64,000 nt of DNA from Polyangiales bacterium (GCA_038231275.1 JBBRLQ010000032.1:1-64000); one strand, 5' to 3'; shown: positions 1 through 64,000, numbered from the stretch's first letter. Made by a program: numbers and translations. Notes: generated from the sequence alone by a model not told the origin.

Positions 1-726
1 CTCGTAGCCGCCTCCCGCGAGCATCACGATCGCGGGGCTCGTGCCCGCCATCAGACCGAGTGACCAGTCCTTCGTGCCCAGGTCGCCCGTCGTCCACAGG
101 CTGCTCGTGTTCGCTTGGAACGCCAGCTCGTGCTTCGTCGGTGTCGGCCCGCCGGAGATGCCGTTTCGGCGGATCGGGTGGTACGGGCGATCGTCGCCGG
201 CGAACCAGATCGTGTTGCCGCTGCGCGTGAAGCTCGTGACCTTCTCGCGCGCCACCTGGTTGCAGTCGAACTCTTCGAGGATGTCCGCGGCGCTGGGGCC
301 ACGGAAGTCCGAGAAGAGCTTGATGTGGCCGTTCGTGACGAGGGCGTCACCGGCGCGCAAATCGTCGATCGCGATCGTCGTCCACCCGTCGGGGCCGCCG
401 TGATCGTCGATGAACGTGTGCGTGTCGGGCTGCGAAGAGATCTTCCACACCCACGAGACGAAGCCCGAGCAGTCGGAGCGGTACGCGTCCCACGGACGCG
501 ACGGGCGCTGGCACGTGCCGCCGCAGATGATGTCGGCGCCGCCGTTTGGTCCCCCGCAGTACGGGACGCGGTCGGCGACCCACTGGCGCGCGCGCGTCAT
601 GACGTCATCGACGGTGATGCTCTGGTCCGTCGACGATGTGGCGTTTTCCTGTTCGGGCGCGCTCGAGCACGAGGCGGTGAGGGGGAGAAGAAAAAGAGAT
701 CCGAGGAGGATGGAGGTGGTTCGCAT
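1..726 (-). CDS. NlpC/P60-like cysteine peptidase lipoprotein with a C-terminal repeat domain (3' end runs off the window)
   Basis: Absent from the ORF track because no stop codon lies in the window. Manual translation from ATG 726: MRTTSILLGSLFLLPLTASC (lipobox) ... YRSDCSGFVSWVW ... LRAGDALVTNGHIKLF (Cys/His dyad) ... ELAFQANTSSLWTTGDLGTKDWSLGLMAGTSPAI. Confidence 0.75.
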   Translation of the reverse strand, partial: MRTTSILLGSLFLLPLTASCSSAPEQENATSSTDQSITVDDVMTRARQWVADRVPYCGGPNGGADIICGGTCQRPSRPWDAYRSDCSGFVSWVWKISSQPDTHTFIDDHGGPDGWTTIAIDDLRAGDALVTNGHIKLFSDFRGPSAADILEEFDCNQVAREKVTSFTRSGNTIWFAGDDRPYHPIRRNGISGGPTPTKHELAFQANTSSLWTTGDLGTKDWSLGLMAGTSPAIVMLAGGGYE

Positions 727-737
727 GCGCGTCCCTT

Positions 738-753
738 AGCGACCGCCGTTCCA
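738..753 (-). promoter_or_regulatory. Putative sigma54 -24/-12 promoter for the NlpC/P60 gene
   Basis: Minus strand TGGAACGGCGGTCGCT fits GG-N10-GC, 11 nt upstream of the ATG; an FHA-sigma54 activator is nearby. Confidence 0.55.
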
Positions 754-804
754 TCGCACGGGGCCCTACTTCCGCCGGACATTGCGGACGTTGCGCGCCT
801 TCTC

Positions 805-821
805 GTCAACGCGCCGTTGAC
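805..821. promoter_or_regulatory. Inverted repeat, candidate activator binding site
   Basis: GTCAACG-CGC-CGTTGAC, perfect 7-bp arms about 50 bp upstream of the sigma54 motif. Confidence 0.35.
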
Positions 822-849
822 TTCGACCGGTCGACGAGACCTCAGCGCC

Positions 850-2244
850 TCACAGGCACTCGGGCTTCACCCGCTGAATGCCGTTGTCGTCGACGGTGAA
901 CATCGGATTGCAGTTGGGACGCGTCCCTTTGCGTGTCGGCCCGAGCTTCGGGCGCCCCGTCGACACGCCTTTTACCGACGGAGACGCGCTTGCGACGCTC
1001 GCGGCGACGGGGGGTGCGGCGTCTTGAACCGAGACGGCGAGGAGGTCGCCGCCGGCGTCCGTTGGCGCGGCCGCGATGACGAGCGCGTGATCGGTGTTGG
1101 ACGCGGCGGGCGTCGCGCGCTTGCCCGCACGAAGCGCGAACGTGAGGACCGAGGCAGCGGTGAGCGCGAGGACGACGACGGGGAGGAGCCAGCGTGCGCG
1201 CGGCGGCTCGGCGGACGGCGGGCTCGAGACCTTGGTCGCCGTCAGCGTGTGGGTCTGCTCCGGCGCCGCGGTCTTCGCGGTGTTGGCCATCCCGGACTCG
1301 ACGCGCGCCACTTGCGCCGCCTGCTCGGCAAGGCTCTTGCCCGCCAGCGTGGTCACCCATCGGCCCACCGCGTCCGCATCGGCGACACCCGCGACTCCTG
1401 CGACCCCGCGCAGCGCGAGCGCCATCTCGCGGCACGACGCGAACCGCGCGGCCGGATCGCGTGAGAGTCCGCGCATCACGACATCGTCGAGCGCCGCGGG
1501 GATCTCCGGCGCGTACCGACTCGGTGCGACGACGACGCCTTCGAGGACCTTCGCGAGGATCGCCCCTTCGCTTCGGCCATCGAAGAGCTGCGATCCAGTG
1601 AGCAGCTCCCACACCACGACCGCCGCGGCGTACTGATCGGCGCGCGCGCCGACCTCCTCGTGTCGAACGTGCTCAGGCGCCATATAGGCGAGCTTGCCCT
1701 TGAGGTAGCCCTGCTGCGTGGTCTGGAGGCGGCCGGCTGCCTTCGCGATTCCGAAGTCGAGGACACGCGCCATGCCGTCGACCCCGACGAGGACGTTTTG
1801 CGGCGAGACGTCGCGGTGGACGATCGCCAGCGGCTGTCGGTGCTCGTCCGTCGCCTCGTGAATGGCCTGGAGGCCGCCGAGGACGTCGATCGCGACGGCG
1901 AGCGTCACCTCGACGGGGACGGGCGCGCCGATGGAACGGGCGAGCTCCATGAGCAGCGCGAGGGTTGCACCATGGACGTAGTCCATGACGAGGAGCAGCT
2001 CGCCGCCGTGCTCTACGACGTCCAGCGTCGCGACCGTGTGCGGATCACGGACGCGCGCGCTCAGGCGGGCCTCGTCGCGGAACATCTGGAGCGCGCCCGG
2101 CTCGGCCACGATGTGCGGGTGCATCCGCTTGATCGCGACGAGCCGCGCGAAGCCGGCGCCCCCCAAAATTTGCCCGAGGTGGACGGTCCCCATCCCCCCG
2201 GAGGCGATCGCCTCATGGAGTACGTACCGATCGATACGTATCAC
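850..2244 (-). CDS. Hanks-type Ser/Thr protein kinase with transmembrane segment
   Basis: IASGGMGTV, VAIK, HRDVSPQN, DFG, YMAPE; TM WLLPVVVLALTAASVLTFAL. Start reset to GTG 2244 because the track ORF 850..2925 overlaps the neighbouring gene. Confidence 0.93.
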   Translation of the reverse strand: MIRIDRYVLHEAIASGGMGTVHLGQILGGAGFARLVAIKRMHPHIVAEPGALQMFRDEARLSARVRDPHTVATLDVVEHGGELLLVMDYVHGATLALLMELARSIGAPVPVEVTLAVAIDVLGGLQAIHEATDEHRQPLAIVHRDVSPQNVLVGVDGMARVLDFGIAKAAGRLQTTQQGYLKGKLAYMAPEHVRHEEVGARADQYAAAVVVWELLTGSQLFDGRSEGAILAKVLEGVVVAPSRYAPEIPAALDDVVMRGLSRDPAARFASCREMALALRGVAGVAGVADADAVGRWVTTLAGKSLAEQAAQVARVESGMANTAKTAAPEQTHTLTATKVSSPPSAEPPRARWLLPVVVLALTAASVLTFALRAGKRATPAASNTDHALVIAAAPTDAGGDLLAVSVQDAAPPVAASVASASPSVKGVSTGRPKLGPTRKGTRPNCNPMFTVDDNGIQRVKPECL

Positions 2245-2307
2245 TCGCGGGATCCTAGCACGCGCTTCATCCTTGTCAGGGCGGAGCGGGCGGGGATACT
2301 GCAAGGC

Positions 2308-3648
2308 GTGAGCGCAGAGCGAGATACGGCGACGACGATCACGACGACGCGCCGGGACTTGGCGCACCTGCCCACGCTGCAGCTCGTCGCCATGCTGCCG
2401 CACGGTGGAGAGGTCGCATGCCCCCTCGGCCTGACGTCGGTGGTGGTCGGCACCGATCCCGAATGTGACCTCGTGCTCGACGATCGCGCGGTGTCGCGTC
2501 GGCACGCGCGGTTCACGCTCACCGAGCGCGGCGTCCTCGTTCGCGATCTCGACAGCAAGAACGGGACGTCGATCGGTGGCGTGGACGTCCGCGAGGGGTA
2601 CCTTGCGTCGACGAGCTTCGCGCGGATCGGGGGCGCGACGCTGCGTGTTCGCGTCGCGGGCACGCCTTCGGACGTTCCGCTGTGGACGGGCGCGAGCTTC
2701 GGCGCCGCGCTCGGCGGATCCATCGTGATGCGTGCCCTCTTCGCGCACCTTCATCGCGCCGCGCAGTCGTCCGAGACCATCCTCCTCACCGGCGAGTCGG
2801 GGACCGGGAAGGAGCTGCTCGCCCACGCCGTCCACGACGCGAGCCCACGTCGCGAAGGGCCGTTCGTCGTCTTCGACGCGGGCGCGGTGGCGCCGGCACT
2901 GGCGGAGAGCGAGCTGTTCGGTCATACGCGAGGCGCGTTCACCGGCGCCGACGCCGATCGCGCGGGGATCCTCGCGCAGGCCGACGGCGGCACGCTATTT
3001 TTGGACGAGATCGGCGAGCTGCCGCTGGACCTCCAGCCCAAGCTGCTTCGCGCGCTCGAGGCGCGACAATACCGCGCGGTTGGGTCGAACACGTGGCAGA
3101 CGTTCGACGCGCGCATCGTGGCGGCCACGCACCGGAACCTCCGCGCGGCGGCCGCGAGCGGGCAATTCCGGAGCGATCTCTATTACCGCCTCGCCGTCAT
3201 CGAAGCGCGCGTGCCTGCGCTGCGCGAGAGGAAGGAGGACGTGGAGCTCCTCGTCGAGCGATTCCTCGCCGCGGAGGATCCGCCGCGCACCCTCCTCGAC
3301 TTGCCCCCGGGCTCCGTCTCGCTCCTCACGGGACACGATTGGCCCGGCAACGTCCGCGAGCTCAAGAACGCGGTCGCGCGCCTCTCGGTGCTCCCTCACC
3401 TCGAGGGAGCCGTCGAGCACGCGGGCGTCGAAGGCGAGGTGCGCCGGGACTTCGACGGGCTCCTTCGCCTGCCGTGGCGAGACGCGCGCGAGCGGGTCGT
3501 CGATCGCTTCGAGGCAAGCTACCTCGCCGCGAAACTGCGCGAGCACCAGGGCAGCGCGGCGCGCGCGGCGGCGCAGATGGGGATCTCACGCCAGCTCGTT
3601 CATCGGTTGATGACGCGCCACGGCCTGCGCGCCCGCGACGGCAGCTGA
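2308..3648 (+). CDS. FHA-domain sigma54-dependent enhancer-binding protein (Fis-type HTH)
   Basis: FHA (VSRRHA, SKNGT), GESGTGKE, GAFTGA, LFLDEIG, WPGNVREL, C-terminal HTH; start GTG 2308. Confidence 0.95.
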   Translation: MSAERDTATTITTTRRDLAHLPTLQLVAMLPHGGEVACPLGLTSVVVGTDPECDLVLDDRAVSRRHARFTLTERGVLVRDLDSKNGTSIGGVDVREGYLASTSFARIGGATLRVRVAGTPSDVPLWTGASFGAALGGSIVMRALFAHLHRAAQSSETILLTGESGTGKELLAHAVHDASPRREGPFVVFDAGAVAPALAESELFGHTRGAFTGADADRAGILAQADGGTLFLDEIGELPLDLQPKLLRALEARQYRAVGSNTWQTFDARIVAATHRNLRAAAASGQFRSDLYYRLAVIEARVPALRERKEDVELLVERFLAAEDPPRTLLDLPPGSVSLLTGHDWPGNVRELKNAVARLSVLPHLEGAVEHAGVEGEVRRDFDGLLRLPWRDARERVVDRFEASYLAAKLREHQGSAARAAAQMGISRQLVHRLMTRHGLRARDGS

Positions 3649-3659
3649 CGGACGCGTTC

Positions 3660-4499
3660 TCACGGCAAGTCCCATCCGAGCGCGATCGAGCGTGGGCCGA
3701 TCGTCAACGTCGGCGACGCCGCGGAGGAGCTGCGTGCGCGCGGCCACAGCACGACGCCGATTCCCACCGCGACGACGCCCGCCGCGCCGATCCCCGCCGC
3801 CGTCCACCATAGCGTGCGGATGGCGTCGACCCGCGACGGGTCGCAGGTAGGCGCGCACGACGAATGGAGCGACGAGCGATTCACATGCCCGACGACGCCG
3901 AGGATCCCTGCGGCGAGGAGCGCCGCCGCGCCGATACCGCCGAGCACGTACGAGGGCGTCGCGGACGAGGGCTCCGGCGTCGGCAACGCGCGCGGCGGTG
4001 GGGGGGCGGTGGCGCGCAGCGTGAGGACCACGGAGATCGGATGCTCGCGCTCGCCCGCGTGAACCTCCACGCGTCGCTCGACGGGCTCGTAGCCGCCCGC
4101 TTCCACGCGAAACGCACGGAGGCCCGGCTCGATCGCGATCGCGCCGTCCCCGCGCGCGCGGACCTCTGCGCCGTCCACCGTGACACGAAGCTGCGGCACG
4201 CGGCGCCCGGTCGCGTCGCGCGCGTCGACACGCACGGTGGGCGTCAGCGCCTCGAGCTCGTGGAGCCATTTCGCGCAATCGGCGACGAGCGCCTCGGGGC
4301 ACGTGCTGCCGCAGATGAGCAACTGGTTGCGTGCGGCCTCGAGGTGCTCCTCGCGCCTCAGAACCTGCGCGGCCTCGTACGACGCGCGGCAGCGGGCGAC
4401 GTTCTCCTCGGACGTCTTTGCCGCTGTGGCGGGACCCGCGGCGAGGCCGGCGACGAGCATCGCCCCCCATGAAACCGCCCGCCTCACCTCATTCCGCAT
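3660..4499 (-). CDS. Exported/membrane hypothetical protein (helical domain, PEGA-like domain, C-terminal hydrophobic segments)
   Basis: Signal peptide, paired Cys, VTVDG...IEPGLRAFRVEAGGY PEGA-like strands; this architecture commonly sits next to myxobacterial kinases. Confidence 0.7.
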   Translation of the reverse strand: MRNEVRRAVSWGAMLVAGLAAGPATAAKTSEENVARCRASYEAAQVLRREEHLEAARNQLLICGSTCPEALVADCAKWLHELEALTPTVRVDARDATGRRVPQLRVTVDGAEVRARGDGAIAIEPGLRAFRVEAGGYEPVERRVEVHAGEREHPISVVLTLRATAPPPPRALPTPEPSSATPSYVLGGIGAAALLAAGILGVVGHVNRSSLHSSCAPTCDPSRVDAIRTLWWTAAGIGAAGVVAVGIGVVLWPRARSSSAASPTLTIGPRSIALGWDLP

Positions 4500-4531
4500 G
4501 CGAGCCCCAAGCGTACGCCATCCGAGGCGCT

Positions 4532-4600
4532 ACTCGATCAGGAGCGCTTCGCTCCACTCGATCAGGAGCGTTTCGCTCCGCTGCGCTTCGCTCCACTCGC
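4532..4600. repeat. REP-like tandem palindromic repeat
   Basis: ACTCGATCAGGAGCG(C/T)TTCGCTCC x2 (4532-4555, 4556-4579) plus a partial third copy; each full unit has a GGAGCG-NNN-CGCTCC hairpin. Confidence 0.7.
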
Positions 4601-5155
4601 TCAGTCGCAGTACGCAAGGCCCGCGTCCCCGGGATCTTGGTCGAGCGCCGTGGGCGTCGTCAGGTAGTACGCGGGAGTCAGCCCTCGGATGGGCTGCGTT
4701 TTCGAGTCGACGCCGACGGTTCGGTACCAGGTGTTGGTGCCTCCCTTGTGCTGCACGCCGGAGTCGAGCCAGCAATCGAAGACGCCGTTCCTAAAGGGCA
4801 CCGTTCCGATCGGATTGCCCACCTCGGCCGGCGTCAGGTAAAGCGGACCGCCTATGGTGGTCGGGCAGTAGAGCTGGTGATCCTCGTACACGGCGCACTC
4901 GAGCGCGCCGTCGGGCAGGTACCGGAGGTGCACTCCGGAGTCCGATTGCGCGCCGGTGTCGCCGGGCGACACGACGTCCGGCGTCACGCCCACGTCGGCC
5001 ACCGCATCGTTGGTGGCGTCGATTCCGGTGTCCGGCGCGGCGCCGTCAAGCACCCCGGCGAGGCCGTTGCTCAGGTCTTCGAGCCCGCACTGCGCGAGAA
5101 CGAGCAGCGCGCACGCCGCCGCCGCTGCTCCGATCCGCCGTGCCGCCGAGCTCAT
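4601..5155 (-). CDS. Hypothetical lipoprotein
   Basis: LLVLAQC lipobox-like motif, Asp/Ala-rich linker, small Cys-containing C-terminal domain; TATGCT 6 nt upstream of ATG 5155. Confidence 0.7.
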   Translation of the reverse strand: MSSAARRIGAAAAACALLVLAQCGLEDLSNGLAGVLDGAAPDTGIDATNDAVADVGVTPDVVSPGDTGAQSDSGVHLRYLPDGALECAVYEDHQLYCPTTIGGPLYLTPAEVGNPIGTVPFRNGVFDCWLDSGVQHKGGTNTWYRTVGVDSKTQPIRGLTPAYYLTTPTALDQDPGDAGLAYCD

Positions 5156-5240
5156 CTCCGAAGCATAAAGCACGAAACGCGCCCGTCACGCTCCGGAAGG
5201 CGCGCAGTCTCCACTCTTCAGGTTCGATCGGTCAGAGAAA

Positions 5241-6596
5241 TCACAGGTGCGCCGAGATACCGAGATCCGCTCGGATGATCTGGTCGTGCGCAGCGCTCGC
5301 GATGTACGGATCACCCGCCGCCGGCGCGAACAAGAAGATGAAGCGACGAGCCGCGAGCCCGCCACGAACCTCGAAGGTGGACCCGATCGGCACCGCCAGC
5401 GCGAGATCGGCCTCCCATCCGAGGACCGACGGGTTCCGGAACTTCCCGGCGAGATCGCCCGAGCTGAGAACCGCCAGGTAGCCTCCACCGGCGAGCACGG
5501 CGACCGGACCGATCGGCACGCGGAGGTCGACGCGGGGACGTAGGACCCCGTACGCGACCGACGGCGTATCGAGCGGCTCGGCGGGTGGGGTCGACGCGCT
5601 GAAGTGAATCGACTCCTGGCCGTAGGTCACCGAAGCCGCGAGCATCGGCGCTCTCCAGTCGCGCCGGAGCCAAACCCGGTACTTGAGGCCCGCGTTGAAA
5701 CGCGTCCACGAAACCGACGCCTTCGTTCCGTCGTCGAGCTTCTTTGCCCCCACGATCCCGAGCTTGAAGTCGCCCGTGATGCCGATGTCCTGCATGACCA
5801 GGATGCCGCTTCGCGCGAGCGGAAAGACATCCGCCGCGATCGCGGGCGTCGGTGCGAGACCCGAATTGTCGGAGCGAATGTTCTTGGTGACGACATCTTG
5901 ATAGCTCAGACTTCGGTTCGCGAGCTCCATCGCCACGGTGGCCACGAGCAACGGCGGTGGCTCCGGTCCCGTCTTCTCCTGAGGCTTGGCGCTGGGCGGC
6001 GCGTCCGGCGCGGGCTTCGGCGCCTCCGGCGAGGGATCGGCCGCGCTGGGTGGAGCCGCGATCTCCGGTCTCGGCGCCGCTTCCTCCTTCGGCAGTAGCG
6101 CGGCGAGCTCGGCAGAGAATCGTCGAGCAACGAGCGCCGCGTTCTCGGTGGCCGCCCCTAGTGTCACCGGCGCGTCGACCAGTGTCGCGCCGGCCGACGA
6201 GATCAAGACGACTCGGCCCTCCCGATTCTTGCGGATTTGGACGACGACGGCCGCCTTTGCACCGACGTCCACGGCAACCTGCGCGAGCTTCTGGAGGTAC
6301 GGCCCTTTCGTCTTCGGGCCGTCGAGCGCCTTGAGGCTCTCGGGCAAGTTGCGCTTCTTCGCCGCGGCTCCGACGGCCTCGGCCTCGGCACGCGTCCACG
6401 GCTGCGGCAGCTCGGCGCCGATCGCGGCCGCCGCCTCGTCTCCTCCACCACTCCGATCGACGACGATCACCACCGTCGGCGCGCCACCCTTGGCGTCCTT
6501 CGCCCACGCCGCGGCCTCGCCCAACATTGCGAGGAGCGCGAGGACGGAAGCCGTCAAGAAGAAGCGGGCGAGGAATCGATCGGTGGCGCTCACCAT
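5241..6596 (-). CDS. Exported protein with Pro-rich linker and probable C-terminal outer-membrane beta-barrel
   Basis: Signal peptide (AAAWA-KD), Pro/Ala linker, alternating amphipathic strands ending IRADLGISAHL. Confidence 0.7.
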   Translation of the reverse strand: MVSATDRFLARFFLTASVLALLAMLGEAAAWAKDAKGGAPTVVIVVDRSGGGDEAAAAIGAELPQPWTRAEAEAVGAAAKKRNLPESLKALDGPKTKGPYLQKLAQVAVDVGAKAAVVVQIRKNREGRVVLISSAGATLVDAPVTLGAATENAALVARRFSAELAALLPKEEAAPRPEIAAPPSAADPSPEAPKPAPDAPPSAKPQEKTGPEPPPLLVATVAMELANRSLSYQDVVTKNIRSDNSGLAPTPAIAADVFPLARSGILVMQDIGITGDFKLGIVGAKKLDDGTKASVSWTRFNAGLKYRVWLRRDWRAPMLAASVTYGQESIHFSASTPPAEPLDTPSVAYGVLRPRVDLRVPIGPVAVLAGGGYLAVLSSGDLAGKFRNPSVLGWEADLALAVPIGSTFEVRGGLAARRFIFLFAPAAGDPYIASAAHDQIIRADLGISAHL

Positions 6597-6626
6597 GGTC
6601 CGAGCTTATCGTCTCCGCAGAGCCGC

Positions 6627-7877
6627 ATGCCGACTCGCCGTTCCTTTCTCGGTGCCCTCGGGGTCTTCTCCGCCTTCGCGGCGCTTCCGGCCTGCGAGGC
6701 GACGCTCGGCCAGCCGTCGCGCTCGGCGCTTCCTCGCTACGCGCCGCTTCCACCGCTCGGAGACGACGTGTTTCGTCGCCGCCAAGACCGGGCGCGCACG
6801 CTCGTGCGAGATGCGGGGGCGGAGGTCGCGTTCGTGACGAGCGGCACGACGACGTTCGCGTACCTCGCCGGCGCACGCGTCGAGCGGAGCGAGCGGCTCA
6901 TCGCGCTGCTCTTGCCCGTCGACGGCGATCCAGTGCTGGTCGGCCCTGCGTTCGAGCTCGAACGCCTTCGCCGCCAGACCCGCGTCCGCGACCTCCGCGG
7001 CTGGGAAGAGCAGGAGAGCCCGTACGGCGTCGTCAAAGACGCGCTAGGCGCGGCCCGTACCAAGGCCAGCGTCCTCGTCGAGCCCCACACCGAATACCTC
7101 ACGACCGTCGCCCTCGCGCGCGCGATGCCCGAGGCCACGCTGAAGGACGGCACCGCCGCGTTCGCGCGCCTCCGCGTGATCAAAGACGACGACGAGCTCG
7201 CGCGCATCCGTCGCGCCATCGCGATCACCCACGACGTGTTCGACGCCGCCTTCGCATCGCTCCGTCTCGGCGTTCGCGACCTGGAGGTGTCCGAGTCGAT
7301 CGCCGACGAGTTCCGTCGCGCCGGCGTCGACGGCTACGCTCTCGTGCAGTTTGGGCCGATGAGCGCGCTCCCGCACGGAAGGCCGCGCGGCGACGCCCTC
7401 GGCAAAGGCATGGTCGTCCTCGTCGACGGCGGCTGCGTGGTGGACGGCTACTGGTCGGACGTCACGCGCACGCGCTTCTTCGAGGGCGATCCGCCCGCCG
7501 ACTTCGTGAAGATCTACGAGACCGTCCACGACGCGCAGACGGCCGCCATCGATCGCGTTCGCCCCGGCGTGGCCGCCCAAGAGATCGATCGCGCCGCGCG
7601 CGAGGTGATCCGCAAGGCGGGGTACGCCGCGTACTTCACGCACCGCACGGGGCACGGCATGGGCATGGACGGCCACGAAGCGGCGTACATGGTCGAGGGA
7701 AACACCGAGCCGCTCCAGCCGGGTTTCGTGTTCTCCGTCGAACCAGGCATCTACCTGCCCGAGCACTTCGGCGTGCGTATCGAGGACGACGTCACGTGCG
7801 GTCCGAGCGGCGCGATCGTGCTCTCACGTCGCGCGGACCGGCGCGACGGCGCGCGCGGCTTGCGCGTTCACGGGTGA
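6627..7877 (+). CDS. Xaa-Pro peptidase family (M24B), Tat-exported lipoprotein
   Basis: MPTRRSFLG twin-arginine signal and LPAC lipobox; SDVTRT, HRTGHGMGMDGHE, VEPGIY, GVRIEDD. Confidence 0.92.
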   Translation: MPTRRSFLGALGVFSAFAALPACEATLGQPSRSALPRYAPLPPLGDDVFRRRQDRARTLVRDAGAEVAFVTSGTTTFAYLAGARVERSERLIALLLPVDGDPVLVGPAFELERLRRQTRVRDLRGWEEQESPYGVVKDALGAARTKASVLVEPHTEYLTTVALARAMPEATLKDGTAAFARLRVIKDDDELARIRRAIAITHDVFDAAFASLRLGVRDLEVSESIADEFRRAGVDGYALVQFGPMSALPHGRPRGDALGKGMVVLVDGGCVVDGYWSDVTRTRFFEGDPPADFVKIYETVHDAQTAAIDRVRPGVAAQEIDRAAREVIRKAGYAAYFTHRTGHGMGMDGHEAAYMVEGNTEPLQPGFVFSVEPGIYLPEHFGVRIEDDVTCGPSGAIVLSRRADRRDGARGLRVHG

Positions 7878-7890
7878 AAACGGACCGACG

Positions 7891-9276
7891 TCAGTGTCGG
7901 TCCTTGTAATCGCGGGGCTCGATGCCGTGCCGCTCGGTCCACCGGTAGATCTGGTTGCGATCCTTGCCGAAGAACTCGGCCACGCGGGCGACGTTTCCCT
8001 GAAAATGCTGGAGGACCCGTTGCAGGCCGTCGGCGGTCGGGACTTGATCGCGAGGGACCAACGCCTCGATCGGCGGCGCGCTCGCCGTCTGCGGCGACGG
8101 CGGGTGCGGCGGGAGGCGAGACGTCAGCTCGGTCGGCAGGTGCTCGCTCCGCAGCGTCTCGCTCTTCCCCGCGCGCACGACGGCGACGGTGAGGACCTGC
8201 TCGAGTTCGCGGACGTTTCGTGGCCAGTCGTACAAGAGGAGGGCGTGCGCCGCGCTCGGAGAGAGCTTGCCGGTGTGCTCGAGTCGCTCGAGCACGCCAC
8301 GCGTGAGCCGCAAGATGTCGTCGCGACGCTCGCGCAGCGGCGGGACGCGGAGGGTCCATCCGGCAACGCGCGCGAAGAGATCGGCGCGAAAGGACGAGGC
8401 CGCGCCTGTCTCCGGTGAGATGTCGCGGTGGGTCGCGGCGACGACGCGCACGTCCACCAGAATCGCGCTCGCTTTGCCGATCGATCGGACCTCGCCCGCG
8501 GAGAGCGCGCGCAGGAGTTTGGGCTGGACCGCAGGAGGCAGCTCCCCGATCTCGTCGAGGAAGAGCGTGCCCTTGTCGGCGGCGACGAACACGCCCTCGC
8601 TCTTGTGTACTGCGCCCGTGAATGCGCCGGCGGCGTGACCGAACAGCTCGCTCTCCGCGAGGTTCTCGGGGATGGCGGCGCAGTTCACGGGCACCCACTC
8701 GCCGGTCCGCCCGCTCAAGCGATGGAGCTCCTCCGCCGCCCGCTCCTTGCCGGTGCCGGTCTCGCCGAGGATGAGCACCGAGATGGGCTGCGCGGCGACC
8801 ATCGCGATCTCGCCGCGAAGCTTCTGCATCGCGAGGCTCGTACCGCGCAGGCGCGCGGTCTCCGGCTCGAGCCGATCGTCGCCGCGAAGGACGGTGTCGC
8901 TCATGACGAGCAGCGTGCGGCCGATGCGGACGACGGTGCCTTGCGCGAGGTGCGCACGAGCGACGCGCTTGCCGTCGACAAGGGTGCCATTTCGGCTGTT
9001 TTTATCCTCGATCCAGAACGTGTCCGCCGCCGCGTCGTAGGTCACGGTCGCGTGGGAGCGCGAGGCCTCGCTGTCCTCGAGCGAGAAGACGCTGGCCCCC
9101 TCCGGCTCGCGCCCGACGACGACCGACGCGTCGCCCAGCGTGAGCAGCGGCGCGGGACCGCCCAACGGCGCGTACACCACGACGAGCTGGCGTACGCGAA
9201 CGGGGCCGCGGCCGTCGCTCGAGCCCTCGCTCGTCGTCGGACCGGCCGACGTCTCTCCTTCGGACGGGTGTGGCAT
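7891..9276 (-). CDS. FHA-domain sigma54-dependent enhancer-binding protein
   Basis: FHA (VGRE, SRSHA, SRNGT), GETGTGKE, GAFTGA, LFLDEIG, WPRNVREL, HTH. Confidence 0.95.
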   Translation of the reverse strand: MPHPSEGETSAGPTTSEGSSDGRGPVRVRQLVVVYAPLGGPAPLLTLGDASVVVGREPEGASVFSLEDSEASRSHATVTYDAAADTFWIEDKNSRNGTLVDGKRVARAHLAQGTVVRIGRTLLVMSDTVLRGDDRLEPETARLRGTSLAMQKLRGEIAMVAAQPISVLILGETGTGKERAAEELHRLSGRTGEWVPVNCAAIPENLAESELFGHAAGAFTGAVHKSEGVFVAADKGTLFLDEIGELPPAVQPKLLRALSAGEVRSIGKASAILVDVRVVAATHRDISPETGAASSFRADLFARVAGWTLRVPPLRERRDDILRLTRGVLERLEHTGKLSPSAAHALLLYDWPRNVRELEQVLTVAVVRAGKSETLRSEHLPTELTSRLPPHPPSPQTASAPPIEALVPRDQVPTADGLQRVLQHFQGNVARVAEFFGKDRNQIYRWTERHGIEPRDYKDRH

Positions 9277-9317
9277 GCGCCCTCGCGCAGAGTAGCATCC
9301 GTCCGCCGGAGGATGGG

Positions 9318-12143
9318 ATGACAGACGGGCACGACGGCGACGGCGACCGAACGCGTACGGCCTCGCACGCGGGCGACGTGAGCGGGCGAGGGGAGATCTT
9401 GACGGCGCCCGAGGGCACCCCGCTGCGCCGTGACGCCGCGGATCTCGCGCGCCTGCGCGTCGTCCGGCGCGAGGACTACGAGGTGCGCGGCGAGCTGGCG
9501 TCGGGCGGCATGGGAAGGATCCTGGAGGCGTGGGACACGCGTCACGAGCGCCCCGTCGCGATCAAGATGCGCCTCGAAGGGGCGACCGACTCGCGCCGCT
9601 TCGCCCGCGAGATCCACATCACTGGCCGCCTCCAGCACCCCTCGATCGTTCCGCTCTACGAGGCCGGCCGGTGGCCCTCGGGCGAGCCGTTCTTCGCCAT
9701 GAAGCTCGTCCTCGGCGAGTCGCTCGCCCGCGTCGTCGACGGCACGCAATCGTGGACAGAGAGGCTCGCGCTCCTGCCGCACCTGATCGCCGTCGCCGAC
9801 GCGCTCGCGTATGCGCACGAGCAGCACGTCGTTCACCGTGATTTGAAGCCGTCCAACGTGATCGTCGGTGCGTTCGGCGAGACGGTCGTCGTCGACTGGG
9901 GTCTGGCGAAACACGTCGATGATCCCGACGAAGAAGGGGAGTCGGAGGCCCCTCGGATCGGCGAGGACGGCGATCTGACGCAGCACGGGCGCGCGCTCGG
10001 CACCCCTTGCTACATGCCGCCCGAGCAGGCCCGCGGCGACGCAGTGGATCTCCGTGCCGACGTGTACGCGCTCGGCGCGCTCCTCTACCACGTGCTCGCG
10101 GGCGTGCCGCCGTACCGCGGGGATTCGGCCGTAGCGACGCTCGAGAAGGTGCGCACCGCGCCGCCCGTACCGCTCGGAGAGGTGGTGCCCGAGCTGCCGT
10201 CCGATCTCGCCGCGATCGTCACCAAGGCGATGGCGCGCGATCCGGCCGAGCGCTACCCGAGCGCGAAGGGGCTCGCGGAGGATCTGAAACGGTTCGCGAC
10301 CGGGCAGCTCGTCTCCGTGCACGCGTACTCGGCGGGCGAGCTCCTCCGCCGCTGGGCCTCGCGTCGCCGGGCCCCGCTGCTCGTCGCCGCTGCGATGCTC
10401 GCGGTGCTCGCGTTGACCGCGACGATGAGCGTCTTGCGCATCGTGCGCGAGCGCGATCGCGCGGATCACGCCAAAATCGAGGCCGATCGTCAAAGGAGCG
10501 TGGCCGTTACCCAGCGCGACGCCGCCGAGCGCATCGTCGAGTTCGTCATCGGCACGCTGAAGGAGCGTCTCGAACCGCTGGGGAAGCTCCAGCTCCTCGC
10601 CGGCGTCGGGCGCGAGGTCGAGGGGTACTACGACAAGGTGGCATCCGGCGCGGAGGACGTCGACGCCACTGCGCTCGCGCGCCGCGCCGCCGCGCTCCAG
10701 ACCCTCGGGGACGTGGAGGCTCGGAAGCTGGACGACGAGCAAGCCTTGTCGCTCTTTCTGGCGAGCCTGACCATGACCGAGCGCGCGCTCGCGAAGGACC
10801 CGACCAACGTCGACGCGCGGTCGACGCGCGTCTTGGACTTCTTGCGCATCGGCACGGTGCTCCACGGCCGCGGCGAGCTCGATGAGGCGCTGCGCCACTA
10901 CGGGGACGGTGCGCGCGAGGCGTCCAGTCTGGTCGCAGCGCACCCCGAGCTTCCGAACGCGCACGTGCTCGCCGCGAAGATGCAGGCGGGCCTCGGGTAC
11001 GCGAACTACGAGCTCGCCGATCTCGACGCGGCGGACGCGGCCTACGCGAAGGAGGTCGAGGCCGTGCGCGCGCTCGTCGCCCGTGATCCGACCGACGCCT
11101 GGCGTGCGCGCCTCGCGTGGGCGCTCATCGATCGGCAGTCGACGCAGTTCGAGACCGGCCATAGCGCGGACGCGCGCGTCTCTGCTGCCGAGGCGCTCGC
11201 GATTTCCGAAGCGCTCACGACGAAAGATCCTGCGAACAGCGACGCGCTCAGCGTGCGCGCGTGGGCGGAGGGGTTCCTGTCTTCCCTCGAGGGCCATCGC
11301 GGAAACGTCGAGACCGCCGCCCGCATGGGCCTGCGCGCGCGCGCCTCCCGCGCCGAGCTGACGCGCCGCGATCCCGAGAACACCGACTGGCAGCGCGACG
11401 CCCTGAACGCGGCGTACCACGTGTGCCGCACGCAGACCGCCATCGGTCGACCCGACGAGGCGCTGCGCGTGTGCATCCCCGCGCGCGACGAGATGCTGCG
11501 CCTCATTCGCGAGAAGAGCGTGCACTCGCTCGAGAAGGACGTGATCTGGCTCCACACCGAGATCGCCTCCGCCCACGCCGCGCGCAAGGAGTGGGCCCTC
11601 GCGCGGGCGTCCTACGACGCGTGCATCGCCTTCACGGAGCGCGCGAGCAAGGAGGGCCAGGGAGACCTCCAGGTGGGCCGCGATCAGGTCGCGTGCCGGG
11701 AGCGCGCGGCGATGGTCGATCTCGCGGTGGGCAACGTGGCGCTCGCGCAGAGCACCTACGAGGTGGCGCGCGACATGGGTGAGAAAGGCATGCGCGCGCG
11801 GCCGCGTGACATCTACCTCGCGGCCGCCGTGGCGAGGACGCGCGCGCTCGGCGGAGATCTCGCGCTCGCTCGGAAGGATTTCGCCGAGGCGCGGCGCCAC
11901 TTCGACGATGCGCTCGCGCTGGCGACGCCGCTCACCGCGAAAGATCCGGACGTCGTCGAGCTCGCTGCGACCGCCGCCCGCGCGCGCATCGGCGTCGCAC
12001 GGGTGTTGCGCGCGCAGGGGGACGCGGCGGGAGCGCGCGCCGTCGTCGCCGAGGGCCTCGCCGCCGCCGACGCGTGGCGAACGAGCGCGTTCCCCGGGCA
12101 GCGCGCCGTCGTCGAGGTGCTCCTCGTCGAATCGAGGCTGTGA
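9318..12143 (+). CDS. Ser/Thr protein kinase with TM segment and C-terminal TPR-like helical repeats
   Basis: LASGGMG, HRDLKPSN, DWG, GTPCYMPPEQ; TM LLVAAAMLAVLALTATMSVL; helical repeats with DP turns. Confidence 0.93.
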   Translation: MTDGHDGDGDRTRTASHAGDVSGRGEILTAPEGTPLRRDAADLARLRVVRREDYEVRGELASGGMGRILEAWDTRHERPVAIKMRLEGATDSRRFAREIHITGRLQHPSIVPLYEAGRWPSGEPFFAMKLVLGESLARVVDGTQSWTERLALLPHLIAVADALAYAHEQHVVHRDLKPSNVIVGAFGETVVVDWGLAKHVDDPDEEGESEAPRIGEDGDLTQHGRALGTPCYMPPEQARGDAVDLRADVYALGALLYHVLAGVPPYRGDSAVATLEKVRTAPPVPLGEVVPELPSDLAAIVTKAMARDPAERYPSAKGLAEDLKRFATGQLVSVHAYSAGELLRRWASRRRAPLLVAAAMLAVLALTATMSVLRIVRERDRADHAKIEADRQRSVAVTQRDAAERIVEFVIGTLKERLEPLGKLQLLAGVGREVEGYYDKVASGAEDVDATALARRAAALQTLGDVEARKLDDEQALSLFLASLTMTERALAKDPTNVDARSTRVLDFLRIGTVLHGRGELDEALRHYGDGAREASSLVAAHPELPNAHVLAAKMQAGLGYANYELADLDAADAAYAKEVEAVRALVARDPTDAWRARLAWALIDRQSTQFETGHSADARVSAAEALAISEALTTKDPANSDALSVRAWAEGFLSSLEGHRGNVETAARMGLRARASRAELTRRDPENTDWQRDALNAAYHVCRTQTAIGRPDEALRVCIPARDEMLRLIREKSVHSLEKDVIWLHTEIASAHAARKEWALARASYDACIAFTERASKEGQGDLQVGRDQVACRERAAMVDLAVGNVALAQSTYEVARDMGEKGMRARPRDIYLAAAVARTRALGGDLALARKDFAEARRHFDDALALATPLTAKDPDVVELAATAARARIGVARVLRAQGDAAGARAVVAEGLAAADAWRTSAFPGQRAVVEVLLVESRL

Positions 12144-12190
12144 CACCCCCGTCCGCGAAGCGCGACACCAGGCCCTCGGCGCGTGACACC
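12139..12190 (+). promoter_or_regulatory. Three phased direct repeats YGYGACACC, candidate enhancer
   Basis: GACACC cores at 12142, 12164 and 12185 (22- and 21-bp spacing), upstream of a sigma54 motif. Confidence 0.45.
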
Positions 12191-12216
12191 TGCGCAATCG
12201 ACCGGTAAATACCGCC

Positions 12217-12232
12217 TGGCGCGCCGCGTGCT
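12217..12232 (+). promoter_or_regulatory. Putative sigma54 promoter
   Basis: TGGCGCGCCGCGTGCT fits GG-N10-GC, 12 nt upstream of ATG 12245. Confidence 0.55.
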
Positions 12233-12244
12233 CTGGCGGTGGCC

Positions 12245-14689
12245 ATGAAACGCGTCCTCCCGCACCTCGCCCTCCTCCCTCTCGTGTGCCTCGCCTGCAC
12301 CGCGACCACCAGTGACACGTCGCCGCCGGGCGAAACGTCGTCGGAGCTCGACACGGTGTTTCCCGGCGGCATCGTCGGTACCCCCTTCACCGCGGCGTTC
12401 GCGCAGAATTGGGATGATCTCGGCGCGACCACGGACGACACGAAGTGCCGCGGGTGCGGGACGACTCCTGACTTCGATCCGGCGTCCCAGGCGACGACCA
12501 CGCTGGCGAGCGGGACGTTTGCAGAATACACAGGGTCGATCACGCCGTGGGCCCCCGGCGCAGGCGGTCTCAAGGCGACGTACGCGGCCGCGGCCGCTGC
12601 GGGCGATGCCATCTTCGCGGGCGGCTCGTCGTTCAACAACGTGGACGCCGAGCTCAACGACGTAGTGACGGATCTCAACCGAATCTGCGACGTGCTCAAC
12701 GTCGGCTGCGTCATCAAAAAGGACGATACCGAGACGTCGCGATGGGCGCGCGCCTTCCCCAAGGTGCAGGGCCGCCACCTCATCGCCGCGTACCGCACCG
12801 GCACCGACGGCCTCGATCGGCTGGAAGCCTACCGGACCCCGCGCGCGTTCGGCGAGCTGCGGTCGCGCGCGGCGAAGACCTACTGCGCGATGCGCCAGGC
12901 CGCCTCCGCGCAGCAGTCGTACACCGACGACGCGTACACGCTCGAGGACGGCTCCTACAAGGACTTCGCCTTCTGGACGCTCGGCAAGACCGGCGCGAGC
13001 GTGAAGATCATGCCACCGCAAAAATTCACGAGCGACCGCGAGTCGGAGGCCTTCGTGATGCCGATCACCCTCGCGGGCTGGCCCAACCCGATCTCCGGCT
13101 TCGCGATGCCGAACTTCGATCAGCTGAGCCACCGCATGGCGTGGGTCTCGGGAGATCGCGAGATCCTCTCCGCCGAAGACCCGGGCATCGTCCACGATCG
13201 CGTGTGCGTCTCGTCACCGTTTGGCGAGTTTTGCCGGCCCATCAGCTACCGCACGAACCGAAAGGCGTACCGAAACCTCGAGCACGTCGACGTCTTCTCG
13301 GGCGAGAAGGTCGCCGGGCACGTGAGCGTCGACAAGATCCCCGTCTTTATGGTGCCGCCGTACTTCAACCTGACGATGGGCGGCGACATCTACGTGAACG
13401 GCGGACAGGTGGACGACGGCTCGCCCGCCGCGGCGGGGCGCGTGCGAGTTCCCGGCTACGACGGCCTCGCGCCGCGAGGGACGACGTTCGACGAGATCGG
13501 CACGCCGTCCCTCGCGGCGGACGGTCCGCTCGCCCTCAACGGTCCGTTCGTCGTCATCGGCGGGAGGAGCCTCATCAACACGGCGGCCACCGGCTTCGCG
13601 CCCCTCACGCGCTGGAAGCAGGACGACGATCGCTCGGTGACGATCTACGACCAGGTACAGGAAGACCTCCACCTCGACGCGACGCTCGGCATCAAGTTCG
13701 GGCCGGTCGCCGTGGGGCTCAACGCGCACTCGAAGCTGAACGTCACGCAGACTCAGAACGTCACATTGCGCGAGCAGCTGAGCCTCGTCGACGGCAACAA
13801 TACGAAGCCCGTCGCGAGCGGCGCGTTCATCCCTCAGACGAACCTCGTCGTCGTGCCGCAGTCGAATTTTCACGCCACGTGGGAGCCGATCAAGCTCGTC
13901 CTCTCGATGACGCTCGATTTCGATCTCGACCTCTTGCTTGGGACCATCCACATTCACCTCGGCTGGGACGTTCCGATCTACACCTCGCCGGATGTCACGC
14001 TCGGCGACAACACGATCCTCGCGACCGACGAGGTCAAGCGCCTGCGCGTCGGCGAGTACACGGACGTGGGCGAGACCGCGTTCGACGGCGCGCACGCCGG
14101 GCCGTCGGTATATTCGCACGTCCCGAACCACACCAACGTGTTCGCGTCGTTCCCGCCGCCGGGCTCCCCGCTCGCAGGCGACACGGTCTCCTCGTGCCTC
14201 GCCGATCCGAAGGGGCCGTCCGATCCTCCGACGCCCCCGCCGCACACGCCCCCGCCGGGACCGGGCGTCGGAGCCCTTTGCGCGGTGGGGCCTGCGCTCG
14301 CGGGACCGAACGCCACGAGCCCTGTCCCCGCAACGTTGTGCACGAGCAGCGCAGACCTCGAGGCCTACGCGCAGACCATCGCCGACAGTTGGTTCGCGAA
14401 CAGCAGCGATCCGGCGCGCCTCGCGACGCAGAAAGATCTCGAGAAGCAGTGCCTCCGCAAAGTCGCCGCGTACCTCTGCTCGGGCACCTCGAAGCTCGTC
14501 TCGGGGCCGGCCATCTCGCACGTGATGTCGACGACCCCCGACGCGAGTCGTTGGGGCGATCTCCAGGAACAGTGCATCAAGGCGTTCTCGATGGGCACCA
14601 CCGAGGCCGCCGCGCCGAGCGTGACCGATCTCGTGTCGCGGACGCTGATGCCCATCACGCTCTGCAAGCCCGACGGGACGCCGTACTGA
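12245..14689 (+). CDS. Large hypothetical lipoprotein (beta-rich core, Pro linker, Cys-containing C-terminal domain)
   Basis: MKRVLPHLALLPLVCLAC lipobox; 814-aa ORF with strong GC3 bias; no family recognised. Confidence 0.85.
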   Translation: MKRVLPHLALLPLVCLACTATTSDTSPPGETSSELDTVFPGGIVGTPFTAAFAQNWDDLGATTDDTKCRGCGTTPDFDPASQATTTLASGTFAEYTGSITPWAPGAGGLKATYAAAAAAGDAIFAGGSSFNNVDAELNDVVTDLNRICDVLNVGCVIKKDDTETSRWARAFPKVQGRHLIAAYRTGTDGLDRLEAYRTPRAFGELRSRAAKTYCAMRQAASAQQSYTDDAYTLEDGSYKDFAFWTLGKTGASVKIMPPQKFTSDRESEAFVMPITLAGWPNPISGFAMPNFDQLSHRMAWVSGDREILSAEDPGIVHDRVCVSSPFGEFCRPISYRTNRKAYRNLEHVDVFSGEKVAGHVSVDKIPVFMVPPYFNLTMGGDIYVNGGQVDDGSPAAAGRVRVPGYDGLAPRGTTFDEIGTPSLAADGPLALNGPFVVIGGRSLINTAATGFAPLTRWKQDDDRSVTIYDQVQEDLHLDATLGIKFGPVAVGLNAHSKLNVTQTQNVTLREQLSLVDGNNTKPVASGAFIPQTNLVVVPQSNFHATWEPIKLVLSMTLDFDLDLLLGTIHIHLGWDVPIYTSPDVTLGDNTILATDEVKRLRVGEYTDVGETAFDGAHAGPSVYSHVPNHTNVFASFPPPGSPLAGDTVSSCLADPKGPSDPPTPPPHTPPPGPGVGALCAVGPALAGPNATSPVPATLCTSSADLEAYAQTIADSWFANSSDPARLATQKDLEKQCLRKVAAYLCSGTSKLVSGPAISHVMSTTPDASRWGDLQEQCIKAFSMGTTEAAAPSVTDLVSRTLMPITLCKPDGTPY

Positions 14690-14877
14690 CATCGATCGGT
14701 CGACGAGTGATCGAATCGATCACCGTCCGCGTTCGCGGAGCCGGCCGCGGCGACTCGCGAGCGGCTCCGCCGAACGTCGCGAAAACGAGCCATTTTTCCC
14801 CATGATCGTGCACCCTGTCGCACAGGTCCGACCCTTGCTTGGTCGGAGTCGGACGTTGCGCTTGGGAGACCCTCGAA

Positions 14878-16281
14878 ATGGCACGACACGCTTTCGCGAT
14901 CCACCACCTTGACGGCGCGCGCCTTCGCACGGCGGCGCTGCTGTCGATGCTCGCCGTGTCCGCTGCGTGCTCGGGGACGGCGCAAGAGACCGCGGGCGGT
15001 GGTGTGGACGCGGGAGAGGAGATCGACGGGAGTCTCGCCGACGCGGACCTTGGCGACGCGGCCTCGAGCGCCGAGGCATCGACCGACGCCCCGTCGGGAG
15101 GCGACGCCGGACCGGACGCGCGCGGCACTGACATGCCCATCAAATACATCGTGGTGATCGTCAAAGAGAACCACACGTTCGACAACTACTTCGCCGGCTT
15201 TCCGGGCGCGGACAGCAGCCTCACCGCGAAGATGTCGAACGGCAAGGTCATCACGCGCCCTCTGGCTCCCGCGAGCGGTCTCGTGCACGACATCTCGCAC
15301 TCGCACACGTCCGCGATGACGGCGTTTCGCGGCGGCGCGATGGATGGCTTCGATCTGGTCGCCGGTGGCAACTTTGGGAACCCGCCCGACGAGATGTCCT
15401 TCATCCGCTACTCCGAGGCCCAACTGCCGAACTACTGGCAGTACGCCCGTCACTTCGTGCTCGCCGATCACTTCTTCTCGTCGACGTTCGGGCCGAGCTT
15501 CCCCGGGCACTTCGCGGTCACTGCGGGCTTCAACGTCTCGCTCGACAACCCCACGTGCTCGTGCGGCGGGACCTGCACGGTGTCGGTCTTCGATCCGACG
15601 ACGTGCACGATCAGCCAGGCTCCTCCGTGCTGGACCGCGCCGTCGATCGTCGAGGAGCTGCCGACCGGCTTCACCTGGGCCGAGTACGGCGTGCCGACGC
15701 TGAAGAGCATCAAGTCGGTGAGCGCGCTGCCGAACGTCGCGGCGAATTTTCGAACGCGGACGCAGTTCAACGCCGACATCAAGGGAGCGACCCAGCCCAA
15801 CCTGATGGTCCTCCACGTGCAAGGTGCCGTGAGCGAGCATCCGCCGGCGATCGGGACGACGACGCTCCACATTTGTCCGGGAGAGAACGACTCGGTGTCG
15901 ATCTTGAACGAGATCATGAGCGGTCCGCACTGGAACGAGACCGCGGTGCTCCTCTCGTGGGACGACTGGGGTGGGTTCTACGACTCGGTGAAGCCGCCCG
16001 CCGCGAAGTGCGCCAACGGGGACTACATGACACCGGGGTTCCGCCTCCCGCTGATCGTGATGTCGCCGTATGCCAAGCCCGGCTACGTGCTGAAGACGGT
16101 CACCGAGCAGACGTCGATCGTTCGGCTGGTGGAGGATCTCTGGCACCTGCCGAGGATGCACCCGCGTGACGCGCGCATCCACGACGACACCGTGGGCAGC
16201 CTCCTCGGGGCCTTCGACTTCACCCAGGCGCCGCTCCCGCCGCTCGTCTTGCCGGCGCGCGACTGCACCGGGCAGCCGTGA
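14878..16281 (+). CDS. Phosphoesterase / phospholipase C family lipoprotein
   Basis: IKYIVVIVKENHTFDNYF, GPSFPGH, SEHP, WDDWGGFYD, GFRLPLIVMSPYAK; lipobox SAAC. Confidence 0.9.
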   Translation: MARHAFAIHHLDGARLRTAALLSMLAVSAACSGTAQETAGGGVDAGEEIDGSLADADLGDAASSAEASTDAPSGGDAGPDARGTDMPIKYIVVIVKENHTFDNYFAGFPGADSSLTAKMSNGKVITRPLAPASGLVHDISHSHTSAMTAFRGGAMDGFDLVAGGNFGNPPDEMSFIRYSEAQLPNYWQYARHFVLADHFFSSTFGPSFPGHFAVTAGFNVSLDNPTCSCGGTCTVSVFDPTTCTISQAPPCWTAPSIVEELPTGFTWAEYGVPTLKSIKSVSALPNVAANFRTRTQFNADIKGATQPNLMVLHVQGAVSEHPPAIGTTTLHICPGENDSVSILNEIMSGPHWNETAVLLSWDDWGGFYDSVKPPAAKCANGDYMTPGFRLPLIVMSPYAKPGYVLKTVTEQTSIVRLVEDLWHLPRMHPRDARIHDDTVGSLLGAFDFTQAPLPPLVLPARDCTGQP

Positions 16282-16297
16282 TCGGGGCAGCCGTCGA

Positions 16298-17248
16298 TCA
16301 CAAAATGCGCTTCAAAACAGCCGGATCGGCGTTTCCTCCGCTGACCACGCACACGACGCGCGCGCCGCCTTGGACGTGGACCGCCTTCACGAGCAGCGCC
16401 GCGTAAGCCGCCGCGCCGCTGGGCTCCGCGGCGAGCTTCGCGCGCTCCATCACGAGCCGGAGCGCCTGCGCGATGTCGTCCTCGCTCACGCGGACCATCT
16501 CGTCGACGAACGCCTTCACGTGCCGGAGGTTGTGTGCGCCGGCGAACGGGGCGGCGAGGCCGTCGGCGATCGTCTTGGGGTACGCGATGTGGAGCGGCTC
16601 TCCCTTGGCGAGGCTCTGCGTCATGACGTCGGCGGCGAACGGCTCGACGCCGATCACCTTGGCCTGTGGGCGTAGTGCTTTGATCGCCGCGGCGACGCCG
16701 CTGATGAGGCCGCCGCCGCCGACGGGGACGATCACCACGTCGACGTCGGGGACGTCCTCGACGATCTCGAGGCCCAGGGTCCCGTGTCCGGCGATGACCT
16801 CGAGATCGTCGAAGGGGTGAACGAACGTCATCTTCCGCGCGCGTTCGATCTCGCGCGCCGCCTCGAGGACGCTCGCGCCGGTGAGGACCACTTCTCCGCC
16901 GTAGCCTCGGGTCGCCGCGATCTTGGTCGGCACCGCTCCCTCCGGCATCACGATGACGGCGTGCGTTCCGCTGGCCCGCGCCGCGAAGGCGAGCGCCGCC
17001 GCGTGATTCCCAGCCGAGCACGAGACGAAGCCGCGCGCGCGCTCCTCCGGCGAGAGCGAGAGCACACGATTGAAGACGCCGCGCACTTTGAACGATCCGG
17101 TCTTCTGGAACAGCTCCGCCTTCAACGACAGGCGCACGCCCACCATGTCGCCGAGCGCCGTCGCCGAGAGCATCGGCGTGCGGTGGACGCGATCGCCGAT
17201 CCGCGCGCGCGCGCGCTCGATGTCGGCGAGACCGACGAGCTCGCTCAC
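16298..17248 (-). CDS. PLP-dependent threonine/serine dehydratase
   Basis: KAELFQKTGSFKVRG, SAGNHA, VPVGGGGLISG, EPSGA, SGGN. Confidence 0.95.
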   Translation of the reverse strand: MSELVGLADIERARARIGDRVHRTPMLSATALGDMVGVRLSLKAELFQKTGSFKVRGVFNRVLSLSPEERARGFVSCSAGNHAAALAFAARASGTHAVIVMPEGAVPTKIAATRGYGGEVVLTGASVLEAAREIERARKMTFVHPFDDLEVIAGHGTLGLEIVEDVPDVDVVIVPVGGGGLISGVAAAIKALRPQAKVIGVEPFAADVMTQSLAKGEPLHIAYPKTIADGLAAPFAGAHNLRHVKAFVDEMVRVSEDDIAQALRLVMERAKLAAEPSGAAAYAALLVKAVHVQGGARVVCVVSGGNADPAVLKRIL

Positions 17249-17715
17249 GGCGCGCGCTCGGTCAGCGCGAAGATCGCTTCCACCTCGACGGCGATCCCGG
17301 CGGGCAGACCGACGGTGCCGACCGCGCTGCGCGCCGCGAGGCCGGCGTCCCCGAAGACCTGCACCATGAGATCGGAGAAGCCGTTGATCACCTGCGGGTG
17401 GTCCGTGAACTCCGGCGTCGCGTTGACCATGCCGAGGACCTTCACCACGCGCGCGACGCGGTCGAGCGAGCCGAGCTGCGCGCGCACGGTGGCGAGGACA
17501 GCGAGCGCCGTCAATCGCGCGGCCTCCTTGCCGGCGGCCACGTCGAGATCGGCCCCGAGCCGGCCGGTAACGTACGACCCGTCCACGCGGAGCGGCCCGT
17601 GCCCCGACGTGTAGAGCGTCCGCTCATGAACCACCGCGGTCGCGTAGGTGGCCATCGGCGCCGGCGTCGGCGGCAGCGTGAGCTTCAGTGCGGCGAATCG
17701 CGCTTCGTGGGTCAT
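17245..17715 (-). CDS. RidA/YjgF family imine deaminase
   Basis: LYTSGHGP, VINGFSDL, ARSAVG, VEVEAI; 4-bp overlap with the dehydratase. Confidence 0.92.
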   Translation of the reverse strand: MTHEARFAALKLTLPPTPAPMATYATAVVHERTLYTSGHGPLRVDGSYVTGRLGADLDVAAGKEAARLTALAVLATVRAQLGSLDRVARVVKVLGMVNATPEFTDHPQVINGFSDLMVQVFGDAGLAARSAVGTVGLPAGIAVEVEAIFALTERAP

Positions 17716-17744
17716 CCGCGCGTCTTACCCGCCCGCCGCCTCTG

Positions 17745-19751
17745 TCACAAGGCCGCATGTCCGGCTAGCCCCGCGAGCTCTGCGCGCAACGTGTCGATGC
17801 GTGTCTGGAGATCGTTGTCGAGCTGCGCGCTCCGTTCGAACATGAGGTCCAGCGCGGCGCTCACGTCGGCGAGGGGCGCCTTGCCCTTGCGGAACAGGCG
17901 AATCGTGTCGCCGTAGAGATCGCGGTGCAGCGTGTCGTGAACGATCGCCGCGGCGATCGCCTGGATGTCCGTCCGGTCAGGCGACATGAGCTCGAACGCG
18001 CGAAGGGCCTCGGCCTGCGTCTCTTGGTCCACGTTGTGCACGCGACCGACCGGCGAGGTGAGGACCGCGACGACGCGCGCCCGCGACGCCGGCGTGTCGT
18101 ATTTGCGGAGCGCGTTCAACGCCGCGGTCCGTGTCTCACGAGCGTCGTCGTCCGAGAGTCGCAAGAGGAGCGCTTCCTGCGCCGGCACGCCTGCGTTGCC
18201 GAGCGCCGTGATGTACGCGATCTTGGGAGAGCGTTTGCGCTCGTTGCTCTGGCTGCTCTCGTCCATTTTCTCGACCAAACGCCGACAAAGTCGCTCTGCG
18301 CCGTCGAGCCGCCGCGTCTGCATCATGTGCCCCGCGACGCTGCCGAGCGCGAACACGCTCGCCGTGCGCAGATCTTCGCTCGCCTGATCCTTCGGAGGGT
18401 CGGCGTGAAGGCGTTCGAACGTGTCCTGTGCGAACGCCACTGTCGCGTCGCTCGGGCTGCGGACGAGCGACACGCGTTGATAGAGCGAGACGTACTCCGG
18501 CAGCGCGCGCGTCCGCGGATCGCGGAGGCCTCGCACGAGCGCCTCCTGCACGACGTCGTTCCCTGCGCTCGCGAGGATGTCGAGCGTGAACGCTCGCCCT
18601 TCGTACGTCATCTTCGGCTCGTGGAGCGTCTCCACGAGCTGCGCGCCGATCTCCGGGTGCAGCTTGAGGAGGCCCGTCGCCCGATTGAAGAACTTCAGCT
18701 GATCGGGCGCCGTCGGACCGAGCACCGCCACCGCTCGCACGTGCGCGACGAGGCCCGCGGCGGTCAGCCCCTCGATCCGATCCTCGACGGCGCGTCGCTC
18801 CTCGGCGTCGTCGATCGTCTGCTCCCACGGCGCGTGCGCCGCGAACGTCGCGAGACGCGCCGGCGGTACTTCTCCTTCGCTGCTCCGACCTTCCTGAAGG
18901 TGCAGCGCAAAGCCATGGGTGGTCTCGAGGGCCGCGCTCCCGTCGTCGCCCTTCGTGAGACGCAGCGTCTCGGTGTCGGTCAGCTGCGAGAGGACACCGT
19001 CGGAGCGAAACGCGAAGAGCGCGCCCGAGTCGAGCTCTTGGCCGAAGTTCGCGAGATCGGTCCCCGGCGGCAGCCCGACGACCTGCGTGTACGCGACGCG
19101 CGCACGGTAGATCTGCCCGTCCGGCCGCAGCTCGTACTTGGTGCTCGCGGTGCCGAACGGCGTCGTCTCGGTCACGACCATGTCATGCCCTGTCGCCGCG
19201 TCCGCGCGCGCGTGGAGCATGACGCCGACGATGCGCTGCACGAAATTCTGGAAGCCCGGCGGCGCGTCGTCGGGGAAGCGGATCGATTGAAGCGCGCCGT
19301 CCGGGTGGACGACGAGGTACGCCGTACGACCCGCGAGCTGCTTCGCGAGCACCGCGCTCATCTGCGTCGACTTCGCGTCCTTCGCGAGCGGCCGCAGATC
19401 GTCGATCGACAGCGCGAGGACGCCGAGCCCGTCCCTCGGCACCAGGGCCGCGAACCGCAACGCCCCGCCGAGCCCGAGCGCGCCGCCGCCGAGGAGATCC
19501 GGCGTATTCGCGGCGCCGAAGAGGTGGTTCTCGGCGGAATGGCTCCACGTGAACCGGTAGGTCAGCACCTCTCCTTGCTTGGGCGCCGCGCGGAAGAGCG
19601 CTCCGTGGCGCGTCCCTCCGGCCAACGATGCCTCGGGGATGTGCGCGGCCGTGGACGTCGCCACTCCCTCCGGCGCGCTGCGCACGCGAAGTCCGTAGAA
19701 GACGACGAGGAACGCCGCCGCGCCGCCGAGGAGCCACCGCACCGCGTTCAT
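17745..19751 (-). CDS. Membrane-anchored protein with beta-rich N-domain and HEAT-like helical domain; resembles vitellogenin/MTP lipid-transport N-terminal module
   Basis: N-terminal TM; ETTPFGTASTKY; LDILASAG..QEAL, VFALGSV, YITALGNAG, RTAALNALR. Confidence 0.75.
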   Translation of the reverse strand: MNAVRWLLGGAAAFLVVFYGLRVRSAPEGVATSTAAHIPEASLAGGTRHGALFRAAPKQGEVLTYRFTWSHSAENHLFGAANTPDLLGGGALGLGGALRFAALVPRDGLGVLALSIDDLRPLAKDAKSTQMSAVLAKQLAGRTAYLVVHPDGALQSIRFPDDAPPGFQNFVQRIVGVMLHARADAATGHDMVVTETTPFGTASTKYELRPDGQIYRARVAYTQVVGLPPGTDLANFGQELDSGALFAFRSDGVLSQLTDTETLRLTKGDDGSAALETTHGFALHLQEGRSSEGEVPPARLATFAAHAPWEQTIDDAEERRAVEDRIEGLTAAGLVAHVRAVAVLGPTAPDQLKFFNRATGLLKLHPEIGAQLVETLHEPKMTYEGRAFTLDILASAGNDVVQEALVRGLRDPRTRALPEYVSLYQRVSLVRSPSDATVAFAQDTFERLHADPPKDQASEDLRTASVFALGSVAGHMMQTRRLDGAERLCRRLVEKMDESSQSNERKRSPKIAYITALGNAGVPAQEALLLRLSDDDARETRTAALNALRKYDTPASRARVVAVLTSPVGRVHNVDQETQAEALRAFELMSPDRTDIQAIAAAIVHDTLHRDLYGDTIRLFRKGKAPLADVSAALDLMFERSAQLDNDLQTRIDTLRAELAGLAGHAAL

Positions 19752-19758
19752 CGGCGTC

Positions 19759-20433
19759 TCAGGTCTCGACGGCCGTGCACTGCTGGATCTCGCCCGAGCA
19801 CTGCTTGACGATCTTGGGAGGACGGCAGGTCACGACGCCGCCGCGCTCGAACGGCTGGCACAGCCACTCGCGGAGGTGGCTGGGGCAGAACATCGTCGTC
19901 CCCGCCTCGGCTTTGCACCCGAACGCCTCGAGCCGCTTCTTCGCTTGCGCGTAAGGGATCTTGATCGCGAGCGACTTCCAGAGATCCGCCGACAGGTCCG
20001 AGCACGTGCTGGCAGCGCGCTGCTCGGGGGAGGTCGCCTCCTTCGCGCCGCACCCGGTCGGGTAGTCACGGGCGTTCGTCGCCGCGCACGCGTCGACTTT
20101 GCCGGCGGTCAGCATCTTCATGCACGCAGGGACGCCGGCCGCCGGGCATTGGTATCCGTTCCCGTACCCGATCGCCGCCATTGATCGACAGGACGCGCCG
20201 CGGATCAGCGTGTCGTCGATCTCCTTCATGAGCGCCGCGTTCGACAGCGCAGCCTTTCCAGAGAAGTCGTAGTCGCCGACGCTCCCGATGATCCCGGGGT
20301 TGGCGCCGGGGTTGCCGGTGGGGACAGGCGCCGGCCCTGGCTTGTTCTCTGCGTGGGCGAAGAACGAGGCGGTCGCTGCGGAGAGGAAGAAGAGGAGCGA
20401 TGCCACGCGCGTGATCGTCATAGGGCCTCTCAT
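19759..20433 (-). CDS. Small secreted Cys-rich protein
   Basis: Signal peptide (FFAHA-EN), 12 Cys; ATGA overlap with the stop of the upstream giant gene. Confidence 0.8.
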   Translation of the reverse strand: MRGPMTITRVASLLFFLSAATASFFAHAENKPGPAPVPTGNPGANPGIIGSVGDYDFSGKAALSNAALMKEIDDTLIRGASCRSMAAIGYGNGYQCPAAGVPACMKMLTAGKVDACAATNARDYPTGCGAKEATSPEQRAASTCSDLSADLWKSLAIKIPYAQAKKRLEAFGCKAEAGTTMFCPSHLREWLCQPFERGGVVTCRPPKIVKQCSGEIQQCTAVET

Positions 20434-23400
20434 TGATCGAGCTTCCATCCGGAGGACACGAGATCGCGGACGGCCTGGGCAGACTGAGCGACGCTCGCGT
20501 CGACCTCCTGAATCGCGAAAATCGGCGTGGTGCTCGTGATGCCGTCCCAGTGGAACAGCTCCGCCTCCGCCGACCAGAGGAGGATCTCGACGAAGCCCGA
20601 CACGGTGCCGGAGAGCGATGAGAGCGTGAAGTCGAGCCCCTGGTTCGCCTCGAAGCGGTTGCCCGCGCTCTTCTTGGCGTTGCCGCCGCCGTCGAAGAAC
20701 TGCACCGACGCGTTCGAGTGGTACGGAAGCCCCATGCGAATGAGCGTGAGGCTCCCCTTCACACCGACCTCGAGGCCCGGCACTCCGATCGCCACCGACA
20801 CGTTGCCGTCGATCTGCGCGTACGGCTCGATGATGTTGCTCAGTTGGAACGGCGTCCGATCGGCGGGCTTCGCCGTGTGCAGGCTGAGCGAGTCCACGTT
20901 GGGCCGGTCGAGCGACGCCGAGATGACGTAGTTGACGCCGGCGTGGAACGTCGCCCACCCGCGTATCGTCACCGGCACGATCACGATCACCACCGTCGTC
21001 GAGTCGTCGAAGAGCGTCTTGTCGTACGAGGCCGGCTCGAATTTGTAGAGCGGCTCGGTCGACGCGTACACAGTCGGCATCACCGCCTTGTTCACCGGCT
21101 CGAAGAGATCGTCACCGACGACGCGGAAGTGCAAGTGGCCCTGGACGATGCGGGCCTTTTCGCCGCCTTGCGCCTTGGCGTGCTCGGCCTGGAACGTGTC
21201 CTTGATGCCGTTTTTCTCGTTCACGTAGTCGCGTCCGCCCGACACCTGGCCGGTCAGGTACTTCTTGTCGGTCGGCGTTGCCCCTTGCTGCAAGTCGAGC
21301 AGGTGACCGTCGGTGAGCGCGATGTCCATGCGCGCGTTGAAGACCTCGTTGGTGGTCCCCAGGATCTTCACGGCCGCAGTCGCGTAGTTGCCGGCCCAGT
21401 ACGTGAAGTTGTCGGAGTTCCCATCCGGCTTGTTCGAGTAGCCCGCGTTCTTGTCGGTCGAGAGGTTGCCGAAGCGGAAGCCGCCGCCCGCGCCGTACTC
21501 CGCGCCGAAGAGATCGCTGCCGAAGCTCCCGTCGGTCGACGTGATCTGCCCGAGCGCCGGCGTCTTGCCGTCCTCGTCGTACGCCTGCATGGCGATGATC
21601 GACGAGACCTCGTCCTGCATCTGCTTGATGATCTCTTTCTCCGCCTCGAGCAGGAGCGCCTCGAACGCCTTCACGCTCTTGCGCGAAGTGTTCCAGTTGT
21701 GGCCGGTGCTCTTGATGAGATCGTTCAGCTTGTTCTTGTACGTGAAGGCGCCCTTGGCGTGCGTGGTGTACCGCTCGCAGCGCTGGGCGTCGGCCTCGCG
21801 CGCCCTGTTGATCTCCTTCCGGTAGGCGTGGCTGAAGTCGATGAGGCGGCTCGGCGACCAGTCGCAGCCGTTCTGGCTCGCGCCGAAGCACCCGAGCTCT
21901 GCGCCGGCGCCGAGCTGCTCGTAGACGAGCGCGTCGATCGCCTCGAGCTTCGGGAGGATGTGCGTCTTCAGCGCCGTCGCGACGGTCTGCGCCTCGCCCG
22001 CCGACAGCGCCGGCGGCATGAACTGGATCGCGTTCGGATCGGCGGGGACTCCGGTCCCTTGAAAGAGCTTCGCGATGCCGAACTGAACGCACTGCACCTC
22101 GGCGTCGTGCGCGGACCGAACGAATGCCGCGTGCCGATCGGCGTTGATTTTGGGCAGATCGGCCTTGTACTGCGTCGCCGCGTCGAGATCCGACTTCACG
22201 TGCGCCGCCCGCACCTGCATCTCGCCCGCGGTGACCGGCAACGGCCTCACCGGGCACCCGATCTGCGAGTGGCACGATAGACCATAGAACACGAACGGGC
22301 CGTACTCGCCGTTCGGGCTGTACTGCACGGCCCACCCGGTGTTCGGCAGCGAGGGCCCGGTGAAGATCGTCTTCGCCTTGGTGATGGGATCGCTCATCTC
22401 CCACCCGCGGCTGATGCCCGCCTGGACGAGGATGGGATCGACCTCGTCGTACCACTTCTTGGTGTAAGGCAGCGTCGCGTCGCCGGTCAGGAGCGCAGAG
22501 TACGTGATGAGCTTGGTGTAGATGTTCTGCTGCGCCGAGGTGTTCGGCGGTGGAAGGGGCAAGGGCTCGGTCTGCTTGCGGCAGGTGGTGCCGACGTTGC
22601 GGATGAAGGTCGTGATCTCGTTCCGCCGCGCGAGCAGGGTCTGCAGATCCTGTTGGCGGTCGTACCGGATCCGGAGCTCCTCGTCGGTGTAGTGGCCCGG
22701 GCGATCCTCCGCGTCCGTCTCCCAGAGCGCGCCGTTCCTTTGCTGGTGCCAGGCGAACGTCTCGTTGATCGTGGGGCTGTCCTTCGCCGTGAACGGCCGG
22801 CGCGTGAAGAGCTCCTGGTTGAAGAAGATTTCGCTCTTCTTCTGGTAGTCGTCGAACGCCGTGATGATCGGCGGATAATTGAGGACGTCGGGGAGGCCGA
22901 GCGAGGGGAAGCGGAGCGCCTTTCCGATCTGCGATTTGGCGTACGGATCCCAATCGTAGAACGTCCGCGAGAAGCCGGCGGCGGCCTGGAGGAACGCGTT
23001 GCGCGGCTCCTTGATCGGCGTGAACGGCAGCGGCGCGGCCGGCGTGACGACGATGTTGCCCAACACGTCCTCGGCGGCGGTCGACGCGGTCGTGGAGACC
23101 TGGCCCTCGGAGTCCCTGACCTCCGCCTTCGCGACGATCGACGCCCACTTCGGCGAGAAGACGAGATCGTAGGTCTTGCGTGGATCGCGCTGGTTGGCGC
23201 TGACGTCGTCGTCGAACTGCGTGAGCGAGAGGTACTTGCGCGCAGCGTACTCGTCGCAGCTGTCGATGAGACCGCCGACGTCGCCGCTCGCGGAGAGCTG
23301 CGTGATGCGCGGGAGCTTCTTCAGCGCGGCCTGCATGTGGGTCAGCTTTGGCGGACGTCCGCCGATCGCCGAGGCCACCGCGAGGCGCGCCGCGGGATGG

Positions 23401-23945
23401 GCGAGGCGCGTCGCGAAGGCGTGGTCCATCCCGCCGACCTTGACCTTGGCCGGATCGTATTTGACGAAGCCGGTCTGCTTCGAGTCGGTGCCGAGCGAGC
23501 GGCGTGACGGGACGACGCGGCGCGCCTTGGGCACCGCCTCGAGCTCCGCTTTGTGGGCTTGGTAGAACGCCTGGCCGCAGTTGCTCCCGGTCGGCGGGCT
23601 CGCCGCGCACGCGTCGAGCTCCTTCCACGATTTGCACGCCGGCGCCGCGTTCGGGCAGCGCGTGGCGAAGGTCGGATCGGCACACGCCGTCTTTTCGTAG
23701 TTCTGGCACGAATCGACGATGGCGCCGGGCGCGCGAACTTTCGGCCCACGCCCGCCCGGCGGAGGGCTCCTGCCCACGCGCGAGTCCCACGTTTGCGGCA
23801 GGCCCGTCTTCGCGTCGAGGACGCGCAGATCGCCGGGTGCTGCGCTGGCGTCGGTCGCGACGGCGAACCCGCCCGCGCAGGCCGCGGTGACGGAGGCCAG
23901 CCAGAGGTGTCGCCAGGTCGGCCGCCGCGCGTGACTTCGTGTCAT
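20430..23945 (-). CDS. Large secreted protein (1171 aa), Cys motifs and long C-terminal amphipathic beta-sheet region
   Basis: GAGGAG RBS before ATG 23945; signal peptide; strong GC3 bias; C-terminal strands TTVVIVIVPVTIRGWATFHAGV...LEVGVKGSLTLIRMGLP...LSSLSGTVSGFV. Confidence 0.88.
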   Translation of the reverse strand: MTRSHARRPTWRHLWLASVTAACAGGFAVATDASAAPGDLRVLDAKTGLPQTWDSRVGRSPPPGGRGPKVRAPGAIVDSCQNYEKTACADPTFATRCPNAAPACKSWKELDACAASPPTGSNCGQAFYQAHKAELEAVPKARRVVPSRRSLGTDSKQTGFVKYDPAKVKVGGMDHAFATRLAHPAARLAVASAIGGRPPKLTHMQAALKKLPRITQLSASGDVGGLIDSCDEYAARKYLSLTQFDDDVSANQRDPRKTYDLVFSPKWASIVAKAEVRDSEGQVSTTASTAAEDVLGNIVVTPAAPLPFTPIKEPRNAFLQAAAGFSRTFYDWDPYAKSQIGKALRFPSLGLPDVLNYPPIITAFDDYQKKSEIFFNQELFTRRPFTAKDSPTINETFAWHQQRNGALWETDAEDRPGHYTDEELRIRYDRQQDLQTLLARRNEITTFIRNVGTTCRKQTEPLPLPPPNTSAQQNIYTKLITYSALLTGDATLPYTKKWYDEVDPILVQAGISRGWEMSDPITKAKTIFTGPSLPNTGWAVQYSPNGEYGPFVFYGLSCHSQIGCPVRPLPVTAGEMQVRAAHVKSDLDAATQYKADLPKINADRHAAFVRSAHDAEVQCVQFGIAKLFQGTGVPADPNAIQFMPPALSAGEAQTVATALKTHILPKLEAIDALVYEQLGAGAELGCFGASQNGCDWSPSRLIDFSHAYRKEINRAREADAQRCERYTTHAKGAFTYKNKLNDLIKSTGHNWNTSRKSVKAFEALLLEAEKEIIKQMQDEVSSIIAMQAYDEDGKTPALGQITSTDGSFGSDLFGAEYGAGGGFRFGNLSTDKNAGYSNKPDGNSDNFTYWAGNYATAAVKILGTTNEVFNARMDIALTDGHLLDLQQGATPTDKKYLTGQVSGGRDYVNEKNGIKDTFQAEHAKAQGGEKARIVQGHLHFRVVGDDLFEPVNKAVMPTVYASTEPLYKFEPASYDKTLFDDSTTVVIVIVPVTIRGWATFHAGVNYVISASLDRPNVDSLSLHTAKPADRTPFQLSNIIEPYAQIDGNVSVAIGVPGLEVGVKGSLTLIRMGLPYHSNASVQFFDGGGNAKKSAGNRFEANQGLDFTLSSLSGTVSGFVEILLWSAEAELFHWDGITSTTPIFAIQEVDASVAQSAQAVRDLVSSGWKLDQ

Positions 23946-24002
23946 GAATCTCCTCGACCCTCGCCGGCGTCGTGCCTGCGAGTCGTGCAAACGGCTCGCT
24001 AG

Positions 24003-24018
24003 AGCAAGGCCGGTGCCG
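24003..24018 (-). promoter_or_regulatory. Putative sigma54 promoter for the 23945-17745 operon
   Basis: Minus strand CGGCACCGGCCTTGCT, close to consensus YGGCAC-N5-TTGCW. Confidence 0.7.
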
Positions 24019-24084
24019 CGCGACGATTTCCTGCGTTTCGGTGCCGCGAGGGTCGTTCAGTGCGCTCGAAGTGAATCGCGTGCG

Positions 24085-24597
24085 CTAGCGATCGCGCACG
24101 ATCGCCCGACGGGACCGCCGGCGTGACACGAGCAACAAGAGGAGGAGGGCGCCTGCGCCTCGGAGGGAGCCGGCGTCGGCATCGGTGGTTGCGCAGCCCG
24201 CACATCCGCCGCGTGCACGCTCGGCGGGTGGAGCCGCAGACGCCTGGACCACCGGAGCGGGCAGCGGCGCCGGCGACTCGAGGCGAGGCCGCTCCGCGGC
24301 GCACATGGGGCACGCCTCGCGCACACGGCGTCGCGCGTCGTCGACCTTGCCGCGCGCGTCGTCGCACGCGGGACCGGGGGAGAGCACGCAAATGCGATCG
24401 GCGGCGCGCTGCATGGATCCGAGCGCGCGGCACGCCACCGCGCAGTCGCTGGTGGAGAGCGCCGCGTAGTCCTGCGCGAGCTGACGCGTCAGATCGTCGC
24501 GTTCACGCGCTTCGCCCTCGGCCGACGTCGGCGCCGCCACCGCGCCCGCCGAAGAGAGGAAGAGAAAGGACCCTACGAGCCACCCCGCGCCGCGCAT
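24085..24597 (-). CDS. Secreted Cys-containing protein with MYXO-CTERM-like sorting tail
   Basis: Signal peptide; C-terminal GGCAGC...GALLLLLLVSRRRSRR. Confidence 0.7.
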   Translation of the reverse strand: MRGAGWLVGSFLFLSSAGAVAAPTSAEGEARERDDLTRQLAQDYAALSTSDCAVACRALGSMQRAADRICVLSPGPACDDARGKVDDARRRVREACPMCAAERPRLESPAPLPAPVVQASAAPPAERARGGCAGCATTDADAGSLRGAGALLLLLLVSRRRSRRAIVRDR

Positions 24598-24609
24598 CCA
24601 ACGAGTTCA

Positions 24610-25389
24610 TCACTCTGCCGGCGAAAAGACGAGCGGATAGACGACCCACACCATCTTGTCGCCCGACGCGGAGAACGAGAGGTTCATGAATCCACGGACG
24701 ACGCACGCGACCACGTCGGCGTCTCCGAGATCGGATCCTGCGTCAGACGCGCGCGTCACCGTGCCAGTCCCGTCGATCACGAACTTGACGGCGACGCGGC
24801 CCGCGAGCCTCGGGCGACGGCGAAGCCCCGCCTCGTAGCAGACGCGGAAGCCCCCGTAGTGGGCGGTGACGACGCGCTTGATCGTCTCACCGGGCACGCG
24901 GCCGATCGACCTCGCGCCGGGCAGGCGCGCCATGACGTGCGCGCGACTCGTTCGCGGATGGCCGTCGAACGCGTCCAGATCGAACGCCGCGTCTCCTTTT
25001 CCGATCGTCGAGACGGTGGCGAGCGGCGCGGCCGGTCCGTCGTCCTCGTCGTCGTGATCGCGCACTTCGATCGGCCCATCGACGATGGATGAGGCCCACG
25101 GCACTGCGCCGGCCGGAGGGTCACGGCTCCACGGGCTCGGTTTCACCTTCGCCGCGCCATCGCGGCTGGACGACAGGAGGGCGAGCATTCCAAACGCCGC
25201 GATCTCCCGCTTGAGCTCCGCGCGGAATCGCGCTTTCGCCTCCTTCTCGGCAGCCTCATTCGCCGCGGTCTCGGTCGCCGAGAGAGGTCCGCTCTTGGCC
25301 GCCGCGGCGTCGTCGGCGCGCGCGATGCCGGGTGAGAGCACCAGCGCGCAGATCAGCGCGCACGACGTCGGCGAAGACGCGAGGGTCAT
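24610..25389 (-). CDS. AgmX/PglI C-terminal (TonB-C-like) domain protein
   Basis: IKRVV...FRVCYEAGLRRRPRLAGRVAVKFVIDGTG...VVACV...VVYPLVFSP. Confidence 0.85.
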   Translation of the reverse strand: MTLASSPTSCALICALVLSPGIARADDAAAAKSGPLSATETAANEAAEKEAKARFRAELKREIAAFGMLALLSSSRDGAAKVKPSPWSRDPPAGAVPWASSIVDGPIEVRDHDDEDDGPAAPLATVSTIGKGDAAFDLDAFDGHPRTSRAHVMARLPGARSIGRVPGETIKRVVTAHYGGFRVCYEAGLRRRPRLAGRVAVKFVIDGTGTVTRASDAGSDLGDADVVACVVRGFMNLSFSASGDKMVWVVYPLVFSPAE

Positions 25390-25400
25390 GCATGGGCCAT

Positions 25401-25416
25401 CGCAATCGGCGTGCCC
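25401..25416 (-). promoter_or_regulatory. Putative sigma54 promoter
   Basis: Minus strand GGGCACGCCGATTGCG, near-consensus, 11 nt upstream of ATG 25389. Confidence 0.65.
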
Positions 25417-25558
25417 TGGCCATTCGCATGCCGGTCAGGTGTTTGCGGCGAAGTGACGGAGGGTGGTGCGGGGCGCGCGCGCATGTGAATTGCCCCGTGC
25501 CGGGACGTCAGAGGAGCACGTGAGGGCTTCGAGTCGCCGATCGCTGGGAAAATGGCAG

Positions 25559-25574
25559 TGGCGCGACGGTTGCA
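25559..25574 (+). promoter_or_regulatory. Putative sigma54 promoter
   Basis: TGGCGCGACGGTTGCA, followed by an AAGGAGG RBS and GTG 25608. Confidence 0.65.
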
Positions 25575-25607
25575 CTTTGCAATCGAGAACGAAGAAGGAG
25601 GCCCCCC

Positions 25608-25874
25608 GTGCTTCGCAGATCCCCGCTCGTCGGCGTCGGCGTCATCGCCGTCGCGCTCGCCCTCGCGGCGTGCACCAGCAGCTATCACCCCGAGTATCAC
25701 CCCGTGTCGGTGAACAACGTCTCGCAGGACATCTCGTACCCCGTGGTCGTCAACGGCGGCGCCAGCCAAGGCGCGCGACCGGTGTACGTCGTGCCGGGCA
25801 GTCCTGGCGGCGGTCCGCCGATGGCGCCACCGCCGATGCCGCCGCCGCCGCCCGGTTTCTTCAACCCCGAGTGA
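25608..25874 (+). CDS. Small Pro-rich lipoprotein
   Basis: AAGGAGG RBS; LAAC lipobox; YHPEYHP motif; poly-Pro tail. Confidence 0.8.
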   Translation: MLRRSPLVGVGVIAVALALAACTSSYHPEYHPVSVNNVSQDISYPVVVNGGASQGARPVYVVPGSPGGGPPMAPPPMPPPPPGFFNPE

Positions 25875-25884
25875 GGTGCGCGAC

Positions 25885-26382
25885 ATGCGACGCAGCGTCG
25901 GCGTCTCGTACGGCGCGAGCGCGAGCGCGTGCGCGTGCGTCCTCTTCGCGTCGGCGTGCACACACGAGGTCCATCCCGAGTACCACCCCGAGGCGCGGTA
26001 CTCGTACGTCCAAAATGTGACGTACGCCGAGAACGCGTGGATCGCTCCACCGTCCTCGGCAGGCTCGCCTGGCGTCGCGCCGAGCCTCGAGTCGTCGTAC
26101 GCGCTCGGCGCCGGAGGCGACACGTGCGAGGGGGGTCGCGCGCAAGCGTGCTGGCGCGAATGCTTCAAGGACGCCACCGGCGAGTCCTGCGCGCGCCTCG
26201 CCGACATGTTCGCGCGCGGCGACGGCGTCACGCGGAGCCCCGACAACGCGCGCCGCCTCGCGCAACGCGCCTGCGATCTCGGCACCTGTGGTCAGCGGCG
26301 CCCCGCCGCAGGGGTCGTCAGCTCGCCGGGCACGGTGATCGTCTACGGTGACTTCAACGGCAACGTCGTCCTCGGGCGCTGA
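25885..26382 (+). CDS. Lipoprotein with a Sel1-like repeat
   Basis: GAGGTG RBS; ASAC lipobox; VHPEYHP motif; SCARLADMFARGDGVTRSPDNARRLAQRACDLG. Confidence 0.75.
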   Translation: MRRSVGVSYGASASACACVLFASACTHEVHPEYHPEARYSYVQNVTYAENAWIAPPSSAGSPGVAPSLESSYALGAGGDTCEGGRAQACWRECFKDATGESCARLADMFARGDGVTRSPDNARRLAQRACDLGTCGQRRPAAGVVSSPGTVIVYGDFNGNVVLGR

Positions 26383-26406
26383 ATCGCCCCCACACGCGAC
26401 AGCGAT

Positions 26407-27246
26407 TCAGCGAAGGACCTGGCCGACGACGACCTCGACGCGATCGCGATGACGGAGCCGCCCGCCCTCTTCGGCGACATGCCCGACCGCCGGGAGGTCC
26501 GCGCCGAGGAAGCGACGCCCGTGCGCCGCGAAGACCGCGGGATCGCCGCTGCACAGGACGCGAAGGGCACCATCGCCAGGCGTGTCATAGTGCGGATGCC
26601 GGACGAGCCACTCGCGGAGGCGCGCGGCGAGGTAGGGCGCCGGGTCGAGGACCTTTGCGCGCGTCGCTCGCTCGAAGGCCGCAGCGAGGAGCGGGTAATG
26701 CGTGCACCCGAGGAGCAGTGTGTCGACGTCCTCGAGCCCCTCCATGTAACGCGCGACCGCTTGCCGTGCGATGTCGGTGTCCTCCCAGCCCTCTTCGACG
26801 AGTGGCGCGAGCAAGGGCGCGGCGCGCTGCGTGACCTTGTGCGTTCCCAGCTTCCGGATCTCCGTCTCGAACGTCCCCGACGCGACCGTGCGCGCGGTTC
26901 CGATCACGCCGATGTGACCCGCGCTCGCCGCGACCGCGACCTCTGCTGCCGGGATCGTCACGCCGAGCACACGCCGCGCGTCGCCCGGTCCGGCGTAGCG
27001 CGCTTGCAGATGGCGAAGCGCGACGCACGAGACCGTGTTGCATGCGACGACGACGAGGCGGCACCCCTCCTCGAACAAACGCTCGGTGCACTGCTCGGCG
27101 AAATCGAGCAGGGTGCTCGTGTCGCGCCCGCCATACGGCGCGCGCCCCGAGTCGCCGAGGTAGATGAAATCGCGCTCCGGCAGCGCAGCGCGCAGCTGAC
27201 GAAGGACCGTGAGCCCGCCGAAGCCCGAGTCGTAGACGCCGATCAT
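26407..27246 (-). CDS. murI: Glutamate racemase
   Basis: IGVYDSGFGGLTV, PYG, VACNT, LGCTHYP. Confidence 0.97.
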   Translation of the reverse strand: MIGVYDSGFGGLTVLRQLRAALPERDFIYLGDSGRAPYGGRDTSTLLDFAEQCTERLFEEGCRLVVVACNTVSCVALRHLQARYAGPGDARRVLGVTIPAAEVAVAASAGHIGVIGTARTVASGTFETEIRKLGTHKVTQRAAPLLAPLVEEGWEDTDIARQAVARYMEGLEDVDTLLLGCTHYPLLAAAFERATRAKVLDPAPYLAARLREWLVRHPHYDTPGDGALRVLCSGDPAVFAAHGRRFLGADLPAVGHVAEEGGRLRHRDRVEVVVGQVLR

Positions 27247-27276
27247 GTGCCGATCATCGAAATCTTACGAGACGCG

Positions 27277-28278
27277 TCATCGAATCCACAGCTTGGTGTC
27301 GCCGGTCTGTGAGAGACCGCCCTTGGGCTCGGTGGTGTCCTTCACGCCGGCCCATCCGCCGCCGTTGCCGTTGCACGAAGTCTGTCCCGACTGGGTCCCG
27401 CCGTAGTACGCGCCACGCCCGACCCAGCTCGCGCTATTGCACCCGCAGCCCGTGTTGTTGTCGTCGAGCGGCACGACCGCCCAGCTCGTGTCGCCGGGCT
27501 TGATGTTGTTGTCGTGGGTCGCGACGCAGAGCTTGCCGCCGCCCGCCGAGCTCAGCCACCCCGACAGACGCGCGTCGTTCGTCGAGGTCTGAAGCAGAGG
27601 GACTGCGGTGTTCACGACGTTCGCGAAGAGATCGAAGCTGCCCGGACGGGTGAAGCGCACGTACGACGTGGCCCAGTCGACCCACACGTCCGTGTAGAGG
27701 CCGAGGAAGCGAACCCCGATGAGCCCCGATTGTCCGCCCGTCGCGATCGCGTTGGTGTTGCCGGTGTCGACGTCGAGGAAGCGGAACGTCCCCATTCCGC
27801 CGCTGATTTCTCGCCCGATCAGCGTCCAGCCGCCGCCGTCGATGGTCATGTCGCACCAGACTTGGAAGGGCGCCTTCGGCCCCACGCCGTCGGGGTCTAC
27901 GGTGTAGAGCCCGCTCGTGACGGGCGGCGGCGTCGTCGCGAGGATCTGCCTGCAGGTCGCCGCCGGCGGACAGCCTCCGACCGGGCACGCGTCGAACGGC
28001 GTCGTGTCGGTGGCGACGTCTTTGAGCGGTGCGTCGGCGGCAACGGCGCCATCGTCGGCGTCGAAGTCAGAGGCCCCGTCGCCCCCGGCGTCTACTAGAG
28101 GAGTCGTCCGGTCGACCGGAGCGTCGGTGGACACCCCGGGACCCGCGTCGTCGGGTCCGTCGCCGGTACCCACGAGATCGAGCCCGCACGCGCCTGCCGA
28201 CGAGAAGAAAAGAAGGGCCAGCGGCGGGAGGAGGACTGCCGCGCGACTGTGGCTCGCTTCTTTCGCTCTTCGGCGCAT
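27277..28278 (-). CDS. Lipoprotein with fibrinogen-like (YCDxxxxGGGW) domain
   Basis: TCRQIL...SGLYTVDPDG...VWCDMTIDGGGWTL; AGAC lipobox; DA-rich linker. Confidence 0.85.
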   Translation of the reverse strand: MRRRAKEASHSRAAVLLPPLALLFFSSAGACGLDLVGTGDGPDDAGPGVSTDAPVDRTTPLVDAGGDGASDFDADDGAVAADAPLKDVATDTTPFDACPVGGCPPAATCRQILATTPPPVTSGLYTVDPDGVGPKAPFQVWCDMTIDGGGWTLIGREISGGMGTFRFLDVDTGNTNAIATGGQSGLIGVRFLGLYTDVWVDWATSYVRFTRPGSFDLFANVVNTAVPLLQTSTNDARLSGWLSSAGGGKLCVATHDNNIKPGDTSWAVVPLDDNNTGCGCNSASWVGRGAYYGGTQSGQTSCNGNGGGWAGVKDTTEPKGGLSQTGDTKLWIR

Positions 28279-28407
28279 ACGGCGTGTCCCATTCTAGCGC
28301 GTGGTCGCGCGATTCGATGGGCCCCGGGCGCCAAATGGGTGCGATTTGTAGGGGGTCCTGCGGTCGGATTTTCAAAATCCGTAACATGTCTCCATAATGG
28401 CGCTCCC

Positions 28408-29862
28408 GTGAACGTCCTGTTCGTCACCTCGGAGGTCGCGCGTTACGCCAAGACCGGCGGCCTCGGTGACGTCGCCGCGGCGCTGCCGACCTACCTGCGC
28501 AAGGCCGGTCACGACGTGCGCACGTTCATGCCGCTCTACAAGACGGTGGACGCGAAGGGGGCGAACGTCGAGCCGCTCTTCCGCGACGTCCCGATCCAGC
28601 TCGGCCCGCACCGCTACACGATCGGCGTGTTCGTCGCCGAGCGGCCTGCCGCCGCGCCCGTCTACCTCGTCGACTGCCCGGCGCTCTACCACCGCCCCGG
28701 CCTCTACACCGGCGATCCCGACGAGCACATCCGCTTCCTCGTCCTCTCGCGCGCCGCCCTCGAGATTTGCCAGCGCATGGGATTTTCTCCCGACGTCGTG
28801 CACTGCAACGACTGGCAGACCGCGCTCCTCCCGCTCACGATCGACACGCGTTACCGCTGGGACCGCATCTTCGCCAAGACGCGCACGCTCCTCACGATCC
28901 ATAACATCGGCTACCAGGGCACCGTCGGCCCTCAGGCGATCGGCGACGCGGGTCTCGCCGACTCCGCCAACCTGTTCCACCAGGACCAGCTCAAAGACGG
29001 CCGCGTCAATTTCCTCCTCCACGGCATTCTGTACGCCGACGGCGTCAGCACCGTCAGCCCCACGTACGCGCGCGAGATCCAGACACCCGAGTACGGCGTC
29101 GGTCTCGATGGATTCTTGCGCGCGCGGAGCGGCAGCGTCATCGGCATCCTCAACGGCGTCGACTACGACGAGTGGAGCCCCGAGAAGGACACGCTCATCC
29201 CGCACCGCTACAGCGCGCAGGATCTGTCCGGCAAGGTGAACGACAAGGAGACGCTCCTCACGAAGATGGGCCTCCCGCATGTGCAGGGCGTGCCGGTCAT
29301 CGGCATCGTCTCGCGCCTCGTCGGGCAGAAGGGCTTCCGCCTCCTCGAGGGCGTGATGCCCGCGCTCCTCCGGCGCCACCGCGTGCAGCTCACTGTGCTG
29401 GGCAGCGGCGAGCGGCGCCTCGAGCGCATGTTCAGCGCATGGGAGCGCGCGTTCCCGAAGCAGGTCGCGTTCTACCGCGGCTTCTCGAACGAGCTCGCGC
29501 ACCTCATCGAGGCGGGGGCCGACATGTTCCTCATGCCGTCGCTCTACGAGCCGTGCGGCCTGAACCAGATGTACAGCCTCCGCTACGGCACCGTCCCGAT
29601 CGTCCACGCCACCGGAGGCCTCGCCGACTCGGTGAAGCTGTGGGATCCCGACACCGGCAAGGGCACCGGCATCTCGTTCGCGAACCACGACGCGCGCGCG
29701 GTCAAATGGGCGATCGAAGCCGCGCTCACGCTCTACGATGACAAAGCCGCGTGGCGGCGCTTGATGCAAAATGGAATGGCCGAGGACTTCTCCTGGGACA
29801 CCCAGGCGAAGGTGTACGAGCGCGTCTATTCGCGCCTCGTCGCGGGAGGGGGGAAAGGCTGA
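28408..29862 (+). CDS. glgA: Glycogen synthase (GT5)
   Basis: KTGGLGDV, HCNDWQT, TIHN, TVSPTYAREI, GILNGVD, EPCGLNQMYSLRYGT; start GTG 28408. Confidence 0.96.
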   Translation: MNVLFVTSEVARYAKTGGLGDVAAALPTYLRKAGHDVRTFMPLYKTVDAKGANVEPLFRDVPIQLGPHRYTIGVFVAERPAAAPVYLVDCPALYHRPGLYTGDPDEHIRFLVLSRAALEICQRMGFSPDVVHCNDWQTALLPLTIDTRYRWDRIFAKTRTLLTIHNIGYQGTVGPQAIGDAGLADSANLFHQDQLKDGRVNFLLHGILYADGVSTVSPTYAREIQTPEYGVGLDGFLRARSGSVIGILNGVDYDEWSPEKDTLIPHRYSAQDLSGKVNDKETLLTKMGLPHVQGVPVIGIVSRLVGQKGFRLLEGVMPALLRRHRVQLTVLGSGERRLERMFSAWERAFPKQVAFYRGFSNELAHLIEAGADMFLMPSLYEPCGLNQMYSLRYGTVPIVHATGGLADSVKLWDPDTGKGTGISFANHDARAVKWAIEAALTLYDDKAAWRRLMQNGMAEDFSWDTQAKVYERVYSRLVAGGGKG

Positions 29863-29864
29863 TC

Positions 29865-31088
29865 ATGCACATCGTGTTCGTCGAGCCGCGATTTCCGGCA
29901 AATCAGAAATTGTTCATCAAGGGCCTCGCCGAAATCGGCGTGACGATCACCGCCATCGGCGAGGGCTCGAAAGACTCGCTCGACGACGACCTCAAGAAGT
30001 GGCTCACGCACTACCACGAGGTCACCAACGTCACCTCCGAGAGCCAGATGCTCGACGCGGTGCGCTGGGTTCAAGGACGCGCGCACGTCGATCGGCTCGA
30101 AGCGACCATCGAAGCGCACATCATGCCGGTGGCGAAGGTGCGCGAGGCGGCGGGCATCCCCGGCACCAGCGTCAAGACCGCCTACCTATGCCGCGATAAG
30201 CCGGCGATGAAGGAGGTGCTCCGCAAAGGCGGCGTGCCGTGTGCGCAGTCGACCGGCGTGTCGACCGCGAAGGAGGCGATGGAGTTCGCCGAGCAGGTCG
30301 GCTTCCCGCTCATCTTGAAGCCGCGCGACGGCGCCGGCGCATCGGGTGCCGCGCGCGCCGACTCGATGGCCGAGCTCGGACCCGCGCTCGAGTCGCTCGG
30401 CGTAGGCCACCCCGGCCGCAGCATCGCAATCGAGGAGTACATCGAGGGGCACGAGGGCTTCTACGACACGCTCTCGATCAACGGCACGATCGTCCACGAC
30501 TTCGCGTGCCACTACTTCCCGAACGTCCTCGAAGCGATGCGGACGCGCTGGATCTCCCCGCAGTTCGTCTCCACCAACCGCATCGACGGCGAGACGTACG
30601 GCGAGGTGAAGACGCTCGGCAAGAAGGTCATCGAGCTCCTCGGCATCGAGACCTCGGCGACCCACATGGAGTGGTTCTTCGGCCCCAAAGGCCTCAAATT
30701 CTCGGAGATCGGCTGCCGTCCGCCGGGCGTGCGCGCGTGGGATCTCTACAACGTCGGCAACGACATGGACCTCTACCGCGAGTGGGCGATGGCGGTCTGT
30801 CACGGCCGCCCGAGCCAGCGCGCGTCGCGGCGCCTCTCCGCCGGCATCATCGCGCTGCGGCCGAGCTGCGACGGCCACATCATCGGCTACGATGGGCTCG
30901 AGACGATCGGCAAGGCGTTCGGCCCGAACATCATCGATTTCCACACGCCCCCCGAGGGCACGCCCACCCAGCCCGTCTCCGCCGGCTTCATGGCGAACGC
31001 CTGGGTCCGCTTGAAGCACGAGAACTACGACGAGCTACGCCGTATGCTGGATGTCGTCGGACAGACCGTGAAAGTGCATGCCAGGTAA
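29865..31088 (+). CDS. ATP-grasp ligase (paralog A)
   Basis: CRDKPAMK, FPLILKPRDGAGA, IEEYIEG, THMEWF, FSEIGCRPPG. Confidence 0.9.
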   Translation: MHIVFVEPRFPANQKLFIKGLAEIGVTITAIGEGSKDSLDDDLKKWLTHYHEVTNVTSESQMLDAVRWVQGRAHVDRLEATIEAHIMPVAKVREAAGIPGTSVKTAYLCRDKPAMKEVLRKGGVPCAQSTGVSTAKEAMEFAEQVGFPLILKPRDGAGASGAARADSMAELGPALESLGVGHPGRSIAIEEYIEGHEGFYDTLSINGTIVHDFACHYFPNVLEAMRTRWISPQFVSTNRIDGETYGEVKTLGKKVIELLGIETSATHMEWFFGPKGLKFSEIGCRPPGVRAWDLYNVGNDMDLYREWAMAVCHGRPSQRASRRLSAGIIALRPSCDGHIIGYDGLETIGKAFGPNIIDFHTPPEGTPTQPVSAGFMANAWVRLKHENYDELRRMLDVVGQTVKVHAR

Positions 31089-31097
31089 GTTGCCACG

Positions 31098-32018
31098 ATG
31101 ACCGTCGTCCTCACTGGACCGCAGTATGTCTTGCCGCACGTGGGGGGCGTGCTTCGTGAGCTGAAGGTGCGCGGTCCGGTGGCCGTCGTGACCGCGGGCT
31201 GGCAAGAGCGCGAGACCGATCCGGGCCTCGTCCCCGAGCTCGGCCTGCCGACGGTGAACCTGACGCTCCACTCGCGCGCCGAGGACCTGTTCGCGAAGGA
31301 CAAGGAATTCGGTGCAGCCTACAAGGAACGCCAGACGCGCCTGCGCCTCATGCAGGACTTCTACCGCGTTCGCCTCGATCATGCCCGCGACGCCGCGCAC
31401 GCCATCTCGGTGCGCCACGTCGACTCGTTGCTGCTCGACGACGAGCGTCGATCGTCGATCGACGCCGTGCGCAGCCTCGATCGCGACCACCTCGCGCGGT
31501 GCGCCACCGTCAGCTCCGCGTTCGACGAGAAGTGGCCGCTCGCCGCGCGCGAGAGCATCGAGCGGCAGAAGAAGGAGCTCACCGCACTCCTCGCCCCGAC
31601 CGACGCGGTGCTCATCGCCGGCGGGCACGTCGCGGTGCTCCTCAATCGCCTCAAGCTCTTCGATCTGATGACGCTCATCGGCAACCGCACGATCGTCGCG
31701 TGGTCGGCGGGGGCGATGACGCTGTGCGAGCTCGTCGTCCTTTTCCACGAGAACCCGCCGCACGGGCAGGGGGGCGCGGAGCTGCTCGATCGCGGCCTCG
31801 GCGTCGTGAAGGGCGTCGCGGTGCTGCCGAGCCCGCGACTTCGCTTGCGCTTGGACGATCCGATCAACGTCGGCAACTTCGCGCGGCGCTTCGAGCCGCT
31901 CGCGTGCGTGACGCTCGATCACGGCGCGCGCCTCGTTGCCAAGCGCGGCAAGGTCGTCGCCGGCGCGGTCACGCAGCGGCTCCTCCCGGACGGCAGCATC
32001 CAGCGGGGGTGGCCGTGA
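31098..32018 (+). CDS. Peptidase S51 / cyanophycinase-like class I GATase-fold protein
   Basis: LIAGGH..VLLNRL, AWSAGAM nucleophile elbow, RGLG..LP. Confidence 0.75.
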   Translation: MTVVLTGPQYVLPHVGGVLRELKVRGPVAVVTAGWQERETDPGLVPELGLPTVNLTLHSRAEDLFAKDKEFGAAYKERQTRLRLMQDFYRVRLDHARDAAHAISVRHVDSLLLDDERRSSIDAVRSLDRDHLARCATVSSAFDEKWPLAARESIERQKKELTALLAPTDAVLIAGGHVAVLLNRLKLFDLMTLIGNRTIVAWSAGAMTLCELVVLFHENPPHGQGGAELLDRGLGVVKGVAVLPSPRLRLRLDDPINVGNFARRFEPLACVTLDHGARLVAKRGKVVAGAVTQRLLPDGSIQRGWP

Positions 32019-33154
32019 GCGGCGCGCGCGCGATCGAGAAGTTCCTCGCAGGCCCGCACACGACGGCCGCGGTCGACGCGTTCCTGGCGTCGAACACGTT
32101 CCCCATCGTCGAGGGCTCGCAGATCACCTTCGTGTACAAGGGCGTCGCCGACGCGGTGCACTTGAAGCACTGGGTCTACGGCCTGCCGTCGTCGCAGACG
32201 CTCGCGAAGGTCGACGGCGTCGATCTCTGGCACCTGACCCTCGGCGTGCCTGCCAAATCGCGCATCGAGTACAAGCTCGAGGTCGTCCGCGGCGGCAAGG
32301 GCGAGTGGATGGAGGATCCCCTCAACGCGAGCCGCGCGCGCGATCCGTTCGGCGCCAACTCGGTCGCGCACGGCGAGGGCTACCAAACGCCCGACTACAT
32401 CGAGCGCGATCCCGAAGCCCGCACCGGCCTCGTCGACGAGGTGATGCTCGACAGCAAGGCGCTCGGCCGCCGCACGTTCGGCCTCTACTTGCCGGCGCGC
32501 TACCGGAAGAGCCGGCGCTACCCGCTCCTCGTCGTCCACGACGGACACGACTACCAGAAGTACGCGCGCCTCCAGGTCGTGCTCGACAACCTCATTCACC
32601 GGCTGGAAATCCCCGACATCGTCGTCTGCATGACGAGCTCGCCCGATCGCCTCGTCGAGTACGCGAACGACGAACGTCACGCGCGTTTCCTCACGGAAGA
32701 TCTCGTCCCTCATCTCGAGAAGACGCTCCCGCTCGAAGCGCGCCCGCAGGGACGCTGCCTCATGGGCGCGAGCTTCGGCGCCGTCGCCGCCCTCGCCGCC
32801 GCGTGGCGGAACCCCGGATTTTACGGGCGCCTCCTCCTCCAATCCGGCTCGTTCGCCTTCGCCGACATCGGCGCGCGCAACCACCGCGGCCCGCTCTTCG
32901 ATCCGATTGTGCGGTTCGTGAACGATTTTCGCGCCGATCCGATCGCGGTGAGCGAGAAGGTCTTCGTCAGCTGCGGCACCTACGAGTCGCTCATCTACGA
33001 GAACCGCTCGCTGGTCCCGGTGCTCGAGGGGACGGGCATGGACGTCCGGTATGTCGAGGCCCGGGACGGCCACAACTGGGAAAATTGGCGGGATCGTCTC
33101 CGGGAGGGCCTGTCGTGGCTGTTTCCGGGGCCTCTCCTGCTGGTATACGAGTGA
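32015..33154 (+). CDS. Alpha/beta-hydrolase esterase (Fes-like) with N-terminal CBM48/E-set-like domain
   Basis: ITFVY...LWHLTL...IEYKL...DPLN; YPLLVVHDG, GASFG, QSGSF, DGHNW; GTGA overlap with the upstream gene. Confidence 0.88.
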   Translation: MSGARAIEKFLAGPHTTAAVDAFLASNTFPIVEGSQITFVYKGVADAVHLKHWVYGLPSSQTLAKVDGVDLWHLTLGVPAKSRIEYKLEVVRGGKGEWMEDPLNASRARDPFGANSVAHGEGYQTPDYIERDPEARTGLVDEVMLDSKALGRRTFGLYLPARYRKSRRYPLLVVHDGHDYQKYARLQVVLDNLIHRLEIPDIVVCMTSSPDRLVEYANDERHARFLTEDLVPHLEKTLPLEARPQGRCLMGASFGAVAALAAAWRNPGFYGRLLLQSGSFAFADIGARNHRGPLFDPIVRFVNDFRADPIAVSEKVFVSCGTYESLIYENRSLVPVLEGTGMDVRYVEARDGHNWENWRDRLREGLSWLFPGPLLLVYE

Positions 33155-33167
33155 AGGGAGGCTTCGC

Positions 33168-34412
33168 ATGGCCCACGTGACACGCAGGATCGGTCTGTCT
33201 CTCGGCGCCGATATCTGCTGGCCGATTTGTTACGAAGAGATCGTGAAGCGGCTCGCCCTCTCGGTGCCGCATGCGGGGGATACCGTCGGCGTCGAGGTCG
33301 AGCGCGTGACGATCGAGCCGTTCGATCTCCGCCAACCGTGCCGCTACGACGTCGTCGTCGATCGGCTGACGCACTGGTACCACCCGAGCCGCGAGTGGAT
33401 AAAAAAGGCCGTCCTCATGGACGACCTCTACGTCTTCAACAATCCCTGGTCCGTGCAGTCCATGGAGAAGCAGACGACGTACTGCGCCATGATGCACCTG
33501 GGGATGCCGATCCCGGAGACGTGGCTCGTGCCGCCGAAGTCGTACGAGGCACTCCCCGATCTCGGCCCCACGCTGAAGAGCTACGCCAAGCTGTTCGACC
33601 TCGGCGCCGTCGGCAACGAGCTCGGCTACCCGATGTTCATGAAGCCGTACGACGGCGGCGGCTGGAAGGGCGTGAGCCGCATCGCCGACGAGGCGGCCCT
33701 GCGCGCGCGCTACGACGAGAGCGGCAAGCTCGTCATGCACCTGCAGAAGGCGGTCGAGCCGTTCGATCGCTTCATCCGCTGCATCGGCTTCGGGCCGCAG
33801 ACCAAAATAGTCCGCTACGATCCTGGCGCGCCGCTCCACGATCGCTACACGATGGACAAGAACTTCGTGTCGGACGACGAGGCGCAGGTGCTGCGCGACA
33901 CGACGCTCACGATCAACGCGTTCTTCGGCTGGGACTTCAACTCGTGCGAGGCGCTCAGCAAAGACGGCGTCTGGTTCCCGATCGACTTCGCGAACCCGTG
34001 CCCCGACTCGCAGGTGACGTCGCTCCACTACCACTTCCCGTGGGTCGTGATGGCGAACGTGCGGTGGTCGCTCTACTGCGCGGTCACCAACCGTAAGATG
34101 CGGCGCACGCTCGACTGGGACCCGTTCTACGAGGTCGCCAAGAAGGATCTGCCGTACCGGGACAAGCTGCGCGCGTACGCAAAGATCGCGAACGAGCGCT
34201 TCGAGACCGCGCAGTTCGAGGAGTTCTGCGGCACGCACCTCGCGAACCTCGACGAGATCGCGTGGGAGTTCTTCGGCACGCAGACCGCGAAAGACGCCGT
34301 GCGCAAGAAAGTGACCGCGCTCTTCCCGCCCGCCGAGGTGGAGCAGTTCACCGAGCTCTTCTGGAATCGCATCGGCGCGTGGCGCACCGACATGAAGTCG
34401 GGGGCCCGATGA
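33168..34412 (+). CDS. ATP-grasp ligase (RimK/glutathione-synthetase-like, type B)
   Basis: YVFNNP, MPIPETWLVP, YPMFMKPYDGGGWKGV, HLQKAV, IDFANPCPD. Confidence 0.88.
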   Translation: MAHVTRRIGLSLGADICWPICYEEIVKRLALSVPHAGDTVGVEVERVTIEPFDLRQPCRYDVVVDRLTHWYHPSREWIKKAVLMDDLYVFNNPWSVQSMEKQTTYCAMMHLGMPIPETWLVPPKSYEALPDLGPTLKSYAKLFDLGAVGNELGYPMFMKPYDGGGWKGVSRIADEAALRARYDESGKLVMHLQKAVEPFDRFIRCIGFGPQTKIVRYDPGAPLHDRYTMDKNFVSDDEAQVLRDTTLTINAFFGWDFNSCEALSKDGVWFPIDFANPCPDSQVTSLHYHFPWVVMANVRWSLYCAVTNRKMRRTLDWDPFYEVAKKDLPYRDKLRAYAKIANERFETAQFEEFCGTHLANLDEIAWEFFGTQTAKDAVRKKVTALFPPAEVEQFTELFWNRIGAWRTDMKSGAR

Positions 34413-35149
34413 GCGAATGGAAGACGAGCGCGAAGTGGTTTTCGGAGCGCGTCCAACGTGAGGTCACGATGGTCCGTTGGGGCACCGTCGGCCAGCCCGT
34501 CCTCCTCTTCCCGACCGCCGGCGGCGACGCGGAGGAGATCGAGCGCTTCCACATGATCACGGTCTTGAAGCCGCTCCTCGAGGCCGGCAAAATCAAGATC
34601 TACTCGTGCGACAGCGTCGCCGGCGCCGCGCTCCTCTCGCGCGAGAAGAACGCGCGCCACCAAATGTGGCTCCAGAACCAGTTCCATCAGTACCTCCGGC
34701 ACGAGGTGGTGCCGGCGATCCGCAAGGACTGCGAATCGTCCGACATGGAGGTGTGGGCCGCCGGCGCGTCGATCGGCGCGTTCCACGCCGTCGCGATGGT
34801 TTGCCGCTTCCCCGACGTTTTCGCGCGCGCGTGCGCGATGTCGGGCACGTTCGACATTCGACGCTTTTACGACGCGACCGAGTTCACCGACGATTTCTGG
34901 GTCTCCTCCCCGATCCACTTCGTGCCGACGCTGTCGGGTCCGCACCTGGACAAGCTCCGAACCCGGTACATCCTGATGCCGTCGGGCGAAGGGAGGGCCG
35001 AGGACATCGGCGAGTCGTGGCGAATGGGGAACGCGCTCGGCAAGCAAGGCGTGCCGAACCGCGTCGATCCGTGGGGCGCGCACGTGCCGCACGACTGGGA
35101 GACGTGGCGCAAGATGCTCCCGCAATACCTCGGGGAATGGACGAAGTAA
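34409..35149 (+). CDS. Alpha/beta-hydrolase esterase
   Basis: PVLLFPTAGG, GASIGAFHA, MSG, HDWETW; ATGA overlap with the upstream gene. Confidence 0.88.
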   Translation: MSEWKTSAKWFSERVQREVTMVRWGTVGQPVLLFPTAGGDAEEIERFHMITVLKPLLEAGKIKIYSCDSVAGAALLSREKNARHQMWLQNQFHQYLRHEVVPAIRKDCESSDMEVWAAGASIGAFHAVAMVCRFPDVFARACAMSGTFDIRRFYDATEFTDDFWVSSPIHFVPTLSGPHLDKLRTRYILMPSGEGRAEDIGESWRMGNALGKQGVPNRVDPWGAHVPHDWETWRKMLPQYLGEWTK

Positions 35150-35150
35150 G

Positions 35151-37106
35151 ATGACCACCACGCGCTCGCACAAGCAGGTCGACCAGGAGCAAGACGCGCA
35201 GGCGCGACGCGAGTTCATGCACGCCATCCTGGCGGACTTGCGCGCCCTCGAGCGGATGCTCGCCGAGGGGATGTTCGAGAAAGGCGTGCGGCGCGTGGGC
35301 GCGGAGCAGGAGATCTTCCTCCTCGATCCCAGCTGGTACCCGGCGCGCGGCGTCCTCCAGATGCTGGAGAAGCTCTCGGACCCGCACTTCACGACCGAGC
35401 TCGGGCAGTTCCAGCTCGAGGCGAACTGCGATCCCCAGCCGTTCGGTGGTATCGGGCTGTCGCTCCTCGAGAAGCAGCTCGACGGCCTCGTCGACAAGGC
35501 GCGACTGGCGGCGGCCGAGCTCGGCATGCGAACCGTGCTCATGGGCATGCTGCCCACCATCCGCAAAGAGGATCTGTGTCTCGAGGCGATGGTCCCGAGC
35601 CCGCGCTACCTCGCCATCAACAAGGCCATGTTCGACCTGCGCGGCGGCGCGTTCGACTTCTCGATCAAGGGCCTCGACGAGCTCATCATCCAGCACGACT
35701 CGGTGATGGTGGAGGCGTGCAACTCGAGCTTCCAGGTCCACCTCCAGGTCGACGCCGACGAGTTCGCGCGCATGTACAACCTGTCGCAGCTGCTCGCGGC
35801 GCCGATGGTGGCGCTGTCGTGCAACTCGCCGCTGCTCTTCGGCAAGCGCTTGTGGGCGGAGACACGCATCGCCCTCTTCAAGCAGGCGGTGGACACGCGC
35901 AGCCACACGCACCACCTCCGCGAGAGCGAGGCGCGCGTGAACTTCGGCACGCGCTGGGTCAAGGACTCGGTCCTGGAGATTTACCAGGAAGACGTCGCGC
36001 GCTTCCGCACGCTCGTCGGCACCGATCTCGACGAGGATCCCATGGCCAAGCTGGACCGCGGCGAGGCGCCGCTCCTCAAGGCGCTGCGCCTCCACAACGG
36101 CACAGTCTACCGCTGGAACCGCGCTTGCTACGGCATCATGGACGGCAAGGCGCACCTGCGGATCGAGAACCGCGTCATGCCGGCCGGCCCGAGCGTGGTG
36201 GACGAGGTCGCCAACGGCGCCTTCTGGTTCGGCGTCATGGTGGAGATGGGCGCGAAGGAAGAGGACATCACCCGCAAGATCGACTTCGATCAGGCGGGCG
36301 CCAACTTCTACACCGCCGCGCGCGAGGGGCTCGGCGCGAACTTCACCTGGCTCGACCAGAAGGATCTCTCGGCCGATCGCCTCGTGCTCGATCAGCTCAT
36401 GCCGCTCGCCGAGGCGGGGCTCCGTCGCCAGAAGATCGCCGAGGATGACATCAAGAGATACCTCGGCGTCGTCGACGCGCGCGTTCGGTCGGGACGCACC
36501 GGCACCAAGTGGCAGATGACCTCCTGGAACGCGCTCAAGGACAAGGCGACGCCCGCCCAGCGCGCGAGCGCCCTCGTTGCGGCGACGGTCGACCGGCAGG
36601 CGACGCGGCGCCCGGTCGCCGAGTGGGAGCGCGCACGCCTCGACGAGGCGGGCGACGAGTCGGCTCGCAACTACATGCGCGTGGACCAGTACATGGCCAC
36701 CGACCTCTTCACCGTGCAGGAGGACGACCCCATCGAGATGGTCGTCAACCTCATGACCTGGGAGCGCATCCGCCACGTGCCGGTGGAGGACAAGGAGCGG
36801 CGCCTCATCGGCCTCATCTCGTACCGCTCGGTGCTGCGCTTCCTGGCGGCCGGTCGCTCGCTGAAGGACACGCCGGTCAGCGCGATCATGAAGAACGAAG
36901 TGACGACCGTGACGCTCGAGACGCCCACGGTCGACGCGATGCGCCTCATGCGGAAGCTCCGGGTGGGCTGCCTGCCCGTGGTCCACGAGGGTCGGCTCGT
37001 GGGTCTCCTGACCGACGAAGACTTCATGAACATCGCGACGAAGCTCCTCGAGCAGAGGCTGGCGAGTGGCTCCAGCGAACCCGAACGCGAGCCCGAGAGG
37101 ACCTGA
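35151..37106 (+). CDS. Glutamate-cysteine ligase family 2 (GCS2) carboxylate-amine ligase fused to a CBS pair
   Basis: VGAEQEIFLLD, TTELGQFQLEAN, SFQVHLQV, LRIENR; C-terminal IRHVPVED...LIGLIS and GCLPVV...LVGLLT. Confidence 0.9.
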   Translation: MTTTRSHKQVDQEQDAQARREFMHAILADLRALERMLAEGMFEKGVRRVGAEQEIFLLDPSWYPARGVLQMLEKLSDPHFTTELGQFQLEANCDPQPFGGIGLSLLEKQLDGLVDKARLAAAELGMRTVLMGMLPTIRKEDLCLEAMVPSPRYLAINKAMFDLRGGAFDFSIKGLDELIIQHDSVMVEACNSSFQVHLQVDADEFARMYNLSQLLAAPMVALSCNSPLLFGKRLWAETRIALFKQAVDTRSHTHHLRESEARVNFGTRWVKDSVLEIYQEDVARFRTLVGTDLDEDPMAKLDRGEAPLLKALRLHNGTVYRWNRACYGIMDGKAHLRIENRVMPAGPSVVDEVANGAFWFGVMVEMGAKEEDITRKIDFDQAGANFYTAAREGLGANFTWLDQKDLSADRLVLDQLMPLAEAGLRRQKIAEDDIKRYLGVVDARVRSGRTGTKWQMTSWNALKDKATPAQRASALVAATVDRQATRRPVAEWERARLDEAGDESARNYMRVDQYMATDLFTVQEDDPIEMVVNLMTWERIRHVPVEDKERRLIGLISYRSVLRFLAAGRSLKDTPVSAIMKNEVTTVTLETPTVDAMRLMRKLRVGCLPVVHEGRLVGLLTDEDFMNIATKLLEQRLASGSSEPEREPERT

Positions 37107-38033
37107 ATGGCGAGGGTGGAGACGATGGAAAGCGCGCGCCTCATCGATCGACTCGTCGGCGACGAGGCCGGCCCCACGCTCATCCTGGTGGGCGGCATGC
37201 ACGGCAACGAGCCCGCCGGTGTGAACGCCGCGCGCGACGTCCTCTCCGCACTCCGCGTGTCCGGCGCAAGTGTGCGCGGCGAGGTCGTGGCATTCGCCGG
37301 CAACGTCCGCGGGCTCGCCGCCAAGACGCGCTACCTGTCGCGCGATCTGAACCGCATGTTGACCGCCGAGCGTGTCGCCGCGTCGCGCGCCACCGAGGAG
37401 CCGCAGGCCGAGGTCGCCGAGGTCGTCGAGCTCGCCGCCGCGATCGACGAGGCGATAGCTCGCGCGCGCGGCCCGGTCTACGCGATCGACATGCACACGA
37501 CGTCGGCGTCCGGCGTCCCGTTCAGCGTCGTCGGCAACAACGACGCGCGTCGCGAGTTCGCCCGCAACTTCCACATCCCCGGCCTCGTCGGCCTCGAGGA
37601 GGCGCTCGAGGGCGTCCTCACGAGCTACCTCGCGACGATCGGCTGCGTGACGATGGCTGTAGAGGGCGGCCAACACGAGAGCGTCGACGCTGCCGCCAGC
37701 CTCGCGGCGGTCGTCACGATCGCGCTGAGGGCGACCGGCATCGTCCGCGCCGAAGATCTCCCCGGTCTGGAAGCCGCCGAGGCCGACCTCTCTCGCGCGC
37801 GCGGAGAGCTCCCTCCTCTGATCGCGGTCCTCACGCGCTACGCCGTGGAGCCCGAGCTCGGATTCCAAATGGAGCCCGGCTTCGCGAACATCCAGCCGAC
37901 GCCGCGCGGCACCTTGATCGCCAAAGACGGCAAAGGGGACATTCGCGCGCCGTTCGACGGCCTCGTCCTCCTCCCGCTCTACCAAGCGCAGGGCAACGAC
38001 GGCTTCTTCTTCGGCCGCCCGCTCCGCGACTGA
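37107..38033 (+). CDS. Succinylglutamate desuccinylase/aspartoacylase (M14) family deacylase
   Basis: GGMHGNEPAG, RDLNRM, IDMHT, VEGG; abuts the upstream stop codon. Confidence 0.88.
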   Translation: MARVETMESARLIDRLVGDEAGPTLILVGGMHGNEPAGVNAARDVLSALRVSGASVRGEVVAFAGNVRGLAAKTRYLSRDLNRMLTAERVAASRATEEPQAEVAEVVELAAAIDEAIARARGPVYAIDMHTTSASGVPFSVVGNNDARREFARNFHIPGLVGLEEALEGVLTSYLATIGCVTMAVEGGQHESVDAAASLAAVVTIALRATGIVRAEDLPGLEAAEADLSRARGELPPLIAVLTRYAVEPELGFQMEPGFANIQPTPRGTLIAKDGKGDIRAPFDGLVLLPLYQAQGNDGFFFGRPLRD

Positions 38034-38053
38034 CGATCGCGCCCTGGTACACA

Positions 38054-38068
38054 CATGCAGACTGCATG
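38054..38068. promoter_or_regulatory. Perfect palindrome, candidate operator
   Basis: CATGCAG-A-CTGCATG in the intergenic region upstream of the diheme enzyme gene. Confidence 0.35.
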
Positions 38069-38256
38069 CATACCCACCGAACGGGTGTGCGCGGCGTTAT
38101 GACGTTTCCCCCCAAAACGGCCCCGAAGAGTCGACTGGGGATGGATGAGATGAGACTGAAAGCGTAGTCACTAGCGTGGGCGTGACGCGTGCGCCTGTCG
38201 GTCTGCGCGCGAAAGCCAGCATCTCACCCCGGTGCCCAACAGCCTGCGGGAGTCCA

Positions 38257-39786
38257 ATGTCCAAGCACCTCTCGACCCACGTGGTCCTCGGTATCGCGGT
38301 TTCGTCCGCCTTTGCGTTCGCCCTCGGCTGCAGCAGCAGCAGCGGCGCGGACGGTGAGCCGTCGGCCGTAACGGCCGCCGACCTTCAAGGTGCGTGGAGC
38401 GACACGCCGCGCGCACATCACGGCGTCGTGGACCCCGGGGTGCGCGCGGGTGTCCCCGGCGCGGGCGGGATCATGACTGGCACGAACGCGAACGAAGCGG
38501 CGCTCTGGGGCGAGGGCCGCTTTCGATCGACCGAGGTCGAGGCCACGTGCGACACGTGCGCGGACTTCGATCCGGGCAGCCCCAAGCCGCCGGGCGCGCC
38601 CGACGACGCGACGAACTCCGCGGGGCTCGGCGCCCGCTTCAACAGCAACACCTGCACGCCCGGCTGTCACTCGCAGCCCGCGCTCGGAGGCACGTCGCCG
38701 TTCAAGAACCCCTCGTTCGCCGCCGCGACGGCGAAGGGCGCCACCAACGTCGTCCCCTTCTTCGAGACGCTCGACGGCCCGACGCGCGAGGTCCGCTTCC
38801 AGTTCAACCCCGACGGCACGCGTGATGGCGGCGTCCACCAGAAGTTCAGCGTGCGCGGCCGCTCCGACGCGCCGTCGTGCACGAACCTCGGCCAACCCGA
38901 CTTCGAGGCGAACCGCGGGAACATGTCGTTTCGGATCCCGACTCCGATGTTCGGCCTCGGGATCATCGACTCGCTGCCCGATGCCGAGATCCTGAAGTAC
39001 AAAGCGGCCAACCCGGGTCGTAAGCGAGAGCTCGGAATTCACGGCGTCGCCAACACGAACGGCAACGACGGGACGATCACGCGGTTTGGCTGGAAGGCGC
39101 AGAACAAGTCGATCACGATTTTTTCGGGCGAGGCCTACAACGTCGAGATGGGCGTCACCAACGAGCTCTTCCCGCAGGCGAAGGTCGAGAACTACGATTG
39201 CAACCTGGGCGCGGAGCCGAACGACGTGACGCGCACCGGAACGTCCGGCGACTCGAACTTCAACAACCCGCTCGAGGTCATGTCCGACTGGATGATGTTC
39301 TCGCTGTTCATGCGCTTCACCGATCAGCCGAAGCCGGTGCCGTTCGACGCGAGCGCGCAGCGCGGCCTCGATGCGTTCAACCAGATCGGCTGCAGCGAGT
39401 GCCACGTTCCGTCGATGACGACGCGCTCGGGCCCCACCGGCCCGCAGTCGGACGCGCTCAAGGGCGTGACGGCGAACCTCTACTCGGATCTCCTCGTCCA
39501 CCACATGGGCGCCGGTCTCGCCGACAACATCCTCCAGGGCGGCGCGGGCCCCGACCAGTTCCGCAGCGCTCCGCTCTGGGGCGTGGGCCAGCGCATCTTC
39601 TTCCTCCACGACGGGCGCGCGCGCTCTCTCGTCGAGGCGATCCTCGCCCACTATTCGCCGGCGTCGCACGGGCACGGCAACTCGCCCGCCTATCCGGCGT
39701 CGGAGGCGAACCAGGTCATTCGCAACTTCGCGGAGCTCTCTGCGTCCGAGCAGCAGGACATCGTCAACTTCCTCCGCTCGCTCTGA
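38257..39786 (+). CDS. Di-heme oxidoreductase (DHOR/DUF1111-like) lipoprotein
   Basis: GLGARFN..CTPGCH, RIPTPMFGLG, RFGWKA, EAYNVEMG, CSECH, YSDLLVHHMG, FRSAPLWG, FLHDGRA; ALGC lipobox. Confidence 0.9.
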   Translation: MSKHLSTHVVLGIAVSSAFAFALGCSSSSGADGEPSAVTAADLQGAWSDTPRAHHGVVDPGVRAGVPGAGGIMTGTNANEAALWGEGRFRSTEVEATCDTCADFDPGSPKPPGAPDDATNSAGLGARFNSNTCTPGCHSQPALGGTSPFKNPSFAAATAKGATNVVPFFETLDGPTREVRFQFNPDGTRDGGVHQKFSVRGRSDAPSCTNLGQPDFEANRGNMSFRIPTPMFGLGIIDSLPDAEILKYKAANPGRKRELGIHGVANTNGNDGTITRFGWKAQNKSITIFSGEAYNVEMGVTNELFPQAKVENYDCNLGAEPNDVTRTGTSGDSNFNNPLEVMSDWMMFSLFMRFTDQPKPVPFDASAQRGLDAFNQIGCSECHVPSMTTRSGPTGPQSDALKGVTANLYSDLLVHHMGAGLADNILQGGAGPDQFRSAPLWGVGQRIFFLHDGRARSLVEAILAHYSPASHGHGNSPAYPASEANQVIRNFAELSASEQQDIVNFLRSL

Positions 39787-39845
39787 CCGAGATCGTCGCG
39801 CGAAATTCGATCTGGCGAGACCTCTTCCGTAGACTCGTCGATCGG

Positions 39846-40679
39846 ATGATCCAACGCGCGCGCTTCGCGACGTTTGCTGCCGTCACCGCGGGGCTCGTCG
39901 TGGGTTGCGCCGACAAGAAGAAGGCGTCGCCGAGCGCCGACGCAGGGGGCATGGACTCGGGGTCGCCGGACGCGGCGGGGCCCGACGCGATGAACGAAGG
40001 GAACGTGCATCGCTACGACGACGAATCTCTCGTCGACCGCCTGCCGCTCGTCGTGAAGGCGTCGAGCGCCTTGGTGACCTCGTCCTGTCCGAAGGGCGAC
40101 GCGATCGCGACGCTGCAGCGTGGAGCGTCCGCGAACCAGCTCTCCGAACGGAATGGTTTCTATCGCGTGACGTTCGCCGACGACAAGGAGCCGACTCGAC
40201 GGAAGATGGGCTGGATCGCTCGTTTCGCGTTCGATGACCCGGTGGCGCCGCCCAGGGCGATCGCGCTCCCGCGCTGCCCGACGACGATGGGGCTCCAGGT
40301 GACGGTGCTCGCGGAGGAGGGCAAAGCGCGCTGCGCGTACGAGTGCGCGGCGGACCGCGAGTGCCCGGGGAGCGCGTGCGAGGCTGCGGCCATCGTTCCG
40401 GACAACGGCGTGCTTCCGCCGGTGCCGACGTACACCACCGTCTGCAGTCCGCCGTCACCCGACGGAGGTGCAGATGCCGGGGCGCGCCGTCGATCGTACT
40501 TCGGCATCCCACACGCCTCGAACGGCAAGTGCCCAAAACTGTTCATCGACGCCCCCAAGGTCGGCGACCTTTGTTATCGGTTCTGCAAGTCGGATACGGA
40601 CTGTCCGGAGCCCGCGACCTGCGGCGGGGTGCCCGCGGCTTCAGGAGCGGGGCAGGTGAAGCTGTGTTCTACGAATTGA
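39846..40679 (+). CDS. Cys-rich lipoprotein with an SH3-like segment
   Basis: LVVGC lipobox; ATLQRG...NGFYRV...GWI; CxxDxDC repeats. Confidence 0.7.
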   Translation: MIQRARFATFAAVTAGLVVGCADKKKASPSADAGGMDSGSPDAAGPDAMNEGNVHRYDDESLVDRLPLVVKASSALVTSSCPKGDAIATLQRGASANQLSERNGFYRVTFADDKEPTRRKMGWIARFAFDDPVAPPRAIALPRCPTTMGLQVTVLAEEGKARCAYECAADRECPGSACEAAAIVPDNGVLPPVPTYTTVCSPPSPDGGADAGARRRSYFGIPHASNGKCPKLFIDAPKVGDLCYRFCKSDTDCPEPATCGGVPAASGAGQVKLCSTN

Positions 40680-40827
40680 GAATGCACCTATTGCACCAGA
40701 AGCGCACCGGCGCGGTCAGGTTATCGCCGAGCCTTTCGAACGTTCAGGTGGGGCGCCGCCTCACAAAACCGCGGTTTTCTTCGCTTGATTTCTCTCGTTC
40801 GGAAACCTCTTCCGGTATTCTGTCATC

Positions 40828-42732
<1,905 letters not shown>

Positions 42733-42744
42733 CAGGCAGGCAAC

Positions 42745-43239
42745 ATGCGAAGTGCGTTCGCGCTCTGCGTAGCAGCAGCGTCGGCGATGTGCTCCATCTC
42801 CGTCAGCAGCTGCTCGTCATGGACAGAATCGAATCTCGACGGCCCGCTCGACGCGGCGCCGAAGCCGCTCCCTGACGCCAACGGACGTCCGGTGAGCTTC
42901 AAGTTGGATATCCGTCCTCTGATGAATAGGAGCAACAGCGATCCGTCGGGTCACGGGTGCAAAGTCTGTCACTACCCCGGCTTCTGGGGTGACAAGGGCA
43001 CCGACTCCACAAACTTGGACCTTACGACGCTCGGTGCTTTACGAAAGGGTGGGTTTCATACGCCCAACATCATCGTCCCCGGCGACCCCAAGAACTCGGC
43101 GCTCATCCAGAAGCTGCGCGGGCAGTTCACGATTGGCGCCAGGATGCCGAAGGACGGTCCCCCGTACTGGAGTGAAGCTCAAATACAGCTGGTCGAGCGC
43201 TGGATCCTAGAAGGCGCGCAGGGAGCGGACAACGAATGA
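42745..43239 (+). CDS. Monoheme c-type cytochrome lipoprotein (planctomycete-type cytochrome c-like)
   Basis: VSF..DIRPL...CKVCH...IVPGDP..SALI...RMP...WI..GA; VSSC lipobox. Confidence 0.85.
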   Translation: MRSAFALCVAAASAMCSISVSSCSSWTESNLDGPLDAAPKPLPDANGRPVSFKLDIRPLMNRSNSDPSGHGCKVCHYPGFWGDKGTDSTNLDLTTLGALRKGGFHTPNIIVPGDPKNSALIQKLRGQFTIGARMPKDGPPYWSEAQIQLVERWILEGAQGADNE

Positions 43240-43616
43240 ACAAGGCCCGAAGTCGAAGACGAGAAGTAGGGCGCAAAGTGTCGGGATTGCTCTTGGGGGC
43301 AGGCTGGATTTTCGGCCTCGTCGCGTGCAGCGGCAGGCCGCCTCCCGAGTCGATCACACCCGTGTCCGATACCCAGCTCACGCCGGAGCTCAGGGCGGAC
43401 TACGACGTCTTTGCGCAGAGATGCTCGAAGTGTCACTCACTCGCAAAACCGCTCAATAGCCACGTGGACGACGACCAAGTCTGGATTCGTTACGTGGCCA
43501 AGATGCGGAGGCAGCCCGCGAGCGGAATATCCGAACGGGATGGCGAAGCAATCCTTCGATTCCTGCACGTGCTCGTCGAGCAAGAGCGTGCAAAAAACGC
43601 GGAGAAATCCAAGTGA
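43236..43616 (+). CDS. Small monoheme c-type cytochrome lipoprotein
   Basis: LVAC lipobox; FAQRCSKCHSL...W..YVAKM; ATGA overlap. Confidence 0.85.
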   Translation: MNKARSRRREVGRKVSGLLLGAGWIFGLVACSGRPPPESITPVSDTQLTPELRADYDVFAQRCSKCHSLAKPLNSHVDDDQVWIRYVAKMRRQPASGISERDGEAILRFLHVLVEQERAKNAEKSK

Positions 43617-44803
43617 GACACGCGCGCTATCTCGTACTCCTCATCGGCGCGATGTTCATCGCGCTCGTCGCGGGCAGCGGCGAAGCGCTGGCCGTGGACC
43701 GCACCTTCGCCGGGTCCGCGCAGATCGACTACCACTTCGTCCCCACCATGAGGAACGCCAACGCCAACGTCGTTCCGACCGGGCAGGGCTCGTACACGTT
43801 CGACTCGTTCACGATCGAGACCGCCCTCAAGGTGGCCGTCGACGTCAGCGATCACATCTCCGCCAACGTGAAGGTGTGCTTCGGCTGCCACGGGTTCGAG
43901 ACCGACATGGCGTACTTCGACTTTCGCGCCGTCGACGAGCTGAACCTCCGCGCGGGTCGCTTCAGCCCCAGCTTCGGATCGTTCAACCTGCGTCACGATC
44001 CGGCGAACCACAAGCTCAGCGACAAACCGCTGGCCTACGACATGGGGCGCATGCTCCGCCGCGTCGACTGGAAGATGGGCGTCCTCCCGTCGCCGTTCCC
44101 CGACAACGGCGTCGAGATCAACGGCACCCACTGGTTCGGCGACAACATCCAGCTCGACTACGCCACCTACGCCGTCAGCGGCTTCAAGGCGTCGAAGGAC
44201 GCCCCCGAGCTCGACTGGATCACGTCGCGCTCCGGCAACGCGTACTACGTCGACAACAACGGTCGGCCGACCATCGGCGGGCGCGCGGCCCTCACTGCCA
44301 AGCTCTCGCCGGTGAGCGACCTCACCGTCGGCGGCAGCGCCATGTACGGCACCTACGACGCCGGCAACGACGTCTGGTACGAAATCCTCGGCGCCGACGC
44401 GACGCTGCGGATCGTCCGGACCGCCATACGCGCCGAATACCTAGTACGAAGGCAGTCGTTCGACACCACCGCGCAGGCCAAGTTCAGATACCTGATCCCG
44501 GCCGGCGCGCAGTACGACTACTTCTCGAAGCACGGCGCGTACCTCGAGATCGAGCAGCCGCTCACACCGAAGTTCGACCTCATCGGGCGAGGGGACGTGC
44601 TCTTTCGGTTCGGCAACGTGCAGAACGGAACGCCGCTGTCGCAGAAGAGCTCGATCGCGCGCGGAACGCTCGGCGTCGCGTACGCCGTCGAGCAGAACCT
44701 GCGCTTCAAGGCGTCGGGCGAGTTCTGGGCGTTCTCCGACGAGGACTCGCGCGGCCACGACAAGGAGCTCACGTTCCACTTGAGCGCGGTCGCGACGTTC
44801 TAG
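43613..44803 (+). CDS. Outer-membrane beta-barrel (porin-like) containing a CxxCH motif
   Basis: Sec signal (ALA-VD), amphipathic strands, LNLRAGRF..SFG, terminal Phe; KVCFGCHG at 43877-43891; GTGA overlap. Confidence 0.85.
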   Translation: MRHARYLVLLIGAMFIALVAGSGEALAVDRTFAGSAQIDYHFVPTMRNANANVVPTGQGSYTFDSFTIETALKVAVDVSDHISANVKVCFGCHGFETDMAYFDFRAVDELNLRAGRFSPSFGSFNLRHDPANHKLSDKPLAYDMGRMLRRVDWKMGVLPSPFPDNGVEINGTHWFGDNIQLDYATYAVSGFKASKDAPELDWITSRSGNAYYVDNNGRPTIGGRAALTAKLSPVSDLTVGGSAMYGTYDAGNDVWYEILGADATLRIVRTAIRAEYLVRRQSFDTTAQAKFRYLIPAGAQYDYFSKHGAYLEIEQPLTPKFDLIGRGDVLFRFGNVQNGTPLSQKSSIARGTLGVAYAVEQNLRFKASGEFWAFSDEDSRGHDKELTFHLSAVATF

Positions 44804-44834
44804 GTCAGGACGAAGCGCGAGCTCCGGCTCGGCG

Positions 44835-44869
44835 AAAGGCGGCGGCGCACGGGCGTCGCCGCCTTTTTT
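44835..44869. terminator. Intrinsic terminator, possibly bidirectional
   Basis: AAA-GGCGGCGGCGC-ACGG-GCGTCGCCGCC-TTTTTT between convergent genes. Confidence 0.8.
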
Positions 44870-46087
44870 CTATTCCGCGTACATCGTGATGTCGGTCGCG
44901 GCTTCGTGGGCGAGCTGGCACGCACGCTCCCAATTCGGGTGGCGGAGGAGGATGTACCCGTCGGAGACGAGCGTGGCCTTCCAGTTGCGGCGCGGCGTGC
45001 CGATGGGCAAGAGGCGCTCCTCCACGACGTGCTCGTCGTAGCGGCGCATGAACTCCGCGAGGCCGTCCACTCGAGAAATTCTGCCCCTTCCGATGGCGCG
45101 CTTGAACACGATCGCCACGTTGTACTTTCGTACCGTCGGCGCGCGGAACTCCCCGAAGCACACCGCGCGCGCCCACTCGCGGAAGAGATCGATGTCGCAC
45201 GTGTAGTTCATCTGGTCGACGAGGTGCGCGCCGCCCGGGCGGCAGCCGATTTCGCCGAAGACGACCTCGCCGCTCGGCTTCCGGAACCACTCCATGTGGG
45301 TGAAGCCCTCGCCCATGCCGAGCGCCGTGAGGACCTTGCGGCCGAGGCCGATTCCGCCGGCGAGCGCCGCCTGATCGAGGTTTCTCACCGTCACGATGAC
45401 GGGGCTGATCCACTCGTTGGTACGGGCGATGAGGGGCTTGGGCAGGTACTGGGCGACGTTCGCGAAGGCCGGCTGCCCGCCGATGCTGACGGTGTCGAAG
45501 GTGAACTCCTCGCCGTCGATGAACTCTTCGCAGCTCGCCTCGCCCACGTGGAGCATCTTCCCGAGGGTCGCCTCGAGCTCCGCGTCGTCCTCGACCTTGT
45601 ACGTGTCGGCGCTCCCGGCTCCGGAGATCGGTTTCAGGATGAGGGGGTAGCCGATGCGCTCGGCGGCTGCGCGCGCGTCGGTCACGGTCTTGACGCGCGC
45701 CGAGCGAGGCACGCGGAGGCCCGCGGCGGCGACACGCTCCTTCATGAGCTGCTTGTCGCGGAAGCCGTTCACCGCGTCGACGCTCATCCCCGGCAGCCGG
45801 AAGCGCTCTCGCAGGCGCGCGGCGGTGAGGACGAGCACCTCCCAATTCGCCAGGACGCGATCGACGCTGCGCCCCTTCAGCCACGCGGTCACGCGCGCCA
45901 CCACGTCGTCCTCGTCGAGGATGCGGGGAACCTGCAAGTAGTCGGCGAGGTGCTCTCGCACGCGGGCGGGCAGCGCGCCCTGCGGCGTGTCCCCGACGCC
46001 GTACACGTCGACGCCAATTTCGGCCAGTCCCCGCGTGTATTGCTGCATTTCAGGCGGGTAGCTGGGCGCGAGGAACACAGCCTTCAT
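44870..46087 (-). CDS. ATP-grasp ligase (paralog C)
   Basis: FRDKQLMK, YPLILKPISGAGS, CEEFIDG, THMEWF, FGEIGCRPGG. Confidence 0.9.
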   Translation of the reverse strand: MKAVFLAPSYPPEMQQYTRGLAEIGVDVYGVGDTPQGALPARVREHLADYLQVPRILDEDDVVARVTAWLKGRSVDRVLANWEVLVLTAARLRERFRLPGMSVDAVNGFRDKQLMKERVAAAGLRVPRSARVKTVTDARAAAERIGYPLILKPISGAGSADTYKVEDDAELEATLGKMLHVGEASCEEFIDGEEFTFDTVSIGGQPAFANVAQYLPKPLIARTNEWISPVIVTVRNLDQAALAGGIGLGRKVLTALGMGEGFTHMEWFRKPSGEVVFGEIGCRPGGAHLVDQMNYTCDIDLFREWARAVCFGEFRAPTVRKYNVAIVFKRAIGRGRISRVDGLAEFMRRYDEHVVEERLLPIGTPRRNWKATLVSDGYILLRHPNWERACQLAHEAATDITMYAE

Positions 46088-46110
46088 GGGGCGCATGCTA
46101 CAACGGGGTC

Positions 46111-47325
46111 ATGCGCAACGTCCTGTTCGTTGCTCCGTTCCCCCTCGAGATCACGATGCGCTTCGCCCACGCGGCGGCCGCCATCGACGACGTGCGTTTC
46201 CTCGGCATCATGCAGGAGCCGCCCAAGGGCGACGACGCAAGGCTCTTCTCCGACATCGTTTTCGTGAAGGACGGGCTCGACCCGCGCCAGCTCATCGAGG
46301 CCGCGCAGCTGCTGAGACAGCGTCACGGCGACGTGCATCGCGTCATCGGCATCCTCGAGGCGCTGCAGGTGCAGATCGCCCAGGTGCGTCGCGCGCTCGG
46401 CGTGCCGGGGCCGAGCCCGGAGACCGCCGAGCTCTTTCGCGACAAGTCGCGCATGAAAGACGAGCTCCGTCGTCACGGCCTCCCGTGCGCACGCCACAAG
46501 CTCGTTCGCACGTGGGCCGACGCCGAGGCGTTCGCGTCCGAGGTGGGCTTCCCCATCGTGGTGAAGCCGCCCGCCGGCATGGGGTGCAAGGCGACGTGGC
46601 GAGTCGGCTCCCTCGACGACCTGCGCGGCGCCGTCGCGGCTCTTCATCCCTCGAACGATCGCCCGGTGCTCGCTGAGGAGTTCTTGAAGGGCAAGGAGCA
46701 CAGCTTCGAGACCATCACGGTGGGCGGCAAGGTCCGCTTCTCGTCGATCTCCCGGTATTTCCCGACGCCGCTCGAGGTGATGGAGACGCCGTGGATCCAG
46801 TGGGTGTGCATCCTGCCGCGCGTGATCGACGGGCCGGACCTCGAAGACATCCGCGAGCTCGGCACCCAAGTCGTCACCACGCTGGGGCTCGAGACCGGCT
46901 TCACGCACATGGAGTGGTTCCGAAAGTCCGACGGATCGCTCGCGATCGGCGAGATCGCCGCGCGCCCGCCAGGCGCCAACATGGTTCGGATGAACAGCTT
47001 CGCCTACGACGTGGACATGTACCGCGCGTGGGCGCGCGCGGTCGTGGACGACGCGTTCGACGGCCCCTGGGAGCGGAAATACGCGGTCGGCTGCGCGTTC
47101 TTGCGCGGCGTGGGCCAAGGCCGCGTGAAGCACGTCGGCGGCGTCGACAAGGTGAACGAGCGCGTCGGAAGGTACGTCGTCGAGTCGCGCCTCCCGCAGC
47201 TCGGCGCCTCGCGGTCGGACAGCTACGAGGGCGACGGGCACGTCATCGTGCGCCACCCCGACACCGAGTTCGTGAAGGCGGCGATGCAGACGATCATCGA
47301 GACGATCCAGGTCCAGTACGGCTGA
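46111..47325 (+). CDS. ATP-grasp ligase (paralog D)
   Basis: FRDKSRMK, FPIVVKPPAGMG, AEEFLKG, THMEWF, IGEIAARPPG. Confidence 0.9.
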   Translation: MRNVLFVAPFPLEITMRFAHAAAAIDDVRFLGIMQEPPKGDDARLFSDIVFVKDGLDPRQLIEAAQLLRQRHGDVHRVIGILEALQVQIAQVRRALGVPGPSPETAELFRDKSRMKDELRRHGLPCARHKLVRTWADAEAFASEVGFPIVVKPPAGMGCKATWRVGSLDDLRGAVAALHPSNDRPVLAEEFLKGKEHSFETITVGGKVRFSSISRYFPTPLEVMETPWIQWVCILPRVIDGPDLEDIRELGTQVVTTLGLETGFTHMEWFRKSDGSLAIGEIAARPPGANMVRMNSFAYDVDMYRAWARAVVDDAFDGPWERKYAVGCAFLRGVGQGRVKHVGGVDKVNERVGRYVVESRLPQLGASRSDSYEGDGHVIVRHPDTEFVKAAMQTIIETIQVQYG

Positions 47326-48032
47326 TCAGAAGAGGTTGACCTCGCCTCCGACGGCGATGTTTCGGGATCGCGCGGCGACGGCCTCGACCTCCCGCAAGGC
47401 CTGCGCCATGCGATGTTGGCGAGCTGCGCGTTGACGTCGGCGGCCAGCGCGCCGTTCTGTTGGCGCAGGTCGCGCGTGCGCTCCTCGATCGCGGGGATGA
47501 TGTCCTTTAGCGCCGAGGCGAGCTCCGCGACACGCCCGTTCGCGGACTGAACCTGACCGCTCAGCGTCCGCATGCTGTCTGCGATCGTGGCGAACGCCGC
47601 GCCTTCTTTACCGTTCCGCGCCGACTCGATGCGCGCGTTCAGCGTGAGCTACCGCGAGCGCGCGCGCGATCGCGTCGATCTCGCGCGAGAGATTGTGATT
47701 TCCTTCGCGCACCCTCCGGCGCGCGTGGCGCCGTCGTGCTGTTCGGTGAGCCCGCGGTCCATCGCGGCCACGTACGCGCCCATCGTCCGTCGCTGCTGCT
47801 CCAGCGCACTCGAGAGCGTCGCTCCCCCCGGCACGTCATGGAACTGAGCGTGCAAGCCGTCGAGCGCGACGACGTGCTCCTGCGCGTCCCGGTTCATGTC
47901 CGTGATGTTCTCCGCGGCAGCGAGGACCTCCTCCTCGCTGAGCGAGATGGAGTGATCGATGAGCGCGCGGATTCGGGATTCGCACAGCTCCGGCTCCTCC
48001 GCGATTGCAGCAGACAGGTGAGCGAGGGTCAC
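47326..48032 (-). pseudogene. Disrupted methyl-accepting chemotaxis-like gene
   Basis: In-frame TAG at 47649-47651 immediately before LTLNARIESARNGKEGAAFATIADSMRTLS (MCP hairpin); apparent frameshifts; a different frame ends ...GGEVNLF* at 47326. Confidence 0.7.
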
Positions 48033-48038
48033 GACGCG

Positions 48039-48398
48039 TCAACCCGCGAGCTTCTTGACCGCCGCAACGAGCAGCTCGGGCTTGAACGGCTTGATGATCC
48101 AGCCCTTCGCGCCCAGTTGCTTGGCCTTGGTCACGAGCTCCGGCTGCCCTTCGGTCGTGAGCATCACGATCGGGAGGTTGCGAATTTTCATCGCGCACGC
48201 AACGAAGTCGATCCCGTTCATCCGTGGCATGTTGACGTCGCAGATGACCATCGCGATTTGTGGATTCGCGGTCACCTGGTCGACCCCGTCCTGACCGTCG
48301 CAGGCTTCGAGCACTTCGTAGCCGGCCTCCTTCAACGCGAGGCCAACCTGCTGCCGTACCGGCTTCGCGTCGTCTACCACCAATACCGTCTTGCCCAT
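48039..48398 (-). CDS. CheY-like single-domain response regulator
   Basis: VLVVDD, CDVNMPRMNG, MLTTE, GWIIKPF; GGAGAGG RBS. Confidence 0.92.
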   Translation of the reverse strand: MGKTVLVVDDAKPVRQQVGLALKEAGYEVLEACDGQDGVDQVTANPQIAMVICDVNMPRMNGIDFVACAMKIRNLPIVMLTTEGQPELVTKAKQLGAKGWIIKPFKPELLVAAVKKLAG

Positions 48399-48639
48399 GG
48401 ATCCTCTCCTCTGCTGCTCGAGCTGTCCTCTCTGGCGGTGGGGCCGAGGGCATCACCGTTCGCATCGCAAGCACCGAGCCAGGCGGCGGCCCTCGCCGGG
48501 TCCAAGCGTTTCGTGGCTCGGCGTCGTCGAGCGTCACGCGCTTGGCGGTGACCGGCGCCAGTCGGACCACGATGGCGAACGGTCGCGCAACTCTTGCGGG
48601 CGGCCGGCGCGACCGGAGTGGACGCCATAGGCTCTGGAG

Positions 48640-49569
48640 GTGACGCACGTGGGCACAGTGCTGGACGTAACGGTGCTCCTCGCGCTCGCCGCCGCCGGGG
48701 TCGTCCTCGCACTACGCCTCCACGCGCCTCCGGCGTACGGCCCGGCCAGAGCATCGACGTGGCTCGCGCACCCGTTCACCCAGCTCACCCTCATGTGCGG
48801 CCTCGTGCTCCTGAACCAGCTCGCGCTCGACGGCTTCGTGCGCGCCGAGCTCCTGGAGCTGCCGCGGCTGCTGTTCGCATACCTCTCGATCGCGCGGCTC
48901 CTCGACCGCGCCGTCTATCGCACGCTCGTGCGGCCGGGGACGCTGATGCTCGCGTCGATCGCGTACGCCGTTCCACGTGGCCTCGCGGAGACGAGCCTCC
49001 CCAACCCGTGGACCCACGAGGACATGGTGGTGTGGTTGATCGCGTGCGTGGCCGCGCCCGTGTGGATCATGTGGGTCGCGCGCGGCGAGCGAGGCGGGAC
49101 CGAATTCCCGGGCAGCGAGTCGAGGCCCACGGGGATCGTCGGACTCGCAACGTTCGTGACCGGCGCGCTCGCGACGTCGTACTTGATTCGCGTCATGTAC
49201 GACGTGACCTTTCTCACCAACCTCCGGCATCTCTCGGCGGCGCGAGGGCCGCTCGTCGCCGCGTGGTCGGCGGCGGCCCTCGCGCACGTGGGCGACGGCA
49301 GGTTCGACGGCTTCGTACACCGGCTCCGTACCGCGACGCACGAAGCGTCGCCGCCCGCGTCGTTCCTCGTCCGCGTTGCGACCCGCGCGCTCGCGTCGTT
49401 CACGGTGCTCTTCTTTCTGCCGTCGCTCGCGCTCTGCTCGAGCGGAGGTCGGCCGCTCGCGCCTGTGGTGGTGGTCGTAGTCGTCCTCATCGCGCTGATC
49501 CTCGGCGTGGTGCTCGAGTGGGCCGGCGGTCGTCCTCCTTTGTCGTCGGCGGCACGACGACCGTGTTGA
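48640..49569 (+). CDS. Hypothetical integral membrane protein
   Basis: GGAGG RBS, GTG start, multiple hydrophobic segments. Confidence 0.65.
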   Translation: MTHVGTVLDVTVLLALAAAGVVLALRLHAPPAYGPARASTWLAHPFTQLTLMCGLVLLNQLALDGFVRAELLELPRLLFAYLSIARLLDRAVYRTLVRPGTLMLASIAYAVPRGLAETSLPNPWTHEDMVVWLIACVAAPVWIMWVARGERGGTEFPGSESRPTGIVGLATFVTGALATSYLIRVMYDVTFLTNLRHLSAARGPLVAAWSAAALAHVGDGRFDGFVHRLRTATHEASPPASFLVRVATRALASFTVLFFLPSLALCSSGGRPLAPVVVVVVVLIALILGVVLEWAGGRPPLSSAARRPC

Positions 49570-49571
49570 TC

Positions 49572-49610
49572 GCTGCTCGAATTGCGCAACGGTCGCGCAA
49601 TTCGAGCAGC
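49572..49610. repeat. Perfect 16-bp inverted repeat (hairpin)
   Basis: GCTGCTCGAATTGCGC-AACGGTC-GCGCAATTCGAGCAGC immediately after the stop codon; no U-tract. Confidence 0.75.
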
Positions 49611-49638
49611 CCCCCGCGAAAATTCCGAGAAATCGCGG

Positions 49639-49654
49639 TGGACGCGATTTTGCA
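49639..49654 (+). promoter_or_regulatory. Putative sigma54 promoter
   Basis: TGGACGCGATTTTGCA fits GG-N10-GC, upstream of ATG 49667. Confidence 0.45.
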
Positions 49655-49666
49655 ATCGAGGGCGTC

Positions 49667-50181
49667 ATGCTCTCTCTCGCGGTCGTCGGACGGACGGCCA
49701 TCTTCTCCTCGCAGCTCCCCGTCGGTCGTCCGGTCTGCCTCGGCCGCGGCGAGCAGTGCGACATTCGGATCGATGACCGCCGCGTCTCACGGGCCCACGC
49801 ATGCGTCGTGCAGCGCGGCGATCGCGTCGAGACGTCGACATAGGGAGCGCCAACGGAACGTTCCGCGACGGGACCCGTCTCCCTCCGGGTGAAGCGATCC
49901 AGCTCGTCGTGGGCGACACCGTCACCCTCGGCGCGACGATCCTCATCCTGGAGGAGGCGCACGAGCCGCTCCGCTCGATTTGGAGCGAGGAGGAGCTCGT
50001 CACCCACTACGACGGACTGCGTCGCGCCGCGCAGGATACCGGTTGGCCGTTCGCGCTCGTCCACCTCTCGATCGACGCGCCCGAGGCATGGAGCTCCGAC
50101 GCGACGCCGCGAAGCAGCGAGGATCTCGTTCGGGCGCGCAGGGCCTTCGGCCGGGCGATCAGCCGCCGGGCTTCAACATGA
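49667..50181 (+). pseudogene. Frameshifted, truncated FHA-domain gene
   Basis: MLSLAVVG...LGRGEQCDIRIDDRRVSRAHA...ETST* continues in another frame as DIGSANGTFRDG...GDTVTLG; shift near 49830. Confidence 0.7.
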
Positions 50182-51973
50182 GCGCGCGGACGTGCCGCAG
50201 CGAGGGTGACCCGAAGCCGAGGAGCTTGTCGTGGTACGCGCGCTCGGTGAATCCCGGCGATTTCTCGAGCTGCGCGCGCAGCTTCGCGAGCTCCGTGAAG
50301 CCGTAGAAGTAGGTCGTCAGCTGCCCGCTCGTGAGGCGCGCGCGCCGCCACTTGCCGACCGCCTCGCCCTCCTCTTGGTAGGCCTCGTCGGTCATCAGCG
50401 CGAGGGCCTCCTTCTCCGTCATCTTGCCGGCGTGGATGTCGTGGTCGAGGATCGCGTTCGCGCACAGGCGCAGCATCATCTTCTGACGTTGGATCCGCAC
50501 GCGGGGGCCGCCGAAGCCGTACTTGGCCATGAGCCATTCCGCGTACACCGCCCAGCCTTCCACGAACGGACCGCTCGCGAAGAGCGCGCGCAGATCGCTC
50601 TTGCTCTTGTTCGCGTGCATCGCCTGAAGGTAGTGGCCGGGCATCGCCTCGTGGACCGTGAGGTCGGCGAGCATGCTGCTGTTGTATTCGCGGTAGAAGG
50701 ACAGCGCGCGCTTCTCGCTCCAATCGCGCGGCGTCGGCGAGATCGCGTAGACCGACCACGCCTTTTGCTCCAAGGGCCCACTCGAATCGCAGTACGCGAC
50801 GGTCACGCCGCGGCGGTACTCCGGCATCTCGATGACCTGACAGGGCTCTTCGGGCAGGCGGACGAGATCATGCTCGCGGACGAACGCGGTGGCGCGATCG
50901 AGCTCGGTCTTCGCGTCTTTGAGGATCGTCTTGTTGGTGGGGCGATCGGCGGCGAGAGCGTCGAGCACGGCACGAATTAGCTTCTTTTTCCCCTCGGTCG
51001 TGGTCGGGCGCGGCGCCGTCGACTTCAGCACGGTGGGCGAAAGCTCCATCGCCGTGTCGATCATCTCCTCCTGCGTCCGCGCCAGCGCCTCGCGCGCCGT
51101 CTTGGCGAGGTCGTCGATGGCGACGTCGTCGTCGAGCTCGAAGCGCATCGTCGTCGTAAGGAGATCGCGGCCCACGCGGAAATCGCCGTCGCTCCGCGGC
51201 AGCAAATCCTTCTCGAGGAACGTCTGGAAGTCACGGAGCGCCGCCGCCGCCGTCTTCGCCGCGGCCTCGAGCTCCGCCTTCAGTGCCGGCTCCTTCGCCA
51301 CGTCCTCCGCCAGCCCCTTCTCACACGTCTCGATGAGCCCCTTGTTCTGCTGGATGGCCGTCTCGGTGTGCACGCGCGGCGCGTGCGCGAGGCGCTTCTT
51401 CGCGACCTGGACGATCGCCGGGATCCCTGCGAGGCGAGCACGCAAGCTCCGCATCCGGACATCGTGCGGCGCGAAGTCGCGCGTGAGGAGGACGTCGAGC
51501 CCGTCGCCGACGAGCCCGGTATAAAAGAGCGGGTTCTTGTCGGCGGGACGAAGCTCCGTCAGCGTGAACTTCGCGTAGTCGAGCTGGTGCTCGAGGATCC
51601 GTGCGTCGATGCGGTCCTTGTCGTCGAGGCGATCTTTGGCGAGGCGCGCGAGCTCGGCGCGGGTCGCGTCGTAGAAGGCGAGCGCCTCGGCGTCGCCCGC
51701 GGCGCTGACGTCCGGCCACGCGCCGTCGTACGCATGGTTGCCCGCGTTCGTGGCGAGGGTCGGCGCGCGCTTCAGGTAGCCCTCGAGGAACCGCGCGGCG
51801 ATCGGCGCGAACGGGCTCTCGGCGGTGGACGACGCGGCGCTGGCGTCGGGAAGCGCGGCAAGAGGGGTAGACGCGGTCGGCGCGACGCTGGGGACGGCCA
51901 CCGGCGGCGGAGCGGACGGCGAGCAGGCGAGGAGAACAGAGGCGATCGCGAGGCCAGCGGTGCGGAAGCGCAT
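50159..51973 (-). CDS. DUF885 family lipoprotein
   Basis: LLAC lipobox; HEAMPGHYLQ, FVEGWAVY, QLTTYFYG. Confidence 0.9.
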   Translation of the reverse strand: MRFRTAGLAIASVLLACSPSAPPPVAVPSVAPTASTPLAALPDASAASSTAESPFAPIAARFLEGYLKRAPTLATNAGNHAYDGAWPDVSAAGDAEALAFYDATRAELARLAKDRLDDKDRIDARILEHQLDYAKFTLTELRPADKNPLFYTGLVGDGLDVLLTRDFAPHDVRMRSLRARLAGIPAIVQVAKKRLAHAPRVHTETAIQQNKGLIETCEKGLAEDVAKEPALKAELEAAAKTAAAALRDFQTFLEKDLLPRSDGDFRVGRDLLTTTMRFELDDDVAIDDLAKTAREALARTQEEMIDTAMELSPTVLKSTAPRPTTTEGKKKLIRAVLDALAADRPTNKTILKDAKTELDRATAFVREHDLVRLPEEPCQVIEMPEYRRGVTVAYCDSSGPLEQKAWSVYAISPTPRDWSEKRALSFYREYNSSMLADLTVHEAMPGHYLQAMHANKSKSDLRALFASGPFVEGWAVYAEWLMAKYGFGGPRVRIQRQKMMLRLCANAILDHDIHAGKMTEKEALALMTDEAYQEEGEAVGKWRRARLTSGQLTTYFYGFTELAKLRAQLEKSPGFTERAYHDKLLGFGSPSLRHVRALMLKPGG

Positions 51974-52045
51974 GCCGCTCTCTACCATCGGCGTCCGCCG
52001 CGTTCGAGCGGTGATCGCGACGTCCGCGGCGTTCGCGGACGTCGA

Positions 52046-53251
52046 TTACTTCTTTGCGGGGATCGCGACGTCGCCCGGGTGCCCGCCGGCGACGAACGCG
52101 CGGCCGGCGCCGTCGCCGCGCAGCTCGCCCATGAAGAACGCGGCGGCGTACGAGGCAGCGACGCCGCGCGCGCCCTCGTTGTCGAGGTAGTTGACGTCAG
52201 ACGAGGGGTCCGTCTGCCGTCGTCCGCGGCCGCAGCCGGGCGTGAAGGACGGATTCAATCCGCAGACGTCGGAGAAGCTCCAGTGCCCGGCGTCGACGAT
52301 CTCGACCAAGAAGTCCGCGGCGCCGATCGACGTGAAGTCGTTGCGCACCAGCGCGTTGCCGATCTCGCCGATCGAGTTGTCCTCGCGCGCGAGCAGGAAG
52401 AACGTGGGCACCTTGATGTCGGCGAGCTTGGTGTCGCCGAGGAAATCGAACGGCGCGGTCATCGCGAAACCAGCGCGAAAACGGCCGTCTTTCGCGAGGA
52501 CAGCGCCGGTGGTCACGCTCCCGAAGGAGTGCCCCATCATGCCCACCTTCGCGCCGTCGAAGCGCCCGCGCAGGCTCTCCGGCACGCTCGTCGACGCGGC
52601 GTCGAGGACCGCGTCGAGGACGAAGCGCACGTCGCCGACGCGGACGCCGAGGGTCGTCGCGTCGAGGCCGAGCAGCTTGCCGGCGAGGTCGTCGTAGAGC
52701 GTGTTGCCGGTGTGATCGGGCGCGACGACGACGAAGCCGTGGCTGGCGAGGCGCTCGGCGATCTCCGCGGCGGAGAAGCGGACGCACGCGTGGCAGTGAG
52801 AGAAGACGACCACCGGGAACGGCGCAGCGCCGGCCGGCTTCGCGTCCGCGGCCGAGTGAACGACCTTGCGCGTGCAGGTGACCGGGGCGGCGTCGACCAG
52901 CTTCTTCAGCGCGTCGTGGTTCGCTCCCGCCGGCTCCAGATCTTCGAGCGGCGTCCCCATCGTCGCCGCCGCGCGGGCGGATTCGTCGGCCGGGTACCAG
53001 ACCTCGACGCGCAGCGAACGGGCGCGCGCGGCGTCGGTGAGCGCGAACGCGGTGTGCCCGACGGGGGCGGGGCCGGCGCTCTCGTAGATCGACGCGCCCG
53101 GGGTCACGGTCTTGGCGGGCGCGATCGCGTCGGCGTCGTCGCCGCCTGCCCCAGCGTCGGTCGTCGCCCCGCCGCTCGACGACGACGTGCTGCATGACAG
53201 CATCATCGCGACCGCGAGCACGACCGCCGCCGCACCAAGAGCGCGCGCCAT
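52046..53251 (-). CDS. Alpha/beta-hydrolase lipoprotein (PAF-acetylhydrolase/chlorophyllase-like)
   Basis: VEVWYPA, PVVVFSH, LASHGFVVVAPDH, GHSFG, AGHWSFSD; MLSC lipobox. Confidence 0.88.
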   Translation of the reverse strand: MARALGAAAVVLAVAMMLSCSTSSSSGGATTDAGAGGDDADAIAPAKTVTPGASIYESAGPAPVGHTAFALTDAARARSLRVEVWYPADESARAAATMGTPLEDLEPAGANHDALKKLVDAAPVTCTRKVVHSAADAKPAGAAPFPVVVFSHCHACVRFSAAEIAERLASHGFVVVAPDHTGNTLYDDLAGKLLGLDATTLGVRVGDVRFVLDAVLDAASTSVPESLRGRFDGAKVGMMGHSFGSVTTGAVLAKDGRFRAGFAMTAPFDFLGDTKLADIKVPTFFLLAREDNSIGEIGNALVRNDFTSIGAADFLVEIVDAGHWSFSDVCGLNPSFTPGCGRGRRQTDPSSDVNYLDNEGARGVAASYAAAFFMGELRGDGAGRAFVAGGHPGDVAIPAKK

Positions 53252-53311
53252 TGCTGGGCACTCTACATTGCCCCATTGGCCGCGGGGAAGCCTGCAGGCT
53301 ACACTTTGTCG

Positions 53312-53494
53312 ATGAGCGCTCGGAACCTCGCCGATCCCGCGTACGAGCCTTCCGATGAAGATTTGGCGGAGCTGATGCACAAGGCGTTCGCCGAGGTGGG
53401 CGCACGGAACGCGGCGTCGCTCGCCAAGCTCCGGGTGGAGATTGAGGCGGCGCGCGCGGAGGCGCTACGGGTGTGGGCCAAGGCGCACCCGTGA
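53312..53494 (+). CDS. Small helical protein, candidate antitoxin
   Basis: 60 aa; GTGA overlap with the downstream P-loop gene; TACACT 6 nt upstream of the ATG. Confidence 0.65.
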   Translation: MSARNLADPAYEPSDEDLAELMHKAFAEVGARNAASLAKLRVEIEAARAEALRVWAKAHP

Positions 53495-54114
53495 AACCGA
53501 CGCTGCTCGTCGTGGCCGGTCCAAACGGCTCCGGCAAGACCACGGTGACGGTTCGGTTGCGGCAGGATTGCTGGAGCGACGACGTCGAGTACCTGAACCC
53601 CGACGAGATCGCGCAGGAGCGCTTCGGGGACTGGAACTCACCCCAAGCCGTGCTCTCCGCGGCGAGATGGGCGGAGGAACGACGCGAAGCGTTGCTCGCG
53701 GCGGGTCGCGGGATCGCGTTCGAGACGGTTCTCTCCGCGCCGGACAAGTTGGAGTTCATCGCGCGCGCAAGGGCGCTCGGCTACTTCGTTCGCGTGTTCT
53801 TCATCGGAACGGAGGACCCTCGGATCAACGCCGCGCGCGTCGCGGGTCGCGTGATCGCCGGTGGTCACACGGTGCCGATCGAGAAGATCGTGAGCCGCTA
53901 TGGTCGGTCGATGGCGAACGCGTCCATCGCGATCCGAATATCCGACCGCGTGTACCTGTTCGACAACTCGATTGACGGCGCCGACGCGGTGTTGTGTGCG
54001 CGCACCGAAGACGGACTGGTTCGAAGGGTCTACGCCCCGCTGCCAGCGTGGGTGTCCGCGGCATTGCACGGGATCCCCCGGCATTCCCGCTTCGTCGACC
54101 TTCGCAGCGCCTGA
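53491..54114 (+). CDS. Zeta-toxin family P-loop kinase
   Basis: VVAGPNGSGKTT, LNPDEIA, AFETVLS, RVAGRV.AGGH.VP.EKI..RY, FDNS. Confidence 0.88.
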   Translation: MKPTLLVVAGPNGSGKTTVTVRLRQDCWSDDVEYLNPDEIAQERFGDWNSPQAVLSAARWAEERREALLAAGRGIAFETVLSAPDKLEFIARARALGYFVRVFFIGTEDPRINAARVAGRVIAGGHTVPIEKIVSRYGRSMANASIAIRISDRVYLFDNSIDGADAVLCARTEDGLVRRVYAPLPAWVSAALHGIPRHSRFVDLRSA

Positions 54115-54134
54115 CGCCGCACGACTGAGCGTGG

Positions 54135-55235
54135 TCAGCGCGGCTCCAACAGCCGCGCCAGGGTCGGCGCGTAAAAGCCCCAGAAGAATCCCTCGTCGCC
54201 CGTGCTCCCGCCCCCGCATCCGGTCGTTCGCTGCTTGGTTGCGATCACCCCGGCGCGCTCCGGGCTGCCGAGGTCGATCGCGTTGTCGACGAAGTCCCCG
54301 GCGAAGTAGTAGGTGCCCGCGTTCTTCACCAGCGCTGGGAACCGGCGGGGGATGCCATGCGCGGCGAGCTTGGCCGCGCCCCGCTCGGTGACGCCGAGAA
54401 CGTGATCCACCAGGACCTCACCCCCTTGGACCTCGACGATGTCCATCCAGAACCAGAAGGCGCCGCGCTCGGGAAGGCCCAGCGCGGCCCCCGCGGGGGT
54501 GCGAACCTGCGCAACGACCTCGGCGGTCAGGTCTTCGGGGCGGAGGACCACCATGTCCACGTCGTCGCGCACGAACACGAGCCCCGGACCGGTGAAGGCG
54601 AACGGCGCGCCTGTCACCCGCTCGAAGACCCGGCCGACCCAGCGCGGCACCTCGTCGGGGTCCTCGAGGCTGGGCCAATAGCGCGCGACCCATTTGGTCC
54701 AGCGCACGCCGAAGAGCTTCTGCAGTCGCGCGCGGGCGTCGTCGCCGGTGGGTGAGGCGAACGTGTTGAACTCGGCGAAGACGAGGCCGCCTCTCGCCAC
54801 GAACCCCTCGATCGCGGCCGCCTCGTCTACGCTCATGCCCCCATAGATCTTGGGCGACCGCTCCAGGGCGGCGATGTCGCCGCGCCGTTCGTAGTCGCCG
54901 ACGTAGACGCCGTACGTGTCGGTGACGAACAGGACGTCGGCGCGCGCGAGGCGAGCAGCCGTCAGGTCGAGCCCCTTCTTCGTTTCTGGATCGAAGCCGA
55001 CGTAGTCGCGCGCGGGGTCCAGGAAGTCGCCGCGCGGCGTTCGGATGCTCAGCGCGTGCAAGATCCACGGGATCGCCGCGTGCTCGCGGTAGTTCCGAAA
55101 TGGCACCGTCTTGTCTACGATGACGACGTCGAGCGTGCGTGAAGTCGTGAGCCGCCAGGCGACGTGAGGACCGAAGAGCACGAGCAGCACGGCCGCGAGG
55201 GCGACCCCGATCTTGGCCCAACGCGCGCGCGGCAT
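54135..55235 (-). CDS. Hypothetical membrane-anchored protein
   Basis: N-terminal TM; VDKTVP..YREH, DTYGVY, AEFNTFASPT, YYFAGDF. Confidence 0.8.
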   Translation of the reverse strand: MPRARWAKIGVALAAVLLVLFGPHVAWRLTTSRTLDVVIVDKTVPFRNYREHAAIPWILHALSIRTPRGDFLDPARDYVGFDPETKKGLDLTAARLARADVLFVTDTYGVYVGDYERRGDIAALERSPKIYGGMSVDEAAAIEGFVARGGLVFAEFNTFASPTGDDARARLQKLFGVRWTKWVARYWPSLEDPDEVPRWVGRVFERVTGAPFAFTGPGLVFVRDDVDMVVLRPEDLTAEVVAQVRTPAGAALGLPERGAFWFWMDIVEVQGGEVLVDHVLGVTERGAAKLAAHGIPRRFPALVKNAGTYYFAGDFVDNAIDLGSPERAGVIATKQRTTGCGGGSTGDEGFFWGFYAPTLARLLEPR

Positions 55236-55463
55236 TCACGCGGAGCGTAGGAGGCTCCGCTGCCCGGGTACATGGCGTCGTCCCGGTGTCGTCTGTCGCC
55301 GTCGCTGGCCCGACCACAGCATGTGGGTGTATTTCCTACTTGTGTCCCCCCTCTAGCGGTGCGATGTCGCGACCCGCGCAGGTGTTCGGTCGCCAGGGGG
55401 CGGAGCCGCCGCGTTGCGCGTGGACTCTTCATCCGCCTCGAGTAGGTTGCTTCGAGGGAGAAA

Positions 55464-55496
55464 CCACGGGTGTGCGCGAAAGCGGCACACCCGTGG
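55464..55496 (+). promoter_or_regulatory. GAAA-capped hairpin between an SD-like sequence and the start codon
   Basis: GGGAG-AAA-[CCACGGGTGTGC-GC-GAAA-GC-G-GCACACCCGTGG]-CTGGAAC-GTG. Confidence 0.6.
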
Positions 55497-55503
55497 CTGG
55501 AAC

Positions 55504-56949
55504 GTGCAATCTACACACTTCGACGTCCTGATCGTAGGCGCCGGTCTCTCCGGCATCGGCGCCGCGTACCACCTCCAGACGAAGTGCCCGGGCAAGTCGT
55601 ACGCGATCCTCGAGGGGCGCGAGAGCCTGGGGGGCACGTGGGATTTGTTCCGCTACCCGGGCATCCGCTCCGACTCGGACATGTACACGCTCGGCTACTC
55701 GTTCCGCCCGTGGACCGACGCCAGGGCGATCGCCGACGGTCCCTCCATCCTCGCGTACGTGAAGGACACGGCGGAGGCGTTCGGCATCGATCGCAAGATC
55801 CGCTACCGCCACCGCGTCGTGCGCGCGTCGTGGTCCTCGTCGGACGCGCTGTGGACGGTCGAGGCGAACGTGGGCGACGAGCACGCGCGCTTCACCTGCC
55901 GCTTCCTCTTCATGTGCGCGGGGTACTACGACTACGACGCCGGCTACACGCCGGACTTCCCGGGCATGGACCGCTATCGCGGACGCGTCGTTCATCCACA
56001 GAAATGGACCAAAGACGTCGACTACGAGGGCAAGCGCGTGGTCGTCATCGGCAGCGGCGCCACCGCGGTCACCCTCGTCCCCGAGCTCGCCAAGCGCGCC
56101 GCGCACGTCACGATGCTCCAGCGCTCGCCGTCGTACGTCGTCACCGTCCCTGAGCGCGACGCTATCGCGAACTGGATGCGCGCCAAGCTCCCCTCCAGCG
56201 CCGCGTACGCCGGCGCGCGCTGGAAGAACGTGCTCCTCGGCATGGCCTTCTACGCGTACTGCCGCCGGTTCCCCAAGCACGCCAAGCGCCTCGTCGTCGG
56301 CGGGGTGAAGAAGGCGCTGCGCGGGAGCAGCGACGCGGCTCACTTCACACCTTCCTACAAACCGTGGGACCAGCGCCTCTGCTTCGTGCCCGACGGAGAT
56401 CTCTTCGAGGCGCTGCGAAACGGAAGCGCCTCGGTCGTGACGGACCACATCGCGTCGTTCACCGAGACGGGCCTGCGCCTGCGATCGGGCGAGGAGCTCC
56501 CCGCGGATCTCGTCGTGACGGCGACCGGGTTGCAGCTGAAATTCCTTGGAGGAATGGAGCTCGAGGTCGACGGCGCGCGCGTCGATCCGTCCACGCTGAT
56601 GACCTACAAGGGGATCATGTGCAGCGACGTGCCGAACATGGCCTTCGCCATCGGCTACACGAACGCGTCGTGGACGCTGAAGTGCGATCTCACGAGCGAG
56701 TACGTCTGCCGGCTCCTTCGTCACATGGACGCGCGCGGCTACCGTGAGGTGTGCCCGCGCCGGAACGATCCGAGCGTGACGGAGGAGCCGCTCCTCGATT
56801 TTTCGTCGGGCTACGTGCTGCGCGCGCTCGTGCGGCTGCCGAAGCAGGGGTCGGTGCCCCCGTGGAAGCTCTACCAAAATTACGCCGTCGATCGCTTTCT
56901 CCTTCGGCACGCGAAGATCGAAGACCGCGCGTTGGAGTTCCGCGCGTAG
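55504..56949 (+). CDS. Flavin-containing Baeyer-Villiger monooxygenase (EthA-like)
   Basis: GAGLSG, GGTWDLFRYPGIRSDS, YRGRVVHPQKW, GSGATA, TATG. Confidence 0.93.
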   Translation: MQSTHFDVLIVGAGLSGIGAAYHLQTKCPGKSYAILEGRESLGGTWDLFRYPGIRSDSDMYTLGYSFRPWTDARAIADGPSILAYVKDTAEAFGIDRKIRYRHRVVRASWSSSDALWTVEANVGDEHARFTCRFLFMCAGYYDYDAGYTPDFPGMDRYRGRVVHPQKWTKDVDYEGKRVVVIGSGATAVTLVPELAKRAAHVTMLQRSPSYVVTVPERDAIANWMRAKLPSSAAYAGARWKNVLLGMAFYAYCRRFPKHAKRLVVGGVKKALRGSSDAAHFTPSYKPWDQRLCFVPDGDLFEALRNGSASVVTDHIASFTETGLRLRSGEELPADLVVTATGLQLKFLGGMELEVDGARVDPSTLMTYKGIMCSDVPNMAFAIGYTNASWTLKCDLTSEYVCRLLRHMDARGYREVCPRRNDPSVTEEPLLDFSSGYVLRALVRLPKQGSVPPWKLYQNYAVDRFLLRHAKIEDRALEFRA

Positions 56950-57093
56950 CCGGATCGAGCGCGGCCTCCGCATCATGTGTGGCGGCGATGCGGAATCGTA
57001 CGCAGGGATCGTGGCACTTTGCGCCGCGATCGAGACGGCCCAGGGCATGCACTGGTCATGCGTAGCCGCGAAACTCGCCGCACAAAGGACCCC

Positions 57094-58143
57094 ATGACCG
57101 CTCGAACGTCCCATGCCTCGCTCCGGTCGCTTGCTCTCCCCGCGCTGACCGCGCTCGCCGTTCTTCCCTTCGCGTGCGCCGAGACGCCGGTGGACGGCGC
57201 GGGAACGACGCGCGCGGGTCTCGGCGAGAGCGCGCCGTCGCTCGGCGTGGCCGCGACCTTCGCCGTCCTCGCGGGCACCACGGTGACGAACACCGGTCCC
57301 ACGAACGTCGGCGGTGACCTCGGCGTCCAGCCGGGCCTCGCGATCACCGGATTTCCGCCGGGGATCGTGAGCGGCGGGACGGTGCACGCCGGCGACGCGG
57401 TCGCCCTCCAGGCGCAGAGCGACGTGACCACCGCGTACGGCGTCCTCGCGGGCGAGCCGTGCAGCGCCGATCTGACGGGCACCGATCTCGGCGGGCTCAC
57501 GCTGGTGCCGGGCGTCTACTGCTTCACATCGTCGGCGCAGCTCACCGGCACGCTCGTCCTCGACGCGCAGGGCCGCGCCGACGCGGTCTTCGTCTTCAAG
57601 ACCGCCAGCACCCTCACGACGGCGAGCGCCGCGGCCGTCCGCGTCATCAACGGCGGGAACGACTGCGGCGTCTACTGGCAGGTCGGCAGCTCCGCGGTCC
57701 TCGGCACGGGCACGGCGTTCGCGGGGAGCATCCTCGCGCTGACGAGCATCAGCCTCGCGACGGGCGCCAACATCTCCGGACGCGCGCTCGCACGCAACGG
57801 CGCCGTCACGATGGATTCGAACGCCGTCTCCCCGTCGCGCTGCGCCGCAGCTCCCGTCGATGCTGGCGTCGACGCTGCACCGGCCGACGCAGGAGCCGAC
57901 GCGCGCGATTCTGCCGTCGCCGACACCGGCGTGATCGACACCGGTGTGATCGACGCGGGCCCCGACGTGATCGACGCGGGCCCCGACGTGGTCGACTCCG
58001 CGGCCGACGCCGCCGACGCGTGCTGCAACGGCACAACGTGCGGGAGCGCGTGCGTCGATCTCGCCACCGACTGCAACAACTGCGGCGCGTGCGGCGTCGT
58101 CTGCGCGGGAAACGCGACGTGTGTCGCGGGAACCTGCCACTGA
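57094..58143 (+). CDS. DUF3494 ice-binding-like lipoprotein with C-terminal Cys-rich module
   Basis: FAVLAGTTVTNTG, DLGGLTLVPGVY, VFVFK, VYWQVGSSA.LGTGT.F.GSILALTSISL.TGA; PFAC lipobox; CVDLATDCNNCGACG. Confidence 0.9.
   Translation: MTARTSHASLRSLALPALTALAVLPFACAETPVDGAGTTRAGLGESAPSLGVAATFAVLAGTTVTNTGPTNVGGDLGVQPGLAITGFPPGIVSGGTVHAGDAVALQAQSDVTTAYGVLAGEPCSADLTGTDLGGLTLVPGVYCFTSSAQLTGTLVLDAQGRADAVFVFKTASTLTTASAAAVRVINGGNDCGVYWQVGSSAVLGTGTAFAGSILALTSISLATGANISGRALARNGAVTMDSNAVSPSRCAAAPVDAGVDAAPADAGADARDSAVADTGVIDTGVIDAGPDVIDAGPDVVDSAADAADACCNGTTCGSACVDLATDCNNCGACGVVCAGNATCVAGTCH
57922..57996 (+). repeat. Coding tandem repeats in the linker (DTGVI x2, DAGPDV x2)
   Basis: GACACCGG(C/T)GTGATC x2 followed by GACGCGGGCCCCGACGTG x2. 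Confidence 0.7.
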
Positions 58144-58174
58144 TCTGAGATCTGAGGGAGGCCGCCGGCGGCGA

Positions 58175-58951
58175 CTACGCGGCCGGTGGCACGCAGATTC
58201 CTGCCTGCGGGTAGCACACCTTGTCCACGCAATAGTGTCCCCCACAGTCGGCGTCGGAGGCGCATGGCTTGGGACCGCACGTGTGGCTCGCGCCGCATGC
58301 GTAGTCGCCGGTGGTCGTGCTCGAGCACTCGCCGTCGCCCGTGCACGGCTTGGCCACGCAATGCCCCGCGGTGCACGCGAGGTTGGGCCCGCAGTCGTTC
58401 GCGCTGACGCACGCAGGGATGCACGAGCCGCTCTTGCCACCGGCCGGGCAGACGCACGGGCCTCCGGGGCCGCACACCATCGGCTTGGGGGGCGCCGCAC
58501 CGTCGAGGGTGAGGCACTCGCTGTCGGTGCTGCACGGGTTCTGCGGGGCGATGCAGATGCCGCAGCCGCTGATCCGTCCCCCGGGGCTGCAGCTCAAAAA
58601 CGATCCGCCGCTCGCGCTCGCGCATTCGGACTCGGAGCTACAGACGATGGCGCCATCGGCGAGGCGCCGTGAGCCGTCCCGCGCGCCCGAATCTGTGATG
58701 CACGGGGGACCCATCGGCGTGATCGCCCACGTGCCGGTCTCGCATTGAACTCCGCTGTTGCAGCCGTAGAAGCATCGGAGCCCCTCGGAGGCGCAGCGGG
58801 TGCCCAGCGCTGGAACCGACGTCGGGCAATCGGGGGGGTTGGCGGCGTCCCCGCCTGCATCGGAGCCGAAGACGACGGCCGATCCACCGCTGCACGCGGC
58901 GACGAGCAGCCCTACCCACACCAGCATCCCTCCCAGCGCGATTGGACGCAT
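58175..58951 (-). CDS. Cys-rich repeat lipoprotein
   Basis: VAAC lipobox; repeated CxxDxEC/CxxDxDC units. Confidence 0.8.
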   Translation of the reverse strand: MRPIALGGMLVWVGLLVAACSGGSAVVFGSDAGGDAANPPDCPTSVPALGTRCASEGLRCFYGCNSGVQCETGTWAITPMGPPCITDSGARDGSRRLADGAIVCSSESECASASGGSFLSCSPGGRISGCGICIAPQNPCSTDSECLTLDGAAPPKPMVCGPGGPCVCPAGGKSGSCIPACVSANDCGPNLACTAGHCVAKPCTGDGECSSTTTGDYACGASHTCGPKPCASDADCGGHYCVDKVCYPQAGICVPPAA

Positions 58952-59045
58952 CGTCACCCTCCGCGGCTCGTTGAGCAATTCCGATGCCTCTCCCTCGACC
59001 GCTCGGAGTTGCCTGGATTTCCGCGGGGATCGCACGGGTGACAAG

Positions 59046-59069
59046 TTGTATTACAAATTTGTATTACAA
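59046..59069. promoter_or_regulatory. Tandem palindromic operator-like site
   Basis: TTGTATTACAA at 59046-59056 and 59059-59069, an AT-rich island in GC-rich DNA. Confidence 0.65.
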
Positions 59070-59131
59070 ATACCATGATCGATGAGCCCGGGATTGGCAC
59101 ACGATGCCGGGGTCCCCAGTCGAACGCCCTT

Positions 59132-60955
59132 TCAACGAGTCGTGGCGATCCACGCCGCGACGTTCTCCTCGAGGACATCGAGCGGAACGGCGCCGGCGCC
59201 GAGCACCACGTCGTGGAAGGCGCGTAGGTCGAACCTCTCGCCTAGCTTCTCGGTGGCCTCGGCGCGGAGCGCTCGGATCTTCAGCTGGCCGACCTTGTAC
59301 GCGAGCGCCTGTCCCGGCCATGCGATGTAGCGATCGACTTCGTTGACGACATCCAGCTCCTGTCGCGGGGAGTTGTCGAGGAAGTAGTCGATCGCGCGCT
59401 TGCGGTCCCACTTCTGGGCGTGCATGCCGGTGTCGATCACGAGGCGCACCGCGCGCCACATCTCGTAGGCGAGCTGTCCGAACTTGGCGTACGGATCGTC
59501 GTAGAGCCCCATCTCGTCGCCGAGCGACTCGGAGTAGAGCGCCCACCCCTCGACGAAGGCGGTGAACTGGGCGTGGCGCCGGAACCGCGGCAGATCCTTC
59601 TGCTCCATCGCGAGTGCGATCTGGAGGTGGTGCCCGGGGACAGCCTCGTGCATGGTGAGGGCCATCATCTCCCACGTGGGCCGCGCTTCCGGCTTCCACA
59701 GGTTGACCATGTACGTACCTGCGCGTGAGCCGTCGGCGGCCCCGGGTCGGTAGTAGGCGGTGGTCTGATCAGGCGCGGCGATGGCGGGGATTGGCTCGAC
59801 TCCGTACGGCTGGCGCGGGAGCGTCCGGAACACCTTCACCAGGTTGGGGTCGATGCGCTTGGACGTGACGACGTAGGCGCGGAAGAGTTCCTCGGGAGTC
59901 TTGCAGTAAAAGCGCGGATCCTTCCGTAGGAACGTGAAAAACGCTTTCAGCGAGCCTCTGAACCCCGTCGTCTCCTTCACGCGCTCCATCTCCGCGCGGA
60001 TGCGCGCCACCTCGGAGAGCCCGAGCTCGTGGATCTCCTTTGGCGTGAGGCGCGTCGTAGTGTGGTGCCGCGCGAGGAACGCATACGCATCGTCGCCGCG
60101 AGGAAGCTGCCACGCGCCGACCTCCTTCGTGCACGCGGGTAGGTACTCGCTCGTGAGGAACGCCTCGAGTCGCTTCAGAGCAGGGAGCACCGTGTCCTCG
60201 ACGCGGGCGCGCGCGGCCTTCTGGAGGCGCTCGCGCTCGGCAGCGGGAATGCTGGCCGGCATGCGCGTGAACGGCGCGTAGAAGGCGCTCTTCGTCGGGT
60301 TCTGAACCTGCCCAGCGCGCAGGCGCGAAGGAAGACGCTCCATGATGACGCGCGGGTGGACGACCTTCTGGCGGATGCCCTCGCGCATCACCTCGATCGT
60401 GCGATCCGCGTACGTCCCGTACGCTCCCAGCCGCTCCAGCCAGTCCTCGAAGTCTTTCACCGTCGTGAAGCGCAGCTCGTCGGCGAGCTCGTCGGCGGTC
60501 TGGATGCCCTCCATCTGGCTCATCGGAAGGAGGTGGCGCAGAAACACGAAGCCCTCGTGCGCGTCGTCGTAGCCGCGGCGAAAAAGGGTCAGGTTGAGCC
60601 GGTCCGCAGGGGAGAGACCGAGCTTGGCGAGCCGATCCAGCGCCGCGAGCACCTCTTCGTCGTGCGCGTGGCGTCGCGCGATTGCGGCGAGGGATGGGTC
60701 CGGCCAGCGGTCATTGTACCGGAGGTCACCGAGTCGCGAGGCCCACTCAGGGTCTTCGCGCATCCACGTATCCCACTCGGAGTCCAGGAGCGCGGCGAGC
60801 TCCGCGTTGGGGCTCGGCGTCGGCGTCGAGGCCGAGGCGGGTGCGGTCGACCGTGGTGCGCCAACCAACGGCGCGGCTGCCGGCGATGTGGCCGCCGGTG
60901 GCGGTGCACAGGCGACGAGGGCGGCGGCGAGGACTATCGAGACGTGGGCGCGCAT
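59132..60955 (-). CDS. DUF885 family lipoprotein
   Basis: LVAC lipobox; HEAVPGHHLQ, FVEGWALYSE, RAVRLVIDTGMH, PGQALAYKVG. Confidence 0.92.
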   Translation of the reverse strand: MRAHVSIVLAAALVACAPPPAATSPAAAPLVGAPRSTAPASASTPTPSPNAELAALLDSEWDTWMREDPEWASRLGDLRYNDRWPDPSLAAIARRHAHDEEVLAALDRLAKLGLSPADRLNLTLFRRGYDDAHEGFVFLRHLLPMSQMEGIQTADELADELRFTTVKDFEDWLERLGAYGTYADRTIEVMREGIRQKVVHPRVIMERLPSRLRAGQVQNPTKSAFYAPFTRMPASIPAAERERLQKAARARVEDTVLPALKRLEAFLTSEYLPACTKEVGAWQLPRGDDAYAFLARHHTTTRLTPKEIHELGLSEVARIRAEMERVKETTGFRGSLKAFFTFLRKDPRFYCKTPEELFRAYVVTSKRIDPNLVKVFRTLPRQPYGVEPIPAIAAPDQTTAYYRPGAADGSRAGTYMVNLWKPEARPTWEMMALTMHEAVPGHHLQIALAMEQKDLPRFRRHAQFTAFVEGWALYSESLGDEMGLYDDPYAKFGQLAYEMWRAVRLVIDTGMHAQKWDRKRAIDYFLDNSPRQELDVVNEVDRYIAWPGQALAYKVGQLKIRALRAEATEKLGERFDLRAFHDVVLGAGAVPLDVLEENVAAWIATTR

Positions 60956-61043
60956 CGACGCAGACTGTACCTGAGGAGAAATGAGCGGCGGGCGGTGCTT
61001 TTTTCGTGCGACCTGCGCGCCGCCGAGGGCTCTTCACGACGAA

Positions 61044-61745
61044 ATGAACCCGAACCCCGCCACGAGTGCCGCCGTGTTCCTCCCCGCTTTCGCCGTCGCC
61101 CTCGCGTCGACCGGGTGCGCGTCCGTAGCGTTCAAGCCCGGCGTCCAGACGATCGGCGAGTACAAGAACACCGCGAAGGTCGCGGCGGCGGCCGAAGACA
61201 TGAAGCCCCACGAAGGAGAGCACGTGAAGGTCCTCATCGAGGCGGTCCCGGAGGGAATGGCCATCAAGGCCGGCCAGCTCCTGTTCGACCACGAGCGGTA
61301 CGATCTCCTCGGCAAAGTCACCGCCGACTACAAGAACCCCGGCGGCGTGAACATGGGGGTCTGGGTCTACGACTACAAGGAGGGCGAGACGTGGCGAACC
61401 GGCCTCTGCGCGTGGCAGGTGCCGCTGTCCTGGGTGACGCTGACGATGTGGTCATGGCTCTCGCCCACGTACTATCCGTGCCGCGTCACCGCCGGCAGCG
61501 AGGAGGATCGTCGGCAGGAAATCGTCGCGACGCTGCAGCGCACGACGAAGGCGCTCGGCGGCGATCTCGTCATCGTCGCCGGCTTCGGCGGCGTCGACTT
61601 CGTCACGGTCAACGGGCACACCGGCGTCGTAGTTGCGTCGAGCAGCGTCGGGACGCTCTCCGGCCTCGGCTACGCGTTTCGGGTGAAAGGCGCCGCGCCA
61701 GCCCCCGCGAAGGCGACGCCGGCCAAGGGCTCGACGAGCATTTGA
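61044..61745 (+). CDS. Hypothetical lipoprotein
   Basis: ASTGC lipobox; strong GC3 bias; internal hydrophobic segment. Confidence 0.75.
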   Translation: MNPNPATSAAVFLPAFAVALASTGCASVAFKPGVQTIGEYKNTAKVAAAAEDMKPHEGEHVKVLIEAVPEGMAIKAGQLLFDHERYDLLGKVTADYKNPGGVNMGVWVYDYKEGETWRTGLCAWQVPLSWVTLTMWSWLSPTYYPCRVTAGSEEDRRQEIVATLQRTTKALGGDLVIVAGFGGVDFVTVNGHTGVVVASSSVGTLSGLGYAFRVKGAAPAPAKATPAKGSTSI

Positions 61746-62297
61746 AGCCGGTCACCCTTTCGGGTGACATCGCGCGACAATGTGGGGCCGCTCCTCGCCA
61801 TTCGCACGGTCGCGAGCCCGCCGCCACGCATCGCGGGGGGGCCGATCCTCAATCGAAGTGTAAGGCTGGCCTGTTCGCCACGACCGGCAGCGTGCTCCGG
61901 ATGACGGACACTGCGACGAACACGATCCAGAACCTCGAATACAGCACGACGCCGGACGGCCTCGCCGTCTTCATGCGATCTGGCGAGGGCGCCGTCGACG
62001 AGGAGCTTCGTCAGCCGTACTACGTCGTATGGAACTCCAAGCGCCGGTGAAAGGTGCGCCGACGCGCGCGGAGCTGGAACGATCCTGCTCGCGCGGGTCC
62101 AGCTCGACGTGGCCCGCGTAGAGGCGCGTGACGCTCACGAACCACGTCGCGAGGCGGCGCGAGGGAGCCCGCGTATCCCGCGATCGGACTGGATCGACGA
62201 GACGCCACTCCAGGAGCTGGTTTCGCGAGCTTACAGCCGAAATTATCGCCTCCAGTCCGCTCAACCACCAGGTACGCGTGTTGCTTACATGTCAGCC

Positions 62298-63311
62298 ATG
62301 CAACGAATCCGAGTCCTGTTCGCCGCGGCGGCGATGGTTTGCGTTCACTGTTCGGCGCCACCGGACGCGGGGACGACGAGCGACGATCAGAATCAGACGG
62401 GCGGCAAGGCGTCGCGCAGCTGGGGCTCGCATCCGGCGATCGTGGAGATCGATCAGGCCGACGAGATCTACGCCGTCAGCGACGCGCACGGTGAGTACGA
62501 CGTCTTCGTGAAGCTGCTCGCGGGGAACAAGCTCATCGACTCGGCGAGCTCCGATCCCACGAAGGTGAAGTGGACGGCCGGCGCGGCGATCCTCGTCATT
62601 GCCGGCGACATGATCGACAAGGGACCGGAGTCGCTCAAGGTCATCGATCTCGTCCGGACGCTGGAGGCGAGCGCGGCGCACAGCGGCGGACGCGTCGTGG
62701 CGACGATGGGCAACCACGAGGCCGAGTTCCTCCTCGATCCGGGAAACCAAAAGGCGACCTCTACCGGCCAAGACGCAACCGGCATCGACACCAACCTCAA
62801 GGCCGCCCACATCGATCCGAAGTCGCTCGTGAAGGGCACCGACGCGGGCGGGCGCGGGAAGTGGATGACGGACCTGCCCTTCGGCGTGCGCATCAAGAAG
62901 TGGTTCTTCTCGCACGGCGGCAACACGCAGAAGATGTCGATCAAGGATCTCGAAAAGAAGCTCGAGAACGGGCTCGACCACAACGGCTTCGGCGACAACG
63001 ACATCACCGGCAACGACTCGATCCTCGAGGCGCAGAGTTGGTACGGCAACCCCGACGACAACAACGCGGGCCAGAAAGAGGCCGACGCGCTGGGCGTGAG
63101 TCACATCGTCTTCGGCCATGATCCGGGCGCGTTTGGCGAGCACGGGAGCGTGCGCGCGTCGAAGAACGGCGTGCTCTTCAAGATCGACACGGCGATGGGC
63201 ATCCACGAATCGAGCGGCGTCGGCAATGGGTACCTCCTGCACATCACGACGCGGGGGCAAGACTCGGCCGAGGTGTTGGACGACAAGGGGAACGGGAAGA
63301 AGCTCCTCTAA
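62298..63311 (+). CDS. Exported calcineurin-like metallophosphoesterase (Shelph-like)
   Basis: SDAHG, GDMIDKG, MGNHE, SHGG, FGHD, KIDT; signal peptide with Cys. Confidence 0.9.
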   Translation: MQRIRVLFAAAAMVCVHCSAPPDAGTTSDDQNQTGGKASRSWGSHPAIVEIDQADEIYAVSDAHGEYDVFVKLLAGNKLIDSASSDPTKVKWTAGAAILVIAGDMIDKGPESLKVIDLVRTLEASAAHSGGRVVATMGNHEAEFLLDPGNQKATSTGQDATGIDTNLKAAHIDPKSLVKGTDAGGRGKWMTDLPFGVRIKKWFFSHGGNTQKMSIKDLEKKLENGLDHNGFGDNDITGNDSILEAQSWYGNPDDNNAGQKEADALGVSHIVFGHDPGAFGEHGSVRASKNGVLFKIDTAMGIHESSGVGNGYLLHITTRGQDSAEVLDDKGNGKKLL

Positions 63312-63413
63312 CGTCGAGAGTCCGTTGAGGTGAACGAGACGCTCACGCCGAGGGGCCCTTTGATGTAGGGTGCACGCTCGAGTTCGGGGAAATTTCGCGG
63401 AAGAGGCGCACCC

Positions 63414-64000
63414 ATGAAGAGCTCGTTGGTCCGGTCAAGTTGCGGCGCGATCGTATTCGCATCGGCGGTGGTTGGTTGCGGTAGCGCGCCGGTCTCGGAC
63501 ACCTCCGAGAGCACGTCGAAGGAGCAGGAGGCCTTGAGCTCTGATCCCGGCGCGCTGATCAAGATGGAGATGCAGTCGACCGTGGGAGTCCTGCTCGACG
63601 AGATCCCCGCGGGACCGCAGCGCGAAGCAGCCGCGAACCAGGCGCTCGCGCGAGGACGCCAGTTCTGGATCGATCGCGCCCTCCGCCAGGTGAAGCTCAG
63701 CGCGTACCGGCTCGTCTTCCGCGGCGACTACTACGCCAAGAGCAAGGGCCCCCTGCCGCTCACCCCCATCTCGACCTGGACGATCGACCCCGTCGGGAGT
63801 GCGCACCGCGTCACGACTCCGAAGCACGACACGATCGTGATCGACTACACCTTCGAATCGCACATCCTCGCCGATAGCGCTTCTCCGGCCGTGGTCGAAC
63901 CGAGGCTCGGAAAGATCGGAGCCACCTGGCAAGAGGATCTCGTGTTCCCGAACGACCCGGAGCTGATCCTCGAGCGCACCGGGTACGCGTGCATGGACGA
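63414..64000 (+). CDS. Hypothetical lipoprotein (partial, runs off the window)
   Basis: Manual translation MKSSLVRSSCGAIVFASAVVGC...MQSTVGVLLDEIP...DPELILERTGYACMD; no stop before 64000. Confidence 0.8.
   Translation, partial: MKSSLVRSSCGAIVFASAVVGCGSAPVSDTSESTSKEQEALSSDPGALIKMEMQSTVGVLLDEIPAGPQREAAANQALARGRQFWIDRALRQVKLSAYRLVFRGDYYAKSKGPLPLTPISTWTIDPVGSAHRVTTPKHDTIVIDYTFESHILADSASPAVVEPRLGKIGATWQEDLVFPNDPELILERTGYACMD

Follow-up and report, generated by a model that had tools for sequence, protein, structure and literature searches.

A widespread ligase/hydrolase cassette often found near glycogen genes in bacteria

In classical glg operons (e.g., glgBXCAP) synthesis and breakdown genes are held in one transcription unit, while the known stand-alone L-amino acid ligases occur in narrow antibiotic clusters and VanA-type ligases form esters. 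Here we report on a window of 64,000 nucleotides from a Polyangiales bacterium (GCA_038231275.1, JBBRLQ010000032.1:1-64000), in which eight genes resemble a classical glg operon in having a bona fide GT5 GlgA at the head and in their predicted combination of synthesis and breakdown. Unlike such operons, however, the cassette operon and the window lack glgB, glgC, glgX and glgP, and the other seven genes encode amide/ester ligases and hydrolases. The absence of these four genes was part of the original prediction and was borne out: the window's contig held no own-genome match for glgC, glgP or GH13 (glgB/glgX-type) proteins, glgX being covered solely via GH13 cross-hits of the glgB model. The operon is a local copy of a widespread cassette carried by hundreds of species across many bacterial phyla, often near glycogen genes. 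No characterised pathway was matched in Pfam, NCBIfam and solved-structure profile searches, no matching paper was found in a literature search on the cassette, and the accessible part of a 2024 review of prokaryotic alpha-glucan enzymes contains no match for ATP-grasp, esterase or amino acid ligase. This is in line with the original prediction, according to which no biochemically defined product is known.

The operon and its enzymes

The eight genes are co-oriented on the + strand between 28408 and 38033, each at the coordinates originally given, and the stop-to-next-start distances (2, 9, -4, 13, -4, 1 and 0 nt) confirm the tight spacing that had been claimed. A promoter search returned two overlapping sigma-70-like sites, versus 0.6 expected in shuffled sequence, within the 129-nt divergent intergenic region 5' of glgA; the match just 5' of the gene (28369..28398, + strand) is a weak, consensus-only one. 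No + strand terminator-like site was found between the eight genes, the sole one in the range lying at 33202, within the start of grB. Based on the short gaps and the lack of an intergenic terminator-like site, the eight genes are predicted to form one operon. Since the arrangement recurs in other phyla, it is far beyond chance. The family assignments also hold, by profile searches and by folds, although the one to S51 is weak for the protein of the window.

The first gene, glgA (28408..29862, + strand), encodes an ADP-glucose-type glycogen synthase (GT5) of a cassette-linked clade. It scored 533 bits against TIGR02095 (cut-off 328), covering profile positions 1-476 of 477; in the GlgA test with NCBIfam equivalog cut-offs none was reached. 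Residues K15, G17, G18, L19 and E381-Q387 of the KTGGL and EPCGLNQ region, where KTGGL (N-terminal) and E-P-C-G-L (C-terminal) are GlgA motifs, are invariant among 37 cassette-clade orthologues. In the GlgA tree the cassette-linked proteins stand apart (97/99 support) from the clade with all 9 unlinked paralogues. Cassette GlgA is a dedicated clade of the ordinary ADP-glucose glycogen synthase, its predicted activity being the elongation of alpha-1,4-glucan with ADP-glucose. The cassette copy is the sole GlgA match in 5 of the 12 genomes examined, and 19 out of 21 genomes having the cassette-type clade also carry grB.

Directly downstream of glgA lies grA (29865..31088, + strand), an L-amino-acid-ligase-like (LAL) protein that matches Pfam ATP-grasp families; the two genes are adjacent, in this order, in 41 of the 52 glgA-holding loci, with a median gap of 17 nt. 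The best solved relatives of grA are the L-amino acid ligase 4wd3 (E 4e-13) and BacD, a similarity at the superfamily level only (49 bits against NF053745, the BacD model, with a cut-off of 850). Two further LAL-type proteins with ATP-grasp Pfam matches are encoded 7 kb downstream of the operon by grC (44870..46108, - strand) and the divergent grD (46150..47325, + strand), the start codons of which are not fixed. They share 34% (grC) and 32% (grD) identity with grA. Orthologues of grC (42-80% identity) and grD occur in 35 and 33, respectively, of the 59 fully flanked loci, i.e., those of the 123 unique loci with at least 7 kb on each side, and both genes are part of the same system as grA. The three ligases and four hydrolases originally counted are all present, but that list was incomplete, as grC and grD at 44.9-47.3 kb also belong.

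The most conserved cassette gene is grB (33168..34412, + strand; 64-92% identity across phyla), which encodes a divergent ligase of the ATP-grasp type that carries an additional helical domain at its C-terminus. It has no Pfam match. Its structural model (pLDDT 83) has the ATP-grasp fold, with ArgX/LysX, RimK, Ddl and RiPP ATP-grasp proteins returned by Foldseek (E 4e-9, probability 1.0), and the lysine and Mg-site residues are kept in the alignment; the extra domain (residues 290-410) is confidently folded. Relatives at the sequence level include Ddl/VanA-type ligases. Membership of the RimK/LysX family was considered and rejected, with grB scoring 16.7 bits against TIGR00768 (cut-off 143.4) and 19.6 bits against TIGR02144 (LysX; cut-off 275.6).

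Among the hydrolases, the S51-like serine hydrolase (31098..32018, + strand) is PepE/cyanophycinase-like and has a helical insert of ~100 residues. The protein of the window matches PF03575 weakly (18.3 bits, below the cut-off of 23.9), while 29 out of 32 orthologues reach E<=0.01, with 2.8e-10 as the best value; Ser203 of the WSAGAM nucleophile elbow is present in 30 out of 32 orthologues, and H177 and H217 are invariant. The estN gene (32015..33154, + strand) encodes a two-domain esterase with an E-set/CBM48-like N-domain (Enterochelin_N weak) and a PF00756 alpha/beta hydrolase domain (70 bits), in which Ser253 of the GASFG motif is invariant. It is probably cytoplasmic, as no signal peptide was seen in its sequence. 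With its model (pLDDT 92), the top Foldseek matches are CBM48-CE1 feruloyl esterases (E 3e-25, TM 0.59), while the best TM scores (0.70-0.73) are those with Fes. With the best E-values of estN being those of polysaccharide esterases with CBM48, the substrate of the esterases may be a sugar ester. A second, small PF00756 esterase (40 bits), est2 (34409..35149, + strand), overlaps grB by 4 nt.

The last two genes encode a GCS2-type carboxylate-amine ligase fused to a CBS pair (GCS2-CBS; 35151..37106, + strand), with 39.4 bits against PF04107 (cut-off 21) and 86.9 bits for CBS (cut-off 24), and an M14-type AstE/AspA-family deacylase (37107..38033, + strand), with 71.9 bits against PF24827 (AstE_AspA_cat; cut-off 25). 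The matches listed for the GCS2 ligase domain include no solved relative. The deacylase stays below the AstE/aspartoacylase equivalog cut-offs (TIGR03242, 38.6 vs 305.7 bits; NF002601, 43.1 vs 180 bits); its HGNE motif and H130 are invariant. It occurs only alongside GCS2 (13/13 in the fully flanked loci). Among 47 GCS2 loci the M14 enzyme is found in 18 and an FGase-like PF05013 amidohydrolase in 14, with none having both, and no homology between the two families could be detected (hhalign probability 0.06%). Members of both families, M14 AstE/AspA and FGase, are annotated as enzymes that release Glu/Asp from N-acyl-Glu/Asp. The M14/FGase alternation may go back to one displacement within a single subclade of the Myxococcota. 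GCS2-CBS and M14 form a lineage-specific accessory module and are not part of the core.

Distribution and association with glycogen genes

Searches for relatives of grB at the species level yielded 425 in one case and at least 591 in another, and at E<=1e-60 there are at least 5701 90%-identity clusters, all unnamed or "hypothetical" save one with a generic ATP-grasp label. A check of neighbourhood conservation revealed that the gene set recurs in other phyla. In the 59 fully flanked loci, estN is present in 55, S51 in 53, est2 in 43, grA in 41, glgA in 29, GCS2 in 22 and M14 in 13. The core consists of the S51-like hydrolase, estN, grB and est2. Median intergenic gaps within the cassette are 17-69 nt (counts that take in some contigs twice), too short to accommodate a conserved gene for a precursor or carrier.

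An alpha-glucan gene (glgA, a divergent GT5, glgB or glgP) occurs in 35 of the 59 fully flanked loci and is lacking in the other 24. Loci with such a gene belong to the Myxococcota, Acidobacteriota, Planctomycetota, Binatia, Eisenbacteria, Gammaproteobacteria and an Actinomycetes MAG; among the 123 unique loci, 5 have glgB and 7 have glgP. The link between the cassette and glgA extends over at least six phyla with several different gene orders, while three Acidimicrobiales loci and three Gemmatimonadota/Longimicrobiales loci lack glgA. In an even sample of the Myxococcota, a cassette-type GlgA is encoded within 15 kb in only 12 out of 67 carriers, and in whole families of this phylum the cassette is far from glgA (~166 kb apart in G170, on different contigs in G038 and G062). 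Any GlgA was found in 65/67 grB carriers versus 142/233 non-carriers in the Myxococcota sample, according to a hand count; the counts for this phylum are not phylogenetically independent, and GlgA is generally common (208/301 genomes). For hydrolase cores lacking glgA, 4 out of 17 genomes hold a cassette-type GlgA elsewhere, between grC/grD and grA. Since no GlgA was found in 2 of the 67 carriers and 3 of the 17 MAGs, the glycogen link, if real, may not be obligatory. The positional link with glgA is thus partial, i.e., frequent but not obligatory. With regard to the original prediction, its association with alpha-glucan genes and its claim that the system is uncharacterised are retained, but its ligase inventory was short, GCS2-CBS and M14 are not core, and the link to glgA that it proposed is not obligatory.

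Possible function of the cassette

The cassette is a predicted cytoplasmic ligase/hydrolase system genetically coupled to GlgA. Judging from family membership, from which all the chemistry and the type of product are derived, we tentatively propose that it makes and recycles an amino-acid-derived reserve-type or protective compound in step with glycogen, with amide and probably ester bonds, that is not covalently part of glycogen. Each of the four to five ligases would use ATP to activate a carboxylate, and amino-acid-type units would be linked stepwise into an oligomer or polymer, which would hold amide bonds and probably also ester bonds. GCS2 would add an acidic (Glu/Asp) unit, its CBS pair could serve as a sensor, and the four hydrolases (the S51-like enzyme, estN, est2 and the M14 deacylase) would dismantle the product. 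Like glg and cph operons, the operon combines enzymes of synthesis and breakdown, which suggests a reserve-type or protective compound.

A somewhat less probable explanation is that glycogen itself is decorated. The ATP-grasp enzymes would then esterify amino-acid or other acid carboxylates to glucose hydroxyls of the alpha-glucan made by GlgA, perhaps with extension to short peptides, while estN (through CBM48-like binding) and est2 would strip the esters and the S51-like and M14 enzymes would trim the peptide. This is favoured by the best E-values of estN, which are to CBM48 polysaccharide esterases (8bf3, 6rzn and 7b5v being among its best Foldseek and profile matches), and is consistent with the conserved adjacency of glgA and grA, the cassette GlgA being the sole one in some genomes, the occasional presence of glgB and glgP, the occurrence of GlgA in nearly all carriers and the VanA-type ligases among the relatives of grB. 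However, Fes, which does not act on polysaccharides, has the same two-domain architecture as estN and a better global TM score, many fully flanked loci lack any alpha-glucan gene, the Acidimicrobiales and Gemmatimonadota/Longimicrobiales loci mentioned above lack glgA, few of the Myxococcota carriers have a cassette-type GlgA nearby, and we know of no ATP-grasp enzyme that acylates a sugar.

It seems unlikely that the product is an amino-acid-derived small molecule functionally unconnected to glycogen, with the proximity of glgA reflecting shared regulation or genomic hitch-hiking. Such an explanation would fit the core genes (S51-estN-grB-est2) occurring without any alpha-glucan gene, the distant glgA of whole Myxococcota families and the general commonness of GlgA, but the link recurs across phyla in several gene orders, a distinct clade of GlgA goes with the cassette and, in split systems, glgA remains with the LAL ligases. 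Even less probable is protein tailing, in which grB and the LAL ligases would add amino acids at the C-terminal end of a protein or carrier, much as RimK does with ribosomal protein S6 or as happens with LysW-type carriers, and the M14, S51-like and esterase enzymes would take them off again. Structurally, grB comes closest to LysW-bound ArgX/LysX and RpsF-bound RimK, and its helical domain could hold a partner. However, the gaps are too short for a conserved gene encoding a small carrier or precursor, grB falls far below the RimK and LysX cut-offs, and the C-terminus of cassette GlgA is neither conserved nor acidic in the alignment consensus.

Comparison with known systems

The stand-alone L-amino acid ligases (4wd3; BacD, 3vmm/3wnz; BL00235, 3vot) are the nearest solved relatives of grA, grC and grD (E 4e-13 to 6e-8) and have the same ATP-grasp architecture and size. 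In contrast to these enzymes, grA, grC and grD form three orthologous lines with 42-86% identity across phyla and are tied to glgA. The closest folds and sequence relatives of grB are the RimK/LysX/ArgX and D-Ala-D-Ala (VanA) ligases, from which it differs by scores below the family cut-offs, the extra C-terminal helical domain of ~120 residues and the lack of an adjoining carrier-protein gene. Fes (2b20, 3c87, 3mga) and the CBM48-CE1 feruloyl/acetyl-xylan esterases (6rzn, 8bf3, 7b5v, 6mot) share the two-domain build of estN, an Ig-like N-domain followed by PF00756. However, estN scores 85 bits against the Fes model NF007758 (cut-off 222), is predicted to be cytoplasmic and has no siderophore or xylan genes nearby.

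The cyanophycin system, which consists of CphA1, a synthetase having an ATP-grasp domain, and the S51-family cyanophycinase CphB, differs in that the cassette has no CphA-type protein and no Mur-ligase-like domain, the best cassette protein against TIGR02068 (CphA) being grA with ~35 bits, below the cut-off of 850. The cassette, on the other hand, adds two PF00756 esterases, four separate ligases and the link to glgA. A true cyanophycin synthetase gene (cphA; 1153 bits) is present elsewhere in the same genome, on contig C13, and, therefore, the product of the cassette is probably not simply cyanophycin. Nevertheless, the two systems are alike in the pairing of ATP-grasp chemistry with an S51-type hydrolase, in having synthesis and breakdown genes together and, as predicted for the cassette, in their cytoplasmic location and reserve-type logic.

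The operon and its protein families

The original prediction of eight co-oriented, near-contiguous genes at 28408-38033 is borne out by coordinates, gaps and family searches. The eight same-strand (+) open frames have a high third-position GC content, and the distances from stop to next start are 2, 9, -4, 13, -4, 1, and 0 nt. A sigma-70-like match lies directly 5' of glgA, and no terminator-like site was seen on the + strand between the operon genes. The glgA product (TIGR02095, 533 bits vs. a cut-off of 328) is followed by an ATP-grasp protein recognized by family search (grA), an S51-like protein with a weak S51 match (18.3 bits vs. a cut-off of 23.9), a two-domain PF00756 esterase with a weak Enterochelin_N match (estN), a second ATP-grasp protein with only a faint LysX/RimK/Ddl likeness and no Pfam match (grB), a small PF00756 esterase (est2), a GCS2 ligase fused with two CBS domains (GCS2-CBS), and a deacylase of the AstE/AspA type (M14). 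Further downstream lie two genes for ATP-grasp proteins of the L-amino acid ligase-like (LAL) type, grC (44870-46108, - strand) and grD (ca. 46150-47325, + strand), both with orthologues in other loci.

The predicted model of grB (pLDDT 83) is an ATP-grasp fold nearest to ArgX/LysX, RimK, Ddl, and a RiPP ligase, with an additional, confidently predicted helical domain (residues 290-410); its sequence-profile matches are to Ddl/VanA. The closest relatives of grA are the stand-alone L-amino acid ligases 4wd3 and BacD, and a fourth LAL-type paralogue of grA (33% identity) occurs outside the window in the same genome, G000 (G000:C7:221930-223141). The model of estN (pLDDT 92; N-domain at residues ca. 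1-125) is a two-domain esterase with top E-values to CBM48-CE1 feruloyl esterases and top TM-scores to Fes, so that its earlier label of “CBM48-like esterase” is fair, with Fes having an equal build. The S51-like protein has a WSAGAM nucleophile elbow, with the Ser kept in 30/32 and two histidines invariant, and resembles a PdxT-type amidotransferase alone in the PDB. For the GCS2 ligase domain no solved relative was present among the matches listed, which concerned CBS domains only. Inspection of the window proteins revealed no N-terminal signal sequence in the cassette hydrolases and the system is, therefore, taken as cytoplasmic.

Flanking genes, i.e., those for an Asp/Glu racemase, a fibrinogen-like protein, a di-haem oxidoreductase, a Ser/Thr kinase, and an ORF at 43460-44800, were rejected as parts of the system since they are kept only in the near-identical relative L085, and the operon boundaries consequently stand. 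The racemase family gene (26407-27246, - strand; PF01177, 57 bits), two genes upstream of the operon, is a tempting supplier of D-amino acids, yet it lies beside the cassette only in L085. Divergent from glgA is a gene for a secreted-looking protein (27277-28278, - strand) with a weak fibrinogen C-terminal match (PF00147, 28 bits), a domain that is unusual for a bacterium. The di-haem oxidoreductase (PF06537; 38176-39786, + strand) and the Ser/Thr protein kinase (40828-42732, + strand) are located between the operon and grC/grD; kinase genes found close to several other copies of the cassette share only 29-39% identity and are, therefore, probably unrelated paralogues. An open frame of 1209 codons with a strong coding signal (GC3 0.91) occupies 20430-24056 (- strand).

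Distribution and gene content of the cassette

The operon is one copy of a recurring gene set, here called the cassette. Its grB has 425 relatives among one-genome-per-species contigs (64-92% identity across phyla) and at least 591 in a second scan with the copy of an Actinomycetes MAG as query. By record title these belong to Myxococcota, Acidobacteriota (including Thermoanaerobaculia and Holophagae), Planctomycetota, Eisenbacteria, Binatia, Gemmatimonadota, Acidimicrobiales, and alpha- and gamma-proteobacteria, and all titled records are MAGs. In a large protein collection at least 5701 clusters at 90% identity match grB (E<=1e-60); among the matches listed nearly all lack a name or are called “hypothetical”, and precomputed Pfam domains are absent from all of them. 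The Atlas cluster holding grB is likewise unnamed and has 8601 members. Pairs of genes from a more distant grB-related family (32-38% identity, ca. 340-390 aa), with a few kb between the two members, are present in Myxococcota genomes without a cassette orthologue (G039:C36:42641-47641, G166:C3:2018356-2023515, and G221:C88:6236-11639).

The window proteins were mapped onto 123 unique loci, 59 of which are fully flanked (at least 7 kb on either side of grB). In the latter, estN (55/59) and the S51-like gene (53/59) are followed in frequency by est2 (43), grA (41), grC (35), grD (33), glgA at >=45% identity (29), GCS2 (22), and M14 (13). Inside the cassette, neighbouring genes are separated by medians of 17-69 nt (counts that take in some contigs twice), which leaves no room for a conserved small precursor or carrier gene. 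Fusion proteins (grB+est2, grB+est2+GCS2, grA+estN+grB, GlgA+grA, and grA+estN) were given little weight as Rosetta stones, since each is known from one sequence, which a frameshift or an error of gene calling may explain. For a grA-estN protein, one nr record gives the species as Actinoplanes digitatis.

The GCS2-CBS gene occurs in 47 unique loci, of which 18 carry M14, 14 an FGase-like gene (PF05013), none both, and 15 neither, several of these being truncated; in the 22 fully flanked ones the respective numbers are 13, 5, 0, and 4. No fully flanked locus contains FGase without GCS2, and in G000 no FGase-like gene was found. Profile similarity between the M14 and FGase-like families was not detected, and both are annotated as N-acyl-Glu/Asp amidohydrolases. 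We interpret GCS2-CBS plus either M14 or FGase as a pair that makes and breaks bonds around an acidic amino-acid unit. The FGase variant, however, is found in one Myxococcota subclade and may stem from a single event. The CBS pair suggests control by the adenylate or ionic state.

The association with glycogen synthase

Of the 52 unique loci with glgA, 41 have this gene immediately 5' of grA in the same orientation, with a median gap of 17 nt (again with some contigs counted twice). In a maximum-likelihood tree of 42 GlgA sequences, read by hand, all nine paralogues away from the cassette, including those on contigs C4 and C7 of G000, form one clade (support 97/99), all 32 cassette-linked GlgA fall on the opposite side of the tree, and one divergent GT5 glycosyltransferase stands apart from both. 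The cassette copy is the sole GlgA match (E<=1e-60) in 5 of 12 genomes, which were picked for having glgA in their cassette locus, and it retains the KTGGL and EPCGLNQ motifs. Since the motifs are kept and it is the only copy in some genomes, the cassette GlgA looks, from its sequence, like a working glycogen synthase and not a recruited glycosyltransferase.

Seventeen genomes without glgA in the cassette locus were examined for GlgA elsewhere. Four have a cassette-type GlgA flanked by grC/grD and grA, three a cassette-type GlgA with no ATP-grasp in its 1.5-kb flanks, two a divergent GT5 (ca. 280 bits) beside grA in the cassette, and five a distant paralogue only; in the remaining three, MAGs whose completeness is not established, no GlgA was found. 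A divergent GT5 occupies the glgA position beside grA in L063, L075, L077, L157, and L183 (Planctomycetota/Holophagae); it shares 26-27% identity with the GlgA of the window and scores ca. 280 bits against TIGR02095, below the cut-off (two scored).

Other alpha-glucan genes were counted from ORF clusters annotated by Pfam, using only the smaller clusters (clusters 0-3 were set aside because stop-to-stop ORFs merged genes and antisense shadows). Of the 123 loci, 5 contain glgB and 7 a DUF3417-type glucan phosphorylase; with some alpha-glucan gene in 35 of the 59 fully flanked ones, the predicted neighbourhood link with glg genes partly stood. This positional link is tempered by an even sample of 300 Myxococcota genomes (at least 90% complete; counts by hand). 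Of the 67 genomes with a grB orthologue, only 12 have a cassette-type GlgA at a distance of 15 kb or less from grB, and in two whole families the ligase and hydrolase genes form a loose cluster of their own, with glgA far off. In the same sample some GlgA match is present in 65/67 grB carriers vs. 142/233 non-carriers, and 19 of the 21 genomes with a cassette-type GlgA (>=52% identity; next best 47%) carry grB, although these ratios overstate significance because related genomes are not independent.

The assembly of G000 (9.28 Mb, 164 contigs, 94% complete) contains three GlgA paralogues, on C32 (the window), C4, and C7. The contig of the window lacks glgC, glgP and a GH13 branching gene; profile searches of the contigs placed glgC on C9 and glgP on C14 and C51, whereas for a GH13 branching enzyme the best score in the genome (138 bits, on C7) is below the TIGR01515 cut-off. 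This gap in GH13 branching enzymes exists despite three GlgA paralogues, GlgC, GlgP, and the completeness of the assembly. G000 also possesses a genuine cyanophycin synthetase (G000:C13:109288-113821, 1153 bits) and, therefore, has cyanophycin besides the cassette; a shorter CphA-like gene (336 bits) adjoins it.

Potential products and significance

The four to five ligases are distinct and each orthologously conserved, and this points to several different bonds. Opposing them are three to four hydrolases belonging to more than one class: one resembles a serine peptidase, two are esterases, and one is a metallo-deacylase. Ligases and hydrolases taken together suggest that bonds are formed and then reversed, and that some of these are probably esters. 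We tentatively place first the possibility that the cassette product is a non-covalent companion compound of glycogen, which, if true, would be an undescribed reserve or protective compound. Second, and rather unlikely in our view, is covalent decoration of glycogen itself. The linked ATP-grasp ligases would attach amino acids or short peptides through ester bonds to the polymer of the cassette-clade GlgA, and the CBM48-like esterase, small esterase, S51-like peptidase, and deacylase would strip them off; glycogen in the carrier lineages would then not be a plain glucan, and this storage polysaccharide would undergo a reversible chemical modification, energy-sensed through the CBS domains. An unrelated small-molecule pathway ranks third and seems improbable, and protein tailing, ranked last, is more improbable still.

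Although glycogen metabolism counts as well mapped, hundreds of species from soil, sediment, and water, distributed over many phyla, have a set of ATP-dependent ligases (four to five) and hydrolases (three to four) that has no known product and is tied to a dedicated clade of glycogen synthase. A full-text literature search found no paper on this gene neighbourhood, although an earlier comparative-genomic mention is possible, and the searched passages of a 2024 review of prokaryotic alpha-glucan enzymes do not mention ATP-grasp, esterase or amino acid ligase. Either a companion compound or a covalent modification of glycogen would be a missing piece of carbon and nitrogen storage in phyla of the uncultured majority, and the answer would give a function to the grB family, for which no Pfam model exists and whose “hypothetical” members number in the thousands. 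Reserve systems such as the glg and cph operons likewise combine the genes for synthesis and for breakdown within a single operon.
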